From Gemmatimonadota bacterium (GTDB lineage Bacteria > Gemmatimonadota > Gemmatimonadetes > Palauibacterales > Palauibacteraceae), in assembly GCA_039588495.1 (NCBI GenBank), contig JBDGZR010000005.1, positions 1-54,791 on the forward strand: a stretch of 54,791 bases of DNA. The letters are read 5' to 3'. Under the pieces are notes generated by a model. It was given only the letters and a program-made list of their open reading frames with translations, searched no databases and was not told the origin of the DNA. How positions within the stretch are numbered: position 1 is the stretch's first letter; each line of letters begins with the position of its first letter. The translations under genes and the position numbers were made by a program. This document shows, piece by piece, positions 1 through 54,791 of the stretch.

Positions 1-238
1 GACCGGGTACCTGTCCGCGCCGGAGCGAGAGGAGCTGGTCGGGATGATCGGCGTCGCGGCCACGGATCTCAGGCCCTCGGGAACCGCGATCATCGATGAC
101 GAGAGGGTGGACGTAGTCACCGAGGGTCCCTGGATCGAGGAGGGAAGCAGGGTCGTCGTGCTGCATGCCGAGAGCTACCGCCACGTCGTGAGGGAGGCAC
201 CGGCCGAGGAGAAAGCCGAGCCGGACGTCGAAGGCTGA
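1..238 (+). CDS. nfeD: NfeD family protein, C-terminal OB-fold part (5' end outside window)
   Basis: GVAATDLRPSGTAIIDDERVDVVTEG..IEEGSRVVV is the NfeD C-terminal motif; lies directly upstream of floA. Confidence 0.9.
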   Translation, partial: TGYLSAPEREELVGMIGVAATDLRPSGTAIIDDERVDVVTEGPWIEEGSRVVVLHAESYRHVVREAPAEEKAEPDVEG

Positions 239-311
239 CTTCCGGCAGAACCGGAACCGAGCCGGGCAGTCCAGGAGACCCACGTAGAACCGATACCGAA
301 ACGAGGCAGAC

Positions 312-1298
312 ATGGAAGGCATAGCAGTCGGCACCGCGCTACTCATCGCGCTCGGAGCGTTTCTAGTCCTCTTCCTCTTCTGGGCCGTCCCGGTCGGTCT
401 GTGGATCACCGCCTTCGCGTCCGGGGTCTACGTCAAGCTCTCCAACCTGGTAGGCATGCGCTTCCGCAAGGTGGCTCCGCGGGACATCATCCTCCCGATG
501 ATCAGCGCCACCAAGGCCGGCTTGAAGCTCAACATCGACGAGCTCGAAGCGCACTACCTGGCCGGCGGGGATGTGCACAGGGTGGTGCTGTCGTTGATCT
601 CGGCCGACAAGGCCAACATCGAGCTCCCCTTCCAGCAGGCGGCCGCGATCGATCTCGCAGGACGCGATGTCCTCGACGCCGTCCAGGTCTCGGTGAACCC
701 GAAGGTCATCCAGACGCCGAAGGTGGCAGCGATGGCCAAGGACGGCATCCAGCTCATCGCCCTCGCGCGCGTCACGGTCCGGGCGAACATCAACCGCCTG
801 GTGGGAGGTGCGGGCGAGGAGACCATCCTGGCGCGCGTCGGAGAAGGGATCGTCAGCACGATTGGGTCTGCCACCACGCACAAGGCGGTGCTCGAGAACC
901 CCGACAACATTTCGAAGACGGTGCTGGCCAAGGGCCTGGACAGCGGGACGGCGTTCGAGATCCTCTCGATCGACATCGCCGATGTGGACGTGGGCAAGAA
1001 CATCGGGGCCGAGCTCCAGACCGACCAGGCCGAGGCAGACAAGCGCATCGCGCAGGCGAAGGCAGAGGAGCGGCGCGCCATGGCCGTCGCCTCGGAGCAG
1101 GAGAACAAGGCGCGCGTCGAGGAGATGCGGGCCGAGGTCGTCCGGGCGCAGGCCGAGGTGCCCCGGGCGATCGCCGGGGCCTTCCAGTCCGGCAACCTTG
1201 GTATCATGGATTATATGAAGTACCGTAACATTGCCAGTGACACGCAGATGCGGAAGTCCATAGCGGGCGCTGACGAGACGTCGGAGACGGAGACATAG
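312..1298 (+). CDS. floA: Flotillin-like protein FloA (YqfA/UPF0365)
   Basis: [53 protein letters not shown] and GNLGIMDY motifs; N-terminal TM. Confidence 0.95.
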
Positions 1299-1343
1299 GC
1301 GCGCGAGCAAGCCTAGCAACGTGCGACCCGTGACGAGCGGCAC

Positions 1344-2663
1344 ATGAGCCACCGGAGGGCGTTCCTGAGCCAGCTCGCAGCCGTCGCGGGCGCCGCCAGC
1401 GTCGGCCGGCTGGTCGACGCCAACTTGCTTCTTGGCGCCAGCATGGAGCGGGTCTCGACGACGGCCGCAGGGGATCGCTCTGGGGCCCGGATTGGTGGCA
1501 GCCGCGACTTTCGCGACTTCCGCGACGAGTATCTGCTCGGCCCCGGCGTCGTCTACCTGAACCACGCCTCCATCGGGACCGTCCCCAAGGCGGTGCAGAA
1601 GGCCCACAAGACCTACCTGGACATCTGCGAGGAGAATCCGTGGCTCTACATGTGGGGAGGCGCCTGGGAGGAGCCGCGTGAGGCGGTTCGCGAAAAGGCG
1701 GCGGCGTTCGTGGGCTGCGAGCCCGAGGATATCGCGCTCATCCACAATACGACCGAGGGGTTCAACGCCCTGGCGGCCGGCCTCCCCCTGGGCCCCGGCG
1801 ACGAGGTGCTGTTCAGCACGCTGAACCACCCCGGAGCCAGCATCTGCTGGGACCACCATGCGGAGTCGCGCGGGTTCTCGGTCCGCCGATTCGAGTTCCC
1901 GGTTCTGGATGTGCCCTCGCTGAGCGCGGCCGATGTCGTCGAGCTCCACATGCGCGAGGTCGGTCCGCGGACGCGGGTGCTGGTATTCCCGCACGTCGAC
2001 AACGTCGTGGGCCTGCGGCATCCGTTGCCCGAGCTGGCCTCGGCGGCCCACGACCGTGGCGTGGAGTTCGTGGCGGTGGATGGCGCCCAGACCGTGGGCA
2101 TGCTGCCGGTCGCTCTGGCGAGCTCGAAGGTCGATTTCTACGCGGCCAGCCCGCACAAATGGGTTCAGGCGCCCAAGGGGTCCGGGCTCCTCTACGTGAG
2201 GCGCGCGGTGCGCGACGAGCTGCGTCCGCTGTCGGTGACCTGGGGGCAGGAGCGCTGGGCCGGAACGGCGCGGATCTTCGAGGACTACGGCACCCGCGAC
2301 CTTCCCGGGCTGCTGGCCCTCGGAGACGCGATCGACTTCCAGAATGCGATCGGTGACAGGACGAAGCGCGAGAGTCTCTCCGCGATGCGGCAAGCGCTGC
2401 AGGCCGGCGTGGAGGTCACGCCAGGTCTCGTCTGGCGCTCACCCGAATCCTGGGAGATGGGCGCCTCGCTGGCGGCGGTCGAGGTCGGCGGGATCGAGAG
2501 CGCGGCGTTCTTCGAGCGGGCCCGCCAGGAGCGCGGCCTCGTCTTCCGGCCCTTCAGCACCCTCGGTTTGAACACGGTCCGCATCTCGCCCAACCTGGTC
2601 ACGACGCGTGAGGAGGTCGGCGTGTTCCTGGAGGCGGCGGGCGCCGCGGCGAGCGAGGGTTAG
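1344..2663 (+). CDS. PLP-dependent class V aminotransferase (isopenicillin-N-epimerase/cysteine lyase-like) with Tat-like signal
   Basis: YLNHASIG, NTTEG, VDGAQTVG, SPHKW (PLP Lys); N-terminal SHRRAFLSQLAAVAGAA. Confidence 0.85.
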   Translation: MSHRRAFLSQLAAVAGAASVGRLVDANLLLGASMERVSTTAAGDRSGARIGGSRDFRDFRDEYLLGPGVVYLNHASIGTVPKAVQKAHKTYLDICEENPWLYMWGGAWEEPREAVREKAAAFVGCEPEDIALIHNTTEGFNALAAGLPLGPGDEVLFSTLNHPGASICWDHHAESRGFSVRRFEFPVLDVPSLSAADVVELHMREVGPRTRVLVFPHVDNVVGLRHPLPELASAAHDRGVEFVAVDGAQTVGMLPVALASSKVDFYAASPHKWVQAPKGSGLLYVRRAVRDELRPLSVTWGQERWAGTARIFEDYGTRDLPGLLALGDAIDFQNAIGDRTKRESLSAMRQALQAGVEVTPGLVWRSPESWEMGASLAAVEVGGIESAAFFERARQERGLVFRPFSTLGLNTVRISPNLVTTREEVGVFLEAAGAAASEG

Positions 2664-2666
2664 GCG

Positions 2667-3371
2667 ATGGACGGCTTCTTCGAGATCCTCATTATGGTCC
2701 TCATGGTCTGGCTGTTCTCGCGAGGCGCCAAGAAGAAGAAGCGGCCGCCCCGCCCGCCTGAAGCCGGCACAGAGGAGCGCGGCGAGCAGCAGCCGCTCGA
2801 TTGGGACAAGGCGATAGGCGACGTGCTCGAGGGCTTCGGGCTGCAGCGGCCGGAGCAGCAGAAGCCGCGGCCAGAGCAGGGAGCCGAGAGCCGAGCGCGG
2901 CCCGAACATGCCACGGTGCGGTCCGATGCGGAAGCCCGGCGTCGGGCCGAGCTGGCGCGGCAGCTGGAAGTCCAACGGGCCGAGGCGCAGCGAGGCACGA
3001 CGCGGACGGCGGAGCAGCGCGGCTGGGAGGTGCGGGATGTCACCCGCGGGCCAGCCGCCGAAGCGGGCCGCGGCAGGCAGCGCGCGCGCAGCTCCGATCT
3101 GGCCGAGATCGCCGGACTCGCCGAGGCGGCGGCGCGCCGCAGGGCGGGTACTTCTGCGCCTCCCGCTTCCATGCGTGCAACGCACCGGGCTGAAGCTGCA
3201 ACGCCGGGCGCCGCGGCTGCTGGGGCGACGCCTCCGGCGGAGGTTCAACGCTCGACTGCCCGTGGTCTCAAGAAGCTGGAAGGGCTGTCGGAGCTGGAGC
3301 GAGCGATCATCTACGCCGAGATCCTCGGTCCGCCGAAGGCACTCCGATCCGATGAGGGAGCTGACTGGTAG
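2667..3371 (+). CDS. YqfB-like membrane-anchored protein of nfeD-floA loci
   Basis: N-terminal TM, low-complexity middle, C-terminal LERAIIYAEILGPPKALR as in genes that follow floA. Confidence 0.65.
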   Translation: MDGFFEILIMVLMVWLFSRGAKKKKRPPRPPEAGTEERGEQQPLDWDKAIGDVLEGFGLQRPEQQKPRPEQGAESRARPEHATVRSDAEARRRAELARQLEVQRAEAQRGTTRTAEQRGWEVRDVTRGPAAEAGRGRQRARSSDLAEIAGLAEAAARRRAGTSAPPASMRATHRAEAATPGAAAAGATPPAEVQRSTARGLKKLEGLSELERAIIYAEILGPPKALRSDEGADW

Positions 3372-3735
3372 GCCTTCCGGGCTGAGCACGGAAGGGGAGC
3401 AAGTGTCCTTCCTACTTGATGCGAATTCGGAAAATTTTGCACGCACCCGTTTCAGATCGCCATAACTGGCGGGTTACACAATGGTGCGTGGTCGACTGGA
3501 CGGCTCCTCACTCTGTTAGAATGTCGCTAAACCTTTATTGTACAACGCGTTACATTTAACGATTACGTACATCTCTACCCTCCCGCCAAAGGCACAGCCC
3601 CTGCTGATACTTCCTCTCGAAGATTCGGGAGCCGACGTACATGCAGTTTCCGATAAGGGCTGACAACAGCCCGTAGGCCCCCGGCAAATCGAGATGGCCT
3701 GCAGCGCCGACGGCGCACTAGGCCGGGAGTCACGC

Positions 3736-4353
3736 ATGAGGACCATATGGATTCGCGGAGTCTGCGCTCTGGCGATCCTCTCGCCGGCTCAGCAGCTGGT
3801 GGCCCAACAGGTCGTGGATCAGGAGGCACCGGAGCCGCAGGCCCTGGTGATCGCGGCCGAGAACCTCATGGCCGGGGATGAGCGTCATCGCGCCCTCCAG
3901 CGGCGCGGGCTGAGCGCCCAGGTCCTTCTGAACGGCGACGTGGTTCGCTACCGGCTCACTTTCACGAACGTGACGGACGTGGACGTAAGCAACGTGGCGT
4001 TCGTGGATCCGATCCCCGATGGGCTCCTCTATGTGGGCGAGTCGGCGACTGCCGACCGCGAGGATGCTCGGATCGACTTCTCCATCGATGGGGGCAGCAA
4101 CTACGCCGAACGACCCCTCATCGTCGAGATCGTCGATGGGGAGCGGGTCGAGCGGCCAGCGCCCCCCGAATCCTTCACGCACATCCGCTGGACGGTGGCG
4201 GGCCCCGTGGCACCTGGGGCGCAGGTGACCGCCCAGTTCGACGCCAGGTTCCACACCCTCTCGACCGAATCGATCTCAGAAGAGACGAGCCTTGAAGCTC
4301 CAGAATCGGCGCAGCAAGACGCGAGACCGGCCGGAACTGACCTGAGCGGCTGA
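3736..4353 (+). CDS. Secreted DUF11-type (Ig-like repeat) protein
   Basis: GGGAG RBS then ATG 3736; signal peptide; GDVVRYRLTFTN, VDPIPDGLLYV, FSIDGG, THIRW, VAPGAQVTAQF. Confidence 0.8.
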   Translation: MRTIWIRGVCALAILSPAQQLVAQQVVDQEAPEPQALVIAAENLMAGDERHRALQRRGLSAQVLLNGDVVRYRLTFTNVTDVDVSNVAFVDPIPDGLLYVGESATADREDARIDFSIDGGSNYAERPLIVEIVDGERVERPAPPESFTHIRWTVAGPVAPGAQVTAQFDARFHTLSTESISEETSLEAPESAQQDARPAGTDLSG

Positions 4354-4380
4354 GAAAAGGGAGAACGATGACGAGCACCG

Positions 4381-4536
4381 CTTCGGCTGCAGATCGAGGC
4401 CGGCTACCGCTATGGCGATCTGACTGATCCCGATTCCTCCGCGCACGGCGGGCACGGGTTCTATGTGACCATCGGCGCATGCGTGACCCGAAGCACGGTC
4501 GAGAACGTGGCGGAGTTCTGGCGGGACGGTTCTTAG
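4381..4536 (+). pseudogene. Start-less C-terminal remnant of a probable outer-membrane beta-barrel protein
   Basis: Open frame LRLQIEAGYRYGDLTDPD..GGHGFYVTIGACVTRSTVENVAEFWRDGS* with in-frame TGA at 4369 just upstream and no N-terminal start. Confidence 0.55.
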
Positions 4537-4587
4537 CCGCGGCCAGGCGGAGGATCCCGCCGACGACGCGGTTCGAACGGAGTCGGC

Positions 4588-4842
4588 CTAGGGTCCCGAC
4601 GGAGGATCGTCCTTGAACGGCCACGCGATCTTACCCGTTCCGCCGGAGGGGCTCGCCTTTTCCAACAACCGCTGCAGCTCCCCCTCGCTCATCTCGAACG
4701 GATCGTCCGTGTAGGTGGGCGGCGTCACGTTCCGTGGGTCGGACGGGTTGCCGGGCACCGGATCGAATACCCAGCGGTTCAGCGTCTCGTCCTTCACCTT
4801 CCAGACCGCACCGCTTCGGTCGGTGAACTTGCGATAGCTCAT
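4588..4842 (-). CDS. Small hypothetical protein (84 aa, MSYRKFTDRSGAVWKV...)
   Basis: ATGA overlap with the M1 peptidase stop; the longer ORF-track version overlaps the peptidase. Confidence 0.75.
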   Translation of the reverse strand: MSYRKFTDRSGAVWKVKDETLNRWVFDPVPGNPSDPRNVTPPTYTDDPFEMSEGELQRLLEKASPSGGTGKIAWPFKDDPPSGP

Positions 4843-6989
4843 CTCTCGCTCCTGGCTCGACCTTCGCCTCCGGCCTCGCTTTCGCCCTCGCCCCCGGCGC
4901 TCTCGGCCGCGTCCCATACGTTGTTGTCCCGGTCGACGTCGGGAAAGAGCGCCTCCGGGTCTATCTCCACCCGGACGACGGGGGAACCGTCGGGCACCGT
5001 CAGCACGGCCTCCGTCTCGCCGGCGAGCCAGGTATCGACCGAGACCTCGAGATCCAGCACCTCTCCGTTCTCCCGGGTGACCTGCACGCGCGCGGGCATG
5101 GGTACCAAGCCCAGGTCGCGGATGACGATATCCGTAACGTCGCCTGCGCCCCCGCCTTCGTGCCGGACGTCCGTCACCGCCTGGTCCAGCGTCCACGTCT
5201 CGTAGTACCAGGCGCGCCAGAACCACTCGAGGTCACGGCCGGTCACATCCTCGATCGTGTGGAAGAAGTCCCAGGGGGTGGGATGTCTGTAGGCCCACCG
5301 CCGGATGTACTCGCGGTAGGCGGGGAGGAAAGCCTCCTCTCCCAGCAGGCCCTGAAGGGCCGCGTGCACGGTGGAGGGCTTGCTGTAGGAGGCGGTCCCG
5401 GCGCGGCCCGGATAGTGGTGATCCGTCCACCGCATCATCTCACCCTCTTCGCCGCCGCGGGCGACGGCCAGGTAGCCCTCCCGGTCCGAGTCCTCTGAGT
5501 CCTCGCCGGGGAAGAACTCCTTGCGCGACTGGTTCTCGTTGAAGCTGGTCATGCCCTCGTCCATCCAGGCGTGCCGGCGCTCGTCCGTGCCGACGATCAT
5601 CGGCAGCCACATGTGACCGAGCTCGTGGGCCGTCACGTAGTAGAGCGAGCTGTCGCTCCGCGCGTTGTAGTCGCCCATCAGCGTCATCATCGGGAACTCC
5701 ATCCCCCCGCCGATAATGCCGCCTCCCTCGATCAGGCTCATGTGAGTCCAGGGGTAGGGGAGGGCGAGGTAGCGGGAGAAGAAGTCGATGGCATGCTGCC
5801 CGTAGCGGGCCGCGTTCGTCCAGCGGGGCGCGCTCGGACGGTAGAGGGCGTCTACCCGGGCGAAGTCGGCCTGCCCATCCACGTCCCGGTCTCCCACCGG
5901 TGTGCGCACGGCGTCCCAGAGGGAGGCGCGCGAGGCGCTGAACGAGACGTCGCGCGCCGTGTCGGCCCGGAAGTGCCAAGCGAGCGTCCCACCGCCGGAG
6001 CGCGTCGTGCGGCCGGCCGCGAGGTCGCCCTGACGCACGACGTGCACGACCGAGTCCGAGCTCTCCGCCTGCTGAAGCCGCGCCAGGACGGAGGGGTCAA
6101 GGACCTCCTCGGGATTCTGAAGCGCTCCGCTCGCCAGCACGAGCCAACCCGCCGGCACCTCGACGGTGAGGTCGTAGCTCCCGAAACCGGTGTAGAGCTC
6201 GGCCGCGCCTCGGAATTGATCGATTTGCCAGCCGACCACGTCGTCGTAGACGGCCATCTGCGGATACCAGTAGGCGATGAAAAAGAAGTCGTCGCCGTTC
6301 CATCCCATCCGGTTGCCGCCTCCCTGGCTCGGGACCTGGAAGGTCCAGTCGAGCTCCAACACCACGGAGTCACTTGCGGGCAGAGCCGTCGGAAGGATGA
6401 CCTGCAGGATCGTGCCGCGTACCACGTATCCGGGCGGCCGCTCCTCCTCTTCGTTGGGGGGCCTCCGGCTGGACTGCAGGGTCAGCTCCGCGCCGGACGC
6501 GGCGACGCGGGAGAGCACGACTCCTCCCGTCACCTGTTGGGGCCGGTTACGCATGGCGCCGACGGCGTGGACGTTCTGCATCAGGTGCAGGTAAACGGTC
6601 GAGAGCGAATCCGGCGAGCGGTTGTGGTAGGTGATGCGTCCCGTGCCGTAGAGCCGGCGTTCCGCGGGCCGGATCGTGGCCGTCAGCTCGTAATCCGCCC
6701 ACTGCTGCCAGTAGGCCGGGCCGGGTCGGCCCGAGGTCGTCCGAGTCCCGTTCGCGACCGCGTCCAGGAAGCCCCGCGACGGCACGACCGGGTAGGGGAT
6801 GGGACGCCGGACGGTGTCTGCCGGCATCTCGATGGCCGATTCGATCCCCGCCGCCGGGATCCCTGGCGAAGATGTAGAGGTGGATACGAGGCCGGCCGAA
6901 GCGGACCCGTTTGCTGCGGCGGCCGCGAGCACTGCTCCCAGCACAGGCGCGATGGACAGCGATCGAATCATCATGCGCATCACCGACAT
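4839..6989 (-). CDS. M1 family Zn-metallopeptidase (aminopeptidase N-like), exported
   Basis: GGMEFP, HELGH..WMDEG (HEXXH-18-E), YSKP; RBS AAGGGGAG before ATG 6989; signal peptide. Confidence 0.9.
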   Translation of the reverse strand: MSVMRMMIRSLSIAPVLGAVLAAAAANGSASAGLVSTSTSSPGIPAAGIESAIEMPADTVRRPIPYPVVPSRGFLDAVANGTRTTSGRPGPAYWQQWADYELTATIRPAERRLYGTGRITYHNRSPDSLSTVYLHLMQNVHAVGAMRNRPQQVTGGVVLSRVAASGAELTLQSSRRPPNEEEERPPGYVVRGTILQVILPTALPASDSVVLELDWTFQVPSQGGGNRMGWNGDDFFFIAYWYPQMAVYDDVVGWQIDQFRGAAELYTGFGSYDLTVEVPAGWLVLASGALQNPEEVLDPSVLARLQQAESSDSVVHVVRQGDLAAGRTTRSGGGTLAWHFRADTARDVSFSASRASLWDAVRTPVGDRDVDGQADFARVDALYRPSAPRWTNAARYGQHAIDFFSRYLALPYPWTHMSLIEGGGIIGGGMEFPMMTLMGDYNARSDSSLYYVTAHELGHMWLPMIVGTDERRHAWMDEGMTSFNENQSRKEFFPGEDSEDSDREGYLAVARGGEEGEMMRWTDHHYPGRAGTASYSKPSTVHAALQGLLGEEAFLPAYREYIRRWAYRHPTPWDFFHTIEDVTGRDLEWFWRAWYYETWTLDQAVTDVRHEGGGAGDVTDIVIRDLGLVPMPARVQVTRENGEVLDLEVSVDTWLAGETEAVLTVPDGSPVVRVEIDPEALFPDVDRDNNVWDAAESAGGEGESEAGGEGRARSER

Positions 6990-7055
6990 TCCACTCCCCT
7001 TGCACCCGTCTCCACGCGGGATAGCCTCAAGCATGCTGGTGAACCGGAGACCTCA

Positions 7056-7556
7056 GTGCTAGACATCGGAAGAATACTCGTTCACGGCGCCCTCCTTTCC
7101 GTGCTCGCCTCGCTGGTCCTGATGAGCGCCGTCATCTTCAACCCGCGCTTCGCCCTCAAGGACCTGCCGCGTGACATCCGTGAGAGCGTGCCTCCGTTGA
7201 CGAAGCGGGAGACGCTGCAGGCGCTGATCTTCTTCCTCCCCTTCATGGCCCTGGTCGTCGGGATCCCGTTCCTGTCGGCGCTCGGTCTCGAAGCCGAGGG
7301 TGCCGCCGACGTCTCGTTCGGGGCGCTCTTCGTTCACATTCTCGGGGTGCTGTTCGTGTTCTTCGTCGTCGATCTGGTCGTGCTGGACTGGCTGATATAC
7401 TGCACCATCACCCCGAAGCGTCTGGTGATTCCGGGCACGGAGGGCATGGGCGGCTACAAGGACTACCTACACCATCTGCGGGCACACGCGCGCGGGGCTG
7501 TCTGGCTGGCGATCGCGGCCCTGGTCCTCGCGGCGATCGTCCGAATGATTCGCTGA
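7056..7556 (+). CDS. Uncharacterised 4-TM membrane protein
   Basis: GGAGA RBS plus GTG 7056; hydrophobic segments; DLVVLDWLI, VIPGTEG..GYKDYLHH; the rest of the 5571 ORF is antisense to the peptidase. Confidence 0.75.
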   Translation: MLDIGRILVHGALLSVLASLVLMSAVIFNPRFALKDLPRDIRESVPPLTKRETLQALIFFLPFMALVVGIPFLSALGLEAEGAADVSFGALFVHILGVLFVFFVVDLVVLDWLIYCTITPKRLVIPGTEGMGGYKDYLHHLRAHARGAVWLAIAALVLAAIVRMIR

Positions 7557-7590
7557 CGGCGCGGAGCTCTATTCCCGGCAGTGTCCCGGA

Positions 7591-9207
7591 TCAGGCCGAC
7601 TCGGCGACCTGATAGACGGTGTCGATCACCGTCCCGTCGACCCACTTGATCACCGCCACCGGCACGTCGGTCACGCGAGCCTTCTGGGGCTTGCCTCCGC
7701 ACAGGCTCTCCACCTCTCGCTGGATGTCCTCGATCGGCCGGATCGGAAGATCGGATCCGCGCAGTGCGTCCAACAAATCCTGGCGCCGGGGGTTGATGGC
7801 GATGCCCCGCTCGGTGGCCACGACGTCGATCAGCTCCCCGGGTCCCGTGACCGTCGTGACCTCGTCCTTGATCACCGGGATCCGGTCCCGGAAGGAGGGA
7901 ACGGCCAGGATCGAGCAGCCCGAGGCCAGGCAGTTCTGCCAGCCGCCGATCCCGTGCAGCAGGCGGCCGTCGGAGTGGGTGTTCACGTTGGCGTTGAAGT
8001 GCACGTCGACCTCCGTGGCGCCGAGCACCACGGCGTCGACCATGGAGGCGAAGTTGCCCTTCCCGTGGAAGTTGTACGAGGTGAACGGCGAGGTGGCGAC
8101 GTGCCGCGGATCCGAGCCGATGGAGCGCACGCCGTCCAGGTCGAAGGTCTGGCCGTCCAGGATGTAGTCGGTGAGCCCCTCCTCCAGTAGCTCGACCAGG
8201 TACCGGGTGGAGCCGCCGCGAACGAAACGGGCCTTGACGCCGGCCTCGCGCATGAGCTCGGCCAGGTACTCGACGAAGGCGAGCGCGATCCCCCCGGCGC
8301 CGGCCTGGAAGGAAAAGCCTTCGCGCATGATGCCGGTTTCCTTCAGCAGGCGCGCCACGTTGCGGGCGATCATCAGCCGCTCCGGGCTCCGGGTGATCCG
8401 CGTGGTGCCCGAGACGATCTTCTCCGGGTCGCCGATGCTCTCCACCTCGACGACGCAGTCGACGTTGTTCCCCTGGATCTGCCAGGGGATGCAGGGGAAG
8501 GGCACCAGGTTGTCGGTGACCACGATCACGTGCTCGGCGTAGATCGAGTCAGCCAGGGCGAAGCCCAGCGATCCGCAGGCCGACGGCCCGTGGGATCCGT
8601 CGCAGTTGCCGAACGGATCCGCGCTCGGCGCCGCGATGACGGCCACGTCGATCTTCACCTCCCCATCCTGGATGGCCTGCCACCGCCCCCCGTGCGACCG
8701 GAGCACGCCCAGGCCACGCATCTTCCCGCGGGAGCAGTAGTCGCCGAGGGGACCGTTCAGGCTGCCCTCGATGTGGTGGACGACTCCCGCCTCCATCAGA
8801 TCGATGACCGGCGCCTGACAGGGGAAGGAGGCGCTGGGAAACCACATCACGTCCTTCACGCCGAGGCGGGCCGCCGCCTCGAGGGCCATCATGCCCACCC
8901 GGTCTCCGTCGCGGAGATGGTGGTGCGAGGAGATGACCATCCCGTCCGAGAGCCCGCAGCGCCGAAAGGCCTCCTCCAGGCTATCGACGCGCTTGTCGCC
9001 GTCGGCCGGATAGTCCTGGCAGCTCCGGATCGGGGGCGCCTGTTTCCTGCCGTCGGGCTCGTGCTTGCCGACGCCGTTGAAGGGCACCGCCTCGCGGCCG
9101 TTCACCTCGCTCGGGATCAGACGGCCCAGCGCGTTGGGGACCATGCCTCCGGCGCTCCGCGAAGAGCCGCGCGGCCGTTTGTCGGTCGGCTTAATCGCTG
9201 TGGTCAT
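7591..9207 (-). CDS. citF: Citrate lyase alpha subunit / citrate CoA-transferase-like
   Basis: SSHHHLRDGD, RSHGGR, GSLGFA..D, VVTDNLVPFP, FSFQAGAGG, LGATEVDVHFNANV, GGWQ, TGPGELIDVVATERGIAINPRR. Confidence 0.9.
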   Translation of the reverse strand: MTTAIKPTDKRPRGSSRSAGGMVPNALGRLIPSEVNGREAVPFNGVGKHEPDGRKQAPPIRSCQDYPADGDKRVDSLEEAFRRCGLSDGMVISSHHHLRDGDRVGMMALEAAARLGVKDVMWFPSASFPCQAPVIDLMEAGVVHHIEGSLNGPLGDYCSRGKMRGLGVLRSHGGRWQAIQDGEVKIDVAVIAAPSADPFGNCDGSHGPSACGSLGFALADSIYAEHVIVVTDNLVPFPCIPWQIQGNNVDCVVEVESIGDPEKIVSGTTRITRSPERLMIARNVARLLKETGIMREGFSFQAGAGGIALAFVEYLAELMREAGVKARFVRGGSTRYLVELLEEGLTDYILDGQTFDLDGVRSIGSDPRHVATSPFTSYNFHGKGNFASMVDAVVLGATEVDVHFNANVNTHSDGRLLHGIGGWQNCLASGCSILAVPSFRDRIPVIKDEVTTVTGPGELIDVVATERGIAINPRRQDLLDALRGSDLPIRPIEDIQREVESLCGGKPQKARVTDVPVAVIKWVDGTVIDTVYQVAESA

Positions 9208-10535
9208 CGGTCGGCCTCGCTCCCGGTGTCCTTGTCTGTAGCCCCGGTGGCTGCGTCCTCGCTTCCGGTGTCGTCGGCCCTGTCGGCATCAGCCGCAGCC
9301 AGCCCGAGCGCCCGCGCCTGCTCGACCAGGGTCTGGGCCTGCCTGACCACGGGTGGGTCGATCATCTTCGAGCCCAGGCTCACCACGCCCCGGCCTTCGG
9401 CCCGGGCCTGCTCGTAGGCAGCCACGATCTTCAGCGCCCTCTCGATCTGAGTGGCGGCCGGCCGGAACGCCTCGTGGATCACCCGGATCTGGCGGGGGTG
9501 CAAGCAGCCCATGCCCTCGTAGCCCATCCCGCGGGATCGCTCGCCCCAGCGCTTCAGGCCCTCGAGGTCGTCGACCTGGCCGTAGACGGAGTCGATGGCC
9601 TGAACGCCCGCGGCCTTGGCGGCGTTCACCAGCCGCTGACGCGCCCAGGCGGATTCGGCCCCCTCCTCCGTCTTGGGGACCCCGAGGTCGGCCGAATAGT
9701 CCTCGAGACCGATGGTGATCGCCGCGATCCGCGGGCTCGCGCCCGCGATCTCGAACGCGTTCTCAATCCCGAGGGCGCTCTCCAGAATCGGCATCAGCCA
9801 GAGCGGGCGGTCCACGGCCGCGGCCTCCGGGCCTCCAGAATCGCCCGAGCCTCCCAAGATCCCGTCGATCGCGTCGTCCACCTCTCTCACGTGTTCCACC
9901 GTCTCGACCTTCGGGATGAGGATCATGTCCGGATACTCCGGAACCACGGCGGCCAGGTCCTCGAGGCCCAGCGGAAGCTGGTTGATGCGGACCATGCGCT
10001 CCGCGCTCCCGAAGTCCACGCAGCGGAGCGCGTTTCGGACCACGAGCCGGGCAGCGGGCTTGGCATCCGGGTGCACCGAGTCTTCGAGGTCCAGGATGAT
10101 CCCATCCGGCCCGTACAACCCGGCGCTCATGAAGAACTTGGGCTCGTTGCCTGGCAGGTAGAGCCGGGAGCGGCGCATCCTCGTCTGCGGAGCCTCGGGC
10201 ATGAGGGGAGCGGTCCGAGCGGGCCGGGCATCCCCCGACGGAGCGACACCGGCGGCCAGCGCCGCGGCCTCGAGCCGGGCCTCGATGACGAAGGGCAGGG
10301 CGCCCGCATCCTCCAGCGTCACCCGCGCGTCCGTCACTCCGAGGGCGCCGAGCACCTCCTCCACCTGGGTCCGGATCGCATCGCCGTAGTAGGCCTCGAC
10401 CCGGGAGCTCAGGTCGAGCTCGATCCCGCTGCCGCTCCGCGCCTCCAGCTGCACCCAGAGGTCGGAGCGGATCGTCTCTCCGCGGCGGCCCGCCGACCCG
10501 ATCCCGGCGGCCCTGGATCCCACCGTCACGCTCAT
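9204..10535 (-). CDS. citE: Fusion of a CitD-like (ACP/gamma) domain and CitE (citryl-CoA lyase/beta)
   Basis: N-terminal SRVEAYYGDAIR..DAGALPFVIEARLEAA (CitD-like); C-terminal RRSRLYLPGN, DLEDSV, VRIN, IPKVE, ILESALG, GLEDYSADLG, CLHPRQI, KMIDPPVV. Confidence 0.9.
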   Translation of the reverse strand: MSVTVGSRAAGIGSAGRRGETIRSDLWVQLEARSGSGIELDLSSRVEAYYGDAIRTQVEEVLGALGVTDARVTLEDAGALPFVIEARLEAAALAAGVAPSGDARPARTAPLMPEAPQTRMRRSRLYLPGNEPKFFMSAGLYGPDGIILDLEDSVHPDAKPAARLVVRNALRCVDFGSAERMVRINQLPLGLEDLAAVVPEYPDMILIPKVETVEHVREVDDAIDGILGGSGDSGGPEAAAVDRPLWLMPILESALGIENAFEIAGASPRIAAITIGLEDYSADLGVPKTEEGAESAWARQRLVNAAKAAGVQAIDSVYGQVDDLEGLKRWGERSRGMGYEGMGCLHPRQIRVIHEAFRPAATQIERALKIVAAYEQARAEGRGVVSLGSKMIDPPVVRQAQTLVEQARALGLAAADADRADDTGSEDAATGATDKDTGSEADR

Positions 10536-10582
10536 CTCGTTCTCCTGTCTGTCGCCGTCAGGCGCAGCGACGTAGCCGTAGG

Positions 10583-11785
10583 TCAGACGGCCGCGGGCAC
10601 GCCGAGCTTGGCGATGATGGCGTCCGTCATCTCGTGGGTGCTGGCCGCTCCGCGCGCGATCACGTCAGGGGCTCCGACGAGCCTCATCATGTCGTAGACC
10701 CGAACCCGGCCTTCCTCCACCACGCCCGCCACGGCCTGCCGTATGCGCTTTGCGGCTTCCATCTCGCCTACATGATCGAGCATCATCGCCGCGGTCAGCA
10801 TCATGGCGATCGGGTTCACGATCGGCGGGTCGAGCTCGGCGTATTTGGGCGCAGAGCCGTGGGTCGGCTCGAAGACCGCGACGTCGTCACCGATGTTGCC
10901 CGAGGCCGCGAATCCCAGGCCCCCGACGAGTCCCGCGAAGGCGTCGGAGACGATGTCGCCGAACAGGTTTCCGGCCACGATCACTCCGTAGGCCTCGGGG
11001 TTCTTGGTCAGCCACATCATCTGGGCGTCGATGTTGGTCGACCAGAGCTGGATCTCGGGGTAATCCTCGTGGATCGCCTTCGCTTCCTCCTCCATCATCC
11101 CCGAGGTCTCCCGGAGGACGTTGGGCTTCTCGCACACGGTGACCGACTCGTACCCGTGCTTCCGGGCGTACTCGAACCCGGCGCGAAGGATGCGCCGGCA
11201 GGCCTGACGCGTGAACACGCGCGTGCTGATCGCCAGGTCCTCCGGGGAAGTATCGGCGAACTTCTCGAACTTGGGGTGGGTCGCCAGCGCCGCGAGCACG
11301 GGCTCCGGAGGGTTCGTCCACTCCAGTCCGGCGTACATGCCCTCGGTGTTCTGGCGGAAGATCACCGCGTCGACCGCCGGCTCCTCGAAACCCCCGTCCG
11401 CGGTGCGCCGGATGAAGTTGAGCGGGTTGCCCTTAAAGGAGCGGCAGGGCCGGATGCAGATGTCCAGGTTGAAGAGCTGCCGCATCGTGACGATCGGGCT
11501 GTAGTACGTGTAGCCCTTCCCCATGAGCGACGGGTCGAGCTCGGCGGCGGCCGCCGGCTTGGGCTTCGAAGTGATCGCCCCGAACAGACCCAGCTTGTGT
11601 TCCTCCAGCAACCGGACGGTGCGCTCCGGAAGCGCGTTCCCCTCGCTCTTCCAGAACTCCCACCCGATGTCGCCGTGCACGTACTCCGCATCGAAGCCCA
11701 CGGCGTCCAGCACCCGCATAGCCTCTGAGAGCACGACCCCGCCGATTCCATCTCCCGGCATCGTGACCACGGTGTATTTCGCCAT
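10583..11785 (-). CDS. Isocitrate/isopropylmalate dehydrogenase family protein, homoisocitrate-dehydrogenase-like
   Basis: [58 protein letters not shown]; ATG 11785 after GGAGA. Confidence 0.85.
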
Positions 11786-11832
11786 CGTTTTCTCTCCGAT
11801 TCCTGTTCTACATGCGCCCAAAGGCGTCGGTA

Positions 11833-13797
11833 CTAGGCGATACCCAGCTTCTCTCTCACCTGGTTCTCCACCCCTCCCGCCACCACGAGCCCCTGGGGGA
11901 CGGTCCCGAGGGGAGGGAAGCGAAAGCTCCTCGACCGGTAGCCGATCGACCCGCTGGAGAAGTCGATCCGGAGCTGATCGCCCGGGACGATCGTCTTCTC
12001 CCCAGCCTCGATCGGGTCGGCGAGCTCCTCCTTCAGCCAGTCCACCAGCTCCGGGCACGTCACGCACGGGAAGCCGTTGTTGAACGCGTTCCGGAGGTAC
12101 GTCTGGGAGAAGCTCCCCGCCACGACCAGCGCGATGCCGGCGGCCTGAAGGGCCGTGACCGCCTGCTCCCGGCTCGAGCCGGTGCCGAAGTTCCAGCCGC
12201 CCAGGATCACGTCGCCCTTCCGGACCCGGCCAGCGAGCTCGGGGTCGTAGTTCTCGAACACGGCCCGCGCCATCCCCTCGGCCGTCATGTCGTCCCGGTA
12301 GGTGTAGTCCTTCCCGTAGATCAAGTCCGTGTTGAGGTTGTCCGGAAGAAGGAAGAGGAGCCGGCCGCTGATCCCCTCCGGAAAGCCCGGCAGGATCTCG
12401 ACCCGAACGTCCGCATCGCCGCCCCTCGCCGGATCGGCGCCGTCCAGGGCCTCGAAGCGCGGCGTGAGCCGGCGGCCGTTGATGCGCCGCGGAGCGGTGA
12501 TCCGGCCGGCCGCGGCCGACGCGGCGACGACGGCGGGGCTCGCCAGATAGCAGCGGGCGTCCCGCGAGCCCATCCGGCCCTTGAAGTTCCGGTTGGTGGC
12601 CGAGATGCCTACCTCTCCCGGCTCCAGGAGGCCGGTGCCGAGGCCGATGCACGGTCCGCAGCCGGGGGGCAGCGGTACGGCGCCGGCGTCGATCAGCGTC
12701 TGCCACGTTCCCCCCCGCTCCGCCTCCTCCTGGACCTCGCGGCTGGCGGCCGCCACATAAAGCTCTACCCCTTCGGCGACCCGCTTGCCCTCGAGGGCCG
12801 CCGCGGCAGCCGCGATGTCCTCGGCCCGCGAGTTGACGCACGAGACCAGGTAGGCCTTCTGGATCGGCATCCCCTCCGTCTCGATCTCGGCCACGCCCGT
12901 GACCACCTGCACGGTGTCCGGGCCGGCGAGCTGAGGCGTCACTTCGGAGAGATCCAGGGTGATGCAGGCGGCGTAGATGGCGTCGTCATCCGGGGCCGGC
13001 GGCTCGAGCTCCCAGCGGGCGAGGTCGTCCTCGCTCACCCGCTCGACGCCGCGGGCGCCCAGGATCTCCCGCCGAGCGGCCAGGAAGGCCAGCGACTCCG
13101 CGTCCACGGGAAACCAGCCCACTAGGGCTCCCCACTCGGTCGTCATGTTGGCGATTGCCAGCCGCTCGGCCACGGAGAGCGTCTCGACTCCCGGGCCGGC
13201 GAACTCCACGGCGGCGTTCAGCACCTCGCCCTCGTTGTAGAGTCCGCAGAGCGCCAGGATGACGTCCTTGCCCGCGGCGCCCTCGGGAAGCCTGCCCTCC
13301 AGCACCACCTGCACGGTGCGCGGGATCTGCCACCAGAAGGTGCCGGTCGCCCAGATCGCCGCCGCATCGGTGCGGACCACGGGCGTCCCGACCGCACCCA
13401 CGCCCCCGTACATGTTGGCGTGGGAGTCGGAGGCCACGACGAACGCGCCCGGCACGGCGTACTGGCCCTCGATCATCACCTGGTGGCCGATCCCCGTGCC
13501 CGCCGGGTAGAAGTCGATCCCCTGATTCCGGGCGAACGCCTCGATCGCGCCGTACTTGGCGAGGTTCTCGTCGGAGGTGTTCTGAATGTCGTGGTCCAGC
13601 GCGAACACGGGCTGGGAGGGATCGAAGACCCGGGTCGCTCCGATCGCCTTGAACTTCTTCATGACCGGCGCCGAGTTGTCGTGCGTGAGCACGTGCCTCG
13701 GCCGGATCGTCACGAAGTCGCCGGCCGTCAGCGGACGGTCCCCCGGCCCCTCGGCCATATGATTCCGGGCGACCTTCTCTACGATCGTCTGTCCCAT
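11833..13797 (-). CDS. lysF: Single-chain homoaconitate hydratase of the fungal Lys4/LysF type (aconitase family, fused swivel domain)
   Basis: THDNS, LDHDIQN, GIGHQ, ASDSH, GTPVVRTDAAAIWATG..WWQIP, ANMTTEWGAL; Fe-S ligands SCVN and CGPCIG; C-terminal NTDLIY, NFGTGSSREQA. Confidence 0.85.
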   Translation of the reverse strand: MGQTIVEKVARNHMAEGPGDRPLTAGDFVTIRPRHVLTHDNSAPVMKKFKAIGATRVFDPSQPVFALDHDIQNTSDENLAKYGAIEAFARNQGIDFYPAGTGIGHQVMIEGQYAVPGAFVVASDSHANMYGGVGAVGTPVVRTDAAAIWATGTFWWQIPRTVQVVLEGRLPEGAAGKDVILALCGLYNEGEVLNAAVEFAGPGVETLSVAERLAIANMTTEWGALVGWFPVDAESLAFLAARREILGARGVERVSEDDLARWELEPPAPDDDAIYAACITLDLSEVTPQLAGPDTVQVVTGVAEIETEGMPIQKAYLVSCVNSRAEDIAAAAAALEGKRVAEGVELYVAAASREVQEEAERGGTWQTLIDAGAVPLPPGCGPCIGLGTGLLEPGEVGISATNRNFKGRMGSRDARCYLASPAVVAASAAAGRITAPRRINGRRLTPRFEALDGADPARGGDADVRVEILPGFPEGISGRLLFLLPDNLNTDLIYGKDYTYRDDMTAEGMARAVFENYDPELAGRVRKGDVILGGWNFGTGSSREQAVTALQAAGIALVVAGSFSQTYLRNAFNNGFPCVTCPELVDWLKEELADPIEAGEKTIVPGDQLRIDFSSGSIGYRSRSFRFPPLGTVPQGLVVAGGVENQVREKLGIA

Positions 13798-13807
13798 CTC
13801 CGACTCC

Positions 13808-15196
13808 TCAGGCGTGGGCGAGGGCCGCCGCACGCGTCAGCTTCATCAGCTCCGTGATGGACTCCACGTTCTCCAGGTTCCAAACCGCTTCCTTCAGCTC
13901 CTGCTGTTCCTCGGCCGGCATGATCGGGGCGGCCAGCGCCTCGAACTTCTCTTCGATCTCCTCATCCGTCAGCGGGTTACGGGGGTCGCCCTTCGGGTAG
14001 TCGATCTGCTTCGAGAACTCGCGGCCGTCGGTGGTGCGGATGGTCACGATCACGCGCTGCAGCTCGGGGAAGAGGGCCTCGATCTCCGGGTCGGCCACCA
14101 CCTTCACCTTGTGGAGCTGGGCCCGGATCGTCGGGTCCATGATCTTCTCGTTCGTGAACTGGAGGGGCGTGACCTGACGCTCCGCGACGGCCGCTGCGAT
14201 CACGTAGGGCAGGCTGTGGTCGGCGGTCTCCTTCGTGCGCGGATCGTACTTGGTCGGGTCTGCCAGGATGTCCGCCGCCCGCGCCAGCGAACGGATATGC
14301 ACCTGCTCGATATCGTCCGGAGCGAGGTCGTTCTCCTTGATGAGGTCCAGGGTGCAGGAGATCGGAGCGTGGGTGAGCGCCTCGGTCGGAAACGCCTTCA
14401 TCCCGCACTGGGTGATGCGGAAGCCGTCGCCGAGTCCCTCCTCCAGGATCTCGAGCTCCCACTCGGGACCCATGCACTGGGCGAGCCCCTCCTTGCCGTC
14501 GATCACGTGCTCTGGGCCGCTGTAGCCCCTCTCGGCCAGGAGGGCGGCCAGGACGCCGCTCTGCGTGGCCATCGGATCCACGGTGTTCTTCATCATCGTG
14601 AGCTTCCCGGCCGTCACCGCCCCGAGCGTGGCCATGCGGGAGCCCGAGATCCCGATCGCGTGCTGCATCTGCTCGGGATCCAGGTCCAGCATCCGGGCCG
14701 CGACGATCGGCGACACGAAGGCGGTGAAGGTCGCGTGGTGCCAGCCGCGCTCGCGGATGCCCGGGAAGGCGGCTTCGCAGAGCCGCATCTCGAACTCGTG
14801 TCCGAGGACGATGCCGAGGATCAGGTCCCGGCCCGCCTTGCCGGCCCGCTCCCCGCACGCCATGGCGGCGGGAATGATGTCCGACGGGTGCGATGGGTCC
14901 TGCTTCCAATAGATGTCGTTGTAGTCCATGACGCGGACCATCAGGGCGTTGAGCAGCGAGGCGGAGATCGGATCCAGCCGCTGCCCCGTTCCGATGACGG
15001 TGGCTGGCCCCGTGCCGGCATGCTCCTCGAGCACCTCGAGGGCGATCTTCACATCGTGCTGCTGGAAGCCGCCGAGCGCGCAGCCGAGGGAGTCGAGCAG
15101 ATAGCGCTTCGCCTCTCGAACGGCCGCGTCGCTCAGGTCCTCGTAGGTCAGGTCGCAGGCCCAGCGCGAGATGCGGGCCGTGATCGTGTCGCTCAC
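13808..15196 (-). CDS. prpD: MmgE/PrpD family dehydratase (2-methylcitrate dehydratase-like)
   Basis: LLDSLGCALGG, DYND, SHPSD, RGWHH, ETADHSLPY, PKGDPRNPL. Confidence 0.85.
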   Translation of the reverse strand: MSDTITARISRWACDLTYEDLSDAAVREAKRYLLDSLGCALGGFQQHDVKIALEVLEEHAGTGPATVIGTGQRLDPISASLLNALMVRVMDYNDIYWKQDPSHPSDIIPAAMACGERAGKAGRDLILGIVLGHEFEMRLCEAAFPGIRERGWHHATFTAFVSPIVAARMLDLDPEQMQHAIGISGSRMATLGAVTAGKLTMMKNTVDPMATQSGVLAALLAERGYSGPEHVIDGKEGLAQCMGPEWELEILEEGLGDGFRITQCGMKAFPTEALTHAPISCTLDLIKENDLAPDDIEQVHIRSLARAADILADPTKYDPRTKETADHSLPYVIAAAVAERQVTPLQFTNEKIMDPTIRAQLHKVKVVADPEIEALFPELQRVIVTIRTTDGREFSKQIDYPKGDPRNPLTDEEIEEKFEALAAPIMPAEEQQELKEAVWNLENVESITELMKLTRAAALAHA

Positions 15197-15215
15197 CGCT
15201 CAGTCCTTTCAGTCA

Positions 15216-15779
15216 CTACAGGTTCTTGAAGGGCTCGAAGCTCATAAAGTCGGCGTGATGGACGATGAAGGCCTCGGTGCTTCGCTTGACGAGGTCACCC
15301 TCGGCCGCGTGCGTGGCGATAATGTGGCAGACCTCATCGGGTACGCCGCACGCCATCGCCAGGTGGACTCCCGTGAACGGATGCCGAAGCGCTTTGCCGC
15401 GCTCGCTCTGCACCGCCTCGCCGCCGACCCGTTCGTACTCGAGGAGCTTGCCGACATCGGCGAGGATGGCCCCGGCGATGACGACGTCCATGTCGATCGG
15501 GAGCGCGCGTCCCAGGAACTCCTGCATCGCCTCGGCGGAGCGCCGAGCTATGTGCACGACGCAGCGTTTGTGCTCCATGAAGGTCGCCGGGCAGTCGGGA
15601 ACCAGGAGCGTGAAGGGGATCTCCTCCAGGTCGTCGGGCTCGAGCGGGCTGGCCTCGAACGCCCGGATCCACGTCAGCAGAGTGCTGTCGCGAAGAGCGG
15701 GGTCCTGAATCCATTCCAGCTCCGGCCACAGCCGCTCGACGGACTCGCGAACGGGCGAGGCTTCAACGGCATCAGGCAT
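15216..15779 (-). CDS. HD/HDIG-fold protein with altered motif (ILADVGK)
   Basis: EHKR, GAILADVGKLLEY, LRHPFTG, HIIATH, VHHADF; GGGAGA RBS before ATG 15779. Confidence 0.8.
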   Translation of the reverse strand: MPDAVEASPVRESVERLWPELEWIQDPALRDSTLLTWIRAFEASPLEPDDLEEIPFTLLVPDCPATFMEHKRCVVHIARRSAEAMQEFLGRALPIDMDVVIAGAILADVGKLLEYERVGGEAVQSERGKALRHPFTGVHLAMACGVPDEVCHIIATHAAEGDLVKRSTEAFIVHHADFMSFEPFKNL

Positions 15780-16056
15780 GGGGGTCTCCCGCGGTATGGG
15801 TCGGTCTTGGACTGGCGTCACCTGTCGGCACGTCGGCGGTAGGGGCGGGGTCGCCGAGCCGGAAACGGTCGAGATTCACCTGCTGCGCGCTCTGGAAAGC
15901 GCGGCCCATGTGAACGCTAATCAGGTCGTGCGGGGTCGCAAGTCGGGAAAGAGCCCACCGGTCCTGTCGGGAAAAGCCGTCAGCCTAACCGGCTTGCTCA
16001 CCGGCGGTTGGGCCACGCTGGTGCAGGGAGTAGGCCCCACCGCTCTCGGGGGGTCG

Positions 16057-16091
16057 AAGACGAAACGGGACGGCCCCGAAGGACCGCCCCG
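16057..16091 (-). terminator. Intrinsic terminator-like hairpin (UUCG loop) in the leader of the tricarboxylate operon
   Basis: Minus strand CGGGGCGGUCC-UUCG-GGGCCGUCCCG-UUUCGUCUU, an 11-bp stem with two G-U pairs. Confidence 0.7.
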
Positions 16092-16275
16092 ATCGGGTCC
16101 CGATGCAGCATTGCACGATGCAGGCTCTTCTCGAAGTCCGCTACGACAACGGCAAGGGTTCCCTAATTGCGATGTCGCCGGCGTTTCCGACCTTACCGCC
16201 TGCTGTTCAGCCGGGGGGCGCGGACCTATTAATGGGGCTCGCGAAATCGAAGACCGCAGAGGAAGAGAGGCACGG

Positions 16276-17415
16276 GTGAGACGCTGGCAACTTCAGCCGA
16301 GGGCGGCGGCTCTGGGGGGCGCGCTGATCCTGTGCATGGCCCTTGGCGCGGCGGCGCAGGAAACGGCCCCGGGCTGCGCCGATTGCGCCGAGGTCCTGAT
16401 CGCCGAGGTGGGCCTGCGCGAGGCGCCGGCGCCGGTGCGCGAGCGACCCGGCTGGACCGCTCCCCGCAAGATCGTGGTGCGCGGAGACGACGAGCTCGTC
16501 CGCTCGCTGCAGGGCGTCGCTCCGGGCGTCGAGCTGGTTGCAGCGACGAGCCACGAGGCCGCCGTCCGCGCGGCCCCCGGGGCCGATGCCGTGATCGGCT
16601 ACTGCAGCGCCGAGATCCTGGAGGCGGGCGAGCGGCTGGAGTGGATCCAGATCCTCTCGGCCGGTGCGGAACGGTGCGTGGGCGTCCCGGCGGTCCGCGA
16701 CCGAGGCCTCCTCATCACCAACGCCCAGCGGATCTACGGCCCCGAGATCGCGGAGCACGTGATCGCCATGCTCTACGCGTTCTCGCGCGGCCTCTACCGG
16801 TACATCCCGGAGCAACTGGAGGGCCGCTGGAACCGGAACGCCGTGCCGCGGGATCGGATGTGGGAGCTGGACGGAAGGACGATGTTTGTCGTCGGATTGG
16901 GCGGGATCGGGACCGAGGTGGCCCGTCGCGCGCACGCGCTCGGCATGCGAGTGGTCGCGACGCGGCGTAGCAGCCGCAGCGGCCCCGAATTCGTAGACTA
17001 TGTCGGCCTGGCCGACGAGTTCGGCGAGCTGGCGGCGGAGGCGGATGTGATCGTGAACGCCACTCCCCTCACGCCCGAGACGACCGGGATGTTCGATGCC
17101 GCCTTCTTCTCGCGCATGAAGCCCACCGCGTACTTCATCAACATCGGACGGGGACGCAGCGTCGTGACGGATGATCTCGTGGCTGCGCTCGAGGCGGGGG
17201 AGCTGGCCGGTGCCGGGCTCGACGTCACCGATCCGGAACCGCTGCCCCAGGGCCACCCGCTCTGGGAGCTTCCGAACGTGATCATCACGCCGCACATAGC
17301 GGGCTCGTCCGTCGAGGCGGTCGAGCGTCAGCGGACCCTGGTCAGGGAGAACATCCGCCGTTACGTGGCCGGCGAGCGGATGCTGTCGGTCGTGGACGTC
17401 GGCCGGGGGTATTGA
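16276..17415 (+). CDS. D-2-hydroxyacid dehydrogenase family protein with N-terminal signal-like extension
   Basis: VVGLGGIG Rossmann motif, INIGRG, LDVTDPEPLP, TPHIAG; GTG 16276 after AGAGG. Confidence 0.85.
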   Translation: MRRWQLQPRAAALGGALILCMALGAAAQETAPGCADCAEVLIAEVGLREAPAPVRERPGWTAPRKIVVRGDDELVRSLQGVAPGVELVAATSHEAAVRAAPGADAVIGYCSAEILEAGERLEWIQILSAGAERCVGVPAVRDRGLLITNAQRIYGPEIAEHVIAMLYAFSRGLYRYIPEQLEGRWNRNAVPRDRMWELDGRTMFVVGLGGIGTEVARRAHALGMRVVATRRSSRSGPEFVDYVGLADEFGELAAEADVIVNATPLTPETTGMFDAAFFSRMKPTAYFINIGRGRSVVTDDLVAALEAGELAGAGLDVTDPEPLPQGHPLWELPNVIITPHIAGSSVEAVERQRTLVRENIRRYVAGERMLSVVDVGRGY

Positions 17416-17422
17416 ACTACGC

Positions 17423-17491
17423 GTTACAGCGGATGGGCTTTGGCGGATACTGGCGGGTAATGGGAGTTACAGCGGATGGGCTTTAGCGGAT
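17423..17491. repeat. 26-bp direct repeat pair GTTACAGCGGATGGGCTTT(G/A)GCGGAT, period 43
   Basis: Copies at 17423-17448 and 17466-17491 with one mismatch. Confidence 0.9.
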
Positions 17492-17512
17492 GACAGACAA
17501 CAGGGAGCAAGC

Positions 17513-17788
17513 GTGACATTTCATGAAGCGATGCGCCGGCTGGTAGCGAGCGCCATCTCGATTCGGGACGTCGCCAGCGAGACCGGCGTGGACGCTCAGG
17601 CGATCCGGGGCTCGGGGCTCGACCCGTCGAGCGCCTCCTACCGGGCGCCGCCTCCGAACTGGCGAGAGGCGTGCATCAGCCTCGCGCAGAAGCGGGTCGA
17701 GGCGCTGCACGAGCTGGTCGAGGAGTTGGAAACCGATCTCCGCACTCTCCCCATGGAGCAGCTGCCGAGCCCGGAATCTCTGGCTTAG
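17513..17788 (+). CDS. Small HTH-like hypothetical protein
   Basis: AGGGAG RBS plus GTG; SIRDVASETGVDAQAIR resembles an HTH; C-terminal helical segment. Confidence 0.7.
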   Translation: MTFHEAMRRLVASAISIRDVASETGVDAQAIRGSGLDPSSASYRAPPPNWREACISLAQKRVEALHELVEELETDLRTLPMEQLPSPESLA

Positions 17789-17791
17789 CCT

Positions 17792-18001
17792 CTAGGTCCA
17801 CTTCCGCGTGAGGGCTCGACGCTTCGCTCGCGCCCTTCTGCGCTCGGCCGCTACGGCCTTTCGTCGCTTGGCGATACTCGGCTTCTCGTAAAAGCGCTGC
17901 CTCTTCATGTCCTTGAATAGGCCCGAGCGGATCATCTTCCGGCGAAACTGCTTGAGCGCCCAGTCGAGCTTGTCGTCTTCCTTCAGCGTTACCAGAACCA
18001 T
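17792..18001 (-). CDS. rpsU: 30S ribosomal protein bS21
   Basis: ALKQFRRK..G..KDMKRQRFYEKPS..RRK with basic tail. Confidence 0.9.
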   Translation of the reverse strand: MVLVTLKEDDKLDWALKQFRRKMIRSGLFKDMKRQRFYEKPSIAKRRKAVAAERRRARAKRRALTRKWT

Positions 18002-18023
18002 TCCTCTGCCTCGCAGAATCCAC

Positions 18024-18064
18024 AGAAAGAAAGGCCGCCCCCGTTTGTCGGGGACGGCCTTTCT
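18024..18064 (-). terminator. Intrinsic terminator after the cold-shock gene
   Basis: Minus strand AGAAAGGCCGUCCCCG-ACAAA-CGGGGGCGGCCUUUCU-UUCU. Confidence 0.75.
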
Positions 18065-18088
18065 CAGATCAGACGAAGGTCCTCAGAC

Positions 18089-18298
18089 CTAGTCCGTCTT
18101 TCTGACGTTCTCGGCGGCCGGGCCCTTCTGGCCCTGCACGACCTCGAACTCGACGCGATCACCCTCTGAGAGGGATCTGAAGCCCTCAGCCTGAATCGCC
18201 GACTGGTGCACGAACACGTCGTCCGCGCCATCCTCGGGCGTGATGAAGCCGAAGCCCTTCTGGTCGTTGAACCACTTGACGGTACCTACGGTTGACAT
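18089..18298 (-). CDS. cspA: Cold-shock protein (CspA family)
   Basis: [32 protein letters not shown]. Confidence 0.95.
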
Positions 18299-18496
18299 CG
18301 CCTACGGATATGAGCGGAGACCGATCTCCGCATGTGCTTGGGCGCCACCTGACACGACTCGGTGTCGGTGACCTTCGTCCTGGAAAAAAACGGACCCGAG
18401 GCGGACCCCGAATCCGTCAAGTACACGCTTGCCTTTTGACGCGAAGCCAAAGTACCCGGCCGAAACCGGTGCGTCAACGCGGAAGCACCCGAATCC

Positions 18497-20044
18497 CTAC
18501 AGATCCGCCAGGTGGTCGGACCACCATCCAGCCGCCCGATCCGGGGTCCAGGGATCGCCCACATCGGAATCCGCCAGCATGGCCGCCAGCTCGTCGACGG
18601 TCTGAGGCCTCCGGGCCGGATCCTTCTCCAGGCACGCGAGGACGATCCGGTCCAGCGCCGAGGGAACCGGCTGGTCGGTGCGGCTCGAGGGGGCGGGCGG
18701 CGTCTCGCGCACGTGCATCACCATGGTCTGCAGAGCCGATTCGCCCTCGAACACGTAGGAGCCCGTGAGCATCCAGTACGCCACGCAGCCGAGTGAGTAG
18801 ATGTCGGCGCGGCCGTCGATCTCCTCGCCGGCCACCTGCTCCGGCGCGATGTACGCCGGCGTGCCTCCCACCGAGTGGTCGACGGTCAGCGCGAGGTCTC
18901 GGCTCTCGCCGTGGTGGTGGAGCTTCACGAGACCGAAATCGAGCACCTTTACGAAATCCACCTGCCGCGCGTACCGGCAGACATAGATGTTCGCCGGCTT
19001 GACATCGCGGTGGATCAGGCCGTTCTCGTGCGCCTCGCCCAGCGACTCGCAGGTCTGTTCCAGCAGATAGGCTGCGCGGGCAGGCGGCAGGGGGCCGAAT
19101 CTCTTCACCAGCTCTTCCAGATTGAGGCCGTGCAGCAACTCCATCACATAGTAGAAGGTCCCGCCCTGCTCGATCCCGAAATCGTAGAGCTGGATGGTGT
19201 GGGGTGAGGACATGGCGGCCGTCACCTGCGCCTCCCGCTCGAAGCGGGCGAGCATCATACCCTGGTGCTCGGGGTCCCGGGCGACGACATCGGGCCGGAT
19301 GAGCTTGACGGCGGCAGGTCGGGCCAGCAGCCGGTGCTGCGCGAGCCACACCTCCCCCATCCCGCCCCGGCCAAGCCGCGACTCGAGCACGTAGCTGCCC
19401 AGCCGGCGAGCCTCCGCCAGATCGACGTTCATCCCGTGCACGATTCGGGATCCCAGGTAGGCGAGCACGACGGCAAACGCAGGGCTGACGGACGACACCA
19501 CGTAGCGGATCGCGGGGATCTCGAATCCGGCAAAACCCGCGAGCAGGGCCAGGGCAATGGGTCGCGTCGAGGCAGCGCCGATCGCCGTGATCAGGGTTAG
19601 GCGTGGCGGACTCGGGACGATCATCGGGAAGAAGATGATCAGGGGAGTGACCCACGTGACGTACGGGACGTCGCCGATCTCCATGTACGTGAGCCACGGC
19701 GTGAACACGGCGAGGAAGAAGCAGATCAGGACCTCGTAGATCAGCGCCAGGTGGAGCACGACGAGATGCGTCACCCGCTCGTCCCTGGCGATCAGGATGA
19801 GCCCGCCGGCCAGCGATACGCCAATGACACTTCCCACGATCACGAGCGGATCCAGAGTGCCGACGAAGAGGCGGGCGTACAGCAGATCGAAGGCCGCGCC
19901 GACGGCCACGAAGGCGAACATGATCCAGGCCAGGATCCTGACTCGGCCGCGGGCCTTCTCGAGCAGATCCGGGGTGAGGCCCAACCAGGCGCGCCGGGCG
20001 GCGCCGGGGTCCGTGATGCGCCGGAAGACGACCGCTTCCTTCAA
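18497..20044 (-). CDS. Hanks-type Ser/Thr kinase with multi-TM N-terminus
   Basis: LGRGGMGEVW, AVKL, HRDVKPAN, KVLDFG, GTPAYIAPE; TTGA overlap with the SDR stop. Confidence 0.9.
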   Translation of the reverse strand: MKEAVVFRRITDPGAARRAWLGLTPDLLEKARGRVRILAWIMFAFVAVGAAFDLLYARLFVGTLDPLVIVGSVIGVSLAGGLILIARDERVTHLVVLHLALIYEVLICFFLAVFTPWLTYMEIGDVPYVTWVTPLIIFFPMIVPSPPRLTLITAIGAASTRPIALALLAGFAGFEIPAIRYVVSSVSPAFAVVLAYLGSRIVHGMNVDLAEARRLGSYVLESRLGRGGMGEVWLAQHRLLARPAAVKLIRPDVVARDPEHQGMMLARFEREAQVTAAMSSPHTIQLYDFGIEQGGTFYYVMELLHGLNLEELVKRFGPLPPARAAYLLEQTCESLGEAHENGLIHRDVKPANIYVCRYARQVDFVKVLDFGLVKLHHHGESRDLALTVDHSVGGTPAYIAPEQVAGEEIDGRADIYSLGCVAYWMLTGSYVFEGESALQTMVMHVRETPPAPSSRTDQPVPSALDRIVLACLEKDPARRPQTVDELAAMLADSDVGDPWTPDRAAGWWSDHLADL

Positions 20045-20949
20045 GCGAGAGCCTCGTAGGTCACACCTGTGCGCTCCTCCGAGACGGTCCAGAGGCGGGC
20101 CGCATCCTCTTTGCTTTCCGCCGCGCTCGTGGTGGCCACCCGCTTCGGGTAACCTCGCATCTCGTAGAAGCCGCCTGGCCCGAAGTAGTCGCCGCCCCGC
20201 ACGTCGGGCGCGGTGGCGGCGCGGAGGGTGGGCAACGCCCCCTTGGCCTGGTTCATCCCGAAGATGGGGTTCAGCATCCCGATCAACCGGGAATGCCGCT
20301 GCAGGTTCGTCACCGTCCAGCCGGGATGGGCCGCGGCGGCCGTGACGTCGGCTCCGGCGGCCGCCAGACGCCGATCGAGCTCGAAGGTGAAGAGGAGGTT
20401 GGCCAGCTTGCTCTGGCCGTAGGCCGCAGCGGCCTGATAGCCGCGCCGCTCGAAGTCGAGGTCGTCGAAGTCCATCTTGCCCTGGCGGTGGGCCTGGCTG
20501 GAGACGGTGACCACGCGGGCGCCCGGGGTGGCGAGCAGCAGATCGAGGAGCAGCCCGGTAAGAGCGAAATGTCCGATGTGGTTGATGCCGAATTGCAGCT
20601 CGGACCCCTGCTCCGTGCGGCCCTCCGGCGGGACCATCACCCCCGCGTTGTTGACGAGCAGGTCCAGTCGGTCGAACTCCTTCCGAAACGCGGCGGCGAA
20701 CTCGCGGACCTGGTCGAGATCGGCGAGATCGAGCTTCATGACGCGGACGTCGGCATCGGGCAGCTCCGCAACGATCCGATCCCTGGCCTCGTTGCCGCGT
20801 TCCTCGCTGCGGCTGGCGAGCACGACGCTCGCTCCCTTGCGCGCCAGCTCCCGTGCGGTCTCGAAGCCGATCCCGCTGTTCGCTCCGGTGACGATCGCCA
20901 CGCTGCCGCTCTGATCGGGGATATCCGCGCTCGTCCAGCTGCCTCTCAT
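20041..20949 (-). CDS. SDR family oxidoreductase (retinol-DH/WWOX-like)
   Basis: TGANSGIG, NNAGVM, YGQSKLAN, AHPGW; ATG 20949. Confidence 0.9.
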   Translation of the reverse strand: MRGSWTSADIPDQSGSVAIVTGANSGIGFETARELARKGASVVLASRSEERGNEARDRIVAELPDADVRVMKLDLADLDQVREFAAAFRKEFDRLDLLVNNAGVMVPPEGRTEQGSELQFGINHIGHFALTGLLLDLLLATPGARVVTVSSQAHRQGKMDFDDLDFERRGYQAAAAYGQSKLANLLFTFELDRRLAAAGADVTAAAAHPGWTVTNLQRHSRLIGMLNPIFGMNQAKGALPTLRAATAPDVRGGDYFGPGGFYEMRGYPKRVATTSAAESKEDAARLWTVSEERTGVTYEALA

Positions 20950-21149
20950 GCTCCGCTCCGTCGTCGGTTTTTCAGCAAGGCGGGACAGCCGCCTGCACGA
21001 CAGGATGCTGCACGACAAGATAATGAAGCAGAGGGAACAGGAGAGAGTGGTCGCGCGGGTCCTCGTTTGGACGGCAGCGATTGCAAGGATGTCGCGTCCG
21101 GGCGGCGCCATCGCCCGGACGCGCTCTGTGGTGGGCGCAGCGGGTCAGA

Positions 21150-22535
21150 TCACCTGAAGGTGATCGGCTGCGCCAGCCATACGGGGGTCGCCTTGTCCCG
21201 GTTCATGGCCGGGGCGAACCTCATCTTCTCCGCCGTGCTTAGCGCCGCTTCGTCCATCAACTCATAGCCGCTCGACTCCTTGACCTCCATCTTCTGCACG
21301 GCGCCCTGCGCGTCGACGAAGATCCACAGGATCACCGTGCCCTCGATGCCGGCATCTCGCAGCTGCGACGGATAGCCGCGCTCCAGGAGCCTCTGGATCT
21401 CGCCTGCATTCTCCAGCTTCGGCGGCACATCGTACGGAATGAAGGTCGGTCGCTGGGTCGGGTTGCCGGTCGCCAGCGGCGTAAACGAGCTGCCGATCGG
21501 GATCGGCTCCGAAGCGGCGGGTTCGAGGAGAGCCAGGTCCACTTCGAGGGCGGCGACATCGGGAGCGCTCGGAGTCGTGATCTCCAGCTCCGGCGGCGCT
21601 GGTTGTATTTCAGCCGGGGCCGTCTCCACCGGATCGAGCCCTTCGGCGCCGGCCGATCCGTCGGCCAGCGCTTGGCCGGCAGATCCGCTTGCCAGCGCTT
21701 GGCCGGGTAGGGGACCGGCGTCCGTCTCGACCAACTCTGTGGAGCCGGCCGCGTTGGCAAGCTGGGATCCCTCGTCGTTCATCTCGGCTGCCGGGAGCGC
21801 TCCATCCAGCGCCTCCGGCAACTCGAGATCGCCGAACTGCATCAGAGCGACACCGCCGATCAGGCCGAGACCCACCAGGATTGCGGCGCGGAGCGACCGC
21901 GTCTTCTTCTTCTTGGCCTTGGCCGGACGTTCGGCCGGCTCGTCGCCAACGGCGGGGACGTCCGGTCTGAGCTGAGCTCGTTGTTTCCTGGGCGGGCGCT
22001 GGCTCTTCAACGCATGAGCCTGGGCGGTCGCCTGGCGCCACAGTCCCTGAGCGGCCCGCTTCGCTTCAACGGCTACCACCGAGATCTTCCCGGCGAACGC
22101 CGCAGCCGCTTCGGATAGGGCCGAAGCCTGCCGGGTGGCGGCGATGGGTGCCGCCTCGGCCGGAGGCGTGCCGGAGAGCCAGGTCGGCTCGGAGTCGGGC
22201 GGCGTCGTGGCTGCCGCCACCGGCTGGGGGTCGGCCGGAGTTTCCATCGGGGGCGGGGCCTCGACTACGGGCAGCGGCTCCGGCGGCGGTGGAGCCGAAG
22301 GCTGTGGATCCACTGGCGGCGCGGCCGCCGGCGAAGGAACCGCTGCCTCTGGTGCCGAAGCCTCCGGAGTAGCCTCCGGAGCTGCCTCCGCGACGGGCGC
22401 GACGGGAGCGTCTTCCATCGATGGATCTGATCGCCGCAGCTCGGCCTTCCGCTCCTCGGTGAGCTTCTGCAAACGGGCCTGGAGCTCCGCCAACCGCTGC
22501 TGGCGATCATGCTCCGAGGGTTGATTCTCGCTCAT
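21150..22535 (-). CDS. tonB: TonB family energy transducer with long N-terminal extension
   Basis: C-terminal YPSQLRDAGIEGTV..FVDAQG..ESSG..DEAAL..FAPA; internal TM; GGAGGT RBS before ATG 22535. Confidence 0.8.
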   Translation of the reverse strand: MSENQPSEHDRQQRLAELQARLQKLTEERKAELRRSDPSMEDAPVAPVAEAAPEATPEASAPEAAVPSPAAAPPVDPQPSAPPPPEPLPVVEAPPPMETPADPQPVAAATTPPDSEPTWLSGTPPAEAAPIAATRQASALSEAAAAFAGKISVVAVEAKRAAQGLWRQATAQAHALKSQRPPRKQRAQLRPDVPAVGDEPAERPAKAKKKKTRSLRAAILVGLGLIGGVALMQFGDLELPEALDGALPAAEMNDEGSQLANAAGSTELVETDAGPLPGQALASGSAGQALADGSAGAEGLDPVETAPAEIQPAPPELEITTPSAPDVAALEVDLALLEPAASEPIPIGSSFTPLATGNPTQRPTFIPYDVPPKLENAGEIQRLLERGYPSQLRDAGIEGTVILWIFVDAQGAVQKMEVKESSGYELMDEAALSTAEKMRFAPAMNRDKATPVWLAQPITFR

Positions 22536-22876
22536 TGCGACCTCCGGTGACGCCTCGCAAGAAACCGGTGTCGGGCCAAAATCCCCGAAATACCTCCCGA
22601 TTAGTGATCTCTGCGTACTCACGTCAAAGATCGGCCTGTCACTGCCACGTAACTGATTGCAATCACGCGGTATAGACGGGTCAGGCCGTAGCGGCGACAC
22701 GTCGCCTGCGTCTCGCGAGCGAGCTCGCGTTCGGTCGACGAGAGCACGATGCCGTCACCGAGAAGCGCAAGTTCAGGACCGGTGGATGACGCGGCATAAG
22801 GGCGACATAGGGTGTAGTCCGGCCTCGTCGCCGCCGGAGGTTGGCTGGCGCTCCGGACACCGGTAGCATAGGCGGT

Positions 22877-23590
22877 ATGGCTCGTCGACTGCTCCTGCTC
22901 AGCAACTCCTCCACGGCCGGGATGTCATACCTGGGTCACGCGCAGGACCCGATGCGCGAGTTCCTGGGCACGGCTCCCCTGACCGTACTCTTCGTTCCGT
23001 ATGCCGCCGTTCGCTTCGGCTATGACGAATACGCGGCGAAGGTGAGGCCCGTGCTGGAGGAGATCGGACATCGGCTGATCTCGATACACGACGCGCCGGA
23101 CGCCATCGCGGCGGTACTGGAGGCGGAGGCGATCGCCGTTGGCGGCGGCAACACGTTCCATCTCGTACGCGAGCTTCAGGAGATGGAGATGCTCGGGCCG
23201 ATTCGCGAGCGTGTGCTCGAGGGAACTCCCTTCATCGGCTGGAGTGCCGGCTCCAACATCGCCTGCCCGACGCTGCGTACCACGAACGACATGCCGATCG
23301 TCGAGCCCCGAAGCTTCCGCTGCCTCGACCTGATCCCGTTTCAGATCAACCCACACTATCTGGACGCGCATCCCGACGGTCACATGGGCGAGACGCGGGA
23401 AGAGCGGATCCAGGAGTTCCTCGCCGTCGAGCCCGATCGGTACGTGGTGGGCCTACGCGAGGGGAGCACGCTGCGCGTCGAGGGAGACGGCATTCAGCTC
23501 CTCGGCGAGAATCCGATGCGGGTCTTCAGGCACGGCGAGGAACCGCGCGAGGTCGAGCCGGGCGAGGCCCTCGAGTTTCTACTCGACTGA
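22877..23590 (+). CDS. pepE: Dipeptidase E (peptidase S51)
   Basis: LLLLSNS, VGGGNTF, GWSAG, TTNDMPI, INPHY, GETREERI. Confidence 0.95.
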   Translation: MARRLLLLSNSSTAGMSYLGHAQDPMREFLGTAPLTVLFVPYAAVRFGYDEYAAKVRPVLEEIGHRLISIHDAPDAIAAVLEAEAIAVGGGNTFHLVRELQEMEMLGPIRERVLEGTPFIGWSAGSNIACPTLRTTNDMPIVEPRSFRCLDLIPFQINPHYLDAHPDGHMGETREERIQEFLAVEPDRYVVGLREGSTLRVEGDGIQLLGENPMRVFRHGEEPREVEPGEALEFLLD

Positions 23591-23593
23591 CGT

Positions 23594-24055
23594 CTAGGAA
23601 GCCCTCACTACGAGATCCACCTTTTTCCCGAGCAGATGGAGCAGGGCGAGCATCTGCCCAACCGATTTTCCGTGGTACGTAGGGTCGAGCAACCGGTAGA
23701 GCTGGCTCGGTGAAGTCCGGAGCCTTCGGATCAGCTCCCGCTTGCTGAGGCCGCTCTCCTCCAGGGCATTGAGCGCCTCGACGGTAAGCCGATGGAGGAG
23801 CAGCTCGTTCATTAGCGCGGGATCCCGGTTGTACTCCAACACGGCCTCGATGTGGACCGTGTCCTCTGCCCCCGAGTCGAGGCGGCAGGTGAAGCCCTCC
23901 ATCCCGAGCTCCTCGTCCGGAAACACCTCGGCGATCGGGTCATCGGCTCTCGGAGTGATCTCGAGCTTTGCGAACGGGAAGGAATATGCGCCTTCGCGGG
24001 TGCTCACCTCGAAGCTCCTCTTTCGGTTGTTCGCCCGTACTTCGACGATCTTCAC
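23594..24055 (-). CDS. Antitoxin-like protein with C-terminal HTH
   Basis: GTG 24055; LSKRELIRRLRTSPSQLYRLLD HTH; N-terminal NNRKRSFEV. Confidence 0.75.
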   Translation of the reverse strand: MKIVEVRANNRKRSFEVSTREGAYSFPFAKLEITPRADDPIAEVFPDEELGMEGFTCRLDSGAEDTVHIEAVLEYNRDPALMNELLLHRLTVEALNALEESGLSKRELIRRLRTSPSQLYRLLDPTYHGKSVGQMLALLHLLGKKVDLVVRAS

Positions 24056-24105
24056 AGCAGTCCTTCCTGCTCCAGCTGCTCGATCAATGTCAGGATTCGC
24101 TTGTT
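24052..24105 (-). pseudogene. Probable C-terminal remnant of a deleted upstream partner (toxin-like) gene
   Basis: NKRILTLIEQLEQEGLL* ends in a GTGA overlap with the HTH gene and begins right after the -10 box. Confidence 0.5.
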
Positions 24106-24107
24106 TA

Positions 24108-24136
24108 ATAGTACCACATACGGTAACACTTATGAA
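24108..24136 (-). promoter_or_regulatory. Sigma70-like promoter TTCATA-17-TACTAT with extended TG and overlapping inverted repeat
   Basis: Read directly; AT-rich island; TACC-N7-GGTA dyad. Confidence 0.55.
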
Positions 24137-24223
24137 GGTCAAGGGATCGACCCTCAAAGGTGGCCGAGCGGCTCAACTAGAAGTCAATTGGAGGAGATGG
24201 TGTCACGAATTCGGGAGGCGACG

Positions 24224-24805
24224 ATGCGAGCGACTCGTTTGGCGATAGCGGGAGTGTTGGCGGCGGTGCTGTCGGGCTGCGGCGGTGGCATCAGCGTGCA
24301 GAGCGACTGGGATCCTGGGGTGGACTTCTCCGCCTTCACCACGTTCGAGGTGTTCGACGAGGCGACGGGAGGCGGCGGCCTGGACCAGCTCACCCAGAAT
24401 CGAGTCAAGACGTCGATCGCCAACACGCTGCAGGCCAAGGGCATGCGTCAGGTGAACGACGGCCAGAACGCCGATGTGGCCGTGGGGTGGCAGGTGACGA
24501 CGGAGGAGCGCTCGTCACTGCAGACCGTGAGCAGCGGTTGGGGCAACTACGGCGCGGGCTGGAACCGGGGCTGGTACGGATCTACGGCCGGCGTCGGAAT
24601 GACCACCAGCCGGACGACCGAAACGCGCTACCAGGTCGGCACGCTGGCGATCGCCATGTTCGATGTGAGGAGCGAAGCGATGGTCTTTACGGCCACCGGC
24701 TCGAAGACGCTCTCCGGCGGAAACCCGAGCCCCGAAGAGTCCCAGAAGCGCATCGACGAGGCCGTGGCGAAGATCCTCAAGGACTTCCCGCCCGCCGGTG
24801 ACTGA
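24224..24805 (+). CDS. DUF4136 lipoprotein
   Basis: Lipobox LSGC; DWDPGVDFS.F.TF, YQVGTLAI.MFD, IDEAVAKILKDFPP. Confidence 0.85.
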   Translation: MRATRLAIAGVLAAVLSGCGGGISVQSDWDPGVDFSAFTTFEVFDEATGGGGLDQLTQNRVKTSIANTLQAKGMRQVNDGQNADVAVGWQVTTEERSSLQTVSSGWGNYGAGWNRGWYGSTAGVGMTTSRTTETRYQVGTLAIAMFDVRSEAMVFTATGSKTLSGGNPSPEESQKRIDEAVAKILKDFPPAGD

Positions 24806-26729
24806 GGGGAGTCGGCGCGGAGTGACTGAAGACCGTCGTCGCGGCCGCCTGGGCATAGCTCAGCTTCGGCGCGCCCTCAAGCCGGCGATCGCGTTCGAGA
24901 TCTGGTTTACGCTGGTCTTCGTGATCGCCTTCGCGCCGGCTTCCGGTTGGCTGCTCAACCACCTTGTCACGCGCAGCGGGCAGTATGCCATAGCGGATCA
25001 CGACCTGTTGGCCTTCGCCTTTTCTCCGTCGGGCGTGCTGTTTCTCCTTCTGACCGTCGGGCTTGCCCTCGCGTTCTGGTTCGCGGAACAGGTCGGGCTG
25101 CTCCTGATCGTCGTCAATGCCGCGCGAGAGACGAAGACCTCGGTCAGCCTCGTTCTCAAGGACAACCTCGCTCGCCTGCCTGCGCTGGTTCGCCTCGGGT
25201 TGCTCCAAGGCGCGGCTTTCCTGGGGCTGGGCATCCCCGCCGGAATCGGAATCTGGCTAGCCCTCCGTACGCTTCTCAGCGAATGGGACTTCTACTTCTA
25301 CCTGAACGTGCAGCCCGCAAGCTGGTGGGTCTTCGTAGCCGTCACGGGTATGCTCCTGGCCACATACGGTGCGATTGCGGTCTGGCTGTACGTGCGATGG
25401 CTGTTCGCAATCCCAGCGCTCGTATTCGAGAATGCCCTGCCCATGGCGGCTTTGCGGCGAAGCTGGCGGCGCACGCGCGGCCGGTTCCTGAGACTGGCGG
25501 GGCCGCTGGCTCTCAGCTGGTTCATCGTGTTCCTCTCCTCGTTCCTGATGACGTGGCTGATCAGGAGCCTCGCTTCGCGGGTGCTCGAGGGCGCCGGGCT
25601 CACGCTCGCCCTCATCGTCCCGACCGTGCTCGTAACGCTTGCTCTCCTCGCTTTGGTCGAACTGATCTGGTTCATCATCGGCAAGACGGCGCACGTCATT
25701 CTCGTCGCCGACGCCTACCTGGATTCGGCGGCGGGGCCGCGCGCGGGCCCCTTAGAAGAGGAGGCCGCCACGCCGGAAGTGCTGAAGCCGGCAGGGGCCG
25801 ATATGTCGAGGCCGGCAGCGTCTCCCAGAATCTCGCCGGCCGGCTTCAGACGGCTCGGTTGGCTGATCGCGGCGATCGCTGCTCTGATGGGCATCGCGGC
25901 CGGGGTCGCGTTTCTCGAAGCTCTGAATCTCGATCGCTCCGTCGCGATCACGGCTCACCGCGGCAGCAAGTACGAAGCGCCGGAGAACACGCTGAGCGCG
26001 ATTCGGCAGGCGATCGCCGATGGCGCCGACTACGCGGAGATCGACGTTCAAACCACGGCCGACGGCGTGGTGGTGCTGCTGCACGATGCGGATCTCAAGC
26101 GGGTGGCGTCGGTGCCTCGGAGGATCTACGAGATAGGATTCGAGGAGTTGAGGGAGGTCGATGTCGGCAGCTGGTTCGCCCCAGAGTTCGGCGACGAGAG
26201 GATCGCGACGCTCCAGGAGGCGATCGATCTCGCACGAGGCCGGATCAAGCTGAACATCGAGCTCAAGTACACGCGCGACGACCCGACGCTGGCACCGAAG
26301 GTCGGAGAGATCGTGCGGGAGAACGATTTCGCCGACGACTGCGTGATCAGCTCCCTGAAGCTCACGGGGCTGAGAGATGTCGAGGCGGGGTTCCCGGAAC
26401 TGAAGACCGGGTTCATCGTCTTTCGGGCCGTGGGCGACCTTGCCCGAGTCGAGGTGGATTTTCTGAGCGTCAGCGCGGCCAACGCCACGTCCAGGCTGGT
26501 GAGGGACCTCCGCCGCCGAGGACGCGGCCTTCACGTGTGGACCGTGGACGACCCGCAGAACGCGCTCGCGATGATCGAGCTGGGTGTCGACAACATCATC
26601 ACGGGCCGGCCCGTGGGAGTGCGGAGGGTGCTGGATCAGTGGAACGAGCTCTCCGACGGCGAGAAGATCGCGCTCATGCTCAGAAACCTGATCGTCAGGA
26701 TAGAGCGACCCGAGCCGGGAGAGCTGTAG
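24798..26729 (+). CDS. Glycerophosphodiester phosphodiesterase with membrane domain
   Basis: TAHRG, PENTL, EIDVQ.T.DG..VL.HD, NIELK, HVWTVD; multi-TM N-terminus. Confidence 0.9.
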   Translation: MTEGSRRGVTEDRRRGRLGIAQLRRALKPAIAFEIWFTLVFVIAFAPASGWLLNHLVTRSGQYAIADHDLLAFAFSPSGVLFLLLTVGLALAFWFAEQVGLLLIVVNAARETKTSVSLVLKDNLARLPALVRLGLLQGAAFLGLGIPAGIGIWLALRTLLSEWDFYFYLNVQPASWWVFVAVTGMLLATYGAIAVWLYVRWLFAIPALVFENALPMAALRRSWRRTRGRFLRLAGPLALSWFIVFLSSFLMTWLIRSLASRVLEGAGLTLALIVPTVLVTLALLALVELIWFIIGKTAHVILVADAYLDSAAGPRAGPLEEEAATPEVLKPAGADMSRPAASPRISPAGFRRLGWLIAAIAALMGIAAGVAFLEALNLDRSVAITAHRGSKYEAPENTLSAIRQAIADGADYAEIDVQTTADGVVVLLHDADLKRVASVPRRIYEIGFEELREVDVGSWFAPEFGDERIATLQEAIDLARGRIKLNIELKYTRDDPTLAPKVGEIVRENDFADDCVISSLKLTGLRDVEAGFPELKTGFIVFRAVGDLARVEVDFLSVSAANATSRLVRDLRRRGRGLHVWTVDDPQNALAMIELGVDNIITGRPVGVRRVLDQWNELSDGEKIALMLRNLIVRIERPEPGEL

Positions 26730-26774
26730 CCGGCCGCAGATCGACGCATAGGTGATGAGCGCGGTGGGTGTGAG

Positions 26775-26800
26775 CGGGGCGGCTCGTCGAAGCCGCCCCG
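26775..26800. terminator. GC-rich hairpin between convergent genes
   Basis: CGGGGCGGCT-cgtcga-AGCCGCCCCG; no U-tract. Confidence 0.5.
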
Positions 26801-26827
26801 GCTAGGTGGGCGCGCCGGTGACAGGCT

Positions 26828-27571
26828 CTAAGGGCCGGGTCGGCGGCCGCCTCCCCGCATCGGCCCCTGTCCCCGCCTGGCGGCGAGGTCGATCTCGTAA
26901 GTCTCGCCGTTCACCGTCATCGTGGCGAACTGGGTTCCGTTGAACGTGATGACGGCCAACCGGCTGCGGACCTCTCCATAGTTTTCGCCGCCGATGATCG
27001 TGGCTGTCATCTCTCGCGTGATGGAGCCCGACAGCGGATACGGGTGGTCCTCCCGCGGTACGCCGTGCACGACGTTGTCGATCGATGAGGTGCCCGACAT
27101 CTCGTAGGTTCGAGACCCGTTCGCATCGGAGTGGCTGCTTCGCGTGACGGCCTGTGATCCCGAGCCGTTCACGGTCCGCGTCGTCTCCGCGCCCTCCAGA
27201 CCGGAGATCGTCATCTCGCGGGAGCGCGAGACCGTTGCCGACCAGCCCTCGCGCTCGAACTCGCCGCTGATCTCGCTCACGATGTGTATAGAGGCCGTCG
27301 TCACCTCGTCATAGGCAGCCTGCTGGTTGCCGTCCGCGTCGAAGTACGTCACGGTGCACTCGACCTCGGCACCCTCCTCCGGGAGCCGACCGCCGCCGCA
27401 TTGCGCGATCGCTTCCAGATCTCCCAGCGTGCCGTCGGCGGCGACGACCGCCACGTCGAGATCGACGAACTGGTCGGACGCCGCTGTGGCGCCCGTCGTG
27501 GAATCCCCACAGGCGGCGGCGACCAACGCGACTCCCGCCGCGAATACGGTTAGCTTGATTTCCTTTCGCAT
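26828..27571 (-). CDS. Hypothetical lipoprotein
   Basis: Lipobox AAAC; beta-strand-rich Ser/Thr/Gly composition. Confidence 0.75.
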   Translation of the reverse strand: MRKEIKLTVFAAGVALVAAACGDSTTGATAASDQFVDLDVAVVAADGTLGDLEAIAQCGGGRLPEEGAEVECTVTYFDADGNQQAAYDEVTTASIHIVSEISGEFEREGWSATVSRSREMTISGLEGAETTRTVNGSGSQAVTRSSHSDANGSRTYEMSGTSSIDNVVHGVPREDHPYPLSGSITREMTATIIGGENYGEVRSRLAVITFNGTQFATMTVNGETYEIDLAARRGQGPMRGGGRRPGP

Positions 27572-27705
27572 CTCCTATCCTCTCTCTCGTCTACCCTCGC
27601 CCACTCACAGCTTAGACTCCGGACCGGCCTGCCTTATTCCAAGCCGACCTGCGGGTTACGGAATCTCCGGGTAGCTTGCTCAAGCGTATGGGAGGCCCAA
27701 ATCAC

Positions 27706-29256
27706 GTGAGATACAGCTCGAGGGACAGCAGCCCGGTCGACGAGGTCCTGCTGCGGGATCGCGTGCGCCTCTACCTCCAGGTCCTGTTCTTCATCAACCT
27801 GGCTTTCCTGGCGGCCTCGATCTCGTTCCGGGCTCTTGGCCTGGAGGGAGACGAGGTACACGAGGTCGCGATGGGCCAGCGGATCGTCGGCTATTCGATG
27901 ACGGCGTTGCTGGGTGTGGGCTGGTGGTATACGGCTCGTGGGCGACCGTCACGGGGAGTGCTTCACGCGCTCGAGGCGCTGGGCACGGTGGCGATGGTGC
28001 TGGCTTACACTGCCATCATGAAGATGGCCCCGATCCCCGAAGGTCGGTTCATCGGGCTGCTTCTCGTCTGCATGGTACTCGTTCTTCGAGCGGCCCTCGT
28101 CCCGAGCGCGGTGGGGCGCACGCTGGTCGTCGGCCTGCTGGGGGTCGCGGTCGCCGTGGCGAGCAGCCTCGAGATCGACAGCGACGCACCGATCCAGCAC
28201 CAGCTGTGGTTCGGCGTGCTCGGACTGGCGTTCGTCACGGTGACCGCGGTCACCTCCTCGGTGATCTACGGACTGCGCAGGGAGGTGCGGGCGGCGCGTC
28301 GACTCGGCCAGTACGAGCTCAACCGGAAGATCGGCGAGGGCGGGATGGGCATCGTCTACGAGGCGACGCACGTGATGCTGCGCCGGCCAACGGCCCTGAA
28401 GCTCCTTCCGATCGAGAAGGCGGGAAGGGAGACCGTCTCGAGGTTCGAGCGCGAGGTCAGGCAGACCAGCCGTCTCGAGCATCCGAACAGCGTGTACATC
28501 TTCGACTACGGCCGCACTCCGGAGGGCCAGTTCTACTACGCCATGGAGTATCTGGACGGCTTCGACCTCAAGGATCTCGTGGCGCACGAGGGCCCGCTCG
28601 GCGAGGCTCGAACCAGCCTGGTCCTGCGACAGGCGGCGCGCGCCCTGGCCGAGGCGCACGCCATGGGGCTCGTTCACCGCGACATCAAGCCGTCGAACAT
28701 CATGCTATGCAGCCGAGGCCAGGTTCCCGACACGGTGAAGGTTCTCGATTTCGGCCTCGTGAAGGCGGTGGATGACGGAGGCGGCGACGACCTGTTGACC
28801 AGGGCGGGGACGATCGTCGGGACACCTCACTACATGGCTCCCGAGACCCTCAGGAACACGGTCGACATAGGACCCGAAGCGGATGTCTACGCCCTGGGCG
28901 CGGTCGGGTACTTTTTGCTTACGGGCCGGCACGTGTTCGAGGGCGATTCGGTCGTCGAGGTCTGCGCGCAGCACCTCAAGGACCCGCCTCGGCCGCCGTC
29001 GAATTACCGCGAGGAGCCGGTGGACCCGGGGCTTGAGGCGCTGATCCTGCGCTGCCTGGAAAAGGACCCGGCTGACCGGTTCGCCTCCGGTGCCGAGCTC
29101 GCCGACGCGCTCGAATCTTTCGAGATCCCGGGCTGGGGCCGCGAGGAGGCCGGTAGATGGTGGCAGGCTCACCGGCCGGCGCGGGAACAGCCCGAAGGTC
29201 CCGAGGGGGAGATGCGGCCTCACCTGGACATCGATATGGCGGCTCGGAGCGACTGA
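27706..29256 (+). CDS. Hanks-type Ser/Thr kinase with multi-TM N-terminus
   Basis: IGEGGMG, ALKL, HRDIKPSN, DFG, GTPHYMAPE; GGAGG plus GTG 27706 (ATG 27688 alternative). Confidence 0.9.
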   Translation: MRYSSRDSSPVDEVLLRDRVRLYLQVLFFINLAFLAASISFRALGLEGDEVHEVAMGQRIVGYSMTALLGVGWWYTARGRPSRGVLHALEALGTVAMVLAYTAIMKMAPIPEGRFIGLLLVCMVLVLRAALVPSAVGRTLVVGLLGVAVAVASSLEIDSDAPIQHQLWFGVLGLAFVTVTAVTSSVIYGLRREVRAARRLGQYELNRKIGEGGMGIVYEATHVMLRRPTALKLLPIEKAGRETVSRFEREVRQTSRLEHPNSVYIFDYGRTPEGQFYYAMEYLDGFDLKDLVAHEGPLGEARTSLVLRQAARALAEAHAMGLVHRDIKPSNIMLCSRGQVPDTVKVLDFGLVKAVDDGGGDDLLTRAGTIVGTPHYMAPETLRNTVDIGPEADVYALGAVGYFLLTGRHVFEGDSVVEVCAQHLKDPPRPPSNYREEPVDPGLEALILRCLEKDPADRFASGAELADALESFEIPGWGREEAGRWWQAHRPAREQPEGPEGEMRPHLDIDMAARSD

Positions 29257-29329
29257 TATGCCTGGATTCCCGCCTACTATGTGCCGTCGCCCTCTACCTG
29301 TACACCTGTACACCTGGAGGGCGAGGTAC

Positions 29330-30073
29330 ATGAGTACGAACAGCAGGCGCAGGTGGCTGGCCGGTCTGCTGCTGGCAGTCGCAGGCTTAGGCCTCTTCTC
29401 GTCCCCGCTCCACGCCCAGGAAGAGGACCGCGAGCCGAAGGACGAGCTGGGCATCTGGCTCATGTACTTCGGCAGGAACCGGTTCTCGGACAGGTCGAGC
29501 TTCCATTCCGAGCTGCAGCTTCGCCAGTGGGAGCTGTTCCAGAACTACAACCAGCTTCTCGTTCGCGTCGGCTACAACTTCGATATCAACCCCGACAACA
29601 TGGCCACGGCGGGCTACACGTTCGTGGACACCTCGCCCTTCGACGACACCGGGCTATCGACGAATGAGCACCAACTCTGGCAGCAGTTCCTGCAGCGAGC
29701 GAAGCTGGGCCGCGTCGCCTTCGAGCATCGATTCCGGGTCGAAGAGCGCTGGATCCTCGGGAATGCGGACACGAACTTCCTCGTGCGGCTTCGCTACCGC
29801 CTCCTGGTGAACGTGACGCTGGGCCGGCCGGCCACCTTCCCCTTCTTCCTCAGCTTCTACGATGAGGTGATGGTCAACCTCCAGGGCGACGCGTTCGACC
29901 AGAACCGGCTGTATGGCGCGTTCGCCTACGCACTCGACGACAGGGGTTCGAGCGTGCAGGTCGGGTACATGCTCAATACGTTCAGCGGCGAGAACCGGAA
30001 CCGCCTGCAGGTGGCGTTCTTTTTCAATCCGGACCTGCGGCCCGGATCCGGACGCCAAGGAAAGGCGCAGTGA
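29330..30073 (+). CDS. DUF2490 outer-membrane beta-barrel protein
   Basis: Signal peptide; EHRFRVEERW, RLRYR, YDEV..N, FDQNRLYG. Confidence 0.85.
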   Translation: MSTNSRRRWLAGLLLAVAGLGLFSSPLHAQEEDREPKDELGIWLMYFGRNRFSDRSSFHSELQLRQWELFQNYNQLLVRVGYNFDINPDNMATAGYTFVDTSPFDDTGLSTNEHQLWQQFLQRAKLGRVAFEHRFRVEERWILGNADTNFLVRLRYRLLVNVTLGRPATFPFFLSFYDEVMVNLQGDAFDQNRLYGAFAYALDDRGSSVQVGYMLNTFSGENRNRLQVAFFFNPDLRPGSGRQGKAQ

Positions 30074-30128
30074 TGATCACCGCGCCGGAAGCAAGGAGAC
30101 ACGGAAACGCGGAGACACGGAGCAGCGA

Positions 30129-30917
30129 ATGACAGGAGCTGACCAGCAGGCCTCGCTCGAGGGCGTCCTCAAGGACGAGATCCTCCGCATGTATCAGGAG
30201 GTCGCCGACAATCCGGACGCCGAGTTCCACTTCTTTCACGGCCGCGAGGCGGCGGAGATGTTCGGCTACGATCCCGAATGGCTCGACCGCGCGCCGGCCG
30301 GCGCCGTCGATTCGTTCGCCGGGGTCGGAAACCCGCACGAGCGGGCGGAGCTGAAGCCGGGCGAGACGGTTCTGGACCTCGGGAGCGGGGCCGGGCTCGA
30401 CGCGATCATCTCCTCCTGGCGGGTCGGTCCGGAGGGAAGGGTGATCGGCGTCGACCTGAACCCATCCATGTGCCGGAAGGCGCAGGCGAACCTCGCGGCG
30501 ACCGGCGGCGCGATGGAATGCCACGAGGGCCGGATGGAGGAGATCCCCCTTCCGGACGCCTCCGCCGACGTGGTCATCTCGAACGGCGTCGTCAACCTCT
30601 CGTTCCAGAAGCGCCGGGTGGTTGAGGAGATGTTCCGGGTGCTCAAGCCCGGCGGCCGGATCTCGATTACGGACATCGTGAGCGGCCGGGAGCTCTCTCA
30701 ATCGATCGTCAACGACCCCAAGCTCTGGGCCGCCTGAATAGGAGGAGCTCTCCTGGAAGGAGAGATGTTCGAGTTGCTCGAGGACGCCGGCTTCACGGAC
30801 GTGCGAACGGCCGTCGTGCCTGGCTTCCAGTTCAGGAAGGAATCGACCCGGAACGCGGCGGAGGAGTATGGCGTGAAGGCGGTGATGATCATGGCCGCCA
30901 AGCCGGCCGAGGGCTGA
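30129..30917 (+). CDS. Selenocysteine-containing ArsM-like SAM-dependent methyltransferase (Sec at TGA 30735-30737, 262 aa)
   Basis: VLDLGSGAG, ADVVISN, RVLKPGG; LWAA-TGA-IGGAL matches ArsM W..CI.GA; the frame continues 59 codons; SECIS-like hairpin follows. Confidence 0.85.
30748..30764 (+). promoter_or_regulatory. Putative bacterial SECIS hairpin
   Basis: CUCUCCU-GGA-AGGAGAG, a perfect 7-bp stem starting 10 nt after the UGA, with a G-led loop. Confidence 0.75.
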
Positions 30918-30941
30918 GGGCGAGGAAAGAGAGGTGCTCGC

Positions 30942-32888
30942 ATGCACAAACCGGCAACGACAATCGCTGCCGCGTGTTTGACCGTTTCGCTGGTGGGGCT
31001 CTTCTCGGCGGCCTGCTCGCCCGGCCCGGAATCGACCGGAGCGCCGGGGGAGCTGGAGGAGACGATCGTCTACAGCACCATCCGGCCGGCGAACTGGGAC
31101 CTTTACCTGTTCGACGAAACCGGCGCCGCGCCGCAGCCCCTGACGACAAGTCCCTCGCCCGACTACAACCCGGTGTTCTCTCCGGATGGCCGGTGGGTCG
31201 TCTTCACGTCGGACCGCCATGGCACCGCCGACCTGTTCGCGCTCGATCTGAGTAGCCCCGGGGAGCCCCTGAGGCTCACCTCGAGCGACGCCATGGAGGA
31301 CGCCGCCGCATTTTCTCCCGACGGACGACAGTTGGCTTTCGTCAGCACGGCGACCGGGGATCCTGACATCTTCGTCATGCCGTTCCAGCCGGAAGGGCCG
31401 GGCACGGCAGCCGGCGCTGTCAACCTCACGCAGAACGAGGGAGGCGATTTCAACCCGGCGTTTTCCCCCGACGGCGAGTGGATCGCCTTTTCCAGCAATC
31501 GGGCGACGCCCGATGACCTCTTCTGGTCGGCCGGGGCGCCGGACGACTACAGGGCCGGCGACGTCTTCGTGATGCGGCCGGACGGGACGGATGTGAAGAG
31601 GCTCACCGAGGACCCGGGCTGGGAGGGGTCTCCCGCCTGGGGCCCCGACGGCACCCTGTACTTCTACTCGCAGCGTGAGGGTGACGCGGCGGATCGTGAC
31701 GCGATCTCGGAGTCGGTCGGCTCCGGTGGGCTGATCACCCGGATCTACCGGATGAACGCGGACGGATCCGGGCTCGAGGCGGTCAGCGCGAGCGGCGAGA
31801 GCGCTCTTTCCCCCGCAGTCGTCACCGACGGCCGCGTCGCGTTCTCGGCGTTGCGCGACGGCAGGTGGACGATCGTCTCCTCCGAGCCCGACGGTTCGGA
31901 CCTCCGTGTAGAGGGTGATATGGAGCGCGACTACTGGGCACCGGCGTACGATCCGAATTCCGGCCGCATCGTCGCATTCGGACCGGGAGAGGACGAGCCG
32001 GCGACCCGCTTCGAGACCGACGCGCCGGGACCGTTTCTCGCGAACCCGCCGCACAGCGTGGAGCTGCCCGATCGCAGGCTGAAGCTCCACGCGGTCCGAG
32101 GCTATCTCCCGACACTCGACCCGGAGGCAGGCGAGGTAGCCACGAGCGAAGGCTTCAGTCGTCTCGTGGTCAGCCGGCTGGATGGAACGAACAAGCGAAT
32201 CGTCTTCGACAGCGCAGGAGAGGATCGTTATCGGGGAGACCTCGGGGTGTTCGGCCCCACCTGGTCGGATGACGGCGCCTGGCTCGCGTTCGGCGTCGGG
32301 CTACCGTTCTCACCCGTTGCGGACGTCGACATCTGGAAGAGCCGCGCCGATGGCACCGAGGCGGTGAACCTCACTCCCGATTCCGATGCCAACGACGCGC
32401 TGCCGGATTTCTCCCCGGACGGCCGGCGCATCGTCTTCCGCAGCACGCGGGACGGGAACAAAGAGATCTACCTGATGAACGCCGATGGAACCGGCCCGCG
32501 GCGCCTGACGGAGTCGGAGGCGACGAACACGATGCCGTCGTTCTCGTCGAGCGGAGACCGCGTAGCCTTCGTGTCGACGCGCGACGGAGACTACGAGATC
32601 TATATCGTCGACCTGGCGGAAGATGGGAGCCCCGGCACGCTTCAGCGGATGACGAACAGCCCGGGCCGCGACATGCACCCGAAGTTCTCGCCGGACGACA
32701 AGTGGATGCTGTTCGCCTCCCAGCGCGGGGGCTTTGGCGACGAGGTGCCGCTGCTCAGGGTCATCTTCCAGCCCCAACCATACGGAGAGGTGTTCGCGAT
32801 GCGCCTGGAGGATGGCGAGGTCTTTCGCCTGACCCAGAACAAGTGGGAGGACGGACCGGCCGCGTGGGGACCGTCTCCGGGCAAGTGA
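30942..32888 (+). CDS. TolB-like/PD40 beta-propeller lipoprotein
   Basis: Lipobox SAAC; many P.FSPDG repeats. Confidence 0.85.
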   Translation: MHKPATTIAAACLTVSLVGLFSAACSPGPESTGAPGELEETIVYSTIRPANWDLYLFDETGAAPQPLTTSPSPDYNPVFSPDGRWVVFTSDRHGTADLFALDLSSPGEPLRLTSSDAMEDAAAFSPDGRQLAFVSTATGDPDIFVMPFQPEGPGTAAGAVNLTQNEGGDFNPAFSPDGEWIAFSSNRATPDDLFWSAGAPDDYRAGDVFVMRPDGTDVKRLTEDPGWEGSPAWGPDGTLYFYSQREGDAADRDAISESVGSGGLITRIYRMNADGSGLEAVSASGESALSPAVVTDGRVAFSALRDGRWTIVSSEPDGSDLRVEGDMERDYWAPAYDPNSGRIVAFGPGEDEPATRFETDAPGPFLANPPHSVELPDRRLKLHAVRGYLPTLDPEAGEVATSEGFSRLVVSRLDGTNKRIVFDSAGEDRYRGDLGVFGPTWSDDGAWLAFGVGLPFSPVADVDIWKSRADGTEAVNLTPDSDANDALPDFSPDGRRIVFRSTRDGNKEIYLMNADGTGPRRLTESEATNTMPSFSSSGDRVAFVSTRDGDYEIYIVDLAEDGSPGTLQRMTNSPGRDMHPKFSPDDKWMLFASQRGGFGDEVPLLRVIFQPQPYGEVFAMRLEDGEVFRLTQNKWEDGPAAWGPSPGK

Positions 32889-32900
32889 ACTGAGCGACCG

Positions 32901-33758
32901 ATGAGCCAGGCGTTCACCGTCGCCCTGATCCAGAACTGTGCCGGGCCCGAGGTCGAGGCCAACATCGCCGAGACCCTGGCCATGAGCCGCGAGGCGGCCG
33001 ACCGGGGCGCCTCGCTCATCTGCCTGCCGGAGTACTTCAGCGCGCTCTCGTCGGAGGGGCCGAAGCTCACCATGGAGGCCTTCGAGGAGGAGGCCCATCC
33101 CGCCCTCCCGGCCTACGCCGAGCTGGCGCGCGAGCTTGAGATCTGGGTGCTGCTGGGCTCGCTGCCGATCGCGGCGGCCGGCGGCAGATTTCATAACCGC
33201 AGCTACCTCATCGGCCCGGACGGGGTGGTGGCCCGGCGCTATGGCAAGATCCACCTCTTCGACGTGGACCTGGCCGGGGACGAGCGTTATCGCGAGTCGG
33301 AGACCGTCGAGCCCGGAGGAGAAGCGGTAACGGCCGAGCTCCCCTGGGGCAGGCTCGGGATGACGATCTGCTATGACCTTCGGTTTCCAAACCTATACCG
33401 GACGCTGGCCCAGGCCGGGGCCGATTTCCTGGCAGTGCCCGCCGCGTTCACGAGGACCAGCGGCGAGGCTCACTGGCATGTCCTGAACAGGGCGCGTGCG
33501 ATCGAGAACGGCGCCTACATCCTCGCCCCCTGCCAGTGCGGCGAGCACGCCGGTGGAGGTCAGACTTACGGCCATTCACTGGTCGTCGACCCCTGGGGAA
33601 GGGTGCTGGCCGATGGTGGCGACGAGCCCGGCATCGTCCTGAGTGAGATCGACCCTACCAAGGTTGTCGAGGCGCGCGTCATGATCCCCTCGCTACGCCA
33701 CGACCGGCCCTTCGAGCGCATCGGGAAATGCCCTGAGGTTGGTGACGATTGTCACTGA
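32901..33758 (+). CDS. Carbon-nitrogen hydrolase (Nit1/deaminated glutathione amidase-like)
   Basis: LPEY, YGKIHLFD, ICYDLRFP triad; HW..L.RARAIEN, GHSLVVDPWG. Confidence 0.9.
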   Translation: MSQAFTVALIQNCAGPEVEANIAETLAMSREAADRGASLICLPEYFSALSSEGPKLTMEAFEEEAHPALPAYAELARELEIWVLLGSLPIAAAGGRFHNRSYLIGPDGVVARRYGKIHLFDVDLAGDERYRESETVEPGGEAVTAELPWGRLGMTICYDLRFPNLYRTLAQAGADFLAVPAAFTRTSGEAHWHVLNRARAIENGAYILAPCQCGEHAGGGQTYGHSLVVDPWGRVLADGGDEPGIVLSEIDPTKVVEARVMIPSLRHDRPFERIGKCPEVGDDCH

Positions 33759-33819
33759 ACCGGGAAGTCCTCAGCCGGCGCTCAGCGCGGCCGCCAGATC
33801 CGCTTGGTAATGATCCGTA

Positions 33820-34854
33820 TTAGTCGTCCCACGGGAAGATCGTGCGCCAGTCGTCCTTCATGCTGACGATCGTGATGCCCCAGCGCTCCGCCTCGTCGAG
33901 GCCCTTGTCGAGACGACCGATCCTCGACTCTCGGTCGTAGGCGTACTCGCGCTCCGCGTCGTCGTGGTGGACGAGGAACATCAGCTTCGCCCCGTCGCCG
34001 CCCGCGGCGTACTGGAGCATCGGCAGATCGCCGTCGGAGTTGCCGAACGCGGCGATCGGCCGCCGGCCGATAAAGCGCTTGATCGCCACCGGCTTGCCTT
34101 CCTTGTCACCGAAGAAGTGGAGCTCGGGCAGGCGCATGAGGAACGTGCTGTCGCCCTCGACGCGGAACTCGGTCTCGATGCTGCTGCCGATGACCTGGTC
34201 GGGTGGGATGCCGTAGGCTTGCTCGGCAAAGGTACGCATGAACTCGATGCCGCCGGCCGAGGCGATGAACGTCTTGAAGCCGTTGGTGCGCAGAAAGCGC
34301 AGCACTTCCAGCATCGGCTGGTAGATGATCTCGTCGAACGGGCGATCGAAGCGAGGGTGCCGCGCCGTGTCCAGCCACTCTCGGGCGATGACGCTGAACT
34401 CCTCGGCGGTGAGGCCGGCATGCGTCGCGGCAACGACCTGGCCGAGCTCCGCGAGGCCCATCTGCCCCAGCGCCTCCCGATCGTCCTCGAGGATCGCCTT
34501 GAACGGCTGTTCGGCCCTCCACTCGGGGTGATCGTCGGCCATCGAGCGCACCCGGTCCACGGCGAACAGCAGCTGGAAGTACAGCGGATTCTCGGCCCAC
34601 AGGGTGCCGTCGTTGTCGAACGTGGCGATCCGCTCACTCGCGGGCACGAAGGAAGGACTCGCCGGGTTGGTGACTGCGGCGACGAAGTCGAGGATCCGTT
34701 GCTTCGCGTCCCCGTCGTTCCAGGAGGGCAACGGGTTGGACCAGGTATCATCCAAGGGGGGGCTCTCACTCTGCGGTGCGCTATCGCCCGGCGGGCTGCA
34801 AGCTACCAGGAGGGTCAGAGCCGCGGAGCCTGCGATCTTGCTTGCGATGGTCAT
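33820..34854 (-). CDS. HAD family phosphatase lipoprotein
   Basis: FDNDGTLW, YQPMLE, GKP, AFGNSDGD; lipobox LVAC. Confidence 0.9.
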   Translation of the reverse strand: MTIASKIAGSAALTLLVACSPPGDSAPQSESPPLDDTWSNPLPSWNDGDAKQRILDFVAAVTNPASPSFVPASERIATFDNDGTLWAENPLYFQLLFAVDRVRSMADDHPEWRAEQPFKAILEDDREALGQMGLAELGQVVAATHAGLTAEEFSVIAREWLDTARHPRFDRPFDEIIYQPMLEVLRFLRTNGFKTFIASAGGIEFMRTFAEQAYGIPPDQVIGSSIETEFRVEGDSTFLMRLPELHFFGDKEGKPVAIKRFIGRRPIAAFGNSDGDLPMLQYAAGGDGAKLMFLVHHDDAEREYAYDRESRIGRLDKGLDEAERWGITIVSMKDDWRTIFPWDD

Positions 34855-34894
34855 TGGAAGAGTTCCTTGAAGGATTGACGCTTACAGTAGAGGC

Positions 34895-34923
34895 AAAGAG
34901 ACGGGCCCGAAGGCCCGCCTCTC
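34895..34923 (-). terminator. Intrinsic terminator after arylsulfatase
   Basis: Minus strand GAGAGGCGGGCC-UUCG-GGCCCGUCUCUUU. Confidence 0.7.
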
Positions 34924-34937
34924 GGGTTGCTGGTCAA

Positions 34938-36518
34938 CTAGTGGCTCGGCGGTGACAGCTTCTCCATCACCTGGTCGATGGTGAAGCTGGCGGGGGTCTG
35001 ACGCGGCGGGAACTCCTGGAACGTCGCCAGGAACTTTCCGACGTATTGCTGCGCCGGCACAAGCAGGAAGATCCGGTCGATCAGCCAGTCGTAGTAGGTG
35101 TTCGACGTCTCGATCGCCCTCTCGTATGGGTCTCGTCGCAAGTTGAAGACGAGCGGGATGCGCAGCTGTATCCATGGATCGATCCACGCACGGAGTCCCG
35201 CATCCGAACGCTGCTCCAAGAACATCAGCTTCCAATCGGCGTAACGCAGCGCCGTCAGGTCACCGGTGTCGGAGAAGTAGAAGATCTCCTTTCGGGGACT
35301 CACGTCGGTTTGGCCGGTCAGGAGCGGCAGGATGTCGTAGCCGTCCAAATGGACCTTGTAGTCCCGGCCCATCGCACTCGACGTGTAGCCGTCCAGCAGG
35401 TCGGCCTTGATGCCCTCCTTGCCGGCGACCGCTGCTAGCGTCGGAAGCCAGTCCATGTGGTGGACGATCTCGTTCGAAACCGAACCGGCCGGGATCTGAC
35501 CCGGCCAGCGGACCATCGCGGGCACGCGCCAGCCACCCTCCCAGTTCGTGTTCTTCTCGCCATGGAAAGGCGACCAGGCCGCGTCGGGCCACGTGGTCAT
35601 GTGCGGGCCGTTGTCGGTGCTGTAGAACACCATGGTGTTGTCGGCGATGCCGAGCTCGTCGAGCAGGTCGAGGAACTTCCCGATGTGCATGTCGTGCTCG
35701 ACCATGCCGTCGGCGTACTCGTCCTGCCCCGAGATCCCCCGCAGCTCCGGCTTCACGTGTGTGCGGAAGTGCATCCGGGTCCCATTCCACCACACGAACC
35801 ACGGGGTGCCGGCGGCTTCCGCATCGCGAATGAAGCGGAGCGCCGCCTCGACCGTCTCGTCGTCGATCGTCTCCATGCGCTTCTTGGTGAGCGGTCCCGT
35901 GTCCTCGACCCTCTGCGTCCCGTCCGGATTGGCCCAGCTGTGGATGACGCCGCGCGGACCGAATGCTTCGTGGAAGGTACGCCCATCGGCCAGGACCATC
36001 TCGCCCGGATAGTCCTCGTTCTCGGGCTCCTCTTCGGCGTTCAGGTGGTAGAGATTCCCGAGAAACTCGTCGAAGCCGTGGTTCGTCGGCAGGAACTCAT
36101 CCCGGTCCCCGAGGTGGTTCTTGCCGAACTGTCCCGTGGTGTAGCCCTGATCCTTGAGGATGACGGCGATCGTCGGATCCTCGACCTGCAGGCCCAGATC
36201 GGCGCCCGGAAGACCGACCTTCGACAGGCCGGTTCGGAAGACGCTTTGCCCGGTGATCCAGGAGGAGCGGCCGGCCGTGCAGCTCTGCTCGCCGTAGTAG
36301 TCGGTGAACATCATGCCTTCGTTGGCGATCCGGTCGATGTTCGGCGTTCGGTAGCCCACCATGCCCATCGTGTAGGCGCTGATGTTGGACTGGCCGATGT
36401 CATCGCCCCAGACCACCAGGATGTTGGGCTTGTCCTGGGCGAATCCTGGCGAGGCGCCGAGTGCGGCGAACAGCAGGACCGCCGCCGCTAAGAGAGGCCT
36501 CTTCATGTGTCCCTTCAT
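34938..36518 (-). CDS. Arylsulfatase (Cys-type, FGly motif)
   Basis: PNILVVWGDDIG, SCTAGR, GKNHLG, TDNG, GEK, WEGG.RVP; signal peptide. Confidence 0.95.
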   Translation of the reverse strand: MKGHMKRPLLAAAVLLFAALGASPGFAQDKPNILVVWGDDIGQSNISAYTMGMVGYRTPNIDRIANEGMMFTDYYGEQSCTAGRSSWITGQSVFRTGLSKVGLPGADLGLQVEDPTIAVILKDQGYTTGQFGKNHLGDRDEFLPTNHGFDEFLGNLYHLNAEEEPENEDYPGEMVLADGRTFHEAFGPRGVIHSWANPDGTQRVEDTGPLTKKRMETIDDETVEAALRFIRDAEAAGTPWFVWWNGTRMHFRTHVKPELRGISGQDEYADGMVEHDMHIGKFLDLLDELGIADNTMVFYSTDNGPHMTTWPDAAWSPFHGEKNTNWEGGWRVPAMVRWPGQIPAGSVSNEIVHHMDWLPTLAAVAGKEGIKADLLDGYTSSAMGRDYKVHLDGYDILPLLTGQTDVSPRKEIFYFSDTGDLTALRYADWKLMFLEQRSDAGLRAWIDPWIQLRIPLVFNLRRDPYERAIETSNTYYDWLIDRIFLLVPAQQYVGKFLATFQEFPPRQTPASFTIDQVMEKLSPPSH

Positions 36519-36693
36519 GCTCAGTTCTCCTCCGTGGGAATTCAAACCTCCGAAATGTCTAAGCGCTCAATTACCAACCGTACACTCACGTATGTCAAGA
36601 GGAGTTACCCGGGGTGGCTGGCGGGTCGTTGCATGGGCGCCCGACTGACCCGACTGAACGGAGCCCGCCGTGGTCTTCTGAAGGAAGCCGCTG

Positions 36694-37113
36694 CTAGCTC
36701 TCGAGGCCCCGGAGCTCACGCTCCAACCGGCGAGTCTCATTACGAAGACGGGACTTCTGGGCGAGATCGCTCGCGGCGTTGTACTCGGCCTCCAGCTTGG
36801 CGAGCTGGTTTCGAACCTCTTCCGCTTGCTGCGCGCGCTCGACCTTGGCTTGCGCCCGATCGAACATGATGTGGTCGGGGTGCGCCTGTATCGCTTCGTC
36901 GGCACGTCTCGCCTCTGAATCGGGGAGGATCGCCTCACCCGCCTCCAATTGTCTACCTACCTCATAGACGGGGCTGACGATCTCGATTCCGGCTCCGTGC
37001 AGGGTGTCGAGGACCGCTGCCCGCAGCTGAGCCCGCGCCTGCAGCAGGTGGGACGAGCAGTTCGACAGCCGGCCGCCCACGGAGGACATCAACAATAACG
37101 ACCTCAGCTTCAC
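36694..37113 (-). pseudogene. C-terminal fragment of an MscS-family mechanosensitive channel
   Basis: AR..LRAAVLDTLHGAGIEIVSP plus coiled-coil tail; no TM region and no convincing start. Confidence 0.6.
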
Positions 37114-37210
37114 GACCTCGCTCGGCTGGACTTTCTAGTCGCCGGCCCCGCAGTCGGGCCGCCGGCTGCGGCGTCGCCTACCTGTCAGGCCCTGGCATCG
37201 ACGGGCCACG

Positions 37211-38095
37211 TCAGCTGCCGTCAGCCGGGCTCGGATGCCGCGCCCGCCAGCGGACGATGTTGTACTCGGCCCCGAAGATCAGCACCGCCGCCGAGAGGTA
37301 GAGCCAGAGGAGAAGCACGATGATCGATGAGAGCGGGCCGTACACGGCCTCGAAGTCGGCCAGGCGGCCCAGGTAGAACAGGAAACCGTACTTGCCGAGC
37401 TCGAACAGGACGGCTCCGAGAACGGCACCGGGCAGGATCTGTCGCCAGTGGGTCTCGATGTAAGGCGTCACCTTGTAGATCAACGCATAGATGAGGAAGG
37501 CGAAGAGCGCGGCGGCGACCGAGCCGCCGATCCGGCTCAGCGTGCCTGGGTCGATGCCCAATCTCGCCAGTAGCGTCAGGTCGAGTTTCGCCAGGATCTC
37601 GAGCGTTGCGGTCACGGAGACGGATAGGATCAGCAGGAGCGAGACGACGAGGGTCATCAGCACGTAGCGAAGCCTGGCGAGCAGATAAGGATGGGTGCGC
37701 TTCGCGCCGAGGGCTCGGTTCACGCCTCGGGTAATGGCCCCGAATCCCGCGCTGCCCGACCAGAAAAGGCCGATCAGTCCGATCGCTCCCAAGGCGCCTC
37801 GCGCGCCGACGACCGACTCCAGGTTCTGTCTCACAAGGTCGGCGCTCCCGGGCAGGAACTCGTTCAGGGAGCCGTAGAGCCGATCCCGCGCAACCTTGGA
37901 CTCGAAGAAGTATCCCGCCGCCGAGATCACCCCCAGCAGCAGCGGAAAGATCGAGAAGAACGCATAGAAGGCGATGGCGGCCGAGAGATCGGTTCCGTGG
38001 TCCTCCAGCCACTTCCGGGCGGCTCGGCGCATGATCCGCACCTCGGACATGAAGACGCCGTCGCCGGCAACAGCCTTCTCCGCCTCGGTCGTCAT
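37211..38095 (-). CDS. YihY/virulence factor BrkB family membrane protein
   Basis: AAIAFYAFFSIFPLL, PGA..GA.LFE.GK..F..YL, YG.L..IIVLLLWLY..A...IFGAE. Confidence 0.9.
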   Translation of the reverse strand: MTTEAEKAVAGDGVFMSEVRIMRRAARKWLEDHGTDLSAAIAFYAFFSIFPLLLGVISAAGYFFESKVARDRLYGSLNEFLPGSADLVRQNLESVVGARGALGAIGLIGLFWSGSAGFGAITRGVNRALGAKRTHPYLLARLRYVLMTLVVSLLLILSVSVTATLEILAKLDLTLLARLGIDPGTLSRIGGSVAAALFAFLIYALIYKVTPYIETHWRQILPGAVLGAVLFELGKYGFLFYLGRLADFEAVYGPLSSIIVLLLWLYLSAAVLIFGAEYNIVRWRARHPSPADGS

Positions 38096-38299
38096 GCTCC
38101 GCCTCTCACGCGTCCCCGCAAGCCAGCGCGCCCGTCACCCAATGGCGTGCCGAGGAGTCGTCGATTCATGACTGCCGTCGCTTCCCACTTGCCGTTTACC
38201 CGACTCCGACTTGCCGTCCAAAGCTCCCCTCAGTCTACTGGCCACTAGTGTGTAGGGGCCAAACCCGACCTGCCAGGGGGGTGAAGTGGTGATGGATTC

Positions 38300-38683
38300 A
38301 TGAAGCGTCGCCTGACGCTCTTGATCGAGAACATGGGGGAGTCCACGACCGCGTGCCTGTTGGCGATGGTGCAGGGGAACGTGCTGGCCGTCACGGCGAG
38401 CCACTGGCTGATTGCCTCCCGCACCGGGATCGTCGCGGGCCTGGTCGCCGCGGCGGTGTTGTTTGCGATTCAAAGGCTCGACAAATGGGTCATTGCCGGG
38501 ACGCTCGCGATCGTCACCGCGGTGGTGGATTTCTTCAGCCACCCGGCCCAGTTCGGGCCGTTCGCGACGGAGGCGATCGTGACCGGCCTCGTCGCCGGCG
38601 CGCTCTCGCTGCTAGTGGCGAAGGTCAGCCGCGGCTGGATGGCCCGCCGGCAGAAGGACGCCGAGAGAGCGCCGGCCCGATAG
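38300..38683 (+). CDS. Small hypothetical membrane protein
   Basis: Hydrophobic ORF; ACLLAMVQGN, HW..A..TG, EAIVTG. Confidence 0.7.
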   Translation: MKRRLTLLIENMGESTTACLLAMVQGNVLAVTASHWLIASRTGIVAGLVAAAVLFAIQRLDKWVIAGTLAIVTAVVDFFSHPAQFGPFATEAIVTGLVAGALSLLVAKVSRGWMARRQKDAERAPAR

Positions 38684-38708
38684 GCTCTAGACCAACCCCT
38701 GACATGTC

Positions 38709-38737
38709 TTGCAATAATACGATAGCCGTGCTAGCAT
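38709..38737 (+). promoter_or_regulatory. Sigma70 promoter of higBA (TTGCAA-17-TAGCAT), probably leaderless
   Basis: -10 box ends 6 nt before ATG 38744; no SD; ACG-N5-CGT dyad in the spacer. Confidence 0.65.
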
Positions 38738-38743
38738 ATAGTT

Positions 38744-39037
38744 ATGATACAGTCGTTCGCGGATGCTGGCGCGGAGGATCTGTTCAACGGACGCAACTCG
38801 AAGGCGGCCCGGCGGACTCTGCCCCGGCAGCTCTGGCGCCGCACTCAGAACAAGCTCTCTCTACTGGATTATGCGGCGGAGCTGTCCGACGTCGGGAACG
38901 TACCAGGCAACCGGCTGGAATCCCTGAAAGGCGGTCGTAAGGGCCAGTACAGCATCCGGATCAACGATCAGTACCGAATCTGCTTCCGTTGGACGGATAC
39001 CGGTCCAGAGGATGTCGAAATCGTCGACTACCACTAA
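38744..39037 (+). CDS. higB: HigB toxin (RelE/ParE, plasmid maintenance killer family)
   Basis: MIQSF, PGNRLE.LKG.RKGQYSIRINDQYRICFRW, VEIVDYH. Confidence 0.95.
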   Translation: MIQSFADAGAEDLFNGRNSKAARRTLPRQLWRRTQNKLSLLDYAAELSDVGNVPGNRLESLKGGRKGQYSIRINDQYRICFRWTDTGPEDVEIVDYH

Positions 39038-39066
39038 GGGAGTTGAAAGGAGAGAAAGGAGAAAAA

Positions 39067-39375
39067 GTGGTCAGAATACCGACACACAGGCCGCCGCCGC
39101 ATCCGGGCGAGCTGCTCCGCGAGGAGTTTCTGGAGCCACTGAAGATGACTCAGACCGAGCTGGCGGCTGCGATCGACGTGCCGTTCCAGCGCGTGAACGA
39201 CTTGGTGAATGGCCGGCGCGGGATCACTCCGGATACGGCGCTTCGGCTCGCGAAGTTATTCCGCACGACGCCGGACCTCTGGCTCGACATGCAGCGAGCG
39301 TGCGATCTCTACACCGCGTACCGAAAGGGAAGCGGCGTGCTTAAAAAGATCAAGCCGATCAAGATGGTGGCTTGA
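39067..39375 (+). CDS. higA: HigA antitoxin (VapI-type HTH)
   Basis: HPGELLREEFLEP, TQ..LA, RGITPDTALRLAKLF.TTP..W. Confidence 0.95.
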   Translation: MVRIPTHRPPPHPGELLREEFLEPLKMTQTELAAAIDVPFQRVNDLVNGRRGITPDTALRLAKLFRTTPDLWLDMQRACDLYTAYRKGSGVLKKIKPIKMVA

Positions 39376-39463
39376 AGGCCCGAGTCACTCTGACGGCGTC
39401 TGTCTGGCGGCGAGCCGACGGCAAGCGCGCTGTGTCCGAAGCGAGGAGAGAGTGAAGCACGTA

Positions 39464-39910
39464 ATGCGGACCCTCAACAACCCCGAGCACCGTCGCGAAC
39501 TGCTTGCCCGTCTGGCGCGCCTGGATCCGGCGCAGCCGCCGCGCTGGGGAAGCCTCACGCCTCCGCGGATGCTCGCGCACCTGTGCGACCAGATGCGCAT
39601 GCCGCTGAGAGACGAGTCGTCGCCACCCGTACGCGCGCCGACGCGATACCCGGTCCTTCGCGAGCTCCTCCTCTACGTACTGCCGTGGCCCAAGGGCAAG
39701 GTCCAGGCGCCTCCCGGGGCATTCGATGCCGATCCCGCCGGGTGGTCGGAGGATTTGGCCACGTTGAGCGGGCTGGTCGATGAGTACGTGAGTCTCTATC
39801 CGGACCGAGAGTGGCCGGATCATCCGCATTTCGGCCGGATGAACCGGCGTGCTTGGGGGGCGTTCTGCCACAAGCACTTCGATCACCACCTGAGGCAGTT
39901 CGGCGGCTGA
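39464..39910 (+). CDS. DUF1569/DinB-like protein
   Basis: PRWG....MLAH, HPHFG, KHFDHHLRQFG; GTG 39452 is an alternative start. Confidence 0.85.
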   Translation: MRTLNNPEHRRELLARLARLDPAQPPRWGSLTPPRMLAHLCDQMRMPLRDESSPPVRAPTRYPVLRELLLYVLPWPKGKVQAPPGAFDADPAGWSEDLATLSGLVDEYVSLYPDREWPDHPHFGRMNRRAWGAFCHKHFDHHLRQFGG

Positions 39911-40059
39911 GTAGGCGGTCGTCGACGTCCGCAGGCGGCGGTCGTCCCGAGCGCGCAAGAAGTCCTGTTCGACACCTCGACCGGATCGCTGTGCCGACCG
40001 TCGCCCTGTAGTGGATCTCCCGACTTGACCGGTTCACGACGGCTCCCGAGCCTTCCTCC

Positions 40060-41871
40060 ATGAGTCGCGCGATCCTCTTCCTCGTCGTCTTCGCCTTCCT
40101 GACCCCCGTCCCGGCAGCGCTTGGCCAGAACGTCAACGTCGAAGTCCGGGTCGACGGCCTGACGGAGGAGCTGGAGCAGAACGTGAGGGCGGTCAGCAGC
40201 CTGGAACGCGCTTCTCGCCAGGGCGGGCGCTCCGCGGCGACGGTCCTCTGGTTCTTCGATCGGGCGCCGGCCGAGATCGAGCTCGCGCTGCAGCCCTTCG
40301 GCTTCTACCGGCCGACGATCGAGGCCGATCTCCAAAGGCAGGAGGCGCCGTGGGTCGCGCGCTTCGTGATCGACCCCGGGCCTCCGACGATCGTCACCGC
40401 GGTGAATGTCCGTGTGTCGGGTCCCGGAGAAGCGGACTCGGCCTTCGCAGCCGCGGTCGACGAATTCCCGCTCACGGTCGACGACACCCTGAATCATGCC
40501 CTCTACGAGGAGGGAAAGAGGCGGATCACCGCGATCGCGGCTGAGCGAGGATACCTGGATGCCGCCTTCCAGACGCACGAGATCCGGGTGGACGTGCCGC
40601 GCTCCACTGCCGAGATCACGCTCGACTTCCGCAGCGGGCCCCGCTTCCAGTTCGGCCCGGTGACCATCCACCAGGACATCGTCCACCCCCGGCGCATGGG
40701 GGGCTACGTCACCATGGAGCCGGGGGATCCGTTCAGCGCGCAGGCGCTGCTAGACCTCCAGAGCAACCTCGAGGCCGCTACATACGTTCAGCGGGCCGAG
40801 GTTCGGGTCGAAAGGGAGGGCGCGGAGGGGCTTCAGGTGCCGGTCGCGGTCGACGTGTATCCTACCCGGCCCGCCCGCTTCGAGCTCGGCGCCGGCTACG
40901 GGACCGATACCGGGGTTCGCGGCACGTTCGAGGTGCTGTTTCGGCGCCTCAATCGCTGGGGACATACCGGCACCTTCCGGGCGGAAGTCTCGCAGATAGA
41001 GCTCAGCGCGGCGTTCGAGTACGAGATCCCGCCGATCTTCCCCCGGACCGCGACCTGGAGCCTCGTTGGCGGCATCGGCGACTTCAGCCCCGAATGGAGC
41101 ACGACGTTTCTTCGGACCCTGGGGATGAGGCTCAGGGTCAGCCGCTGGGGCCTGCTCTCGGTCTTCGGCGTGAGCTACGACATCGACACGTTCCGAATCG
41201 GCGAGGCGGAGAAGGTGGAAGGCGAGGAGCGCCCGCCGCCTCTTCAGGAAGGTGACTCGAACCTCCTCAACTTCTCATTCAGCTCGACGAAGTCCGTCAT
41301 CGAAGGCGCCCCGCGGACCCTACACGGCGTGCGGATTCGCGTCGGCGCCGTGGGCGCGAGCAAGTCCCTCGGCTCGAGCGCCAGCTACTTCCTGCCGACG
41401 CTGAACGCGAAATGGGTCCAGGAGGTCCTGCCCAAGACGCGGATCCTCGTTCGCGGGCAGCTGGGGCAGAACTTCACCGGCGACTTCCCCGATTTGCCGC
41501 CCAGTGCCCGCTTCGTCGCCGGCGGGGTTGAGAGCGTGCGCGGCTACGCCTTCCAGTCCCTGGGTCCGATGCTGCCCGGGCCGGACGGGGAGCTCGTTCT
41601 TGTCGGCGGCAAGTCGCTGCTCACGGGCAGCTTCGAAGCGGACGTCATCTTCCCCACCGGCAAGCTGGGCCAGTTGGGGTTCGCCGTCTTCGTGGACACC
41701 GGCAACGCCCTTCGGTCGTTCTCTGACATCCGGCTCGAGACCGGTGTCGGAGCGGGTCTGCGGTGGGTCTCGCCGGTGGGCGTGGTCCGACTGGACGGCG
41801 CCTTCGGGGTCAGCCAGCCCGGCCCCCCGTTTCGGATCCACTTCAGCATGGGGCCGGACATCGCGCCATGA
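40060..41871 (+). CDS. tamA: Translocation and assembly module TamA (Omp85)
   Basis: POTRA repeats, GAGYGTDTG, RFVAGG.ESVRGY, GLRW.SPVG.VRLD. Confidence 0.9.
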   Translation: MSRAILFLVVFAFLTPVPAALGQNVNVEVRVDGLTEELEQNVRAVSSLERASRQGGRSAATVLWFFDRAPAEIELALQPFGFYRPTIEADLQRQEAPWVARFVIDPGPPTIVTAVNVRVSGPGEADSAFAAAVDEFPLTVDDTLNHALYEEGKRRITAIAAERGYLDAAFQTHEIRVDVPRSTAEITLDFRSGPRFQFGPVTIHQDIVHPRRMGGYVTMEPGDPFSAQALLDLQSNLEAATYVQRAEVRVEREGAEGLQVPVAVDVYPTRPARFELGAGYGTDTGVRGTFEVLFRRLNRWGHTGTFRAEVSQIELSAAFEYEIPPIFPRTATWSLVGGIGDFSPEWSTTFLRTLGMRLRVSRWGLLSVFGVSYDIDTFRIGEAEKVEGEERPPPLQEGDSNLLNFSFSSTKSVIEGAPRTLHGVRIRVGAVGASKSLGSSASYFLPTLNAKWVQEVLPKTRILVRGQLGQNFTGDFPDLPPSARFVAGGVESVRGYAFQSLGPMLPGPDGELVLVGGKSLLTGSFEADVIFPTGKLGQLGFAVFVDTGNALRSFSDIRLETGVGAGLRWVSPVGVVRLDGAFGVSQPGPPFRIHFSMGPDIAP

Positions 41872-44800
41872 AGAGATGGATCAGGGTCTCGCTGATGGGC
41901 CTTTCGGCGATCCTCCTCGCCGGTGGAGCGTTGGCGTGGTTTGGCTTGATGACGGCGCCGGGTGCCCGTCTGGTGCTGGACTTCGTCGAGCCCCGGATCC
42001 CGGGCACTCTCTCGTACGCAGGGTTGAGGGGCCGTCTAATCGGTCCACTGGAGCTCGAGGGCGTTCGCTACGCGAACGGAGCCGTGGAGGTGCGCGCGGA
42101 GAACCTTGCCCTCGACTGGCATCCTCTCGCCCTGTTCGACGGTCGCCTTCACCTCGACAGGCTGTATCTGCAGGGCGTGGATGGCATGTTCGATCCGAAT
42201 GCCCTGCCCGATGGTGAGGACGACGGAGATAAGAAGAACGGCGAAGGGCAGGATGGGGCGCAGGACGCGGGCGAGGGAGCGGGCGGGCTCCCTCTCGTTA
42301 TCGAGTTCAACGACCTGTTGGCGACAGGCGTCACCTTCGTGGCCGGAGACTGGGCTGCCCTCAGGGAGACGAGCCTCTCCGCCACCGGCACGCTGGATGG
42401 CTTCGCGGTCGAGCTGAGCGGTCAGCTCAGTGCCGACCCGCTCCCGGTTTCGACGATCGCTCTCGCCGGCAGCGGGAGCCTGAACGGAGTATCGTTGGAT
42501 TCGCTCAGCCTGGTCAGCGGGGTCGGAACGATCGCGGCATCGGGAGGCGTCGACTGGCAGCCCGACCTCACGTGGGACCTCATCGTGCGCGGCGACTCTC
42601 TGGCGCCGGGTACCATGGCCGAGGTCCCCGCGGACTGGCCCGGATGGCTCAGCCTGAGGGCCGCCTCTCGAGGATCGCTGATCGGCGGCACGCCGACCGC
42701 CGATATCGCGGTCGACACTCTCCACGGATCCGTGCGTGGCTATCCGATCTCGGGCAGGGCGGCGCTGGAGGTCGACGGCTCGAGGATTCTGGTGCCGGAC
42801 ACGGACCTTGAGTGGGGCCCCCTGTCGATCCGCGCCGATGGGGTCTACGCGGACACGATCGACATCGGGTTCGAGATCGAGGCGCCGGATCTGGCGGGCG
42901 TCCTTCCGGGTGGTCGCGGCAGCGTCCGAGCGGAGGGAAGAGCGTCCGGACCGCGGAGCCTCCCCCACGTGAACGCGAGCCTCAGCGCCCGCGGCGCCGC
43001 GTACGGCGACGTCACGCTCCGGAGCGCGGAGGGCCGCGTCACGCTCGACCTCGGCCCGAGCGGAGCCGTCGATGCGGTGGTGTTCGTGAGCGGCCTCGAG
43101 ACTCCACAGTTGGCCATCGACGAGCTGGATGCCGCCGTCCGCGGCAGGGTCGACGCTCACCGCTTGAGCCTCCAGGCGAGCAACGATGAGTACGCGCTCG
43201 CGGTCGACGCGGAGGGAGGGGTGGCCGGAGCGATCTGGCGGGGTGTGCTCGAGGCGATCGAGATCGAGACCCCTCGAGTGGGTGACTGGGCTCTCCAGGA
43301 GCCCGTGCGGCTGGAGCTCTCGCAGGGCACCGTCTCGCTGGGCGAGCTGTGCCTGGCGAGCGGGGAAGGAAGGCTCTGCGCCGCGGGTGAGTTCGCCGGC
43401 GAGGATACCTGGAAGGCGGTCGCCTCGCTCGACGGGATTCCGTTGGCGATCGCGAGGCCTTTCCTACCTCCCGACCTGTCCCTCGAGGGCACCGTCGACG
43501 GGTCGCTCGACCTCGCCTCGGGCGACACGGCTCTACCCGTCGGGCGGGCCGAGATCTCGCTGTCCTCCGGGCACGCGGCATTCGTACTCTCCGACGACAC
43601 GCTTCGCGTAAGCCATGTCGGGGATCTGAAGTTGGAGTCGTCCGCCGAAGGCCTGAGTGCTGAACTGGCCTGGATGCCGGCCTTGGCGGACGGGGGAGGG
43701 TCAGCTCGGATCCACGTCGGTCTCGTCAGCGCGGACATCCTCTCCGAGCTGGAGCGGGGCGATCCTTTGACGGCTCTGGTCCGCGGCGACTGGAAAGCGG
43801 AAGCCTCGATCGAGGAGCTCCAGCTTTCGGCGTTGGAGGCGTTCCTGCCTTCGGATTTGGGCGCCGAGGGCGCACTGAGAGCCACTCTGGACGCCACGGC
43901 CGAAGCCGGCCGCGTCAGCGGCGCGCTCTTCCTGGAGCCATCGAGCGGCTCGATCGAGCTGGCCGAAGACGCCGAGACGGAGGCCCTCGAGCTCAGAGAG
44001 CTCTCGGTTCAGGTCGACGCCGACGACGCGGGCGTGATCGGAACGATCGGCTTCTCCCTCCACGGCCTGGGCGGCCGCTCACTCGGCGGCATGCGGGTCG
44101 AGGCCCGCTCCGATGCGATCGTTCTCGGCCGGCCGCTCACCGATCGCGTGCTCGAGGCCGATGTCGAGGGATCCTTCGATCTAGCGACACTGACGACGCT
44201 GACGCACGGCTTCGTCGACGCCACCGGGAGCGCGGATCTCGACTTCTCTCTCAGGCACGAGTCGGGCGACTTCGAAGCTCTGGGTGGGGCACGAGCCGAG
44301 GGACGGGCGGACGTCGAGGTGCTCGGCATCGCGCTGGAGGACCTGAGCCTTACCGTCGACGCGGACGGTGAGCGGCTGGTGATCGACGGGCGCGTTTCCT
44401 CTGGCGAGGGCCGCCTCACGCTCAGCGGCGAGAAGGTGCGGGGAGAGTCGACCTCCATGCAGTTGGAGGGAGATCGCTTCCTGGCCGCCGCCAGGGACGA
44501 GCTCCGGCTCGAGCTCACTCCCGATCTCCGGCTCGAGGCCAGCGGCACCCGCATCGATCTGTCGGGCGAGGTCGTCGTTCCCCATGCTCGAATCGAGCTT
44601 CTCGAGGTGCCCTCTACCGGGGTCGGGGTCTCCAGCGATGTCGTACTGCTGGGAGTGGAAACCGAACCCGAGCTCGAGGAATCCAGCCTCGTGGAGATCT
44701 TCACCGATGTCATGCTCTCCCTTGGCGACGACGTGTCCTTCCGGGGCCTGGGGCTCACCACCATGATCGACGGATCGCTCAGGGTGACGGACCGACCGGA

Positions 44801-45413
44801 CACGCCGAGCCGAGGGGACGGTGTTCTGAGCTTGCGTGACGGACGGTTTCGAGGCTTCGGGTTGAACCTGGTCGTCGATCCGGGCGAGATGATCTTCTCC
44901 GGTCCGCTCGACAAGCCGAGGCTCCGGATCGTCGCGTATCGACAGGCGGACGATGGCACGCGCGCGGGAGTCGCGGTCAACGGTCCGGCCGACGGAGCCC
45001 GCCTCGACATCTGGTCCGAACCGCCTCTGAGCGATCAAGAGGCCGTGTCGTACATGTTCTCCGGCCAGCCGCTCGACCGAGGCAGCACCCAGCTCAACCG
45101 AGCCAACGCCCAGGAGCTCCAGGCTGAGGGTGGATCGGCCCTCATGGGCTCGAACGTGTTGACCCAGGCTGCGGGCATGGCCATCGGTCTCGACGAGACG
45201 CGGATCGACGCCGGCGATAGAAGGGAAGACGCGGAGTTCATCGCCGGGAAGTACATCACGCCGCGACTCTACGTGGCTTACGTTACCGGACTGTTTGAGG
45301 CCGTCAACTTGCTTCGCATCCGCTACACGTTGTACAAGGGCTTCAGGCTTCAAGTGGAGACGGGAACCCGTTCGACGGCCGATCTGCTCTACCGGTTCGA
45401 CGTCGGGCGGTGA
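41868..45413 (+). CDS. tamB: Translocation and assembly module TamB
   Basis: ATGA overlap with tamA; N-terminal anchor; C-terminal DUF490 GKYITPRLYVAY. Confidence 0.9.
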   Translation: MKRWIRVSLMGLSAILLAGGALAWFGLMTAPGARLVLDFVEPRIPGTLSYAGLRGRLIGPLELEGVRYANGAVEVRAENLALDWHPLALFDGRLHLDRLYLQGVDGMFDPNALPDGEDDGDKKNGEGQDGAQDAGEGAGGLPLVIEFNDLLATGVTFVAGDWAALRETSLSATGTLDGFAVELSGQLSADPLPVSTIALAGSGSLNGVSLDSLSLVSGVGTIAASGGVDWQPDLTWDLIVRGDSLAPGTMAEVPADWPGWLSLRAASRGSLIGGTPTADIAVDTLHGSVRGYPISGRAALEVDGSRILVPDTDLEWGPLSIRADGVYADTIDIGFEIEAPDLAGVLPGGRGSVRAEGRASGPRSLPHVNASLSARGAAYGDVTLRSAEGRVTLDLGPSGAVDAVVFVSGLETPQLAIDELDAAVRGRVDAHRLSLQASNDEYALAVDAEGGVAGAIWRGVLEAIEIETPRVGDWALQEPVRLELSQGTVSLGELCLASGEGRLCAAGEFAGEDTWKAVASLDGIPLAIARPFLPPDLSLEGTVDGSLDLASGDTALPVGRAEISLSSGHAAFVLSDDTLRVSHVGDLKLESSAEGLSAELAWMPALADGGGSARIHVGLVSADILSELERGDPLTALVRGDWKAEASIEELQLSALEAFLPSDLGAEGALRATLDATAEAGRVSGALFLEPSSGSIELAEDAETEALELRELSVQVDADDAGVIGTIGFSLHGLGGRSLGGMRVEARSDAIVLGRPLTDRVLEADVEGSFDLATLTTLTHGFVDATGSADLDFSLRHESGDFEALGGARAEGRADVEVLGIALEDLSLTVDADGERLVIDGRVSSGEGRLTLSGEKVRGESTSMQLEGDRFLAAARDELRLELTPDLRLEASGTRIDLSGEVVVPHARIELLEVPSTGVGVSSDVVLLGVETEPELEESSLVEIFTDVMLSLGDDVSFRGLGLTTMIDGSLRVTDRPDTPSRGDGVLSLRDGRFRGFGLNLVVDPGEMIFSGPLDKPRLRIVAYRQADDGTRAGVAVNGPADGARLDIWSEPPLSDQEAVSYMFSGQPLDRGSTQLNRANAQELQAEGGSALMGSNVLTQAAGMAIGLDETRIDAGDRREDAEFIAGKYITPRLYVAYVTGLFEAVNLLRIRYTLYKGFRLQVETGTRSTADLLYRFDVGR

Positions 45414-45577
45414 CCGGCAAGCGACCGACCGGGTGCCTCAGCGCTGTCGACGCAGCGCCGCCGGTGTGAGGCCGTCGGCGAGAGCAGGTCCGCGTCCCGG
45501 TTTCCACTCTCGGCGCGACCACGTACCTTAAGCTCCCGCGCGTCCCCCACTGCACATCAACCACGAGGATCAGGCAC

Positions 45578-47506
45578 ATGCACGCTCGAATAGTCCTCTC
45601 CGTCTCGCTGATCGCGGTCGCCATGACCGCCGCCGCAGCTCCGCTGGCGGCGCAGGATCCGATCCCTCCCAGCGAGGGGCTGGAGAGCGCTTTCCCCGAA
45701 AGGAGACCGTTCTCGCCCTATGCCGGGCGCAACTTCCCGACCCATGTGTTCTGGGGCGACACCCACGTCCACACAGCGATGTCGATGGACGCCGGCGCGT
45801 TCGGGGCCCGCCTCACACCCGAAGACGCATACCGCTTCGCTCGCGGGGAAGAGGTGATCTCGTCGACGGGGCTTCCTGTGAAGCTATTCCGGCCGCTCGA
45901 CTTCATCGTCGTCTCAGACCACTCGGACAACATGGGCTTCTTCCCTCGTCTCTATGAGGGAGATCCTGAGTTTCTGGCCGATGAGACCGGGAAGCGCTGG
46001 TACGAGATGATCCAGAGAGGCGGCCAGGAGGGCGTGCAGGTGGCTGTCGAGGTCATCACCGGCTTCACGCAGGGGACCTTCCCGCCGGCGCTCGAGTCGC
46101 GTCCGGGAACGGCGGCCTACCGGGACGCCTGGGATGAGGCGATCGATGCGGCCGAGGAGTACAACGCTCCCGGGAGTTTCACCGCCTTCATCGGCTACGA
46201 GTGGACGTCGACGACCGGTGGCTACAACCTCCACCGCGTGGTCATCTACCGGGATGGTGAGGCCAAGGCCGGCGTGATGACCCCCTACACGACGCTGACC
46301 CCCGAGGGAAGCGACGACCCGGTCGACCTCTGGGAGTGGATGGCGCAGTACGAGGACAAAACCGGGGGGCGGCTGCTGGCGATCGCCCACAACGGAAACC
46401 TCAGCAACGGGATCATGTTCCCGCTCGAAGAGACCTTCTCGGGTCGGCCGGTGGATGGCTCGTACGCGCAGACCAGAGCCAAGTGGGAGCCCCTGTATGA
46501 AGCCACGCAGATCAAGGGCGACGGCGAGACCCACCCCTTCCTGTCGCCGGACGACGAGTTCGCCGACTACGAGACCTGGGACCAGGGCAACCTGGATCTC
46601 TCGGCGCGCAAGGAGGACTGGATGCTCGAGTTCGAGTATGCCCGATCGGGCCTCGGCGTCGGCCTGCAGATCGAGGAAAGGCTCGGCACCAACCCGTACA
46701 AGTTCGGCATGATCGGCTCGACCGACAGCCACACGGCGCTGGCCACTGCCGAAGAGGAGAACTTCTTCGGCAAGCACTCGGGCTCGGAGCCGGGTCCGAA
46801 GCGCTGGGAGCACCCCATGGCCAAGATGGGCGACGTCGAGTACGCAGGCTGGTCGATGGCCGGGTCGGGCTACGCGGGCGTCTGGGCGCACGATAACACC
46901 CGCGAGGCGCTGTTCGACGCCATGATGCGGAAGGAGACCTACGCCACCACCGGCCCCCGGATGATCGTACGCTTCTTCGGCGGCTGGGACTTCACTCAGG
47001 CAGATGCGAAGAGCCGACTCCCGGCCAATCAGGGGTACGCCAGAGGCGTCCCGATGGGCGGCGATCTCAGCGCTGCCCCCGCCGGCAAGTCGCCCACCTT
47101 CCTGGTGGCGGCCCTGCGGGACGTGATCTCGGGCAACCTGGACCGGATCCAGATCGTCAAGACTTGGCTCGATGACGGAGAGCGGATGGAGCGGGTGTAC
47201 GATGTGGTCTGGGCGGGTAATCGGACTCCGGGCGCGGACGGGGTGCTGCCGCCGGTTGGGAACACGGTCGATGTGGCCAATGCGACCTGGACGAACACGA
47301 TCGGTGCGCCGGAACTGATCGGCGTGTGGACGGATCCGGACTTCGATCCGTCGGTGCGGGCGGCATACTACGCCCGGGTGATCGAGATTCCCACACCGAG
47401 ATGGACAGCCTACGAAGCGCTCCGCTTCGGCGTCACCATGCCCGACGAAGTACCCATGATCACCCAGGAGCGGGCCTACACCAGTCCGATCTGGTATACG
47501 CCCTGA
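45578..47506 (+). CDS. DUF3604 secreted PHP-like protein
   Basis: WGDTHVHT, DHS, GYEWT, NLHR, HNGN.SNG, GSTDSH, QERAYTSPIWYTP. Confidence 0.9.
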   Translation: MHARIVLSVSLIAVAMTAAAAPLAAQDPIPPSEGLESAFPERRPFSPYAGRNFPTHVFWGDTHVHTAMSMDAGAFGARLTPEDAYRFARGEEVISSTGLPVKLFRPLDFIVVSDHSDNMGFFPRLYEGDPEFLADETGKRWYEMIQRGGQEGVQVAVEVITGFTQGTFPPALESRPGTAAYRDAWDEAIDAAEEYNAPGSFTAFIGYEWTSTTGGYNLHRVVIYRDGEAKAGVMTPYTTLTPEGSDDPVDLWEWMAQYEDKTGGRLLAIAHNGNLSNGIMFPLEETFSGRPVDGSYAQTRAKWEPLYEATQIKGDGETHPFLSPDDEFADYETWDQGNLDLSARKEDWMLEFEYARSGLGVGLQIEERLGTNPYKFGMIGSTDSHTALATAEEENFFGKHSGSEPGPKRWEHPMAKMGDVEYAGWSMAGSGYAGVWAHDNTREALFDAMMRKETYATTGPRMIVRFFGGWDFTQADAKSRLPANQGYARGVPMGGDLSAAPAGKSPTFLVAALRDVISGNLDRIQIVKTWLDDGERMERVYDVVWAGNRTPGADGVLPPVGNTVDVANATWTNTIGAPELIGVWTDPDFDPSVRAAYYARVIEIPTPRWTAYEALRFGVTMPDEVPMITQERAYTSPIWYTP

Positions 47507-47575
47507 TGGTGCGGGCCGCGCGGATCGTGCGCGGCCCACCATTGCACGGACAGCAGAACCAAAAGAGGAAGAAAC

Positions 47576-47971
47576 ATGAGCGAATCCGGCATGCGTTTCA
47601 TCGAGCCGCCGCAGCCCGACGATCGTGTCGTGGCCGTCGAGATGAAGGGCGAGATGACGGGAGAAGACATGAAGGCGATGGTCGAGCGGTTTCAGGCCGT
47701 CCTGGACCGGGGCGAGAAAGCGCTTCTCTTCATCGACATGACGGGCTACGAAGGCTTCGAGCTCGGGGTCATCGGGGAGAAGTTCAAGAACATAGGGATG
47801 CTGTGGAACGCTCTCGACAAGTATGCCGTCGTCGGCGACAAGCGGTGGATGGAGGCCTGGATCAAGATCATCGACCCCCTGACGAGCCCGCAGATCAAGC
47901 ACTTCCAGCCCGAGGAGACCGAGGCGGCCTGGGCGTGGCTCCTGGCCTCCGAGTCGGTCGGGAGCACCTAG
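47576..47971 (+). CDS. STAS/SEC14 (SpoIIAA-like) domain protein
   Basis: VAV.MKG.MT.ED, KYAVVGD..W, IKHF..E..AAW.WL. Confidence 0.8.
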   Translation: MSESGMRFIEPPQPDDRVVAVEMKGEMTGEDMKAMVERFQAVLDRGEKALLFIDMTGYEGFELGVIGEKFKNIGMLWNALDKYAVVGDKRWMEAWIKIIDPLTSPQIKHFQPEETEAAWAWLLASESVGST

Positions 47972-48012
47972 CCTTCCAGGATCTGCTGTGACCTGACCGG
48001 TCTCAAGCTCGC

Positions 48013-49641
48013 ATGAGCGATAGGGAAGATCTGCTTCTGACTAAGGTCGGCGGGTGGCCGCGTATGCCGGACACGCGGGGTCGCTCGACGACGGGCCTTC
48101 CGGTCTCTCTGGCGCGTCAGGCCTCCAAGCGCCTTCAGGCCGTCTGCGTCGCGCTTATCGCCGTCCTCGCGATCGGCTGGCTCGGGGTCAACTGGATCGA
48201 AGGCCAGCTCCCGCACGAATTCTCAGATCCGATGCAGTACGGGCCCGGGGTGACGATGCTGGCGGCATCGCTCCTCGTGCTTGGCCTCGCTCGGAACTCC
48301 CGTCTCTCCGCGGCGGTCGTCATCAGGCTCGGCCTCGTCTACCAGGTGATCATCAGCTTCTGCATCGCCTTCTCACAGTACTGGGGAGCCTTCGATGGCG
48401 TGGGGACAGAGCAGGTCACCGGCGACGTGGTCGGTCTGTCCGCCGTCGCGATGTGGATGATGTTCTTCTCGGTCATCGTACCTGCCAGGCCTCGGCAGGC
48501 GCTGATCGCGCTCACCCTGTCGGCGTCCGCGGTGCCCATGACGATCGCGTTGCTCGCCCGATCGGGCGGCACGCCGGCTCTCGGCCCCCAGCAGTTCGTG
48601 TTCGTCTTCGTTCTGCCCTATGCGATCGCCCTCGCCATGTCCTATATCGCCGCGCGAATCATCTATGGGTTGGGCAAGGAGGTTCTTCGCGCCCAGGAGA
48701 TGGGCAGTTACCGTTTGCTGGAGCTCATCGGGCGGGGCGGCATGGGCGAGGTCTGGAAGGCGAGTCACAACATGCTCGCGCGGCCCGCGGCGATCAAACT
48801 GATTCGGCGTGACGTCTCGGACGTGGAGCCTGGGGGGGCGGAAGCCGCGGTGGCTCGCTTCGAGCACGAGGCGCAGGCGACCGCTTCCCTGCAGTCGCCT
48901 CACACGGTCGAGCTCTACGACTTCGGCGTCAGCGAGGACGGCTCATTCTACTACGTGATGGAGCTCCTGGACGGCATCGATCTCGAGTCCCTCGTTGGCC
49001 AATTCGGCCCGCTCCCCGCCGAGCGCGTCTTACATATCCTTCGCCAGGCCTGCCTGTCGCTTGGTGAAGCACATCGGCGCGATCTCGTTCACCGAGACAT
49101 AAAGCCTGCCAACCTCTACGTGTGCCGACACGCCTTCGAGCCCGATTTCGTGAAGGTCCTGGATTTCGGTCTCGTGAGGCACGCGACATTCGAGGTAGAC
49201 TCGAGCCCGCTGACCAGAAGAGGGATGCTCGCAGGAACACCGACGTACCTGGCTCCGGAGATCGCAGCGGGTAGCGAGGGGATCGATGGACGGGCCGACA
49301 TCTACTCGCTGGCCTGTGTGGCCTACAAGCTGCTCACAGGGCGCTGCGTGTTCGAGGAGGACACCGTCGTCGCCACGATCGTCGCTCACGTGAAGGCCTC
49401 TCCGCCGCCTCCCAGCAGATTCTCCGAAATGCCAATCCCAGCTGGGTTGGAAAGCCTCATTCTGGCGTGTCTTTCCAAGGATCCGGCCGATCGCCCGCGA
49501 ACCTGCGAAAACCTCGCCCACGAGTTGGGAGGAATCGACCTGGTCGAGCCCTGGACGGCCGAACGCGCTGCCAAGTGGTGGCGCCTTCACGTCCCGACCG
49601 AAGTGAACACAGGGAGCCCCTCTCATAGCGGGCTTCCTTAA
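48013..49641 (+). CDS. Hanks-type Ser/Thr kinase with multi-TM N-terminus
   Basis: IGRGGMGEVW, AAIKL, HRDIKPAN, DFG, GTPTYLAPE. Confidence 0.9.
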   Translation: MSDREDLLLTKVGGWPRMPDTRGRSTTGLPVSLARQASKRLQAVCVALIAVLAIGWLGVNWIEGQLPHEFSDPMQYGPGVTMLAASLLVLGLARNSRLSAAVVIRLGLVYQVIISFCIAFSQYWGAFDGVGTEQVTGDVVGLSAVAMWMMFFSVIVPARPRQALIALTLSASAVPMTIALLARSGGTPALGPQQFVFVFVLPYAIALAMSYIAARIIYGLGKEVLRAQEMGSYRLLELIGRGGMGEVWKASHNMLARPAAIKLIRRDVSDVEPGGAEAAVARFEHEAQATASLQSPHTVELYDFGVSEDGSFYYVMELLDGIDLESLVGQFGPLPAERVLHILRQACLSLGEAHRRDLVHRDIKPANLYVCRHAFEPDFVKVLDFGLVRHATFEVDSSPLTRRGMLAGTPTYLAPEIAAGSEGIDGRADIYSLACVAYKLLTGRCVFEEDTVVATIVAHVKASPPPPSRFSEMPIPAGLESLILACLSKDPADRPRTCENLAHELGGIDLVEPWTAERAAKWWRLHVPTEVNTGSPSHSGLP

Positions 49642-49789
49642 TCGGGTGGGCCGCCTCGAGGTGTGAGCGGTATTCCCCACGGGTGGCCGCAAGCATCTCC
49701 CGACAGACACTCCGTAGCGTCGGCCGTACCCTAATCTGGGTTGGTAGGCTCTCCTCAAACCGCTGGCTGGCCAGCCAGCTTTCCGAGGC

Positions 49790-50251
49790 ATGACACTGAA
49801 CCGCAAGGACAAAGAGTTCATCTCCGTCGGTGTCTCCGTGGCGGCGGGGTGCAAGCGCTGCTTCGAGGTACACGTCCAGGAGGGGCGATTCCAAGGCCTC
49901 ACGGAGGACGAACTTGCCCATTCGATGAACATCGGTCTCCAGGTTCGGGAGCATGCCCAGGCGATCGCGAAGGAGCACGGGCTAGCGGTGCTCGGTCTCA
50001 AGCTGGCACAGCTTGTCACCCGGACCGGGGACGACGAAGAGGGCGGGGAAGCGGACGCACCCCCCGGCACGAGGATCGAAGAGCTCACGGCCGTCGCGTG
50101 CGCGTTTGCCGTGAACTGCGAGACGAGCCTGGAACGGCACCAGGCCGCCGCACGGACCGCGGGGGCGACGGACGAGGAGATCCAGGAGGCCGTACGGATC
50201 TCTCGCTTCATCAAGGGCAAGGCGGATTCGCTGTGCTGCAAGCGCATCTGA
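49790..50251 (+). CDS. Carboxymuconolactone decarboxylase/AhpD-like protein (two CMD repeats)
   Basis: KEFISVG.SVAAGCKRC..H; second repeat ELTAVACAFAVNC..SL..H..AAR.AGAT.EEI; C-terminal CC. Confidence 0.8.
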   Translation: MTLNRKDKEFISVGVSVAAGCKRCFEVHVQEGRFQGLTEDELAHSMNIGLQVREHAQAIAKEHGLAVLGLKLAQLVTRTGDDEEGGEADAPPGTRIEELTAVACAFAVNCETSLERHQAAARTAGATDEEIQEAVRISRFIKGKADSLCCKRI

Positions 50252-50308
50252 GGAGCCACGGCCACTCGCCGCTCGACGTTGGATGGTCCTAGCGGACAAA
50301 GCAGCGAG

Positions 50309-51076
50309 ATGAAGAACGGACACTACACGGCGCGAAGTCGCGCACTACTGCGCGATTTCGACGAGACTGCACGTCTGGCGCGGGCGAGACTTGCCTCCAG
50401 GTACGGGGACGAGTTTACCGAGGCCGTCGCCCGAGAAGTCCGGCACGAATACGAGCGGCTGATTCCGGAGATCCCGTTCATCCCGGGGGTGAGAGCTCGG
50501 TCGCTCAATGCGTTCCTTCGCATCACGGCGCAGGAACTGGCCGTCTACCGGGTGATGAAGAGACGGGGAAAGAGCGCCGACGAGGCCTGGGAGCTATGCC
50601 ACGAGGCGATCGTCGCGCGGATGGAGACATATCCGGCCTGGAAGGCCCGGTTCCTCGGAAAGCTCATGTTCTCGAGGGCGATGAGGCGGCGGGTCGGAAA
50701 GCGAGCCGCGAGCGGTACGCAGCTGCGATTCGGCGACTTCGAGGTGCGCTACCTGATCGGCGACGGAGAAGGCTTCGACTGGGGCGTCGACTACGTCGCG
50801 TGCGGCAACTACGAGTTCATGAAGGAACAGGGCGCCCAGGAGTTCGCCCCCTACGTTTGCCTGTCGGACATGGCTCTCGGCGAGGCCCTCGGTTGGGGGC
50901 TGACACGAACGCAGACTCTGGCCGACGGCTGCGACCGATGCGACTTCCGATTCACGCAGGGCGGGGGCACGCACATTTCGTCGCAAACCCCCGACGTTCA
51001 GAAGACCATTGAGCGCATACAAGGAAGAGAGCAACTTGCACGACTCGCACAGGGAGGTCACGCATGGCCGCGCTGA
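50309..51076 (+). CDS. L-2-amino-thiazoline-4-carboxylic acid hydrolase-like protein
   Basis: DY..CG..F, PYVCLSD, L.RTQTLADG..RCDFRF. Confidence 0.8.
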   Translation: MKNGHYTARSRALLRDFDETARLARARLASRYGDEFTEAVAREVRHEYERLIPEIPFIPGVRARSLNAFLRITAQELAVYRVMKRRGKSADEAWELCHEAIVARMETYPAWKARFLGKLMFSRAMRRRVGKRAASGTQLRFGDFEVRYLIGDGEGFDWGVDYVACGNYEFMKEQGAQEFAPYVCLSDMALGEALGWGLTRTQTLADGCDRCDFRFTQGGGTHISSQTPDVQKTIERIQGREQLARLAQGGHAWPR

Positions 51077-51216
51077 CCGCGGTGTTAGACCAGCATCCCA
51101 AGCTCATCATCGGCGTGCTCGGGCTGATCATCGTCTTCTTCCTCGCCGCCTGCCTGCTCCACGACGTGATCCCGATCTGCCATTATCTGTTCGGTTGTGA
51201 TCACCGCATGCACTGA
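51064..51216 (+). CDS. 50-aa single-TM protein with Cys/His-rich C-terminus (absent from ORF track)
   Basis: GGGAGGT SD before ATG 51064; MAALTAVLDQHPKLIIGVLGLIIVFFLAACLLHDVIPICHYLFGCDHRMH*. Confidence 0.7.
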   Translation: MAALTAVLDQHPKLIIGVLGLIIVFFLAACLLHDVIPICHYLFGCDHRMH

Positions 51217-51352
51217 GCGCGCCGGACGGCAGGGAGTTCTGATTCATCGGCGACGCCTGATGCCCCGCGGTTCGCCGGGTTGCTTCTGGCTCTGGCGTGA
51301 CCAGGTTTACCGCAGACGGGGTTCCGGCCAACAGCACCCAAGGGGTGCGACG

Positions 51353-52453
51353 ATGCAGCGTCTTCTCACTTTCGTCCCGCTGTTCTTCCTCTTCGCCGCC
51401 TGCGGTTCCGAGCCGACTGGCCCGGCAGCTCCCCCTCCGGCACCCAGCGTTCCCGTGGTTCCCACACCGGGTGTCCAGGGATTCGCGGCCGAACTGGACA
51501 GCCTGCGCCTGGCGCACCAGATCCCGGGCATGTCGGCAGCCATTGTGGAGAACGAGCGCATCGTCTGGTCCATGGGGCTGGGGTTTGCCGACGTTGCGGG
51601 CGGCAAGCGCACAACCGATACGTCGTGCTTCCACCTGGCCTCGCTGACCAAGCCGTTCGCTTCGGTCGTCATCATGCAGCTCGTGGAGGAGGGGCTTCTG
51701 GATCTGGATGATCCGGTCAGCGAATACGGCGTCGATCTGAGCGGCAACGGCGTCATTCTGGTGCGCCACCTTCTGACCCACACCTCGGAGGGGACGCCGG
51801 GATCCAGCTACCGTTACAACGGAGCCAGGTTTGACCAGCTGGGCAGGGTCATCCAACGGGCATCGGGTCGGACCTTCGGAGAGCTCCTGGTGGAGAGGAT
51901 CCTCGGGCCGCTGCAGCTGAGGCACACCGCTCCGAACGTCGAGGATCGGGTGAGCTTCGCTCTCACCGGGCTCGATCGGGACGAGTACATCGAGAACATG
52001 GCGACGGCTTACGAGCTAAGAGGTACCCGCGTCGTCGAAACCGAGTATGCCAGCGGGTTTGGCCCGGCCGCCGGCCTGATTTCCTCGGCGGAAGACATGG
52101 CCAGCTTCTCGATCGCGATCGATAGAAGCCAACTGCTCGACCCGGCCACCTGGGAGCTGGTCTTCTCGCCCGAGATTTCGAACAGCGGGAACACGCTGCC
52201 CTACGGACTGGGTTGGTTCATCCAGCAGCACGAGGGTGTCGAGCTGCAGTGGCACTACGGATACTGGTTCGGCACCTCGACGCTCATCGTCCGGGTCCCC
52301 GAGGTCGATAAAACCTTCATCGTGCTGGCGAACACGGACATGATGAGTCGACCCTACGGGCTCGATATCGGGGACGTGCTGCGCTCGCCCTTCGCTCGTC
52401 TCTTCCTGGAGTCCTACGTGTTCGGGAGCTCCCCCCTGCCAGCGCAGCGGTGA
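51353..52453 (+). CDS. Serine hydrolase, beta-lactamase (AmpC-like) family lipoprotein
   Basis: Lipobox FAAC; ASLTK (SxxK), HLLTHTS, YGLGW, WHYG. Confidence 0.85.
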   Translation: MQRLLTFVPLFFLFAACGSEPTGPAAPPPAPSVPVVPTPGVQGFAAELDSLRLAHQIPGMSAAIVENERIVWSMGLGFADVAGGKRTTDTSCFHLASLTKPFASVVIMQLVEEGLLDLDDPVSEYGVDLSGNGVILVRHLLTHTSEGTPGSSYRYNGARFDQLGRVIQRASGRTFGELLVERILGPLQLRHTAPNVEDRVSFALTGLDRDEYIENMATAYELRGTRVVETEYASGFGPAAGLISSAEDMASFSIAIDRSQLLDPATWELVFSPEISNSGNTLPYGLGWFIQQHEGVELQWHYGYWFGTSTLIVRVPEVDKTFIVLANTDMMSRPYGLDIGDVLRSPFARLFLESYVFGSSPLPAQR

Positions 52454-52579
52454 GTTGCGGAAGGCGACGCCCGGAGCCGGCAGCGGGGAGATGTCGGGGT
52501 GTTCGGCTCCACCTGTGAGATGACGGAGCCTGGCTAGCGTTCGGCGTCGGCCTGCCGTTCTCACCCGATTCGCGGCGAC

Positions 52580-53536
52580 TCAGCCCCGTAGGAACAGCGT
52601 CGCGATATAGGCCATGTAGGCCGCGACCATGAGGATCCCCATGAGCCGGCCTATCGGGCGCCTGGTCCAAATGAAGCCCGTTACCAGCAGCGCCGATCCC
52701 AGCATGATGGGGAACTCCAGCGAGAGGAAGCCGGCCGGTACCGGAATGGCGCTCGGGCTCACAACGGCTGCCACGCCCATGATGCCCAGGATGTTGAGCG
52801 CATTGCTCCCGACGATCGTGCCGAGGACCACGCCGGCACGCTTCTGATACGCGGCCACCAGGGCGGTCGCCAGCTCGGGAAGCGAGGTGCTGAAGGCCAG
52901 GATGGTGAGACCGATCAAGGTGTCCGAAACTCCCAGCTGCTCGGCGATCTCCGCGGCAGCCGTCACCACCAGGTTGGCCCCGATCGGGAGCCCGATCAAC
53001 CCGGCACCGATGAACACCACGATCAGCCACATGCGGCTGGGCAGGCCCAGCACCCACTCAAGACGCGCGTCGATTTCCGGTGCCCGTTGGGCCTGGCCCG
53101 CATCACGCACCGTCATGCCCCATACCACGATCAGCCCCGCCAGCAACAGACCGCCGGCGGGACGGTTCAGCGCCGCCACCAGGCAGATCGCAATGAACAA
53201 CAGGCTGACGATAACCATCACGACGCTGTCGCGGCCAAGCCTCGGGCTGGTGCCAGCCAGTGGATAGATTGCGGCCGCGCCGCCGCCTACGAGGAGCATG
53301 TTGGCGATGTTGCTGCCGACGACGTTGCCCAACGCCATGCCGGGGAAGCCCGCGAGCACCGCCTGTACCGTAACCACCAGCTCCGGCACCGAGGTGCCGC
53401 AGGCGACCACGCTCGCCGCCACGAGCGCTGGCGGCACACGCACTTCGCGCGCGAGCGCCACCGCTCCCCGCACCAGCAGGTCGCCCCCCCACAGCAAGTA
53501 GATGAGACCGCCGAACAGCGCGAGGTAGGTGGTCAG
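52580..53536 (-). CDS. Calcium/sodium antiporter (YrbG/CaCA family), probable CTG start
   Basis: GTSVPEL, GNVVGSNIAN, STSLPEL, GSNALN alpha repeats; hydrophobic N-terminus begins at CTG 53536. Confidence 0.85.
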   Translation of the reverse strand: MTTYLALFGGLIYLLWGGDLLVRGAVALAREVRVPPALVAASVVACGTSVPELVVTVQAVLAGFPGMALGNVVGSNIANMLLVGGGAAAIYPLAGTSPRLGRDSVVMVIVSLLFIAICLVAALNRPAGGLLLAGLIVVWGMTVRDAGQAQRAPEIDARLEWVLGLPSRMWLIVVFIGAGLIGLPIGANLVVTAAAEIAEQLGVSDTLIGLTILAFSTSLPELATALVAAYQKRAGVVLGTIVGSNALNILGIMGVAAVVSPSAIPVPAGFLSLEFPIMLGSALLVTGFIWTRRPIGRLMGILMVAAYMAYIATLFLRG

Positions 53537-54791
53537 GACATCGCTCGCAGCCTGGCGTTCGCTTCCTCGAGCTGGCGGGCGAGACTGTCGATCTTCCGCT
53601 CGGTTTCCTTGTGGGCGGTGAGGTCCGCCACAGAGCACAAGACATGCACGCCCGTGTCAGTGCGGATGGGGCTGAGCCCGATCTCCACGAAGACCTCCGA
53701 CCCATCAGCGCGTCGGGCCCGGAACTCGTGACCTTCACCCATGGGTCGAAAGGTCGGATTCCGAGTGAAGCCGGCACGGAGCTCCGGGTGCCGTCCCCTT
53801 ACATCGTCAGGGACAAGCACCTCCACGAACTGTCCGATCAGCTCTTCCCGCCCGTACTGGAGCAGGTCCGCCGCGGCGTCGTTCATGAGCTCGATGATGC
53901 CATCCGGATCGACCATGAGCATGGCGCCGGGCGCGGACTCCAGGGCCATCCGGAACTGCTCCCTGACCTGCCTTAGCTCGGTTATGTCGCGGGCAATCGC
54001 ATACAGCGTTCCGGTTTGCGCGTCCGGGTGCGAGGTCCAAAGCAAATGCTTGTAAGTACCGTCGGCGCAGCGGAAGCGGTTCTCGAAGGAGATGGTGGGG
54101 ATGCCCTGCGCCAGCTTCGCGACCTCCCGGTTCGTGGCGTCCACGTCTTCCGGATGGACCAACTCGGTGAACGGCCTTTGCACCAGCTCCTCTGCGGTCC
54201 AGCCGAGGGTGCGCTCGAAAGCCGGATTGACGCGCTTGAAGTAACCGTCCGTGCCGGCGATGCACATCATGTCCAGCGATACGTCGAAGAAGGTGTGGAA
54301 CTCTCGCAGGAGCTTCATCTGCCGCTCGAGCTCATCCGCCATCTCGTTGAACGTGCGGGCGAAGAGGCCGATCTCATCTTGATTCACGATCTCCGCCCGC
54401 GCGTCGAGCTCGCCCTCGTGGATGCGCTTCGCGACGCCGGCCAGGTCCAGAACGGGCTTGGAGAAGCGGAAGCCGAGGAGGGCCCCCAGCAGGATCGCGA
54501 ACGCCGCCAGCGAGAGGCCGAGAGTGACGAGCTCCCGGCGAAACTCGTCCACAGGAGCGAGCTCCTCCGCTGTGTCGAACTTGACGATCACACCCCAGCG
54601 CGTCTCCGGCAGGAAGCGCGTGGCCATCCAGACCGGCTCCCCGCGATAGTCCGTGGCATCGTCCCAGTACCGGCCCTCCTCGCCCGCCCAGACCCGCGCG
54701 AGGGGATCGCCCGTGTCGTCCAGCGACAGGGGGAGGGGAGGCTCGGAGCTGAGATGCCTGAGGTGGAGGAGGAAGGGCGATCCACCCACCT
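53533..54791 (-). CDS. Sensor protein (Cache-like, TM, HAMP, PAS, PAS); 5' end outside window; no output domain
   Basis: HAMP DEIG..ARTFNEM; PAS VNPAFERTLGW, VHPED, ARDIT; second PAS EVFVEIGLSP, DLT. Confidence 0.85.
   Translation of the reverse strand, partial: VGGSPFLLHLRHLSSEPPLPLSLDDTGDPLARVWAGEEGRYWDDATDYRGEPVWMATRFLPETRWGVIVKFDTAEELAPVDEFRRELVTLGLSLAAFAILLGALLGFRFSKPVLDLAGVAKRIHEGELDARAEIVNQDEIGLFARTFNEMADELERQMKLLREFHTFFDVSLDMMCIAGTDGYFKRVNPAFERTLGWTAEELVQRPFTELVHPEDVDATNREVAKLAQGIPTISFENRFRCADGTYKHLLWTSHPDAQTGTLYAIARDITELRQVREQFRMALESAPGAMLMVDPDGIIELMNDAAADLLQYGREELIGQFVEVLVPDDVRGRHPELRAGFTRNPTFRPMGEGHEFRARRADGSEVFVEIGLSPIRTDTGVHVLCSVADLTAHKETERKIDSLARQLEEANARLRAMS

What the first reader, a model, noticed from the sequence alone, without database searches (positions are those of the whole stretch)
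7591..15779. Candidate undescribed tricarboxylate pathway: HD-PrpD-homoaconitase-HICDH-like-CitDE-CitF operon without a synthase
Seen: six co-oriented genes with gaps under 50 bp or overlaps. The window has no homocitrate/citrate/methylcitrate synthase, prpB, lysW genes or citC/citG/citX. Known: fungal homoaconitase mainly interconverts cis-homoaconitate and homoisocitrate; PrpD performs the analogous first dehydration for 2-methylcitrate; CitF is a CoA-transferase and CitE a reversible acyl-CoA aldol lyase. Inference: CitE+CitF replace the synthase (acetyl-CoA + 2-oxoacid to (homo)citryl-CoA to free acid), then PrpD, LysF and the dehydrogenase give 2-oxoadipate or 2-oxoglutarate. The route could also run as a reductive/cleavage pathway. 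It matches none of the canonical cit, prp or AAA-lysine operons; the substrate is undetermined.
Basis: partly seen in the sequence, partly recalled or inferred. Interest (0 to 1): 0.85.

Follow-up and report, generated by a model that had tools for sequence, protein, structure and literature searches.

The report
Conserved tricarboxylate operon of unknown substrate
A tightly packed six-gene operon combining a citrate-lyase-like complex with homoaconitase-, isocitrate-dehydrogenase- and PrpD-like enzymes and an odd HD protein recurs unchanged in many soil bacteria, and probably encodes an undescribed way of shortening or lengthening a 2-oxo acid by one carbon.

Summary
Six minus-strand genes (7591-15779) sit 19, 10, 47 and 47 bp apart, and the last pair overlaps by 4 bp. 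They encode an HD protein, an MmgE/PrpD-like protein, a fused homoaconitase, an Iso_dh-family dehydrogenase, a CitD-CitE fusion and CitF. All six are collinear in 63 of 80 related genome loci from four phyla. Thirteen more are cut by contig ends, and four lack CitF nearby. No seventh gene is conserved. CitC, CitG and CitX were found in 0 of 5 genomes, three of them labelled chromosomes. The cluster is accessory (20 of 401 sampled Gemmatimonadota) and probably moves horizontally. In divergent versions CitDEF is replaced by a citryl-CoA synthetase/lyase set or by CitF plus Ccl, so a citrate-type cleavage or condensation step belongs to the pathway. One variant lies beside piperideine-6-carboxylate dehydrogenase, an aminotransferase and an Lrp regulator. 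My best reading (0.4) is a reversed upper aminoadipate route: 2-oxoadipate is carboxylated, isomerised and cleaved to 2-oxoglutarate plus acetate. The substrate, the HD function and the ACP activation remain unknown. I found no description in print.

The parts
15216..15779 (-). HD-superfamily protein (187 aa from ATG 15779; an upstream GTG at 15821 would give 201 aa). First gene of the operon.
   Evidence: TIGR00277 HDIG scores 32.8 bits against a cut-off of 27.6; there is no Pfam hit. In 79 aligned sequences the usual 'HD' dyad reads A-D ('ILADVGK', invariant), and many His residues are conserved. The AF2 model has pLDDT 69.6, and Foldseek gives only weak HD-fold matches (YhaM E 2.9e-3, 1xx7, YfbR). 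Homologues begin near Met15.
13808..15196 (-). MmgE/PrpD-family protein (462 aa), proposed syn-dehydratase/hydratase of the 2-substituted malate (tertiary alcohol) intermediate.
   Evidence: PF03972 scores 251 bits and PF19305 scores 165 bits. PrpD equivalogs score 97.6 against a cut-off of 950, 94.3 against 575 and 69.4 against 458. The nearest solved structures are IDS-epimerase and IRG1. Identity to the 80 related loci is 73-98%, median 75%.
11833..13797 (-). Fused large+small-subunit homoaconitase-type hydro-lyase (654 aa from ATG 13797; 666 aa from GTG 13833).
   Evidence: TIGR00139 homoaconitase scores 704.7 bits, above the cut-off of 529.9; PF00330 and PF00694 also match. The cluster-ligand region 'GCGPCIG', a further conserved Cys in 'VSCVNSR' and the 'GSSREQA' motif are kept in 71 sequences.
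10583..11785 (-). Beta-decarboxylating dehydrogenase of the isocitrate/homoisocitrate/isopropylmalate family (400 aa).
   Evidence: PF00180 scores 251 bits. The best NCBIfam hits are the AksF2/AksF homoisocitrate dehydrogenases (265 and 251 bits), all below their cut-offs. The substrate loop reads 'YSPIVTMRQ' and the coenzyme dyad reads 'SAPKY', where Thermus HICDH and the NAD-IDH 6lky have 'SAPDI'. Both motifs are invariant in 68 sequences.
9204..10535 (-). CitD (acyl-carrier) domain fused to a CitE-type acyl-thioester lyase (443 aa).
   Evidence: PF06857 matches residues 24-93 at 64.6 bits, and PF03328 matches residues 122-347 at 171 bits. TIGR01588 citE scores 250.5 against a cut-off of 443; TIGR01608 citD scores 56.4 against 63.5. 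'AG..G..RSD' with Ser24 is invariant in 62 sequences. The nearest solved lyases are CLYBL and malyl-CoA lyase.
7591..9207 (-). CitF-type acyl transferase (alpha subunit of citrate lyase), 538 aa; overlaps CitDE by 4 bp.
   Evidence: PF04223 scores 438 bits. TIGR01584 scores 487.5, just under its cut-off of 501.45. Median identity to related loci is 78%.
15780..16500 (.). Non-coding stretch upstream of the operon, shared with a divergent D-2-hydroxyacid dehydrogenase gene. The promoter is presumed to lie here.
   Evidence: No sigma-70-like site was found (0 found; 0.4 expected). No Rfam family matched at gathering score or at E<=1. The 2-Hacid_dh domains start only at residue 251 of ORF 15778..17415.

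Best explanation
The six genes form one self-contained, horizontally mobile pathway module. It interconverts a 2-oxo-dicarboxylic acid and its one-carbon-shorter homologue plus a C2 unit, through tricarboxylate intermediates.

Most likely it runs in the cleavage direction on the C7 series:
1. The NADP-type Iso_dh enzyme reductively carboxylates 2-oxoadipate to homoisocitrate.
2. The homoaconitase dehydrates homoisocitrate to cis-homoaconitate.
3. The PrpD-like enzyme adds water to give homocitrate.
4. CitF loads homocitrate onto the CitD carrier domain in exchange for acetate.
5. The CitE domain cleaves the thioester into 2-oxoglutarate and acetyl-carrier.

The net reaction is 2-oxoadipate + CO2 + NAD(P)H -> 2-oxoglutarate + acetate. 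This would drain lysine- or 2-aminoadipate-derived carbon into the TCA cycle.

Why a PrpD-like enzyme is needed: citrate lyase, ATP-citrate lyase and citryl-CoA lyase all have pro-3S (Si) stereochemistry. By analogy the tertiary alcohol should be the (S)-enantiomer, the mirror image of the (R)-homocitrate made by LeuA-type synthases. An aconitase-type anti-eliminating enzyme could not link that enantiomer to the cis-alkene. A syn-acting PrpD-family enzyme therefore stands beside a homoaconitase that performs only the other half-reaction, as PrpD and aconitase do in the methylcitrate cycle.

Shown: gene content, conservation, replaceability of the lyase set, and absence of CitC/G/X and of a synthase.

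Inferred: every catalytic step, the substrate, the stereochemistry and the direction. The HD protein belongs to the module, but its reaction is unknown.
For: One unit:
- 63 of 80 genome loci have all six genes collinear. Thirteen more are collinear up to a contig end.
- No flanking family recurs in more than 13 of 80 loci.

The lyase step is integral:
- In divergent loci the HD, Iso_dh-like and PrpD-like core (with the homoaconitase adjacent only in some, e.g. L081) is joined to other cleavage sets instead. These are CcsA/CcsB/Ccl-like genes (L081, L084, L093), Ccl plus CitF (L089, L090), or rearranged CitDE-CitF (L122, L143, L159).
- The Ccl of G026 scores 276.6 bits against a cut-off of 212 for citryl-CoA lyase.

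C7 series:
- The hydro-lyase passes the curated homoaconitase equivalog (704.7 > 529.9).
- The dehydrogenase's best models are homoisocitrate dehydrogenases.
- Its substrate loop lacks the Asn of isocitrate dehydrogenases (SPIV against S-x-N-V).

Need for a second (de)hydratase:
- Fungal homoaconitases convert only homoaconitate <-> homoisocitrate.
- Methylcitrate needs a syn-eliminating dehydratase (Fazius 2012, PMC3556520, abstract and passages).

Catabolic context:
- In G026 the module follows an Lrp/AsnC regulator. It is divergent from L-piperidine-6-carboxylate dehydrogenase (763.5 bits against a cut-off of 730) and a class-III aminotransferase.
- In G615 a Ccl-HD-PrpD-like-CcsAB set includes an MFS transporter and faces a TonB receptor.
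- In the Gemmatimonadota sample, 14 of 20 cluster-bearing genomes carry that dehydrogenase, against 75 of 381 others. By genus this is 9 of 11 against 32 of 136, Fisher p=1.8e-4, and kin are not independent.
- It is also present in G001, G002 and G004.

Other points:
- Coenzyme: the invariant 'SAPKY' matches the NADP-type dyad of E. coli IDH (residue numbers recalled). NAD-dependent relatives show 'SAPDI'.
- Not housekeeping: all 5 genomes have citrate synthase and another aconitase. G001 has a monomeric IDH.
- Accessory: 20 of 401 genomes and 11 of 147 genera.
Against: - No enzyme was assayed, and nothing fixes the substrate.
- Both kinds of cleavage system (CitDEF and Ccs/Ccl) are known only for citrate. 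CitF is almost canonical (487.5 against 501.45). This favours a C6 (citrate) reading.
- The link to piperideine-6-carboxylate dehydrogenase is physical in only 1 of about 170 loci examined.
- The link was not reproduced in Acidobacteriota. All PrpD-like hits gave 10 of 24 against 77 of 227 (p=0.5). The 14 type-A-like genomes other than the chosen centre gave 8 of 14 against 79 of 236 (p=0.09).
- The window's own genus lacks that dehydrogenase: 0 of 3, and the best score is 397 bits. G003 lacks it as well.
- Several Ccl-type loci have no homoaconitase next to the core.
- The PrpD-like protein is nearer to an epimerase and a decarboxylase than to a dehydratase.
- An NADP-type dyad also suits an oxidative, NADPH-producing enzyme.
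- HD has no assigned step.
- The carrier domain keeps its Ser, but no known enzyme to modify or acetylate it was found.
Confidence: 0.4

Rival explanations
1. C6 reading. The module handles citrate and isocitrate themselves. It links 2-oxoglutarate and citrate through the Iso_dh-like enzyme, the hydro-lyase and the PrpD-like enzyme. Citrate is then cleaved to oxaloacetate plus acetate or acetyl-CoA (a reductive branch, e.g. for glutamate use), or formed from them.
For: - CitDEF and Ccs/Ccl are both known only as citrate systems, and they replace each other here.
- CitF nearly reaches the citF equivalog cut-off.
- Some variant loci sit among central-metabolism genes. L093 lies between E3/lipoate ligase and E1 alpha/beta plus nuo genes. 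In L160 the PrpD-like gene follows SdhA-SdhB. L101 has acetyl-CoA synthetase nearby.
- The nearest solved relative of the dehydrogenase is an NAD-IDH.
- The Ser equivalent to E. coli IDH Ser113 is kept (numbering recalled).
Against: - All 5 genomes examined already have citrate synthase and a separate aconitase, and G001 has a monomeric IDH. The module would be redundant.
- For prochiral citrate no PrpD-type enzyme is needed.
- The hydro-lyase passes the homoaconitase model, not an aconitase model.
- The Asn that binds the isocitrate gamma-carboxylate is replaced by an invariant Ile.
Confidence: 0.2
2. This is a synthase-free biosynthetic chain elongation. CitE condenses an acetyl thioester with 2-oxoglutarate (or another 2-oxo acid) and CitF releases the free acid. 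The PrpD-like enzyme, homoaconitase and dehydrogenase then give 2-oxoadipate for lysine or another product.
For: - The same gene set and the same stereochemical logic apply in reverse.
- No LeuA-family synthase is present in G001.
- lysA-negative genomes are enriched among cluster bearers: 7 of 20 against 42 of 381, p=0.006, kin not independent.
- The window's genus lacks lysA (0 of 3 plus the window's own assembly) and has only a sub-cut-off DapA-like hit (145 against 206 bits).
- By my estimate from recalled equilibrium constants, the overall reaction is close to equilibrium.
Against: - There is no known route onward from 2-aminoadipate. LysW was found in 0 of 11 genus genomes, with none over the cut-off in 5 others. 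Alpha-aminoadipate reductase scored over its cut-off in 0 of 11.
- 13 of 20 cluster bearers keep lysA, as do G003 and G026.
- A lyase without net thioester hydrolysis favours cleavage at millimolar concentrations (established thermodynamics of citrate lyase, recalled).
- An NADP-type dyad is unusual for the NAD-dependent oxidative step of chain-elongation pathways.
- The distribution is patchy and HGT-like, with no linked biosynthetic genes.
Confidence: 0.12
3. The module acts on some other, unidentified organic acid, such as a plant or microbial tricarboxylate or an aminopolycarboxylate. The PrpD-like protein would act as an epimerase, isomerase or decarboxylase, and the HD protein would be a catalytic metalloenzyme (hydratase or oxygenase) at an entry step.
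For: - The nearest solved relatives of the PrpD-like protein are IDS-epimerase and IRG1.
- The minimal recurring core in the most divergent loci is HD + PrpD-like + a thioester-forming/lyase set. In G615 it comes with an SDR, an aldehyde dehydrogenase, an MFS transporter and a TonB receptor.
- HD is invariably present, has an altered metal motif and many invariant His residues, and has no role in the simple scheme.
- The dehydrogenase has a family-specific insertion next to the substrate loop.
Against: In the type found in the window, four enzyme families appear together that elsewhere make up a complete 2-oxo-acid elongation or cleavage chain. That is more than needed for a different chemistry. 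No candidate compound is indicated by any neighbour in 80 loci.
Confidence: 0.2
4. Two unrelated modules, a standard citrate lyase and a lysine/leucine-type isomerase-dehydrogenase set, lie together by chance.
For: Each half resembles a known system taken alone.
Against: - The same six genes are in the same order in 63 of 80 loci across four phyla, while the flanks differ.
- The lyase half is swapped for non-homologous equivalents while the other half is kept.
- CitC/G/X were found in 0 of 5 genomes.
- Two genes overlap by 4 bp.
Confidence: 0.03

Closest known systems
Citrate (pro-3S)-lyase complex CitDEF of Klebsiella, E. coli and lactic acid bacteria (EC 4.1.3.6) and the related (S)-citramalate lyase of Clostridium tetanomorphum
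   Same: There is a CitF-type transferase, a CitE-type thioester lyase and a CitD-type carrier domain with its conserved Ser. CitDE and CitF are translationally coupled.
   Different: CitD is fused to CitE. CitE, CitD and CitF all fall below their equivalog cut-offs. No CitC ligase, CitG or CitX was found in 5 genomes. There are no transporter, oxaloacetate decarboxylase or two-component genes. The complex is always joined to four further genes.
Methylcitrate cycle pair PrpD + aconitase (AcnB/AcnA)
   Same: A PrpD-family protein stands beside an aconitase-family hydro-lyase. The accepted logic is that a Si-type condensation product needs syn-elimination before an aconitase-type anti-hydration (passages of PMC3556520).
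   Different: The protein is not a PrpD equivalog (97.6 bits against a cut-off of 950) and is closer to IDS-epimerase and IRG1. No PrpC-type gene lies in the cluster, and prpB was not searched for. The chain ends in a beta-decarboxylating dehydrogenase, not in a methylisocitrate lyase.
Upper alpha-aminoadipate pathway (homocitrate synthase, aconitase/homoaconitase, homoisocitrate dehydrogenase) of fungi and Thermus; 2-oxoacid elongation AksA/AksDE/AksF of methanogens
   Same: There is a fungal-type fused homoaconitase (TIGR00139 met) and a dehydrogenase whose best models are AksF-type homoisocitrate dehydrogenases.
   Different: There is no LeuA-family synthase; a lyase complex stands in its place. 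A PrpD-like enzyme replaces aconitase for the first half-reaction. The coenzyme dyad is NADP-type. No LysW, LysX-type or reductase genes for the lower pathway were found. I predict the opposite enantiomer of homocitrate and probably the opposite direction (inference).
Citryl-CoA synthetase + citryl-CoA lyase (CcsAB/Ccl, Hydrogenobacter) and ATP-citrate lyase working after reductive carboxylation by isocitrate dehydrogenase (reductive TCA branch; reductive glutamine metabolism)
   Same: In variant loci the same core is joined to a CcsA/CcsB/Ccl-like set. The Ccl scores above the citryl-CoA lyase cut-off. The overall logic is carboxylate, isomerise, cleave off a C2 unit.
   Different: The window's version is ATP-independent and carrier-bound. 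The isomerase is split into two unrelated enzymes. An HD protein is always included. The module is accessory and found in heterotrophs that have an ordinary TCA cycle.

Membership tests
Citrate lyase complex (CitDEF, EC 4.1.3.6) | Alpha subunit CitF reaches the curated equivalog score (TIGR01584) | tested here: not met
   487.5 bits against a cut-off of 501.45. This is borderline. Pfam CitF is clearly met at 438 bits against 27.
Citrate lyase complex (CitDEF, EC 4.1.3.6) | Beta subunit CitE reaches the equivalog score (TIGR01588) | tested here: not met
   250.5 bits against a cut-off of 443.4. Pfam HpcH_HpaI is met. The nearest solved lyases are CLYBL and malyl-CoA lyase.
Citrate lyase complex (CitDEF, EC 4.1.3.6) | Gamma subunit CitD with the Ser that carries the 2'-(5''-phosphoribosyl)-3'-dephospho-CoA group | tested here: inconclusive
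   The Pfam ACP domain is met (64.6 bits against 25.1). TIGR01608 scores 56.4 against 63.5. 'RSD' with Ser24 is invariant in 62 sequences. That this Ser is the attachment site rests on recalled alignment to CitD Ser14, and modification was not testable.
Citrate lyase complex (CitDEF, EC 4.1.3.6) | Accessory genes CitC (acetate:SH-lyase ligase), CitG and CitX in the genome | tested here: not met
   TIGR00124 was found in 0 of 1 genome. PF08218, PF01874 and PF03802 were each found in 0 of 5 genomes. The five are G000 (74.55% complete), three records titled 'chromosome' and one 4.9-Mb assembly. Controls were positive in E. coli.
Homoaconitase (TIGR00139, fungal type) | Score above the curated equivalog cut-off; fused large and small domains; Fe-S ligand and catalytic Ser motifs | tested here: met
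   704.7 bits against 529.9. PF00330 and PF00694 lie in one chain. 'GCGPCIG' and 'GSSREQA' are conserved in 71 sequences. Activity on homoaconitate was not testable.
2-Methylcitrate dehydratase PrpD | Score above an equivalog cut-off (NF042438, NF006943, TIGR02330) | tested here: not met
   The scores are 97.6 against 950, 94.3 against 575 and 69.4 against 458. The protein is a member of the MmgE/PrpD superfamily only, and is closer to IDS-epimerase and IRG1.
Homoisocitrate / isocitrate dehydrogenase | Score above any equivalog cut-off; substrate-loop residues of the named enzyme | tested here: not met
   All 16 NCBIfam hits are below their cut-offs; the best is AksF2 at 264.8 against 540. The loop 'SPIV' matches neither IDH (S-x-N-V) nor Thermus HICDH (..A-I-R-Y). 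Pfam Iso_dh is met.
Alpha-aminoadipate lysine biosynthesis | Homocitrate synthase plus a lower pathway (LysW system or alpha-aminoadipate reductase) | tested here: not met
   There is no HMGL-like gene in G001. LysW was found in 0 of 11 genus genomes and was over the cut-off in none of 5 others. TIGR03443 was over its cut-off in 0 of 11.
HD phosphohydrolase superfamily | H...HD...D metal-binding motif | tested here: not met
   The HDIG model is weakly met (32.8 against 27.6). However, the dyad reads Ala-Asp in all 79 sequences and in 18 database relatives. The fold is HD-like at low confidence.
Citryl-CoA synthetase/lyase (variant loci only) | Ccl above the citryl-CoA lyase cut-off, with SucC/SucD-like subunits adjacent | tested here: met
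   In G026 (L081), NF004869 scores 276.6 against 212. The adjacent ATP-grasp_2 and CoA-binding/ligase subunits score below the succinyl-CoA synthetase cut-offs. This does not apply to the window itself.

The most novel reading that the evidence does not exclude
A previously unknown 'mirror-image' homocitrate pathway. Soil bacteria would degrade 2-oxoadipate (lysine/2-aminoadipate carbon) by NADPH-dependent reductive carboxylation, a homoaconitase and a new PrpD-family (S)-homocitrate hydratase. The last step would be a homocitrate lyase with a carrier domain that is matured without CitC, CitG or CitX. The route would pass through the enantiomer of all homocitrate known in nature, and would need an HD-fold protein with a non-canonical metal site for a step not yet imagined. 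The whole module would be exchanged between phyla as a six-gene cassette.
Probability: 0.25. Interest if true: 0.85.

Novelty: new variant of a known kind. Interest (0 to 1): 0.7.

Why it matters
The cassette is common. The marker was found in 20 of 401 sampled Gemmatimonadota and 24 of 251 sampled Acidobacteriota. The HD protein alone has at least 8000 database clusters. Yet ten full-text searches found no description of it.

If the proposed chemistry holds, it would add four things:
- a new catabolic fate for 2-oxoadipate and lysine carbon in soils;
- the first role for a PrpD-family enzyme and a citrate-lyase-type complex in the C7 series;
- a natural (S)-homocitrate;
- a citrate-lyase carrier protein that works without the CitC/CitG/CitX machinery.

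Even if the substrate proves to be different, three features are well defined and testable. The cleavage system is interchangeable (CitDEF, Ccs/Ccl, CitF/Ccl). An HD protein with an Ala-Asp dyad is always present. The accessory genes are missing.

Tried and rejected
HD as a stand-in for CitG/CitX or another carrier-maturation enzyme. Rejected, because orthologous HD genes (61-77% identity) stay in Ccl-type loci that have no CitD domain.

Cluster as the housekeeping TCA segment. Rejected, because citrate synthase and a second aconitase are present in 5 of 5 genomes, and G001 has a monomeric IDH.

Cluster as a replacement for the diaminopimelate pathway. Not supported. 13 of 20 bearers have lysA, and there is no LysW or aminoadipate reductase.

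Complementary distribution with HglS (PF07063), a known 2-oxoadipate sink. Uninformative: it was found in 0 of 48 chosen genomes (14 with the cluster and 34 without, all with piperideine-6-carboxylate dehydrogenase).

Replication of the dehydrogenase association in Acidobacteriota. Not significant. In that phylum, 9 of the 24 PrpD-like hits have 52-60% identity. Eight of those nine stand alone, without the partner genes.

Search for a conserved seventh gene, transporter or regulator in 80 loci. None was found. The recurrent flanks are adenosine deaminase, SAM hydroxide adenosyltransferase, kinases and the like, in at most 13 loci. Flanks of the variant loci show no common theme either.

Riboswitch or other RNA upstream. 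None was found.

Promoter and terminator scan. It gave no promoter-like site, and terminator-like sites at chance level (5 found; 2.9 expected).

HD structure. The model is mediocre (pLDDT 69.6), and Foldseek gave only weak generic HD-fold hits. The Atlas gave only its own family. A 'longer' search gave six singletons, two of them with a PrpD N-domain, which is too few to call a fusion.

Plasmid collection. It holds only distant MmgE/PrpD proteins, at most 34% identical.

The saccharopine-dehydrogenase-like gene of the window's genome. NCBIfam gave nothing. The nearest solved chain is 3abi/PH1688. I recall this as L-lysine 6-dehydrogenase but could not verify it.

In 4 of 80 loci CitF is missing nearby. 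The ORF downstream in L050 is a MATE transporter, not a CitF.

Complex prediction, read laying and the search of protein representatives were not used. I make no claim of physical binding.

Literature. Ten searches found no paper on this gene combination. Supplementary files were not consulted. Subscription journals are not in the library, so 'not in print' means not found in those searches.

Full report
**What is in the window.** The window is a 54.8-kb contig (C5) of a Gemmatimonadales metagenome-assembled genome. The assembly has 3.15 Mb in 210 contigs and is 74.55% complete. Between 7591 and 15779 six genes lie on the minus strand:

- An HD-superfamily protein (15779..15216).
- An MmgE/PrpD-family protein (15196..13808).
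- A fused large+small-subunit hydro-lyase (13797 or 13833..11833). It passes NCBI's homoaconitase equivalog, TIGR00139, at 704.7 bits against a cut-off of 529.9.
- An Iso_dh-family dehydrogenase (11785..10583). Its start ATG has a GGAGAG 7 nt upstream.
- A CitD-CitE fusion (10535..9204).
- CitF (9207..7591).

The spacers are 19, 10, 47 and 47 bp, and the last two genes overlap by 4 bp.

Two refinements apply. The 'PrpD' is only a superfamily member. It scores 97.6 bits against a cut-off of 950 for the best PrpD equivalog. Its nearest solved relatives are IDS-epimerase (2e-40) and IRG1/cis-aconitate decarboxylase, ahead of 2-methylcitrate dehydratases (8e-20). The dehydrogenase reaches no equivalog cut-off. 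Its best models are the AksF-type homoisocitrate dehydrogenases.

Of these, 549 encode a relative, and the best 80 loci were kept. By record title these come from Acidobacteriota (54), Gemmatimonadota (21), Rhodothermota (2) and Latescibacterota (1), with two unplaced.

- All six genes are present and collinear in 63 of 80 loci.
- In 13 loci the order is kept up to a contig end.
- Four loci of one Terriglobia subclade (L040, L050, L055, L058) have no CitF within reach, and L055 is also rearranged.

Median identities to the window's proteins are 75% (HD), 75% (PrpD-like), 65% (hydro-lyase), 73% (dehydrogenase), 61% (CitDE) and 78% (CitF). These were computed on the 57-80 rows with at least 80% coverage.

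The flanks are not conserved. The most frequent flanking family occurs in 13 of 80 loci, and the recurrent ones are unrelated housekeeping genes. So the six genes, HD included, are the unit. It carries no transporter or regulator of its own.

**Distribution.** The marker was found in 20 of 401 sampled Gemmatimonadota genomes (11 of 147 genera) and in 24 of 251 sampled Acidobacteriota. Fifteen of those 24 have 68% identity or more. Of the other nine (52-60% identity), eight stand alone without the partner genes.

In a FastTree tree of the marker, the window's clade of Gemmatimonadota contains two Acidobacteriota rows (support 99). A second Gemmatimonadota clade contains the Rhodothermota and Latescibacterota rows (support 95). 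All distances between phyla are short.

Patchiness plus high cross-phylum identity indicates an accessory cassette that moves horizontally. Mis-binned contigs could account for a few rows.

**What is missing.** CitC (TIGR00124, PF08218), CitG (PF01874) and CitX (PF03802) were found in none of five genomes. These are the window's assembly, three records titled 'chromosome' (Latescibacterota 4.3 Mb, Gemmatimonadota 4.7 Mb, Acidobacteriota 4.2 Mb) and a 4.9-Mb Acidobacteriota assembly. The controls were positive.

Yet the carrier domain keeps an invariant 'AG..G..RSD' with Ser24 in 62 sequences. Either it is modified by another enzyme or the domain works differently.

All five genomes have citrate synthase and a second aconitase-family gene. 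The Latescibacterota chromosome has no LeuA/homocitrate-synthase-family gene at all. Its only Iso_dh-family member is the cluster's, and it has a monomeric IDH besides. The cassette is therefore neither the housekeeping TCA segment nor dependent on a LeuA-type synthase.

**Variant architectures.** A divergent marker (54% identity) in another Gemmatimonadota genome, G026, lies in this minus-strand array: Lrp/AsnC, CcsA-like (ATP-grasp_2 with a weak citrate-binding domain), CcsB-like (CoA-binding/ligase), Ccl (citryl-CoA lyase, 276.6 bits against 212), HD, Iso_dh-like, PrpD-like, homoaconitase.

A metagenome scan with that marker gave 80 further loci:

- Twenty-one have the complete window-type order, and many more are truncated but consistent with it.
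- L084 and L093 have the Ccs/Ccl set.
- L089 and L090 have Ccl with a divergently placed CitF and no CitDE.
- L096 and L148 have Ccl-HD-dehydrogenase-PrpD-like.
- L143 and L159 have dehydrogenase-HD-homoaconitase-PrpD-like-CitDE-CitF.
- L122 has CitDE-CitF divergent from the rest.

Three different ways of making and cleaving a citrate-type thioester are thus attached to the same core. This is the strongest evidence that the lyase step belongs to the same pathway.

It also shows that HD is not there to serve the carrier domain, because HD persists where CitD is absent.

In several Ccl-type loci the homoaconitase is not adjacent. An Acidobacteriota variant (G615) has Ccl-HD-PrpD-like-SDR-MFS transporter-aldehyde dehydrogenase-CcsAB facing a TonB receptor. 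That looks catabolic.

**Mechanistic reading.** Taken together, the four enzyme types form the generic chain: 2-oxo acid(n) + C2 <-> 2-substituted malate <-> cis-alkene <-> 3-substituted malate <-> 2-oxo acid(n+1) + CO2.

Fungal-type homoaconitases catalyse only the homoaconitate/homoisocitrate half (Fazius et al. 2012, PMC3556520, abstract). The same paper restates that (2S,3S)-methylcitrate needs a syn-eliminating dehydratase because aconitases only perform trans-eliminations (passage).

Citrate lyase, ATP-citrate lyase and the citrate-synthase-fold Ccl share pro-3S (Si) stereochemistry (enzyme nomenclature, recalled). I carried the priority rules over to homologues with a side chain other than CH2COOH. 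On that basis, such a lyase should make or cleave the (S)-configured tertiary alcohol, the mirror image of what LeuA-type synthases make.

An anti-eliminating aconitase-family enzyme could not connect that enantiomer with the cis-alkene, whereas a syn-acting PrpD-family enzyme could. This would explain why a PrpD-like gene, a half-reaction homoaconitase and a Si-type lyase travel together.

This is inference.

**Which substrate?**

For the C7 series (2-oxoadipate/homocitrate):
- The hydro-lyase meets the homoaconitase equivalog.
- The best dehydrogenase models are homoisocitrate enzymes.
- The substrate loop reads S-P-I-V, invariant in 68 sequences. Isocitrate dehydrogenases have S-x-N-V and Thermus HICDH has A-I-R-Y.
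- In G026 the array is headed by an Lrp/AsnC regulator. It is divergent from an L-piperidine-6-carboxylate dehydrogenase (763.5 bits against a cut-off of 730) followed by a class-III aminotransferase. These enzymes lead from lysine to 2-aminoadipate and plausibly on to 2-oxoadipate.

Co-occurrence with that dehydrogenase gave mixed results:
- In Gemmatimonadota, 14 of 20 cluster bearers have it, against 75 of 381 others. By genus this is 9 of 11 against 32 of 136 (Fisher p=1.8e-4; kin are not independent).
- It is present in G001, G002 and G004.
- In Acidobacteriota the association is not significant: 10 of 24 against 77 of 227, or 8 of 14 against 79 of 236 for type-A-like genomes without the chosen centre.
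- G003 lacks it, and so does the window's own genus (0 of 3; best score 397 bits).
- The two genes are adjacent in only this one locus.

The window's genome does carry a saccharopine-dehydrogenase-family gene whose nearest solved relative is PH1688/3abi (1.5e-36). I recall that protein as L-lysine 6-dehydrogenase but could not verify it.

For the C6 series (citrate):
- Both lyase systems are known only for citrate.
- CitF is almost canonical.
- Some variant loci lie among TCA and respiratory genes.

I rank C7 first, at modest confidence.

**Which direction?** For cleavage:
- There is catabolic context in G026 and G615.
- No onward route to lysine was found. LysW was in 0 of 11 genus genomes, with none over the cut-off in five others. 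Alpha-aminoadipate reductase was over its cut-off in 0 of 11.
- lysA is retained in 13 of 20 bearers.
- The coenzyme dyad is an invariant Lys-Tyr ('SAPKY'), where NAD-dependent relatives have Asp-Ile. That this marks NADP specificity rests on the recalled E. coli IDH K344/Y345 work.
- A lyase without net thioester hydrolysis favours cleavage at millimolar concentrations (recalled thermodynamics).

For synthesis:
- lysA-negative genomes are enriched among bearers (7 of 20 against 42 of 381, p=0.006).
- The window's genus lacks lysA and has only a sub-cut-off DapA-like hit.

These organisms may simply be lysine auxotrophs. The overall reaction is near equilibrium, so both directions are chemically possible.

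**Unexplained.**
- HD is always present. It has Ala-Asp in place of His-Asp and a set of invariant His residues. Its predicted fold is only generically HD-like. No step of the scheme needs it.
- It is not known how the carrier Ser is modified and charged without CitC, CitG or CitX.
- It is not known why some Ccl-type loci lack an adjacent homoaconitase.

**Novelty.** Ten full-text searches with combinations of the gene and pathway names found no description. The library lacks most subscription journals, and supplements were closed.

All component families are known. The combination, the interchangeable lyase sets, the missing accessory genes and the HD partner are not. I therefore file it as a new variant of known kinds of system, not a member of the cit, prp or AAA operons.

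**Verdict.** Substrate and mechanism remain hypotheses, at 0.4 for the favoured one. Interest is 0.7.

Noticed in passing
whole assembly G000 and its genus (not in the window): The window's genus appears to lack lysine biosynthesis by the diaminopimelate route. lysA was found in 0 of 3 genus genomes of at least 90% completeness and not in the window's own assembly. DapA matched only below its cut-off (about 145 against 206 bits) in 9 of 11 genomes. LysW was found in 0 of 11, and aminoadipate reductase over its cut-off in 0 of 11. This suggests lysine auxotrophy or an unknown route.
   Followed up: partly
G000:C9:18000-18740 (locus L171 8602-9777): This is a saccharopine-dehydrogenase-family protein (PF16653), present in 6 of 11 genus genomes over the cut-off. 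Its nearest solved chain is 3abi (PH1688, E 1.5e-36), ahead of fungal saccharopine reductases. It may be a lysine 6-dehydrogenase; that identity of 3abi is recalled, not verified.
   Followed up: partly
G001 (record of locus L023, Latescibacterota chromosome): This genome has no HMGL-like (LeuA family) gene and only two aconitase-family genes, so it apparently lacks LeuA and LeuCD as well as lysA. It looks like a multiply auxotrophic organism that still keeps the six-gene cassette.
   Followed up: no
L040, L050, L055, L058: One Terriglobia subclade has HD to CitDE but no CitF within 5 kb downstream. In L050 the next large ORF is a MATE efflux transporter. In L055 the hydro-lyase, dehydrogenase and CitDE genes lie inverted elsewhere in the locus.
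   Followed up: partly
L160 7350-11341; L093 3-20794: In divergent metagenome loci the PrpD-like gene follows SdhA-SdhB directly (L160). In L093 the Ccs/Ccl-HD-dehydrogenase-PrpD-like set lies between lipoamide dehydrogenase/lipoate ligase and E1 alpha/beta plus a nuo operon. This is a central-metabolism setting that differs from the window's.
   Followed up: no
window 15778-17415 (+) and 16066-16091 (-): The divergent D-2-hydroxyacid dehydrogenase ORF is open from 15778, but its domains start only at residue 251, so its true start is probably near 16500. A strong GC-rich hairpin followed by a T-run lies on the minus strand at 16091-16066, inside that upstream stretch.
   Followed up: no
window 312-1298 (+), 4839-7034 (-), 18497-20044 (-), 21150-22700 (-): Other annotated neighbours are flotillin-like FloA, an M1-family peptidase (conserved downstream of CitF only in the closest relatives L001, L002 and L011), a Ser/Thr protein kinase and a TonB C-terminal domain protein. 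None recurs with the cluster in other lineages.
   Followed up: no
L045 844-3204 and five other Gemmatimonadota loci: An ADP-forming acyl-CoA synthetase-like gene (ATP-grasp_5, CoA_binding_2, Succ_CoA_lig; 787 aa) lies near the cluster in 6 of 80 loci. It could bear on the fate of acetate, but it is lineage-restricted.
   Followed up: no

Follow-up and report, generated by a model that had tools for sequence, protein, structure and literature searches.

A probable selenocysteine-containing methyltransferase of Gemmatimonadota with the ArsM fold and a single chalcogen at the arsenite-binding positions

The closest described systems are the SAM-dependent arsenite methyltransferases ArsM and AS3MT, with solved structures of CrArsM (5evj), CmArsM (4fr0, 6cx6) and human AS3MT (8xt7). 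Canonical enzymes carry three cysteines, in the motifs GCGNP, SNCV and C(I/L)xGA, and have a Cys-rich N-terminus. We take the SNCV cysteine to be C174 of CmArsM. The GCGNP cysteine is named C72 in CmArsM entry titles, and entry 5jx7 calls the C(I/L)xGA cysteine C224 in its title. Selenocysteine (Sec) forms of ArsM-like proteins had been predicted before, as the initial annotation of this DNA stated: the table of a 2026 review lists ‘arsenite methyltransferase, UxxG’ together with three fused NCBIfam selenoprotein families, and the relevant passages of PMC13188914 and PMC9312934, which list the Sec-containing enzyme with its UxxG motif, give Fomenko et al (2007) as their source. The fused families NF041537 (ArsM/AhpD-domain), NF041536 (ArsM/DUF2284) and NF047649 (methyltransferase/UXPK-star double selenoprotein) are attributed to Haft and Tolstoy (2025). 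TtArsM (TTC0109) of Thermus thermophilus is a SAM methyltransferase that, according to passages of PMC8649762, methylates arsenite in vitro with a single Cys (C77, on the N-terminal side of the GxGxG motif), is under the control of an ArsR/SmtB repressor and is evolutionarily distant from ArsM. The H2S/methanethiol S-methyltransferases MddH, MddM1 and MddM2 (PMC11445057, PMC12904073) offer a functional analogy only, in that they use SAM to methylate small sulfur species in the cytosol. They belong to the UbiE/UbiG family, the passages that describe them report no catalytic Cys or Sec, and ArsM and arsenite appear in neither paper; we rejected them as relatives.

In the window (the whole stretch of DNA that was analysed, 54,791 nucleotides of a Gemmatimonadota contig), positions 30129–30917 of the forward strand read directly as a single open frame interrupted once, by a TGA at codon 203. 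The features are as follows.

30119..30122, forward strand: putative ribosome-binding site GGAG, 6 nt before the ATG (from sequence only)
30129..30131, forward strand: start codon ATG (sequence reading)
30129..30917, forward strand: complete coding sequence of a predicted ArsM-like SAM methyltransferase selenoprotein (translation: 262 residues plus stop, Sec at 203)
30324..30326, forward strand: Val66 (GTC), at the ArsM Cys of GCGNP (alignment to 5evj)
30369..30395, forward strand: SAM-binding motif I of class I methyltransferases, VLDLGSGAG, residues 81–89 (Pfam alignments)
30585..30587, forward strand: Gly153 (GGC), at the ArsM Cys of SNCV (alignment to 5evj and 5eg5)
30735..30737, forward strand: UGA very probably read as Sec, residue 203, at the column of the second As-binding Cys of ArsM (orthologue TGA, Cys homologues, ArsM alignment)
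30748..30764, forward strand: SECIS-like hairpin with GGA loop and 7-bp stem CUCUCCU/AGGAGAG, beginning 10 nt past the UGA
30915..30917, forward strand: true stop codon, TGA (translation)

The initial annotation had described an in-frame TGA in LWAA-TGA-IGGAL, a frame open to 30917 and a perfect hairpin 10 nt downstream, all of which can be read directly in the sequence. The motif at the internal stop is U-I-G-G, that is, UxxG. Past it the frame reads LLEDAGFTDV...GVKAVMIMAAKPAEG and ends at the second TGA, and the translation has its C-terminus at residue 262 with no additional domain. The protein matches the Pfam profile Methyltransf_31 (E = 3.5e-26), and its top-scoring NCBIfam family is NF008823, at 214.7 bits, below the cut-off of 263. 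Alignments of orthologues extend across the TGA to residues 258–262. Among the 120 best database matches, 116 are 202–208 residues long and end at the Sec codon; database labels of the Gemmatimonadota orthologues call them 202–203-residue ‘methyltransferase domain-containing’ proteins and never name a selenoprotein. With the UGA read as Sec, the real protein would therefore have 262 residues, not 202.

That SelB and tRNA-Sec decode UGA codon 203 as Sec, directed by the hairpin that begins 10 nt further on, is very probable on comparative grounds. We assembled 76 distinct orthologous genes (62–100% identity) from several families of one phylum, and all 76 keep the internal TGA, with no reversion to Cys. 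In 30 of these orthologues the terminal stop varies (16 TGA, 10 TAG and 4 TAA), but all 30 have TGA internally. The alignment for Cys or TGA at this column that had been suggested earlier was extended to 45 more distant homologues, which carry TGC or TGT in 43 cases and TGA in 2. Evolution past the TGA is of the coding type: variability at the three codon positions is 0.105/0.076/0.345 past the TGA and 0.089/0.063/0.335 ahead of it, the synonymous to non-synonymous differences are 8418:5486 past it and 28668:15973 ahead of it, and the first three codons 3' of it show synonymous changes only (ATC/ATT/ATA, GGN, GGN). The competing reading, in which the TGA is a real stop that leaves either a nonsense pseudogene or a 202-residue protein plus a separate or untranslated 50-codon ORF (30765–30917), is already contradicted by these comparative sequence data, and we regard it as very improbable. 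Gene callers do end there, as the lengths of the 116 database matches reflect, an in-frame ATG lies 10 codons past the TGA, and the gene’s true stop is also TGA. However, a nonsense mutation would not persist in 76/76 genes over several families of a phylum. Moreover, the stretch of nine codons that separates the TGA from this ATG is conserved as protein, its variation being synonymous, the ATG itself is swapped for CTC, GCG, CTT or GTC in 6/76 genes, the Cys homologues read straight through, and a truncated product would be without two strands modelled past the TGA.

The hairpin consists of CTCTCCT (30748–30754), GGA (30755–30757) and AGGAGAG (30758–30764); the two arms pair perfectly over 7 bp around a 3-nt loop. 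Across the orthologues, 99.2% of stem cells are paired, and the top stem pair covaries (C-G 34, U-A 34, U-G 6 and unpaired 0 in 74 distinct rows). Within the stem, rare codons have become fixed, with GCT in 75/76 genes against 145/2213 (6.6%) elsewhere in the same genes, and GGA in 76/76 against 234/1792 (13.1%). RNAalifold independently recovers the same stem. The element forms a stem-loop immediately 3' of the UGA and has a G in its apical loop, the features by which Zhang and Gladyshev reportedly defined bacterial SECIS elements in 2005. Support from covariation comes from one base pair; on the tree this gives 4–6 independent pairs, with none against it, and a sign test falls short of significance (median p 0.25). 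The hairpin also lies within coding sequence, so that constraints on the stem and on the protein coincide. Single-sequence folding of the 76-nt stretch 30725–30800 recovers the hairpin, with a fold energy that is ordinary (z = 0.39; 131/200 shuffles fold equally well) and was left out of the evidence. The question of chance is settled by the comparative data. A permissive Rfam search of 30650–30900 gave no match, and Rfam offers no model to compare with. We rejected a longer lower helix containing a bulged A (columns 15–19 with 38–42; 78.9% paired, 2/5 pairs invariant G-U and one mostly unpaired) and do not claim a small extra RNAalifold hairpin over the UGA.

In the source genome we found selB (334.3 bits), tRNA-Sec (61.3 bits, anticodon TCA) and selD (356.1 bits), the last encoding a SelD that itself contains Sec (GAGUACK). 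The expectation that this genome would hold selA, selB, selC and selD was thus upheld for selB, selD and tRNA-Sec; selA had no match in this 74.55%-complete metagenome-assembled genome yet is present in 5/5 close relatives examined that carry the gene. It was also found in 43/44 other orthologue-carrying genomes (read from genome lists). A genome lacking Sec machinery together with homologues that never show TGA, named at the outset as grounds for abandoning the idea, is not what we observed, as this machinery is present and TGA stands in 76/76 orthologues. The proposal of a hidden selenoprotein is therefore well supported by the conserved TGA, the coding-type evolution downstream, the constrained hairpin, the Cys homologues and the Sec machinery.

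To compare the protein with ArsM, we aligned it to solved chains. Codon 203 falls under the Cys of ‘geCLgGAL’ in 5evj and 5eg5, the GCGNP cysteine is replaced by Val66 and the SNCV cysteine by Gly153. The Val66 column was read from 5evj because 5eg5 is a C72A mutant with Ala there. Val occurs in 75/75 orthologues with a residue at that column, and Gly153 is Gly in 76/76. This alignment bears out the earlier statement that the other ArsM cysteines are replaced and that, of the canonical ArsM chalcogens, only the one at 203 remains, as Sec. Strict retention of Sec in the 76 orthologues, without Cys reversion, marks residue 203 as the putative catalytic atom. The Cys-rich N-terminus of canonical ArsM is replaced here by FHFxxGR, while both have the same SAM motifs and the same fold, which extends to the N-terminal lid and to the segment past Sec. 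An AlphaFold model of the full 262-residue protein has a mean pLDDT of 96.5. In this model, motif I forms a strand (80–84) followed by the glycine loop, with G87 and G89 invariant in the alignment (A4), and Sec203 lies in a loop after helix 197–201. The segment past the TGA is modelled as helix 210–220, strand 223–229, helix 238–247 and strand 250–257, so a 202-residue product would be without two predicted core beta-strands. Foldseek searches against the PDB placed ArsM/AS3MT entries at all of ranks 1–13 (TM 0.61–0.74 over 230–252 columns). Two further cysteines, C115 and C131, co-occur in 68/76 orthologues and are both missing in the other 8. Their occurrence is lineage-specific, and neither falls on an ArsM catalytic position; we rejected them as substitute catalytic cysteines because those 8 orthologues and the wider clade are without both. 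The same genome also encodes a canonical three-Cys ArsM (L082) on a different contig.

From these comparisons, the protein is in all likelihood not a canonical three-Cys ArsM and is instead a member of a large sister clade with one Cys or Sec, which we refer to as the one-chalcogen clade (a working name, not a curated family). The clade is marked by N-terminal FHFxxGR, Val or Thr at 66, Gly153 and, as the only chalcogen left of the ArsM site, an invariant Cys/Sec at 203, all of which are present here, and it ranges over many bacterial phyla and archaea. In a tree of 135 representatives, which includes 33 Cys-form representatives, the canonical and one-chalcogen types split with a single change. 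With the UxxG ‘arsenite methyltransferase’ of the review table, the protein has in common the motif (U-I-G-G here) and the parent family NF008823/PRK11873. Two members of NF041537, L169 (590.6 bits) and L170 (512.3 bits), show Val66, Gly153 and TGA203 as here, so the one-chalcogen pattern is already found among curated selenoproteins. Our protein scores 212.4, 183.7 and 179.4 bits against NF041537, NF041536 and NF047649, respectively (cut-offs 510, 575 and 460), and their AhpD domain, DUF2284 or C-terminal Sec tail is missing. NF041537 members also have a Cys two residues ahead of Val66, where the Gemmatimonadota protein has Ala. TtArsM resembles the one-chalcogen proteins in its single Cys and, in the description given in PMC8649762, differs from ours in having no Sec.

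Domain fusions and gene neighbours of the clade point towards sulfur and selenium trafficking and thiol redox chemistry. One-chalcogen proteins are fused to cysteine desulfurase (Aminotran_5, 6 cases), TusA (3), MerC/MerTP (4), DsbA-like domains (4), OsmC (1), CMD/AhpD (1) and DUF2652 (4). The cysteine-desulfurase fusions form a divergent branch, as they carry FNFxxGR and Ala66. One of the three TusA fusions (P0157) has Ala instead of Gly at position 153. No arsenic-related domain (ArsR, ArsN2, ArsC-type, ACR3) was found in any of the 22 long fused one-chalcogen proteins, whereas the same search of 98 long canonical ArsM proteins gave GNAT/ArsN2 in 37, ArsR HTH in 4, LMWPc in 2 and ACR3 in 1. 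Neighbours of the Cys forms include ECF sigma factors (15/45) and zf-HC2 anti-sigma, DsrE-like and OsmC proteins (8–9 each), and no ars gene is among the recurrent neighbours in 80 loci. The arsenic-gene context of canonical ArsM is thus absent from both the fusions and the recurrent neighbours of the clade. For the Gemmatimonadota orthologues themselves, no neighbour is conserved within 1.5-kb flanks (best cluster in 4/30 loci), the best within 6-kb flanks are a 316-residue ORF of unknown nature (6/35) and FAD_binding_4 and MFS (5/35 each), and none has a fused partner. The functional inference is for this reason borrowed from relatives at no more than 49% identity. The gene’s own neighbours in the window (a Ser/Thr kinase, DUF2490 and a PD40 propeller) are not conserved beside it.

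Taking these together, the best overall explanation, which we consider likely from sequence comparison, is an ArsM-fold selenoprotein of the one-chalcogen clade with a substrate other than arsenite held by an enzyme trithiolate. With two of the three ligands gone, the enzyme cannot bind arsenite through three thiolates of its own. By analogy with its relatives, arsenite is probably not the substrate; the earlier suggestion to this effect is plausible and is strengthened by the clade’s sulfur/selenium-trafficking and thiol-redox fusions and neighbours and by the 0/22 with arsenic domains. The most likely reading of the substrate, offered tentatively, is a sulfur or selenium species in a selenenyl-sulfide or selenenyl-selenide (persulfide/perselenide-type) adduct on Sec. 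The aligned Cys binds As in solved ArsM. The lone Sec203 is proposed to hold the substrate atom (S or Se) covalently beside the SAM methyl group. SAM would methylate the bound atom, and a second thiol would then free the methylated product. In relatives, this thiol could come from a C-terminal Cys/Sec tail or from the fusion partner (TusA, DsbA or AhpD); for the stand-alone Gemmatimonadota form, a free cellular thiol may serve. A bolder proposal, possible and rather doubtful, is that the whole clade is a new enzyme class of persulfide/perselenide methyltransferases. Here a cysteine desulfurase, TusA or DsrE-type carrier would hand sulfane sulfur or selenium to the lone Cys/Sec, SAM would methylate this atom, and a resolving thiol would free methanethiol or methylselenol. 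We found no occurrence of the term ‘persulfide methyltransferase’ in a full-text literature search.

Two other substrates were weighed against this sulfur/selenium reading. The enzyme might still be an arsenic (or antimony) methyltransferase, in which Sec is one ligand and the others come from glutathione-type thiols or from methyl groups already present, acting on As(SR)2-type conjugates or on MAs(III)/DMAs(III), for which fewer enzyme thiolates are needed. A single chalcogen is compatible with this, since the one-Cys Thermus enzyme is reported to methylate arsenite in vitro and to make MMA and DMA from it (passages of PMC8649762, whose reference list also cites a two-Cys ArsM from Huang et al, 2018), and the 13 best structural matches, the top NCBIfam family and the placement of Sec exactly at the As-binding Cys position all lean the same way. 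We nevertheless judge it unlikely, as ars domains are missing from the 22 fused proteins and common among the 98 canonical ones, no ars gene recurs near the 80 loci, a canonical three-Cys ArsM is kept in the same genome, and the score against NF008823 falls short of its cut-off. In addition, the Thermus enzyme is described as distant, and its single Cys, N-terminal to the SAM motif, occupies another position than Sec203. Still less probable, in our view, is methylation (C-, O-, N- or thiol-) of an unrelated small molecule or macromolecule, with Sec acting as a redox switch or general nucleophile. The generic class I methyltransferase fold would allow for this, and the ECF sigma/zf-HC2 anti-sigma pairs and OsmC that adjoin Cys-form relatives would fit an oxidative or thiol stress regulon. 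However, the only residue retained from the ArsM metalloid site is the invariant Cys/Sec of the clade, and its presence as Sec in 76/76 orthologues without reversion is a better fit to a catalytic than to a regulatory residue. The partners (cysteine desulfurase and TusA, and the DsrE-like neighbour) likewise carry sulfane sulfur, not organic substrates.

The selenoprotein family is already known, though its members are routinely truncated in databases, and the Gemmatimonadota gene is a further member that lacks a selenoprotein annotation. Since nearly all of the closest entries (116/120) end at the Sec codon, databases contain a widespread Gemmatimonadota protein that is 60 residues short at its C-terminus, two modelled strands included, and the selenoproteome of this soil phylum is undercounted. 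The protein and its many Cys relatives are named arsenite methyltransferase or UbiE, though they are without two of the three arsenite ligands, and surveys that count arsM by homology may tally a different enzyme. Strict retention of Sec at 203 provides a clear target for assays. If the persulfide/perselenide reading is true, the names ‘arsenite methyltransferase’ and ‘UbiE’ would be wrong for thousands of proteins, and the Sec forms of Gemmatimonadota would represent an unrecognised soil route of sulfur/selenium volatilisation or detoxification.

The methyltransferase gene studied here (30129–30917, + strand; 262 residues with Sec at codon 203) is unannotated. Under table 11 it is listed in two pieces, a frame that stops at 30737 and, in the same frame, an ORF of 50 codons (30765–30917). 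The initial annotation had proposed a hidden selenoprotein, and its coordinates and motifs (TGA context, frame continuing to 30917, hairpin 10 nt downstream) all proved correct on re-reading the sequence:

30129, + strand: start ATG, with GGAG 6 nt upstream
30735–30737, + strand: in-frame TGA (codon 203), in the context LWAA-TGA-IGGAL
30748–30764, + strand: 7-bp perfect hairpin CTCTCCT-GGA-AGGAGAG, starting 10 nt after the TGA
30915–30917, + strand: second TGA, up to which the frame is open

A 688-codon antisense ORF (window 30024–32090, − strand) overlaps this gene and the next one; such ORFs are common in high-GC DNA, and no evidence backs this one as a gene.

Codon 203 very probably encodes selenocysteine. 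A phylum-wide six-frame search of 401 Gemmatimonadota genomes (E ≤ 2.2e-99, 65–100% identity) returned 46 places in 45 genomes, every one with an internal TGA; the alignment reached residue 258–262 in 41 of these, and the other 5 were cut short at one end (one by a contig end, at residue 223). TGA occupied the aligned codon in 30/30 extracted genes, 15/15 further loci and 35/35 loci drawn from another scan, which covered 185,579 species genomes, and removal of four duplicates left 76 distinct orthologues, all with TGA at codon 203. The initial annotation had suggested checking homologues for Cys or TGA at this column, and both were found: 45 distant homologues (41–49% identity; spread across archaea and many bacterial phyla) carry TGC or TGT there in 43 cases and TGA in 2. 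The terminal stop, by comparison, differs among 30 orthologues (TGA 16, TAG 10, TAA 4). Codon-position variability in the extracted orthologue genes was 0.105/0.076/0.345 after the TGA vs 0.089/0.063/0.335 before it, with synonymous differences exceeding non-synonymous ones on both sides. The three codons that follow the TGA are invariant I-G-G, with Ile written as ATC (55), ATT (17) or ATA (4) in the 76 genes and all four GGN synonyms used at each Gly. Judging from this coding-type evolution, the sequence past the TGA is translated. An in-frame ATG ten codons past the TGA is replaced by a non-start codon in 6/76 genes, so re-initiation is no conserved alternative.

The hairpin shows RNA-level constraint. 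Among its six codons, the one for Ala is GCT in 75/76 genes (vs 145/2213 Ala codons in the rest of these genes), that for Gly GGA in 76/76 (vs 234/1792) and that for Leu CTC in 76/76 (vs 665/1384), and 99.2% of stem cells are paired. The top stem pair, in 74 distinct rows, is C-G in 34, U-A in 34, U-G in 6 and unpaired in none; its U-to-C change replaces Leu with Pro, and the facing base changes silently with it, GAA becoming GAG. Unguided RNAalifold recovered six of the seven stem pairs. Only one stem pair covaries; on a gene tree this comes to 4–6 independent pairs, with none running against it, and by itself falls short of significance. Single-sequence folding energy of the region was ordinary, and an Rfam search gave nothing with which to compare the hairpin.

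A selenoprotein here had been taken to imply selA/B/C/D in the genome. The assembly (74.55% complete, 210 contigs) contains selB (334.3 bits, cut-off 242), selD (356.1 bits) and tRNA-Sec (61.3 bits; SeC with anticodon TCA by ARAGORN), but selA was not found in it. SelD (contig C135:3–920) is itself a selenoprotein, with the TGA in GAG-U-ACK, and begins at the contig edge so that its N-terminus is missing. selA scored above cut-off in 5/5 close relatives carrying the orthologue. It was found in 320/401 Gemmatimonadota genomes and, by list comparison, in 43/44 other orthologue-carrying genomes (G185 being the one without a listing); these tallies include G057, G097, G157 and G182, genomes flagged as unpublished, on which no claim depends and none of which carries the orthologue. 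The observation in the initial annotation is thus confirmed and its interpretation supported overall, with TGA in 76/76 orthologues, coding-type evolution beyond it, a constrained hairpin, Cys homologues and Sec machinery.

The protein combines the ArsM fold and intact SAM motifs with one conserved chalcogen, here Sec, at the ArsM metalloid site. Pfam assigns it to class I SAM methyltransferases (Methyltransf_31, E = 3.5e-26, residues 76–220). The nearest NCBIfam model is arsenite methyltransferase NF008823 (214.7 bits, below the cut-off of 263), followed by three fused 'ArsM-type selenoprotein' families, all scoring far under their cut-offs. By sequence, the closest solved structures are ArsM chains (5evj, E = 1.9e-26); in the alignments to them V66 pairs with the Cys of GCGNP, G153 with that of SNCV and codon 203 with that of 'geCLgGAL'. 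When an AlphaFold model (58-row alignment, mean pLDDT 96.5) was compared with the PDB by Foldseek, the 13 top-ranking structures were all ArsM or AS3MT (TM 0.61–0.74). The model places helix 210–220, strand 223–229, helix 238–247 and strand 250–257 after the TGA, so a 202-residue product would lack both strands. G153, K161, R170, D182, W200 and U203 are invariant across the 76 orthologues, as are H34, H37 and Y47 in the 73 covering these positions. C115 (30471–30473) and C131 (30519–30521) are both Cys in 68/76 orthologues and both missing in 8/76; the model puts them in helix 112–125 and strand 129–133. They are a lineage-specific pair outside the catalytic core, and may form a disulfide or metal pair.

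When 1.84 billion representatives were searched exhaustively with HMMER, 842 matched at E ≤ 1e-30. Among the best 150 of 842, 69 are canonical, with Cys at 66 and 153, no FHFxxGR and Cys203 in 68/69, and 62 (window included) have Gly153, mostly with FHFxxGR. The Gly153 type has Cys203 in 33, ends exactly at residue 200–202 in 22, which is the signature of a TGA, and shows G, W, R or E in a few. A FastTree tree of 135 rows splits the two types by one change, with mostly weak support and the trait columns included. We use 'one-chalcogen clade' for ArsM-like proteins with FHFxxGR, Val/Thr66, Gly153 and a single Cys/Sec at 203. Four kinds of ArsM-like gene were found within Gemmatimonadota:

The studied orthologue group: GVGNPH / SNGV / U-IGGAL
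A second, divergent TGA paralogue group (40–48% identity; 14 loci, L065–L067, L070–L079 and L081): GTGNPF / SNGV / U-IAGAL
Two Cys forms that lack the remaining ArsM cysteines
Canonical three-Cys ArsM, of which the genome studied here has one (L082)

A conserved C-terminal 'L-x-C' tail occurs in 9/14 of the second TGA group and could supply a resolving cysteine. One orthologue (L064, G029:C3; P0275) is missing its N-terminal 52 residues and instead prolongs a kinase/TPR frame from upstream, 1004 residues to the TGA; this is a true fusion or else an artefact of the frame. Orthologues with 74–79% identity (L089, L092, L098, L099, L103, L118) also occur in MAGs labelled Akkermansiaceae, Acidobacteriota, Eisenbacteria and KSB1, which could reflect horizontal transfer or binning error.

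Sec-containing ArsM-like proteins have been predicted before, as the initial annotation stated, and one more would not surprise a specialist. A 2026 review has 'arsenite methyltransferase, NF008823, UxxG', with Fomenko et al, 2007 as its source, among the entries that precede the heading 'Predicted with high confidence', and lists NF041536, NF041537 and NF047649, attributed to Haft and Tolstoy, 2025. A paper on human AS3MT credits Fomenko et al with proposing mouse Cys157 and Cys207 as active-site residues. Two loci from another phylum (L169, L170) are true NF041537 members, above cut-off, and share Val66, Gly153 and TGA203 with the studied protein; the one-chalcogen pattern is therefore already among curated selenoproteins. 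Two further ArsM-like TGA genes from another phylum (L173 in G411, L174 in G430) have a second TGA near the C-terminus, and the U-K-P-K-stop end of L173 matches the NF047649 name 'UXPK-star'. The present analysis adds that the clade as a whole separates from ArsM and is associated with sulfur trafficking.

Fused forms were typed by the same three positions (66, 153, 203). In canonical ArsM the fused domains are GNAT/ArsN2 (37), ArsR-type HTH (4), LMWPc (2) and ACR3 (1), and 2 carry a CMD domain, both with the ArsD family among their listed Pfam domains. Among one-chalcogen proteins, the long-protein search found a complete class-V aminotransferase of cysteine-desulfurase type in 6 (Pfam-confirmed on two), DsbA-like thioredoxin in 2, and MerC, OsmC, CMD/AhpD and DUF2652 in 1 each; arsenic-related domains occurred in 0/22 long one-chalcogen proteins. 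Fusions of one-chalcogen proteins in the representative search were to TusA (3, including P0157 with its Ala153), MerC or MerTP (3), DsbA-like (2) and DUF2652 (3). Neighbours recurring at 45 Cys-form or distant loci were ECF sigma (15), zf-HC2 anti-sigma (9), DsrE-like (8), OsmC (7, an eighth adjoining an orthologue-group locus) and ChrR-type cupin (7); a second methyltransferase was often present as well. Relatives are joined to thiol-redox partners (DsbA, AhpD, OsmC) and to the sulfane sulfur carriers cysteine desulfurase and TusA, with the carrier DsrE-like found as a neighbour. Eleven Cys-form loci (L120, L122–L125, L127, L133, L134, L137, L144, L158; Halomonas, Aromatoleum, Streptomyces and others) share the order methyltransferase, ECF sigma, zf-HC2 anti-sigma (labelled in 7/11), second methyltransferase, which suggests a stress regulon. 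No conserved neighbour was found at the Gemmatimonadota orthologue loci, and those in the window are not conserved beside orthologues:

27676–29256: membrane Ser/Thr protein kinase
29294–30073: DUF2490 protein
30942–32888: PD40-repeat beta-propeller protein

We tentatively favour a cycle in which Sec203 would bind the atom to be methylated, carrying sulfur or selenium as a Se-S or Se-Se adduct that SAM would methylate and a second thiol would resolve. Favouring it are the loss of two of the three arsenite ligands, the fusions and neighbours of relatives, and the C-terminal tails of some relatives, which end in Cys or, as in L173, Sec. Activity on arsenic or antimony, with thiols supplied from outside or with substrates that are already methylated, has a precedent in a one-cysteine Thermus arsenite methyltransferase (PMC8649762); we consider it unlikely. 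Another substrate, with Sec as a switch or nucleophile, seems slightly less likely again. That the TGA is a real stop, as the table 11 frames would have it, is very improbable given the invariant codon and the coding-type evolution beyond it.

The stop reading nevertheless pervades the databases. In a collection of 5.8 billion proteins, 116 of the best 120 matches are 202–208 residues long and cover 75–77% of the query, under names such as 'methyltransferase domain-containing protein [Gemmatimonadota]', 'SAM-dependent methyltransferase' and 'arsenite methyltransferase'. One 271-residue JGI entry has W at the Sec column, presumably from a gene called under another code. P0003 and a few representatives read Trp or Gly at residue 203, most likely because genes on short contigs were called with code 4 or 25. 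Mis-annotation of this gene group is thus systematic.
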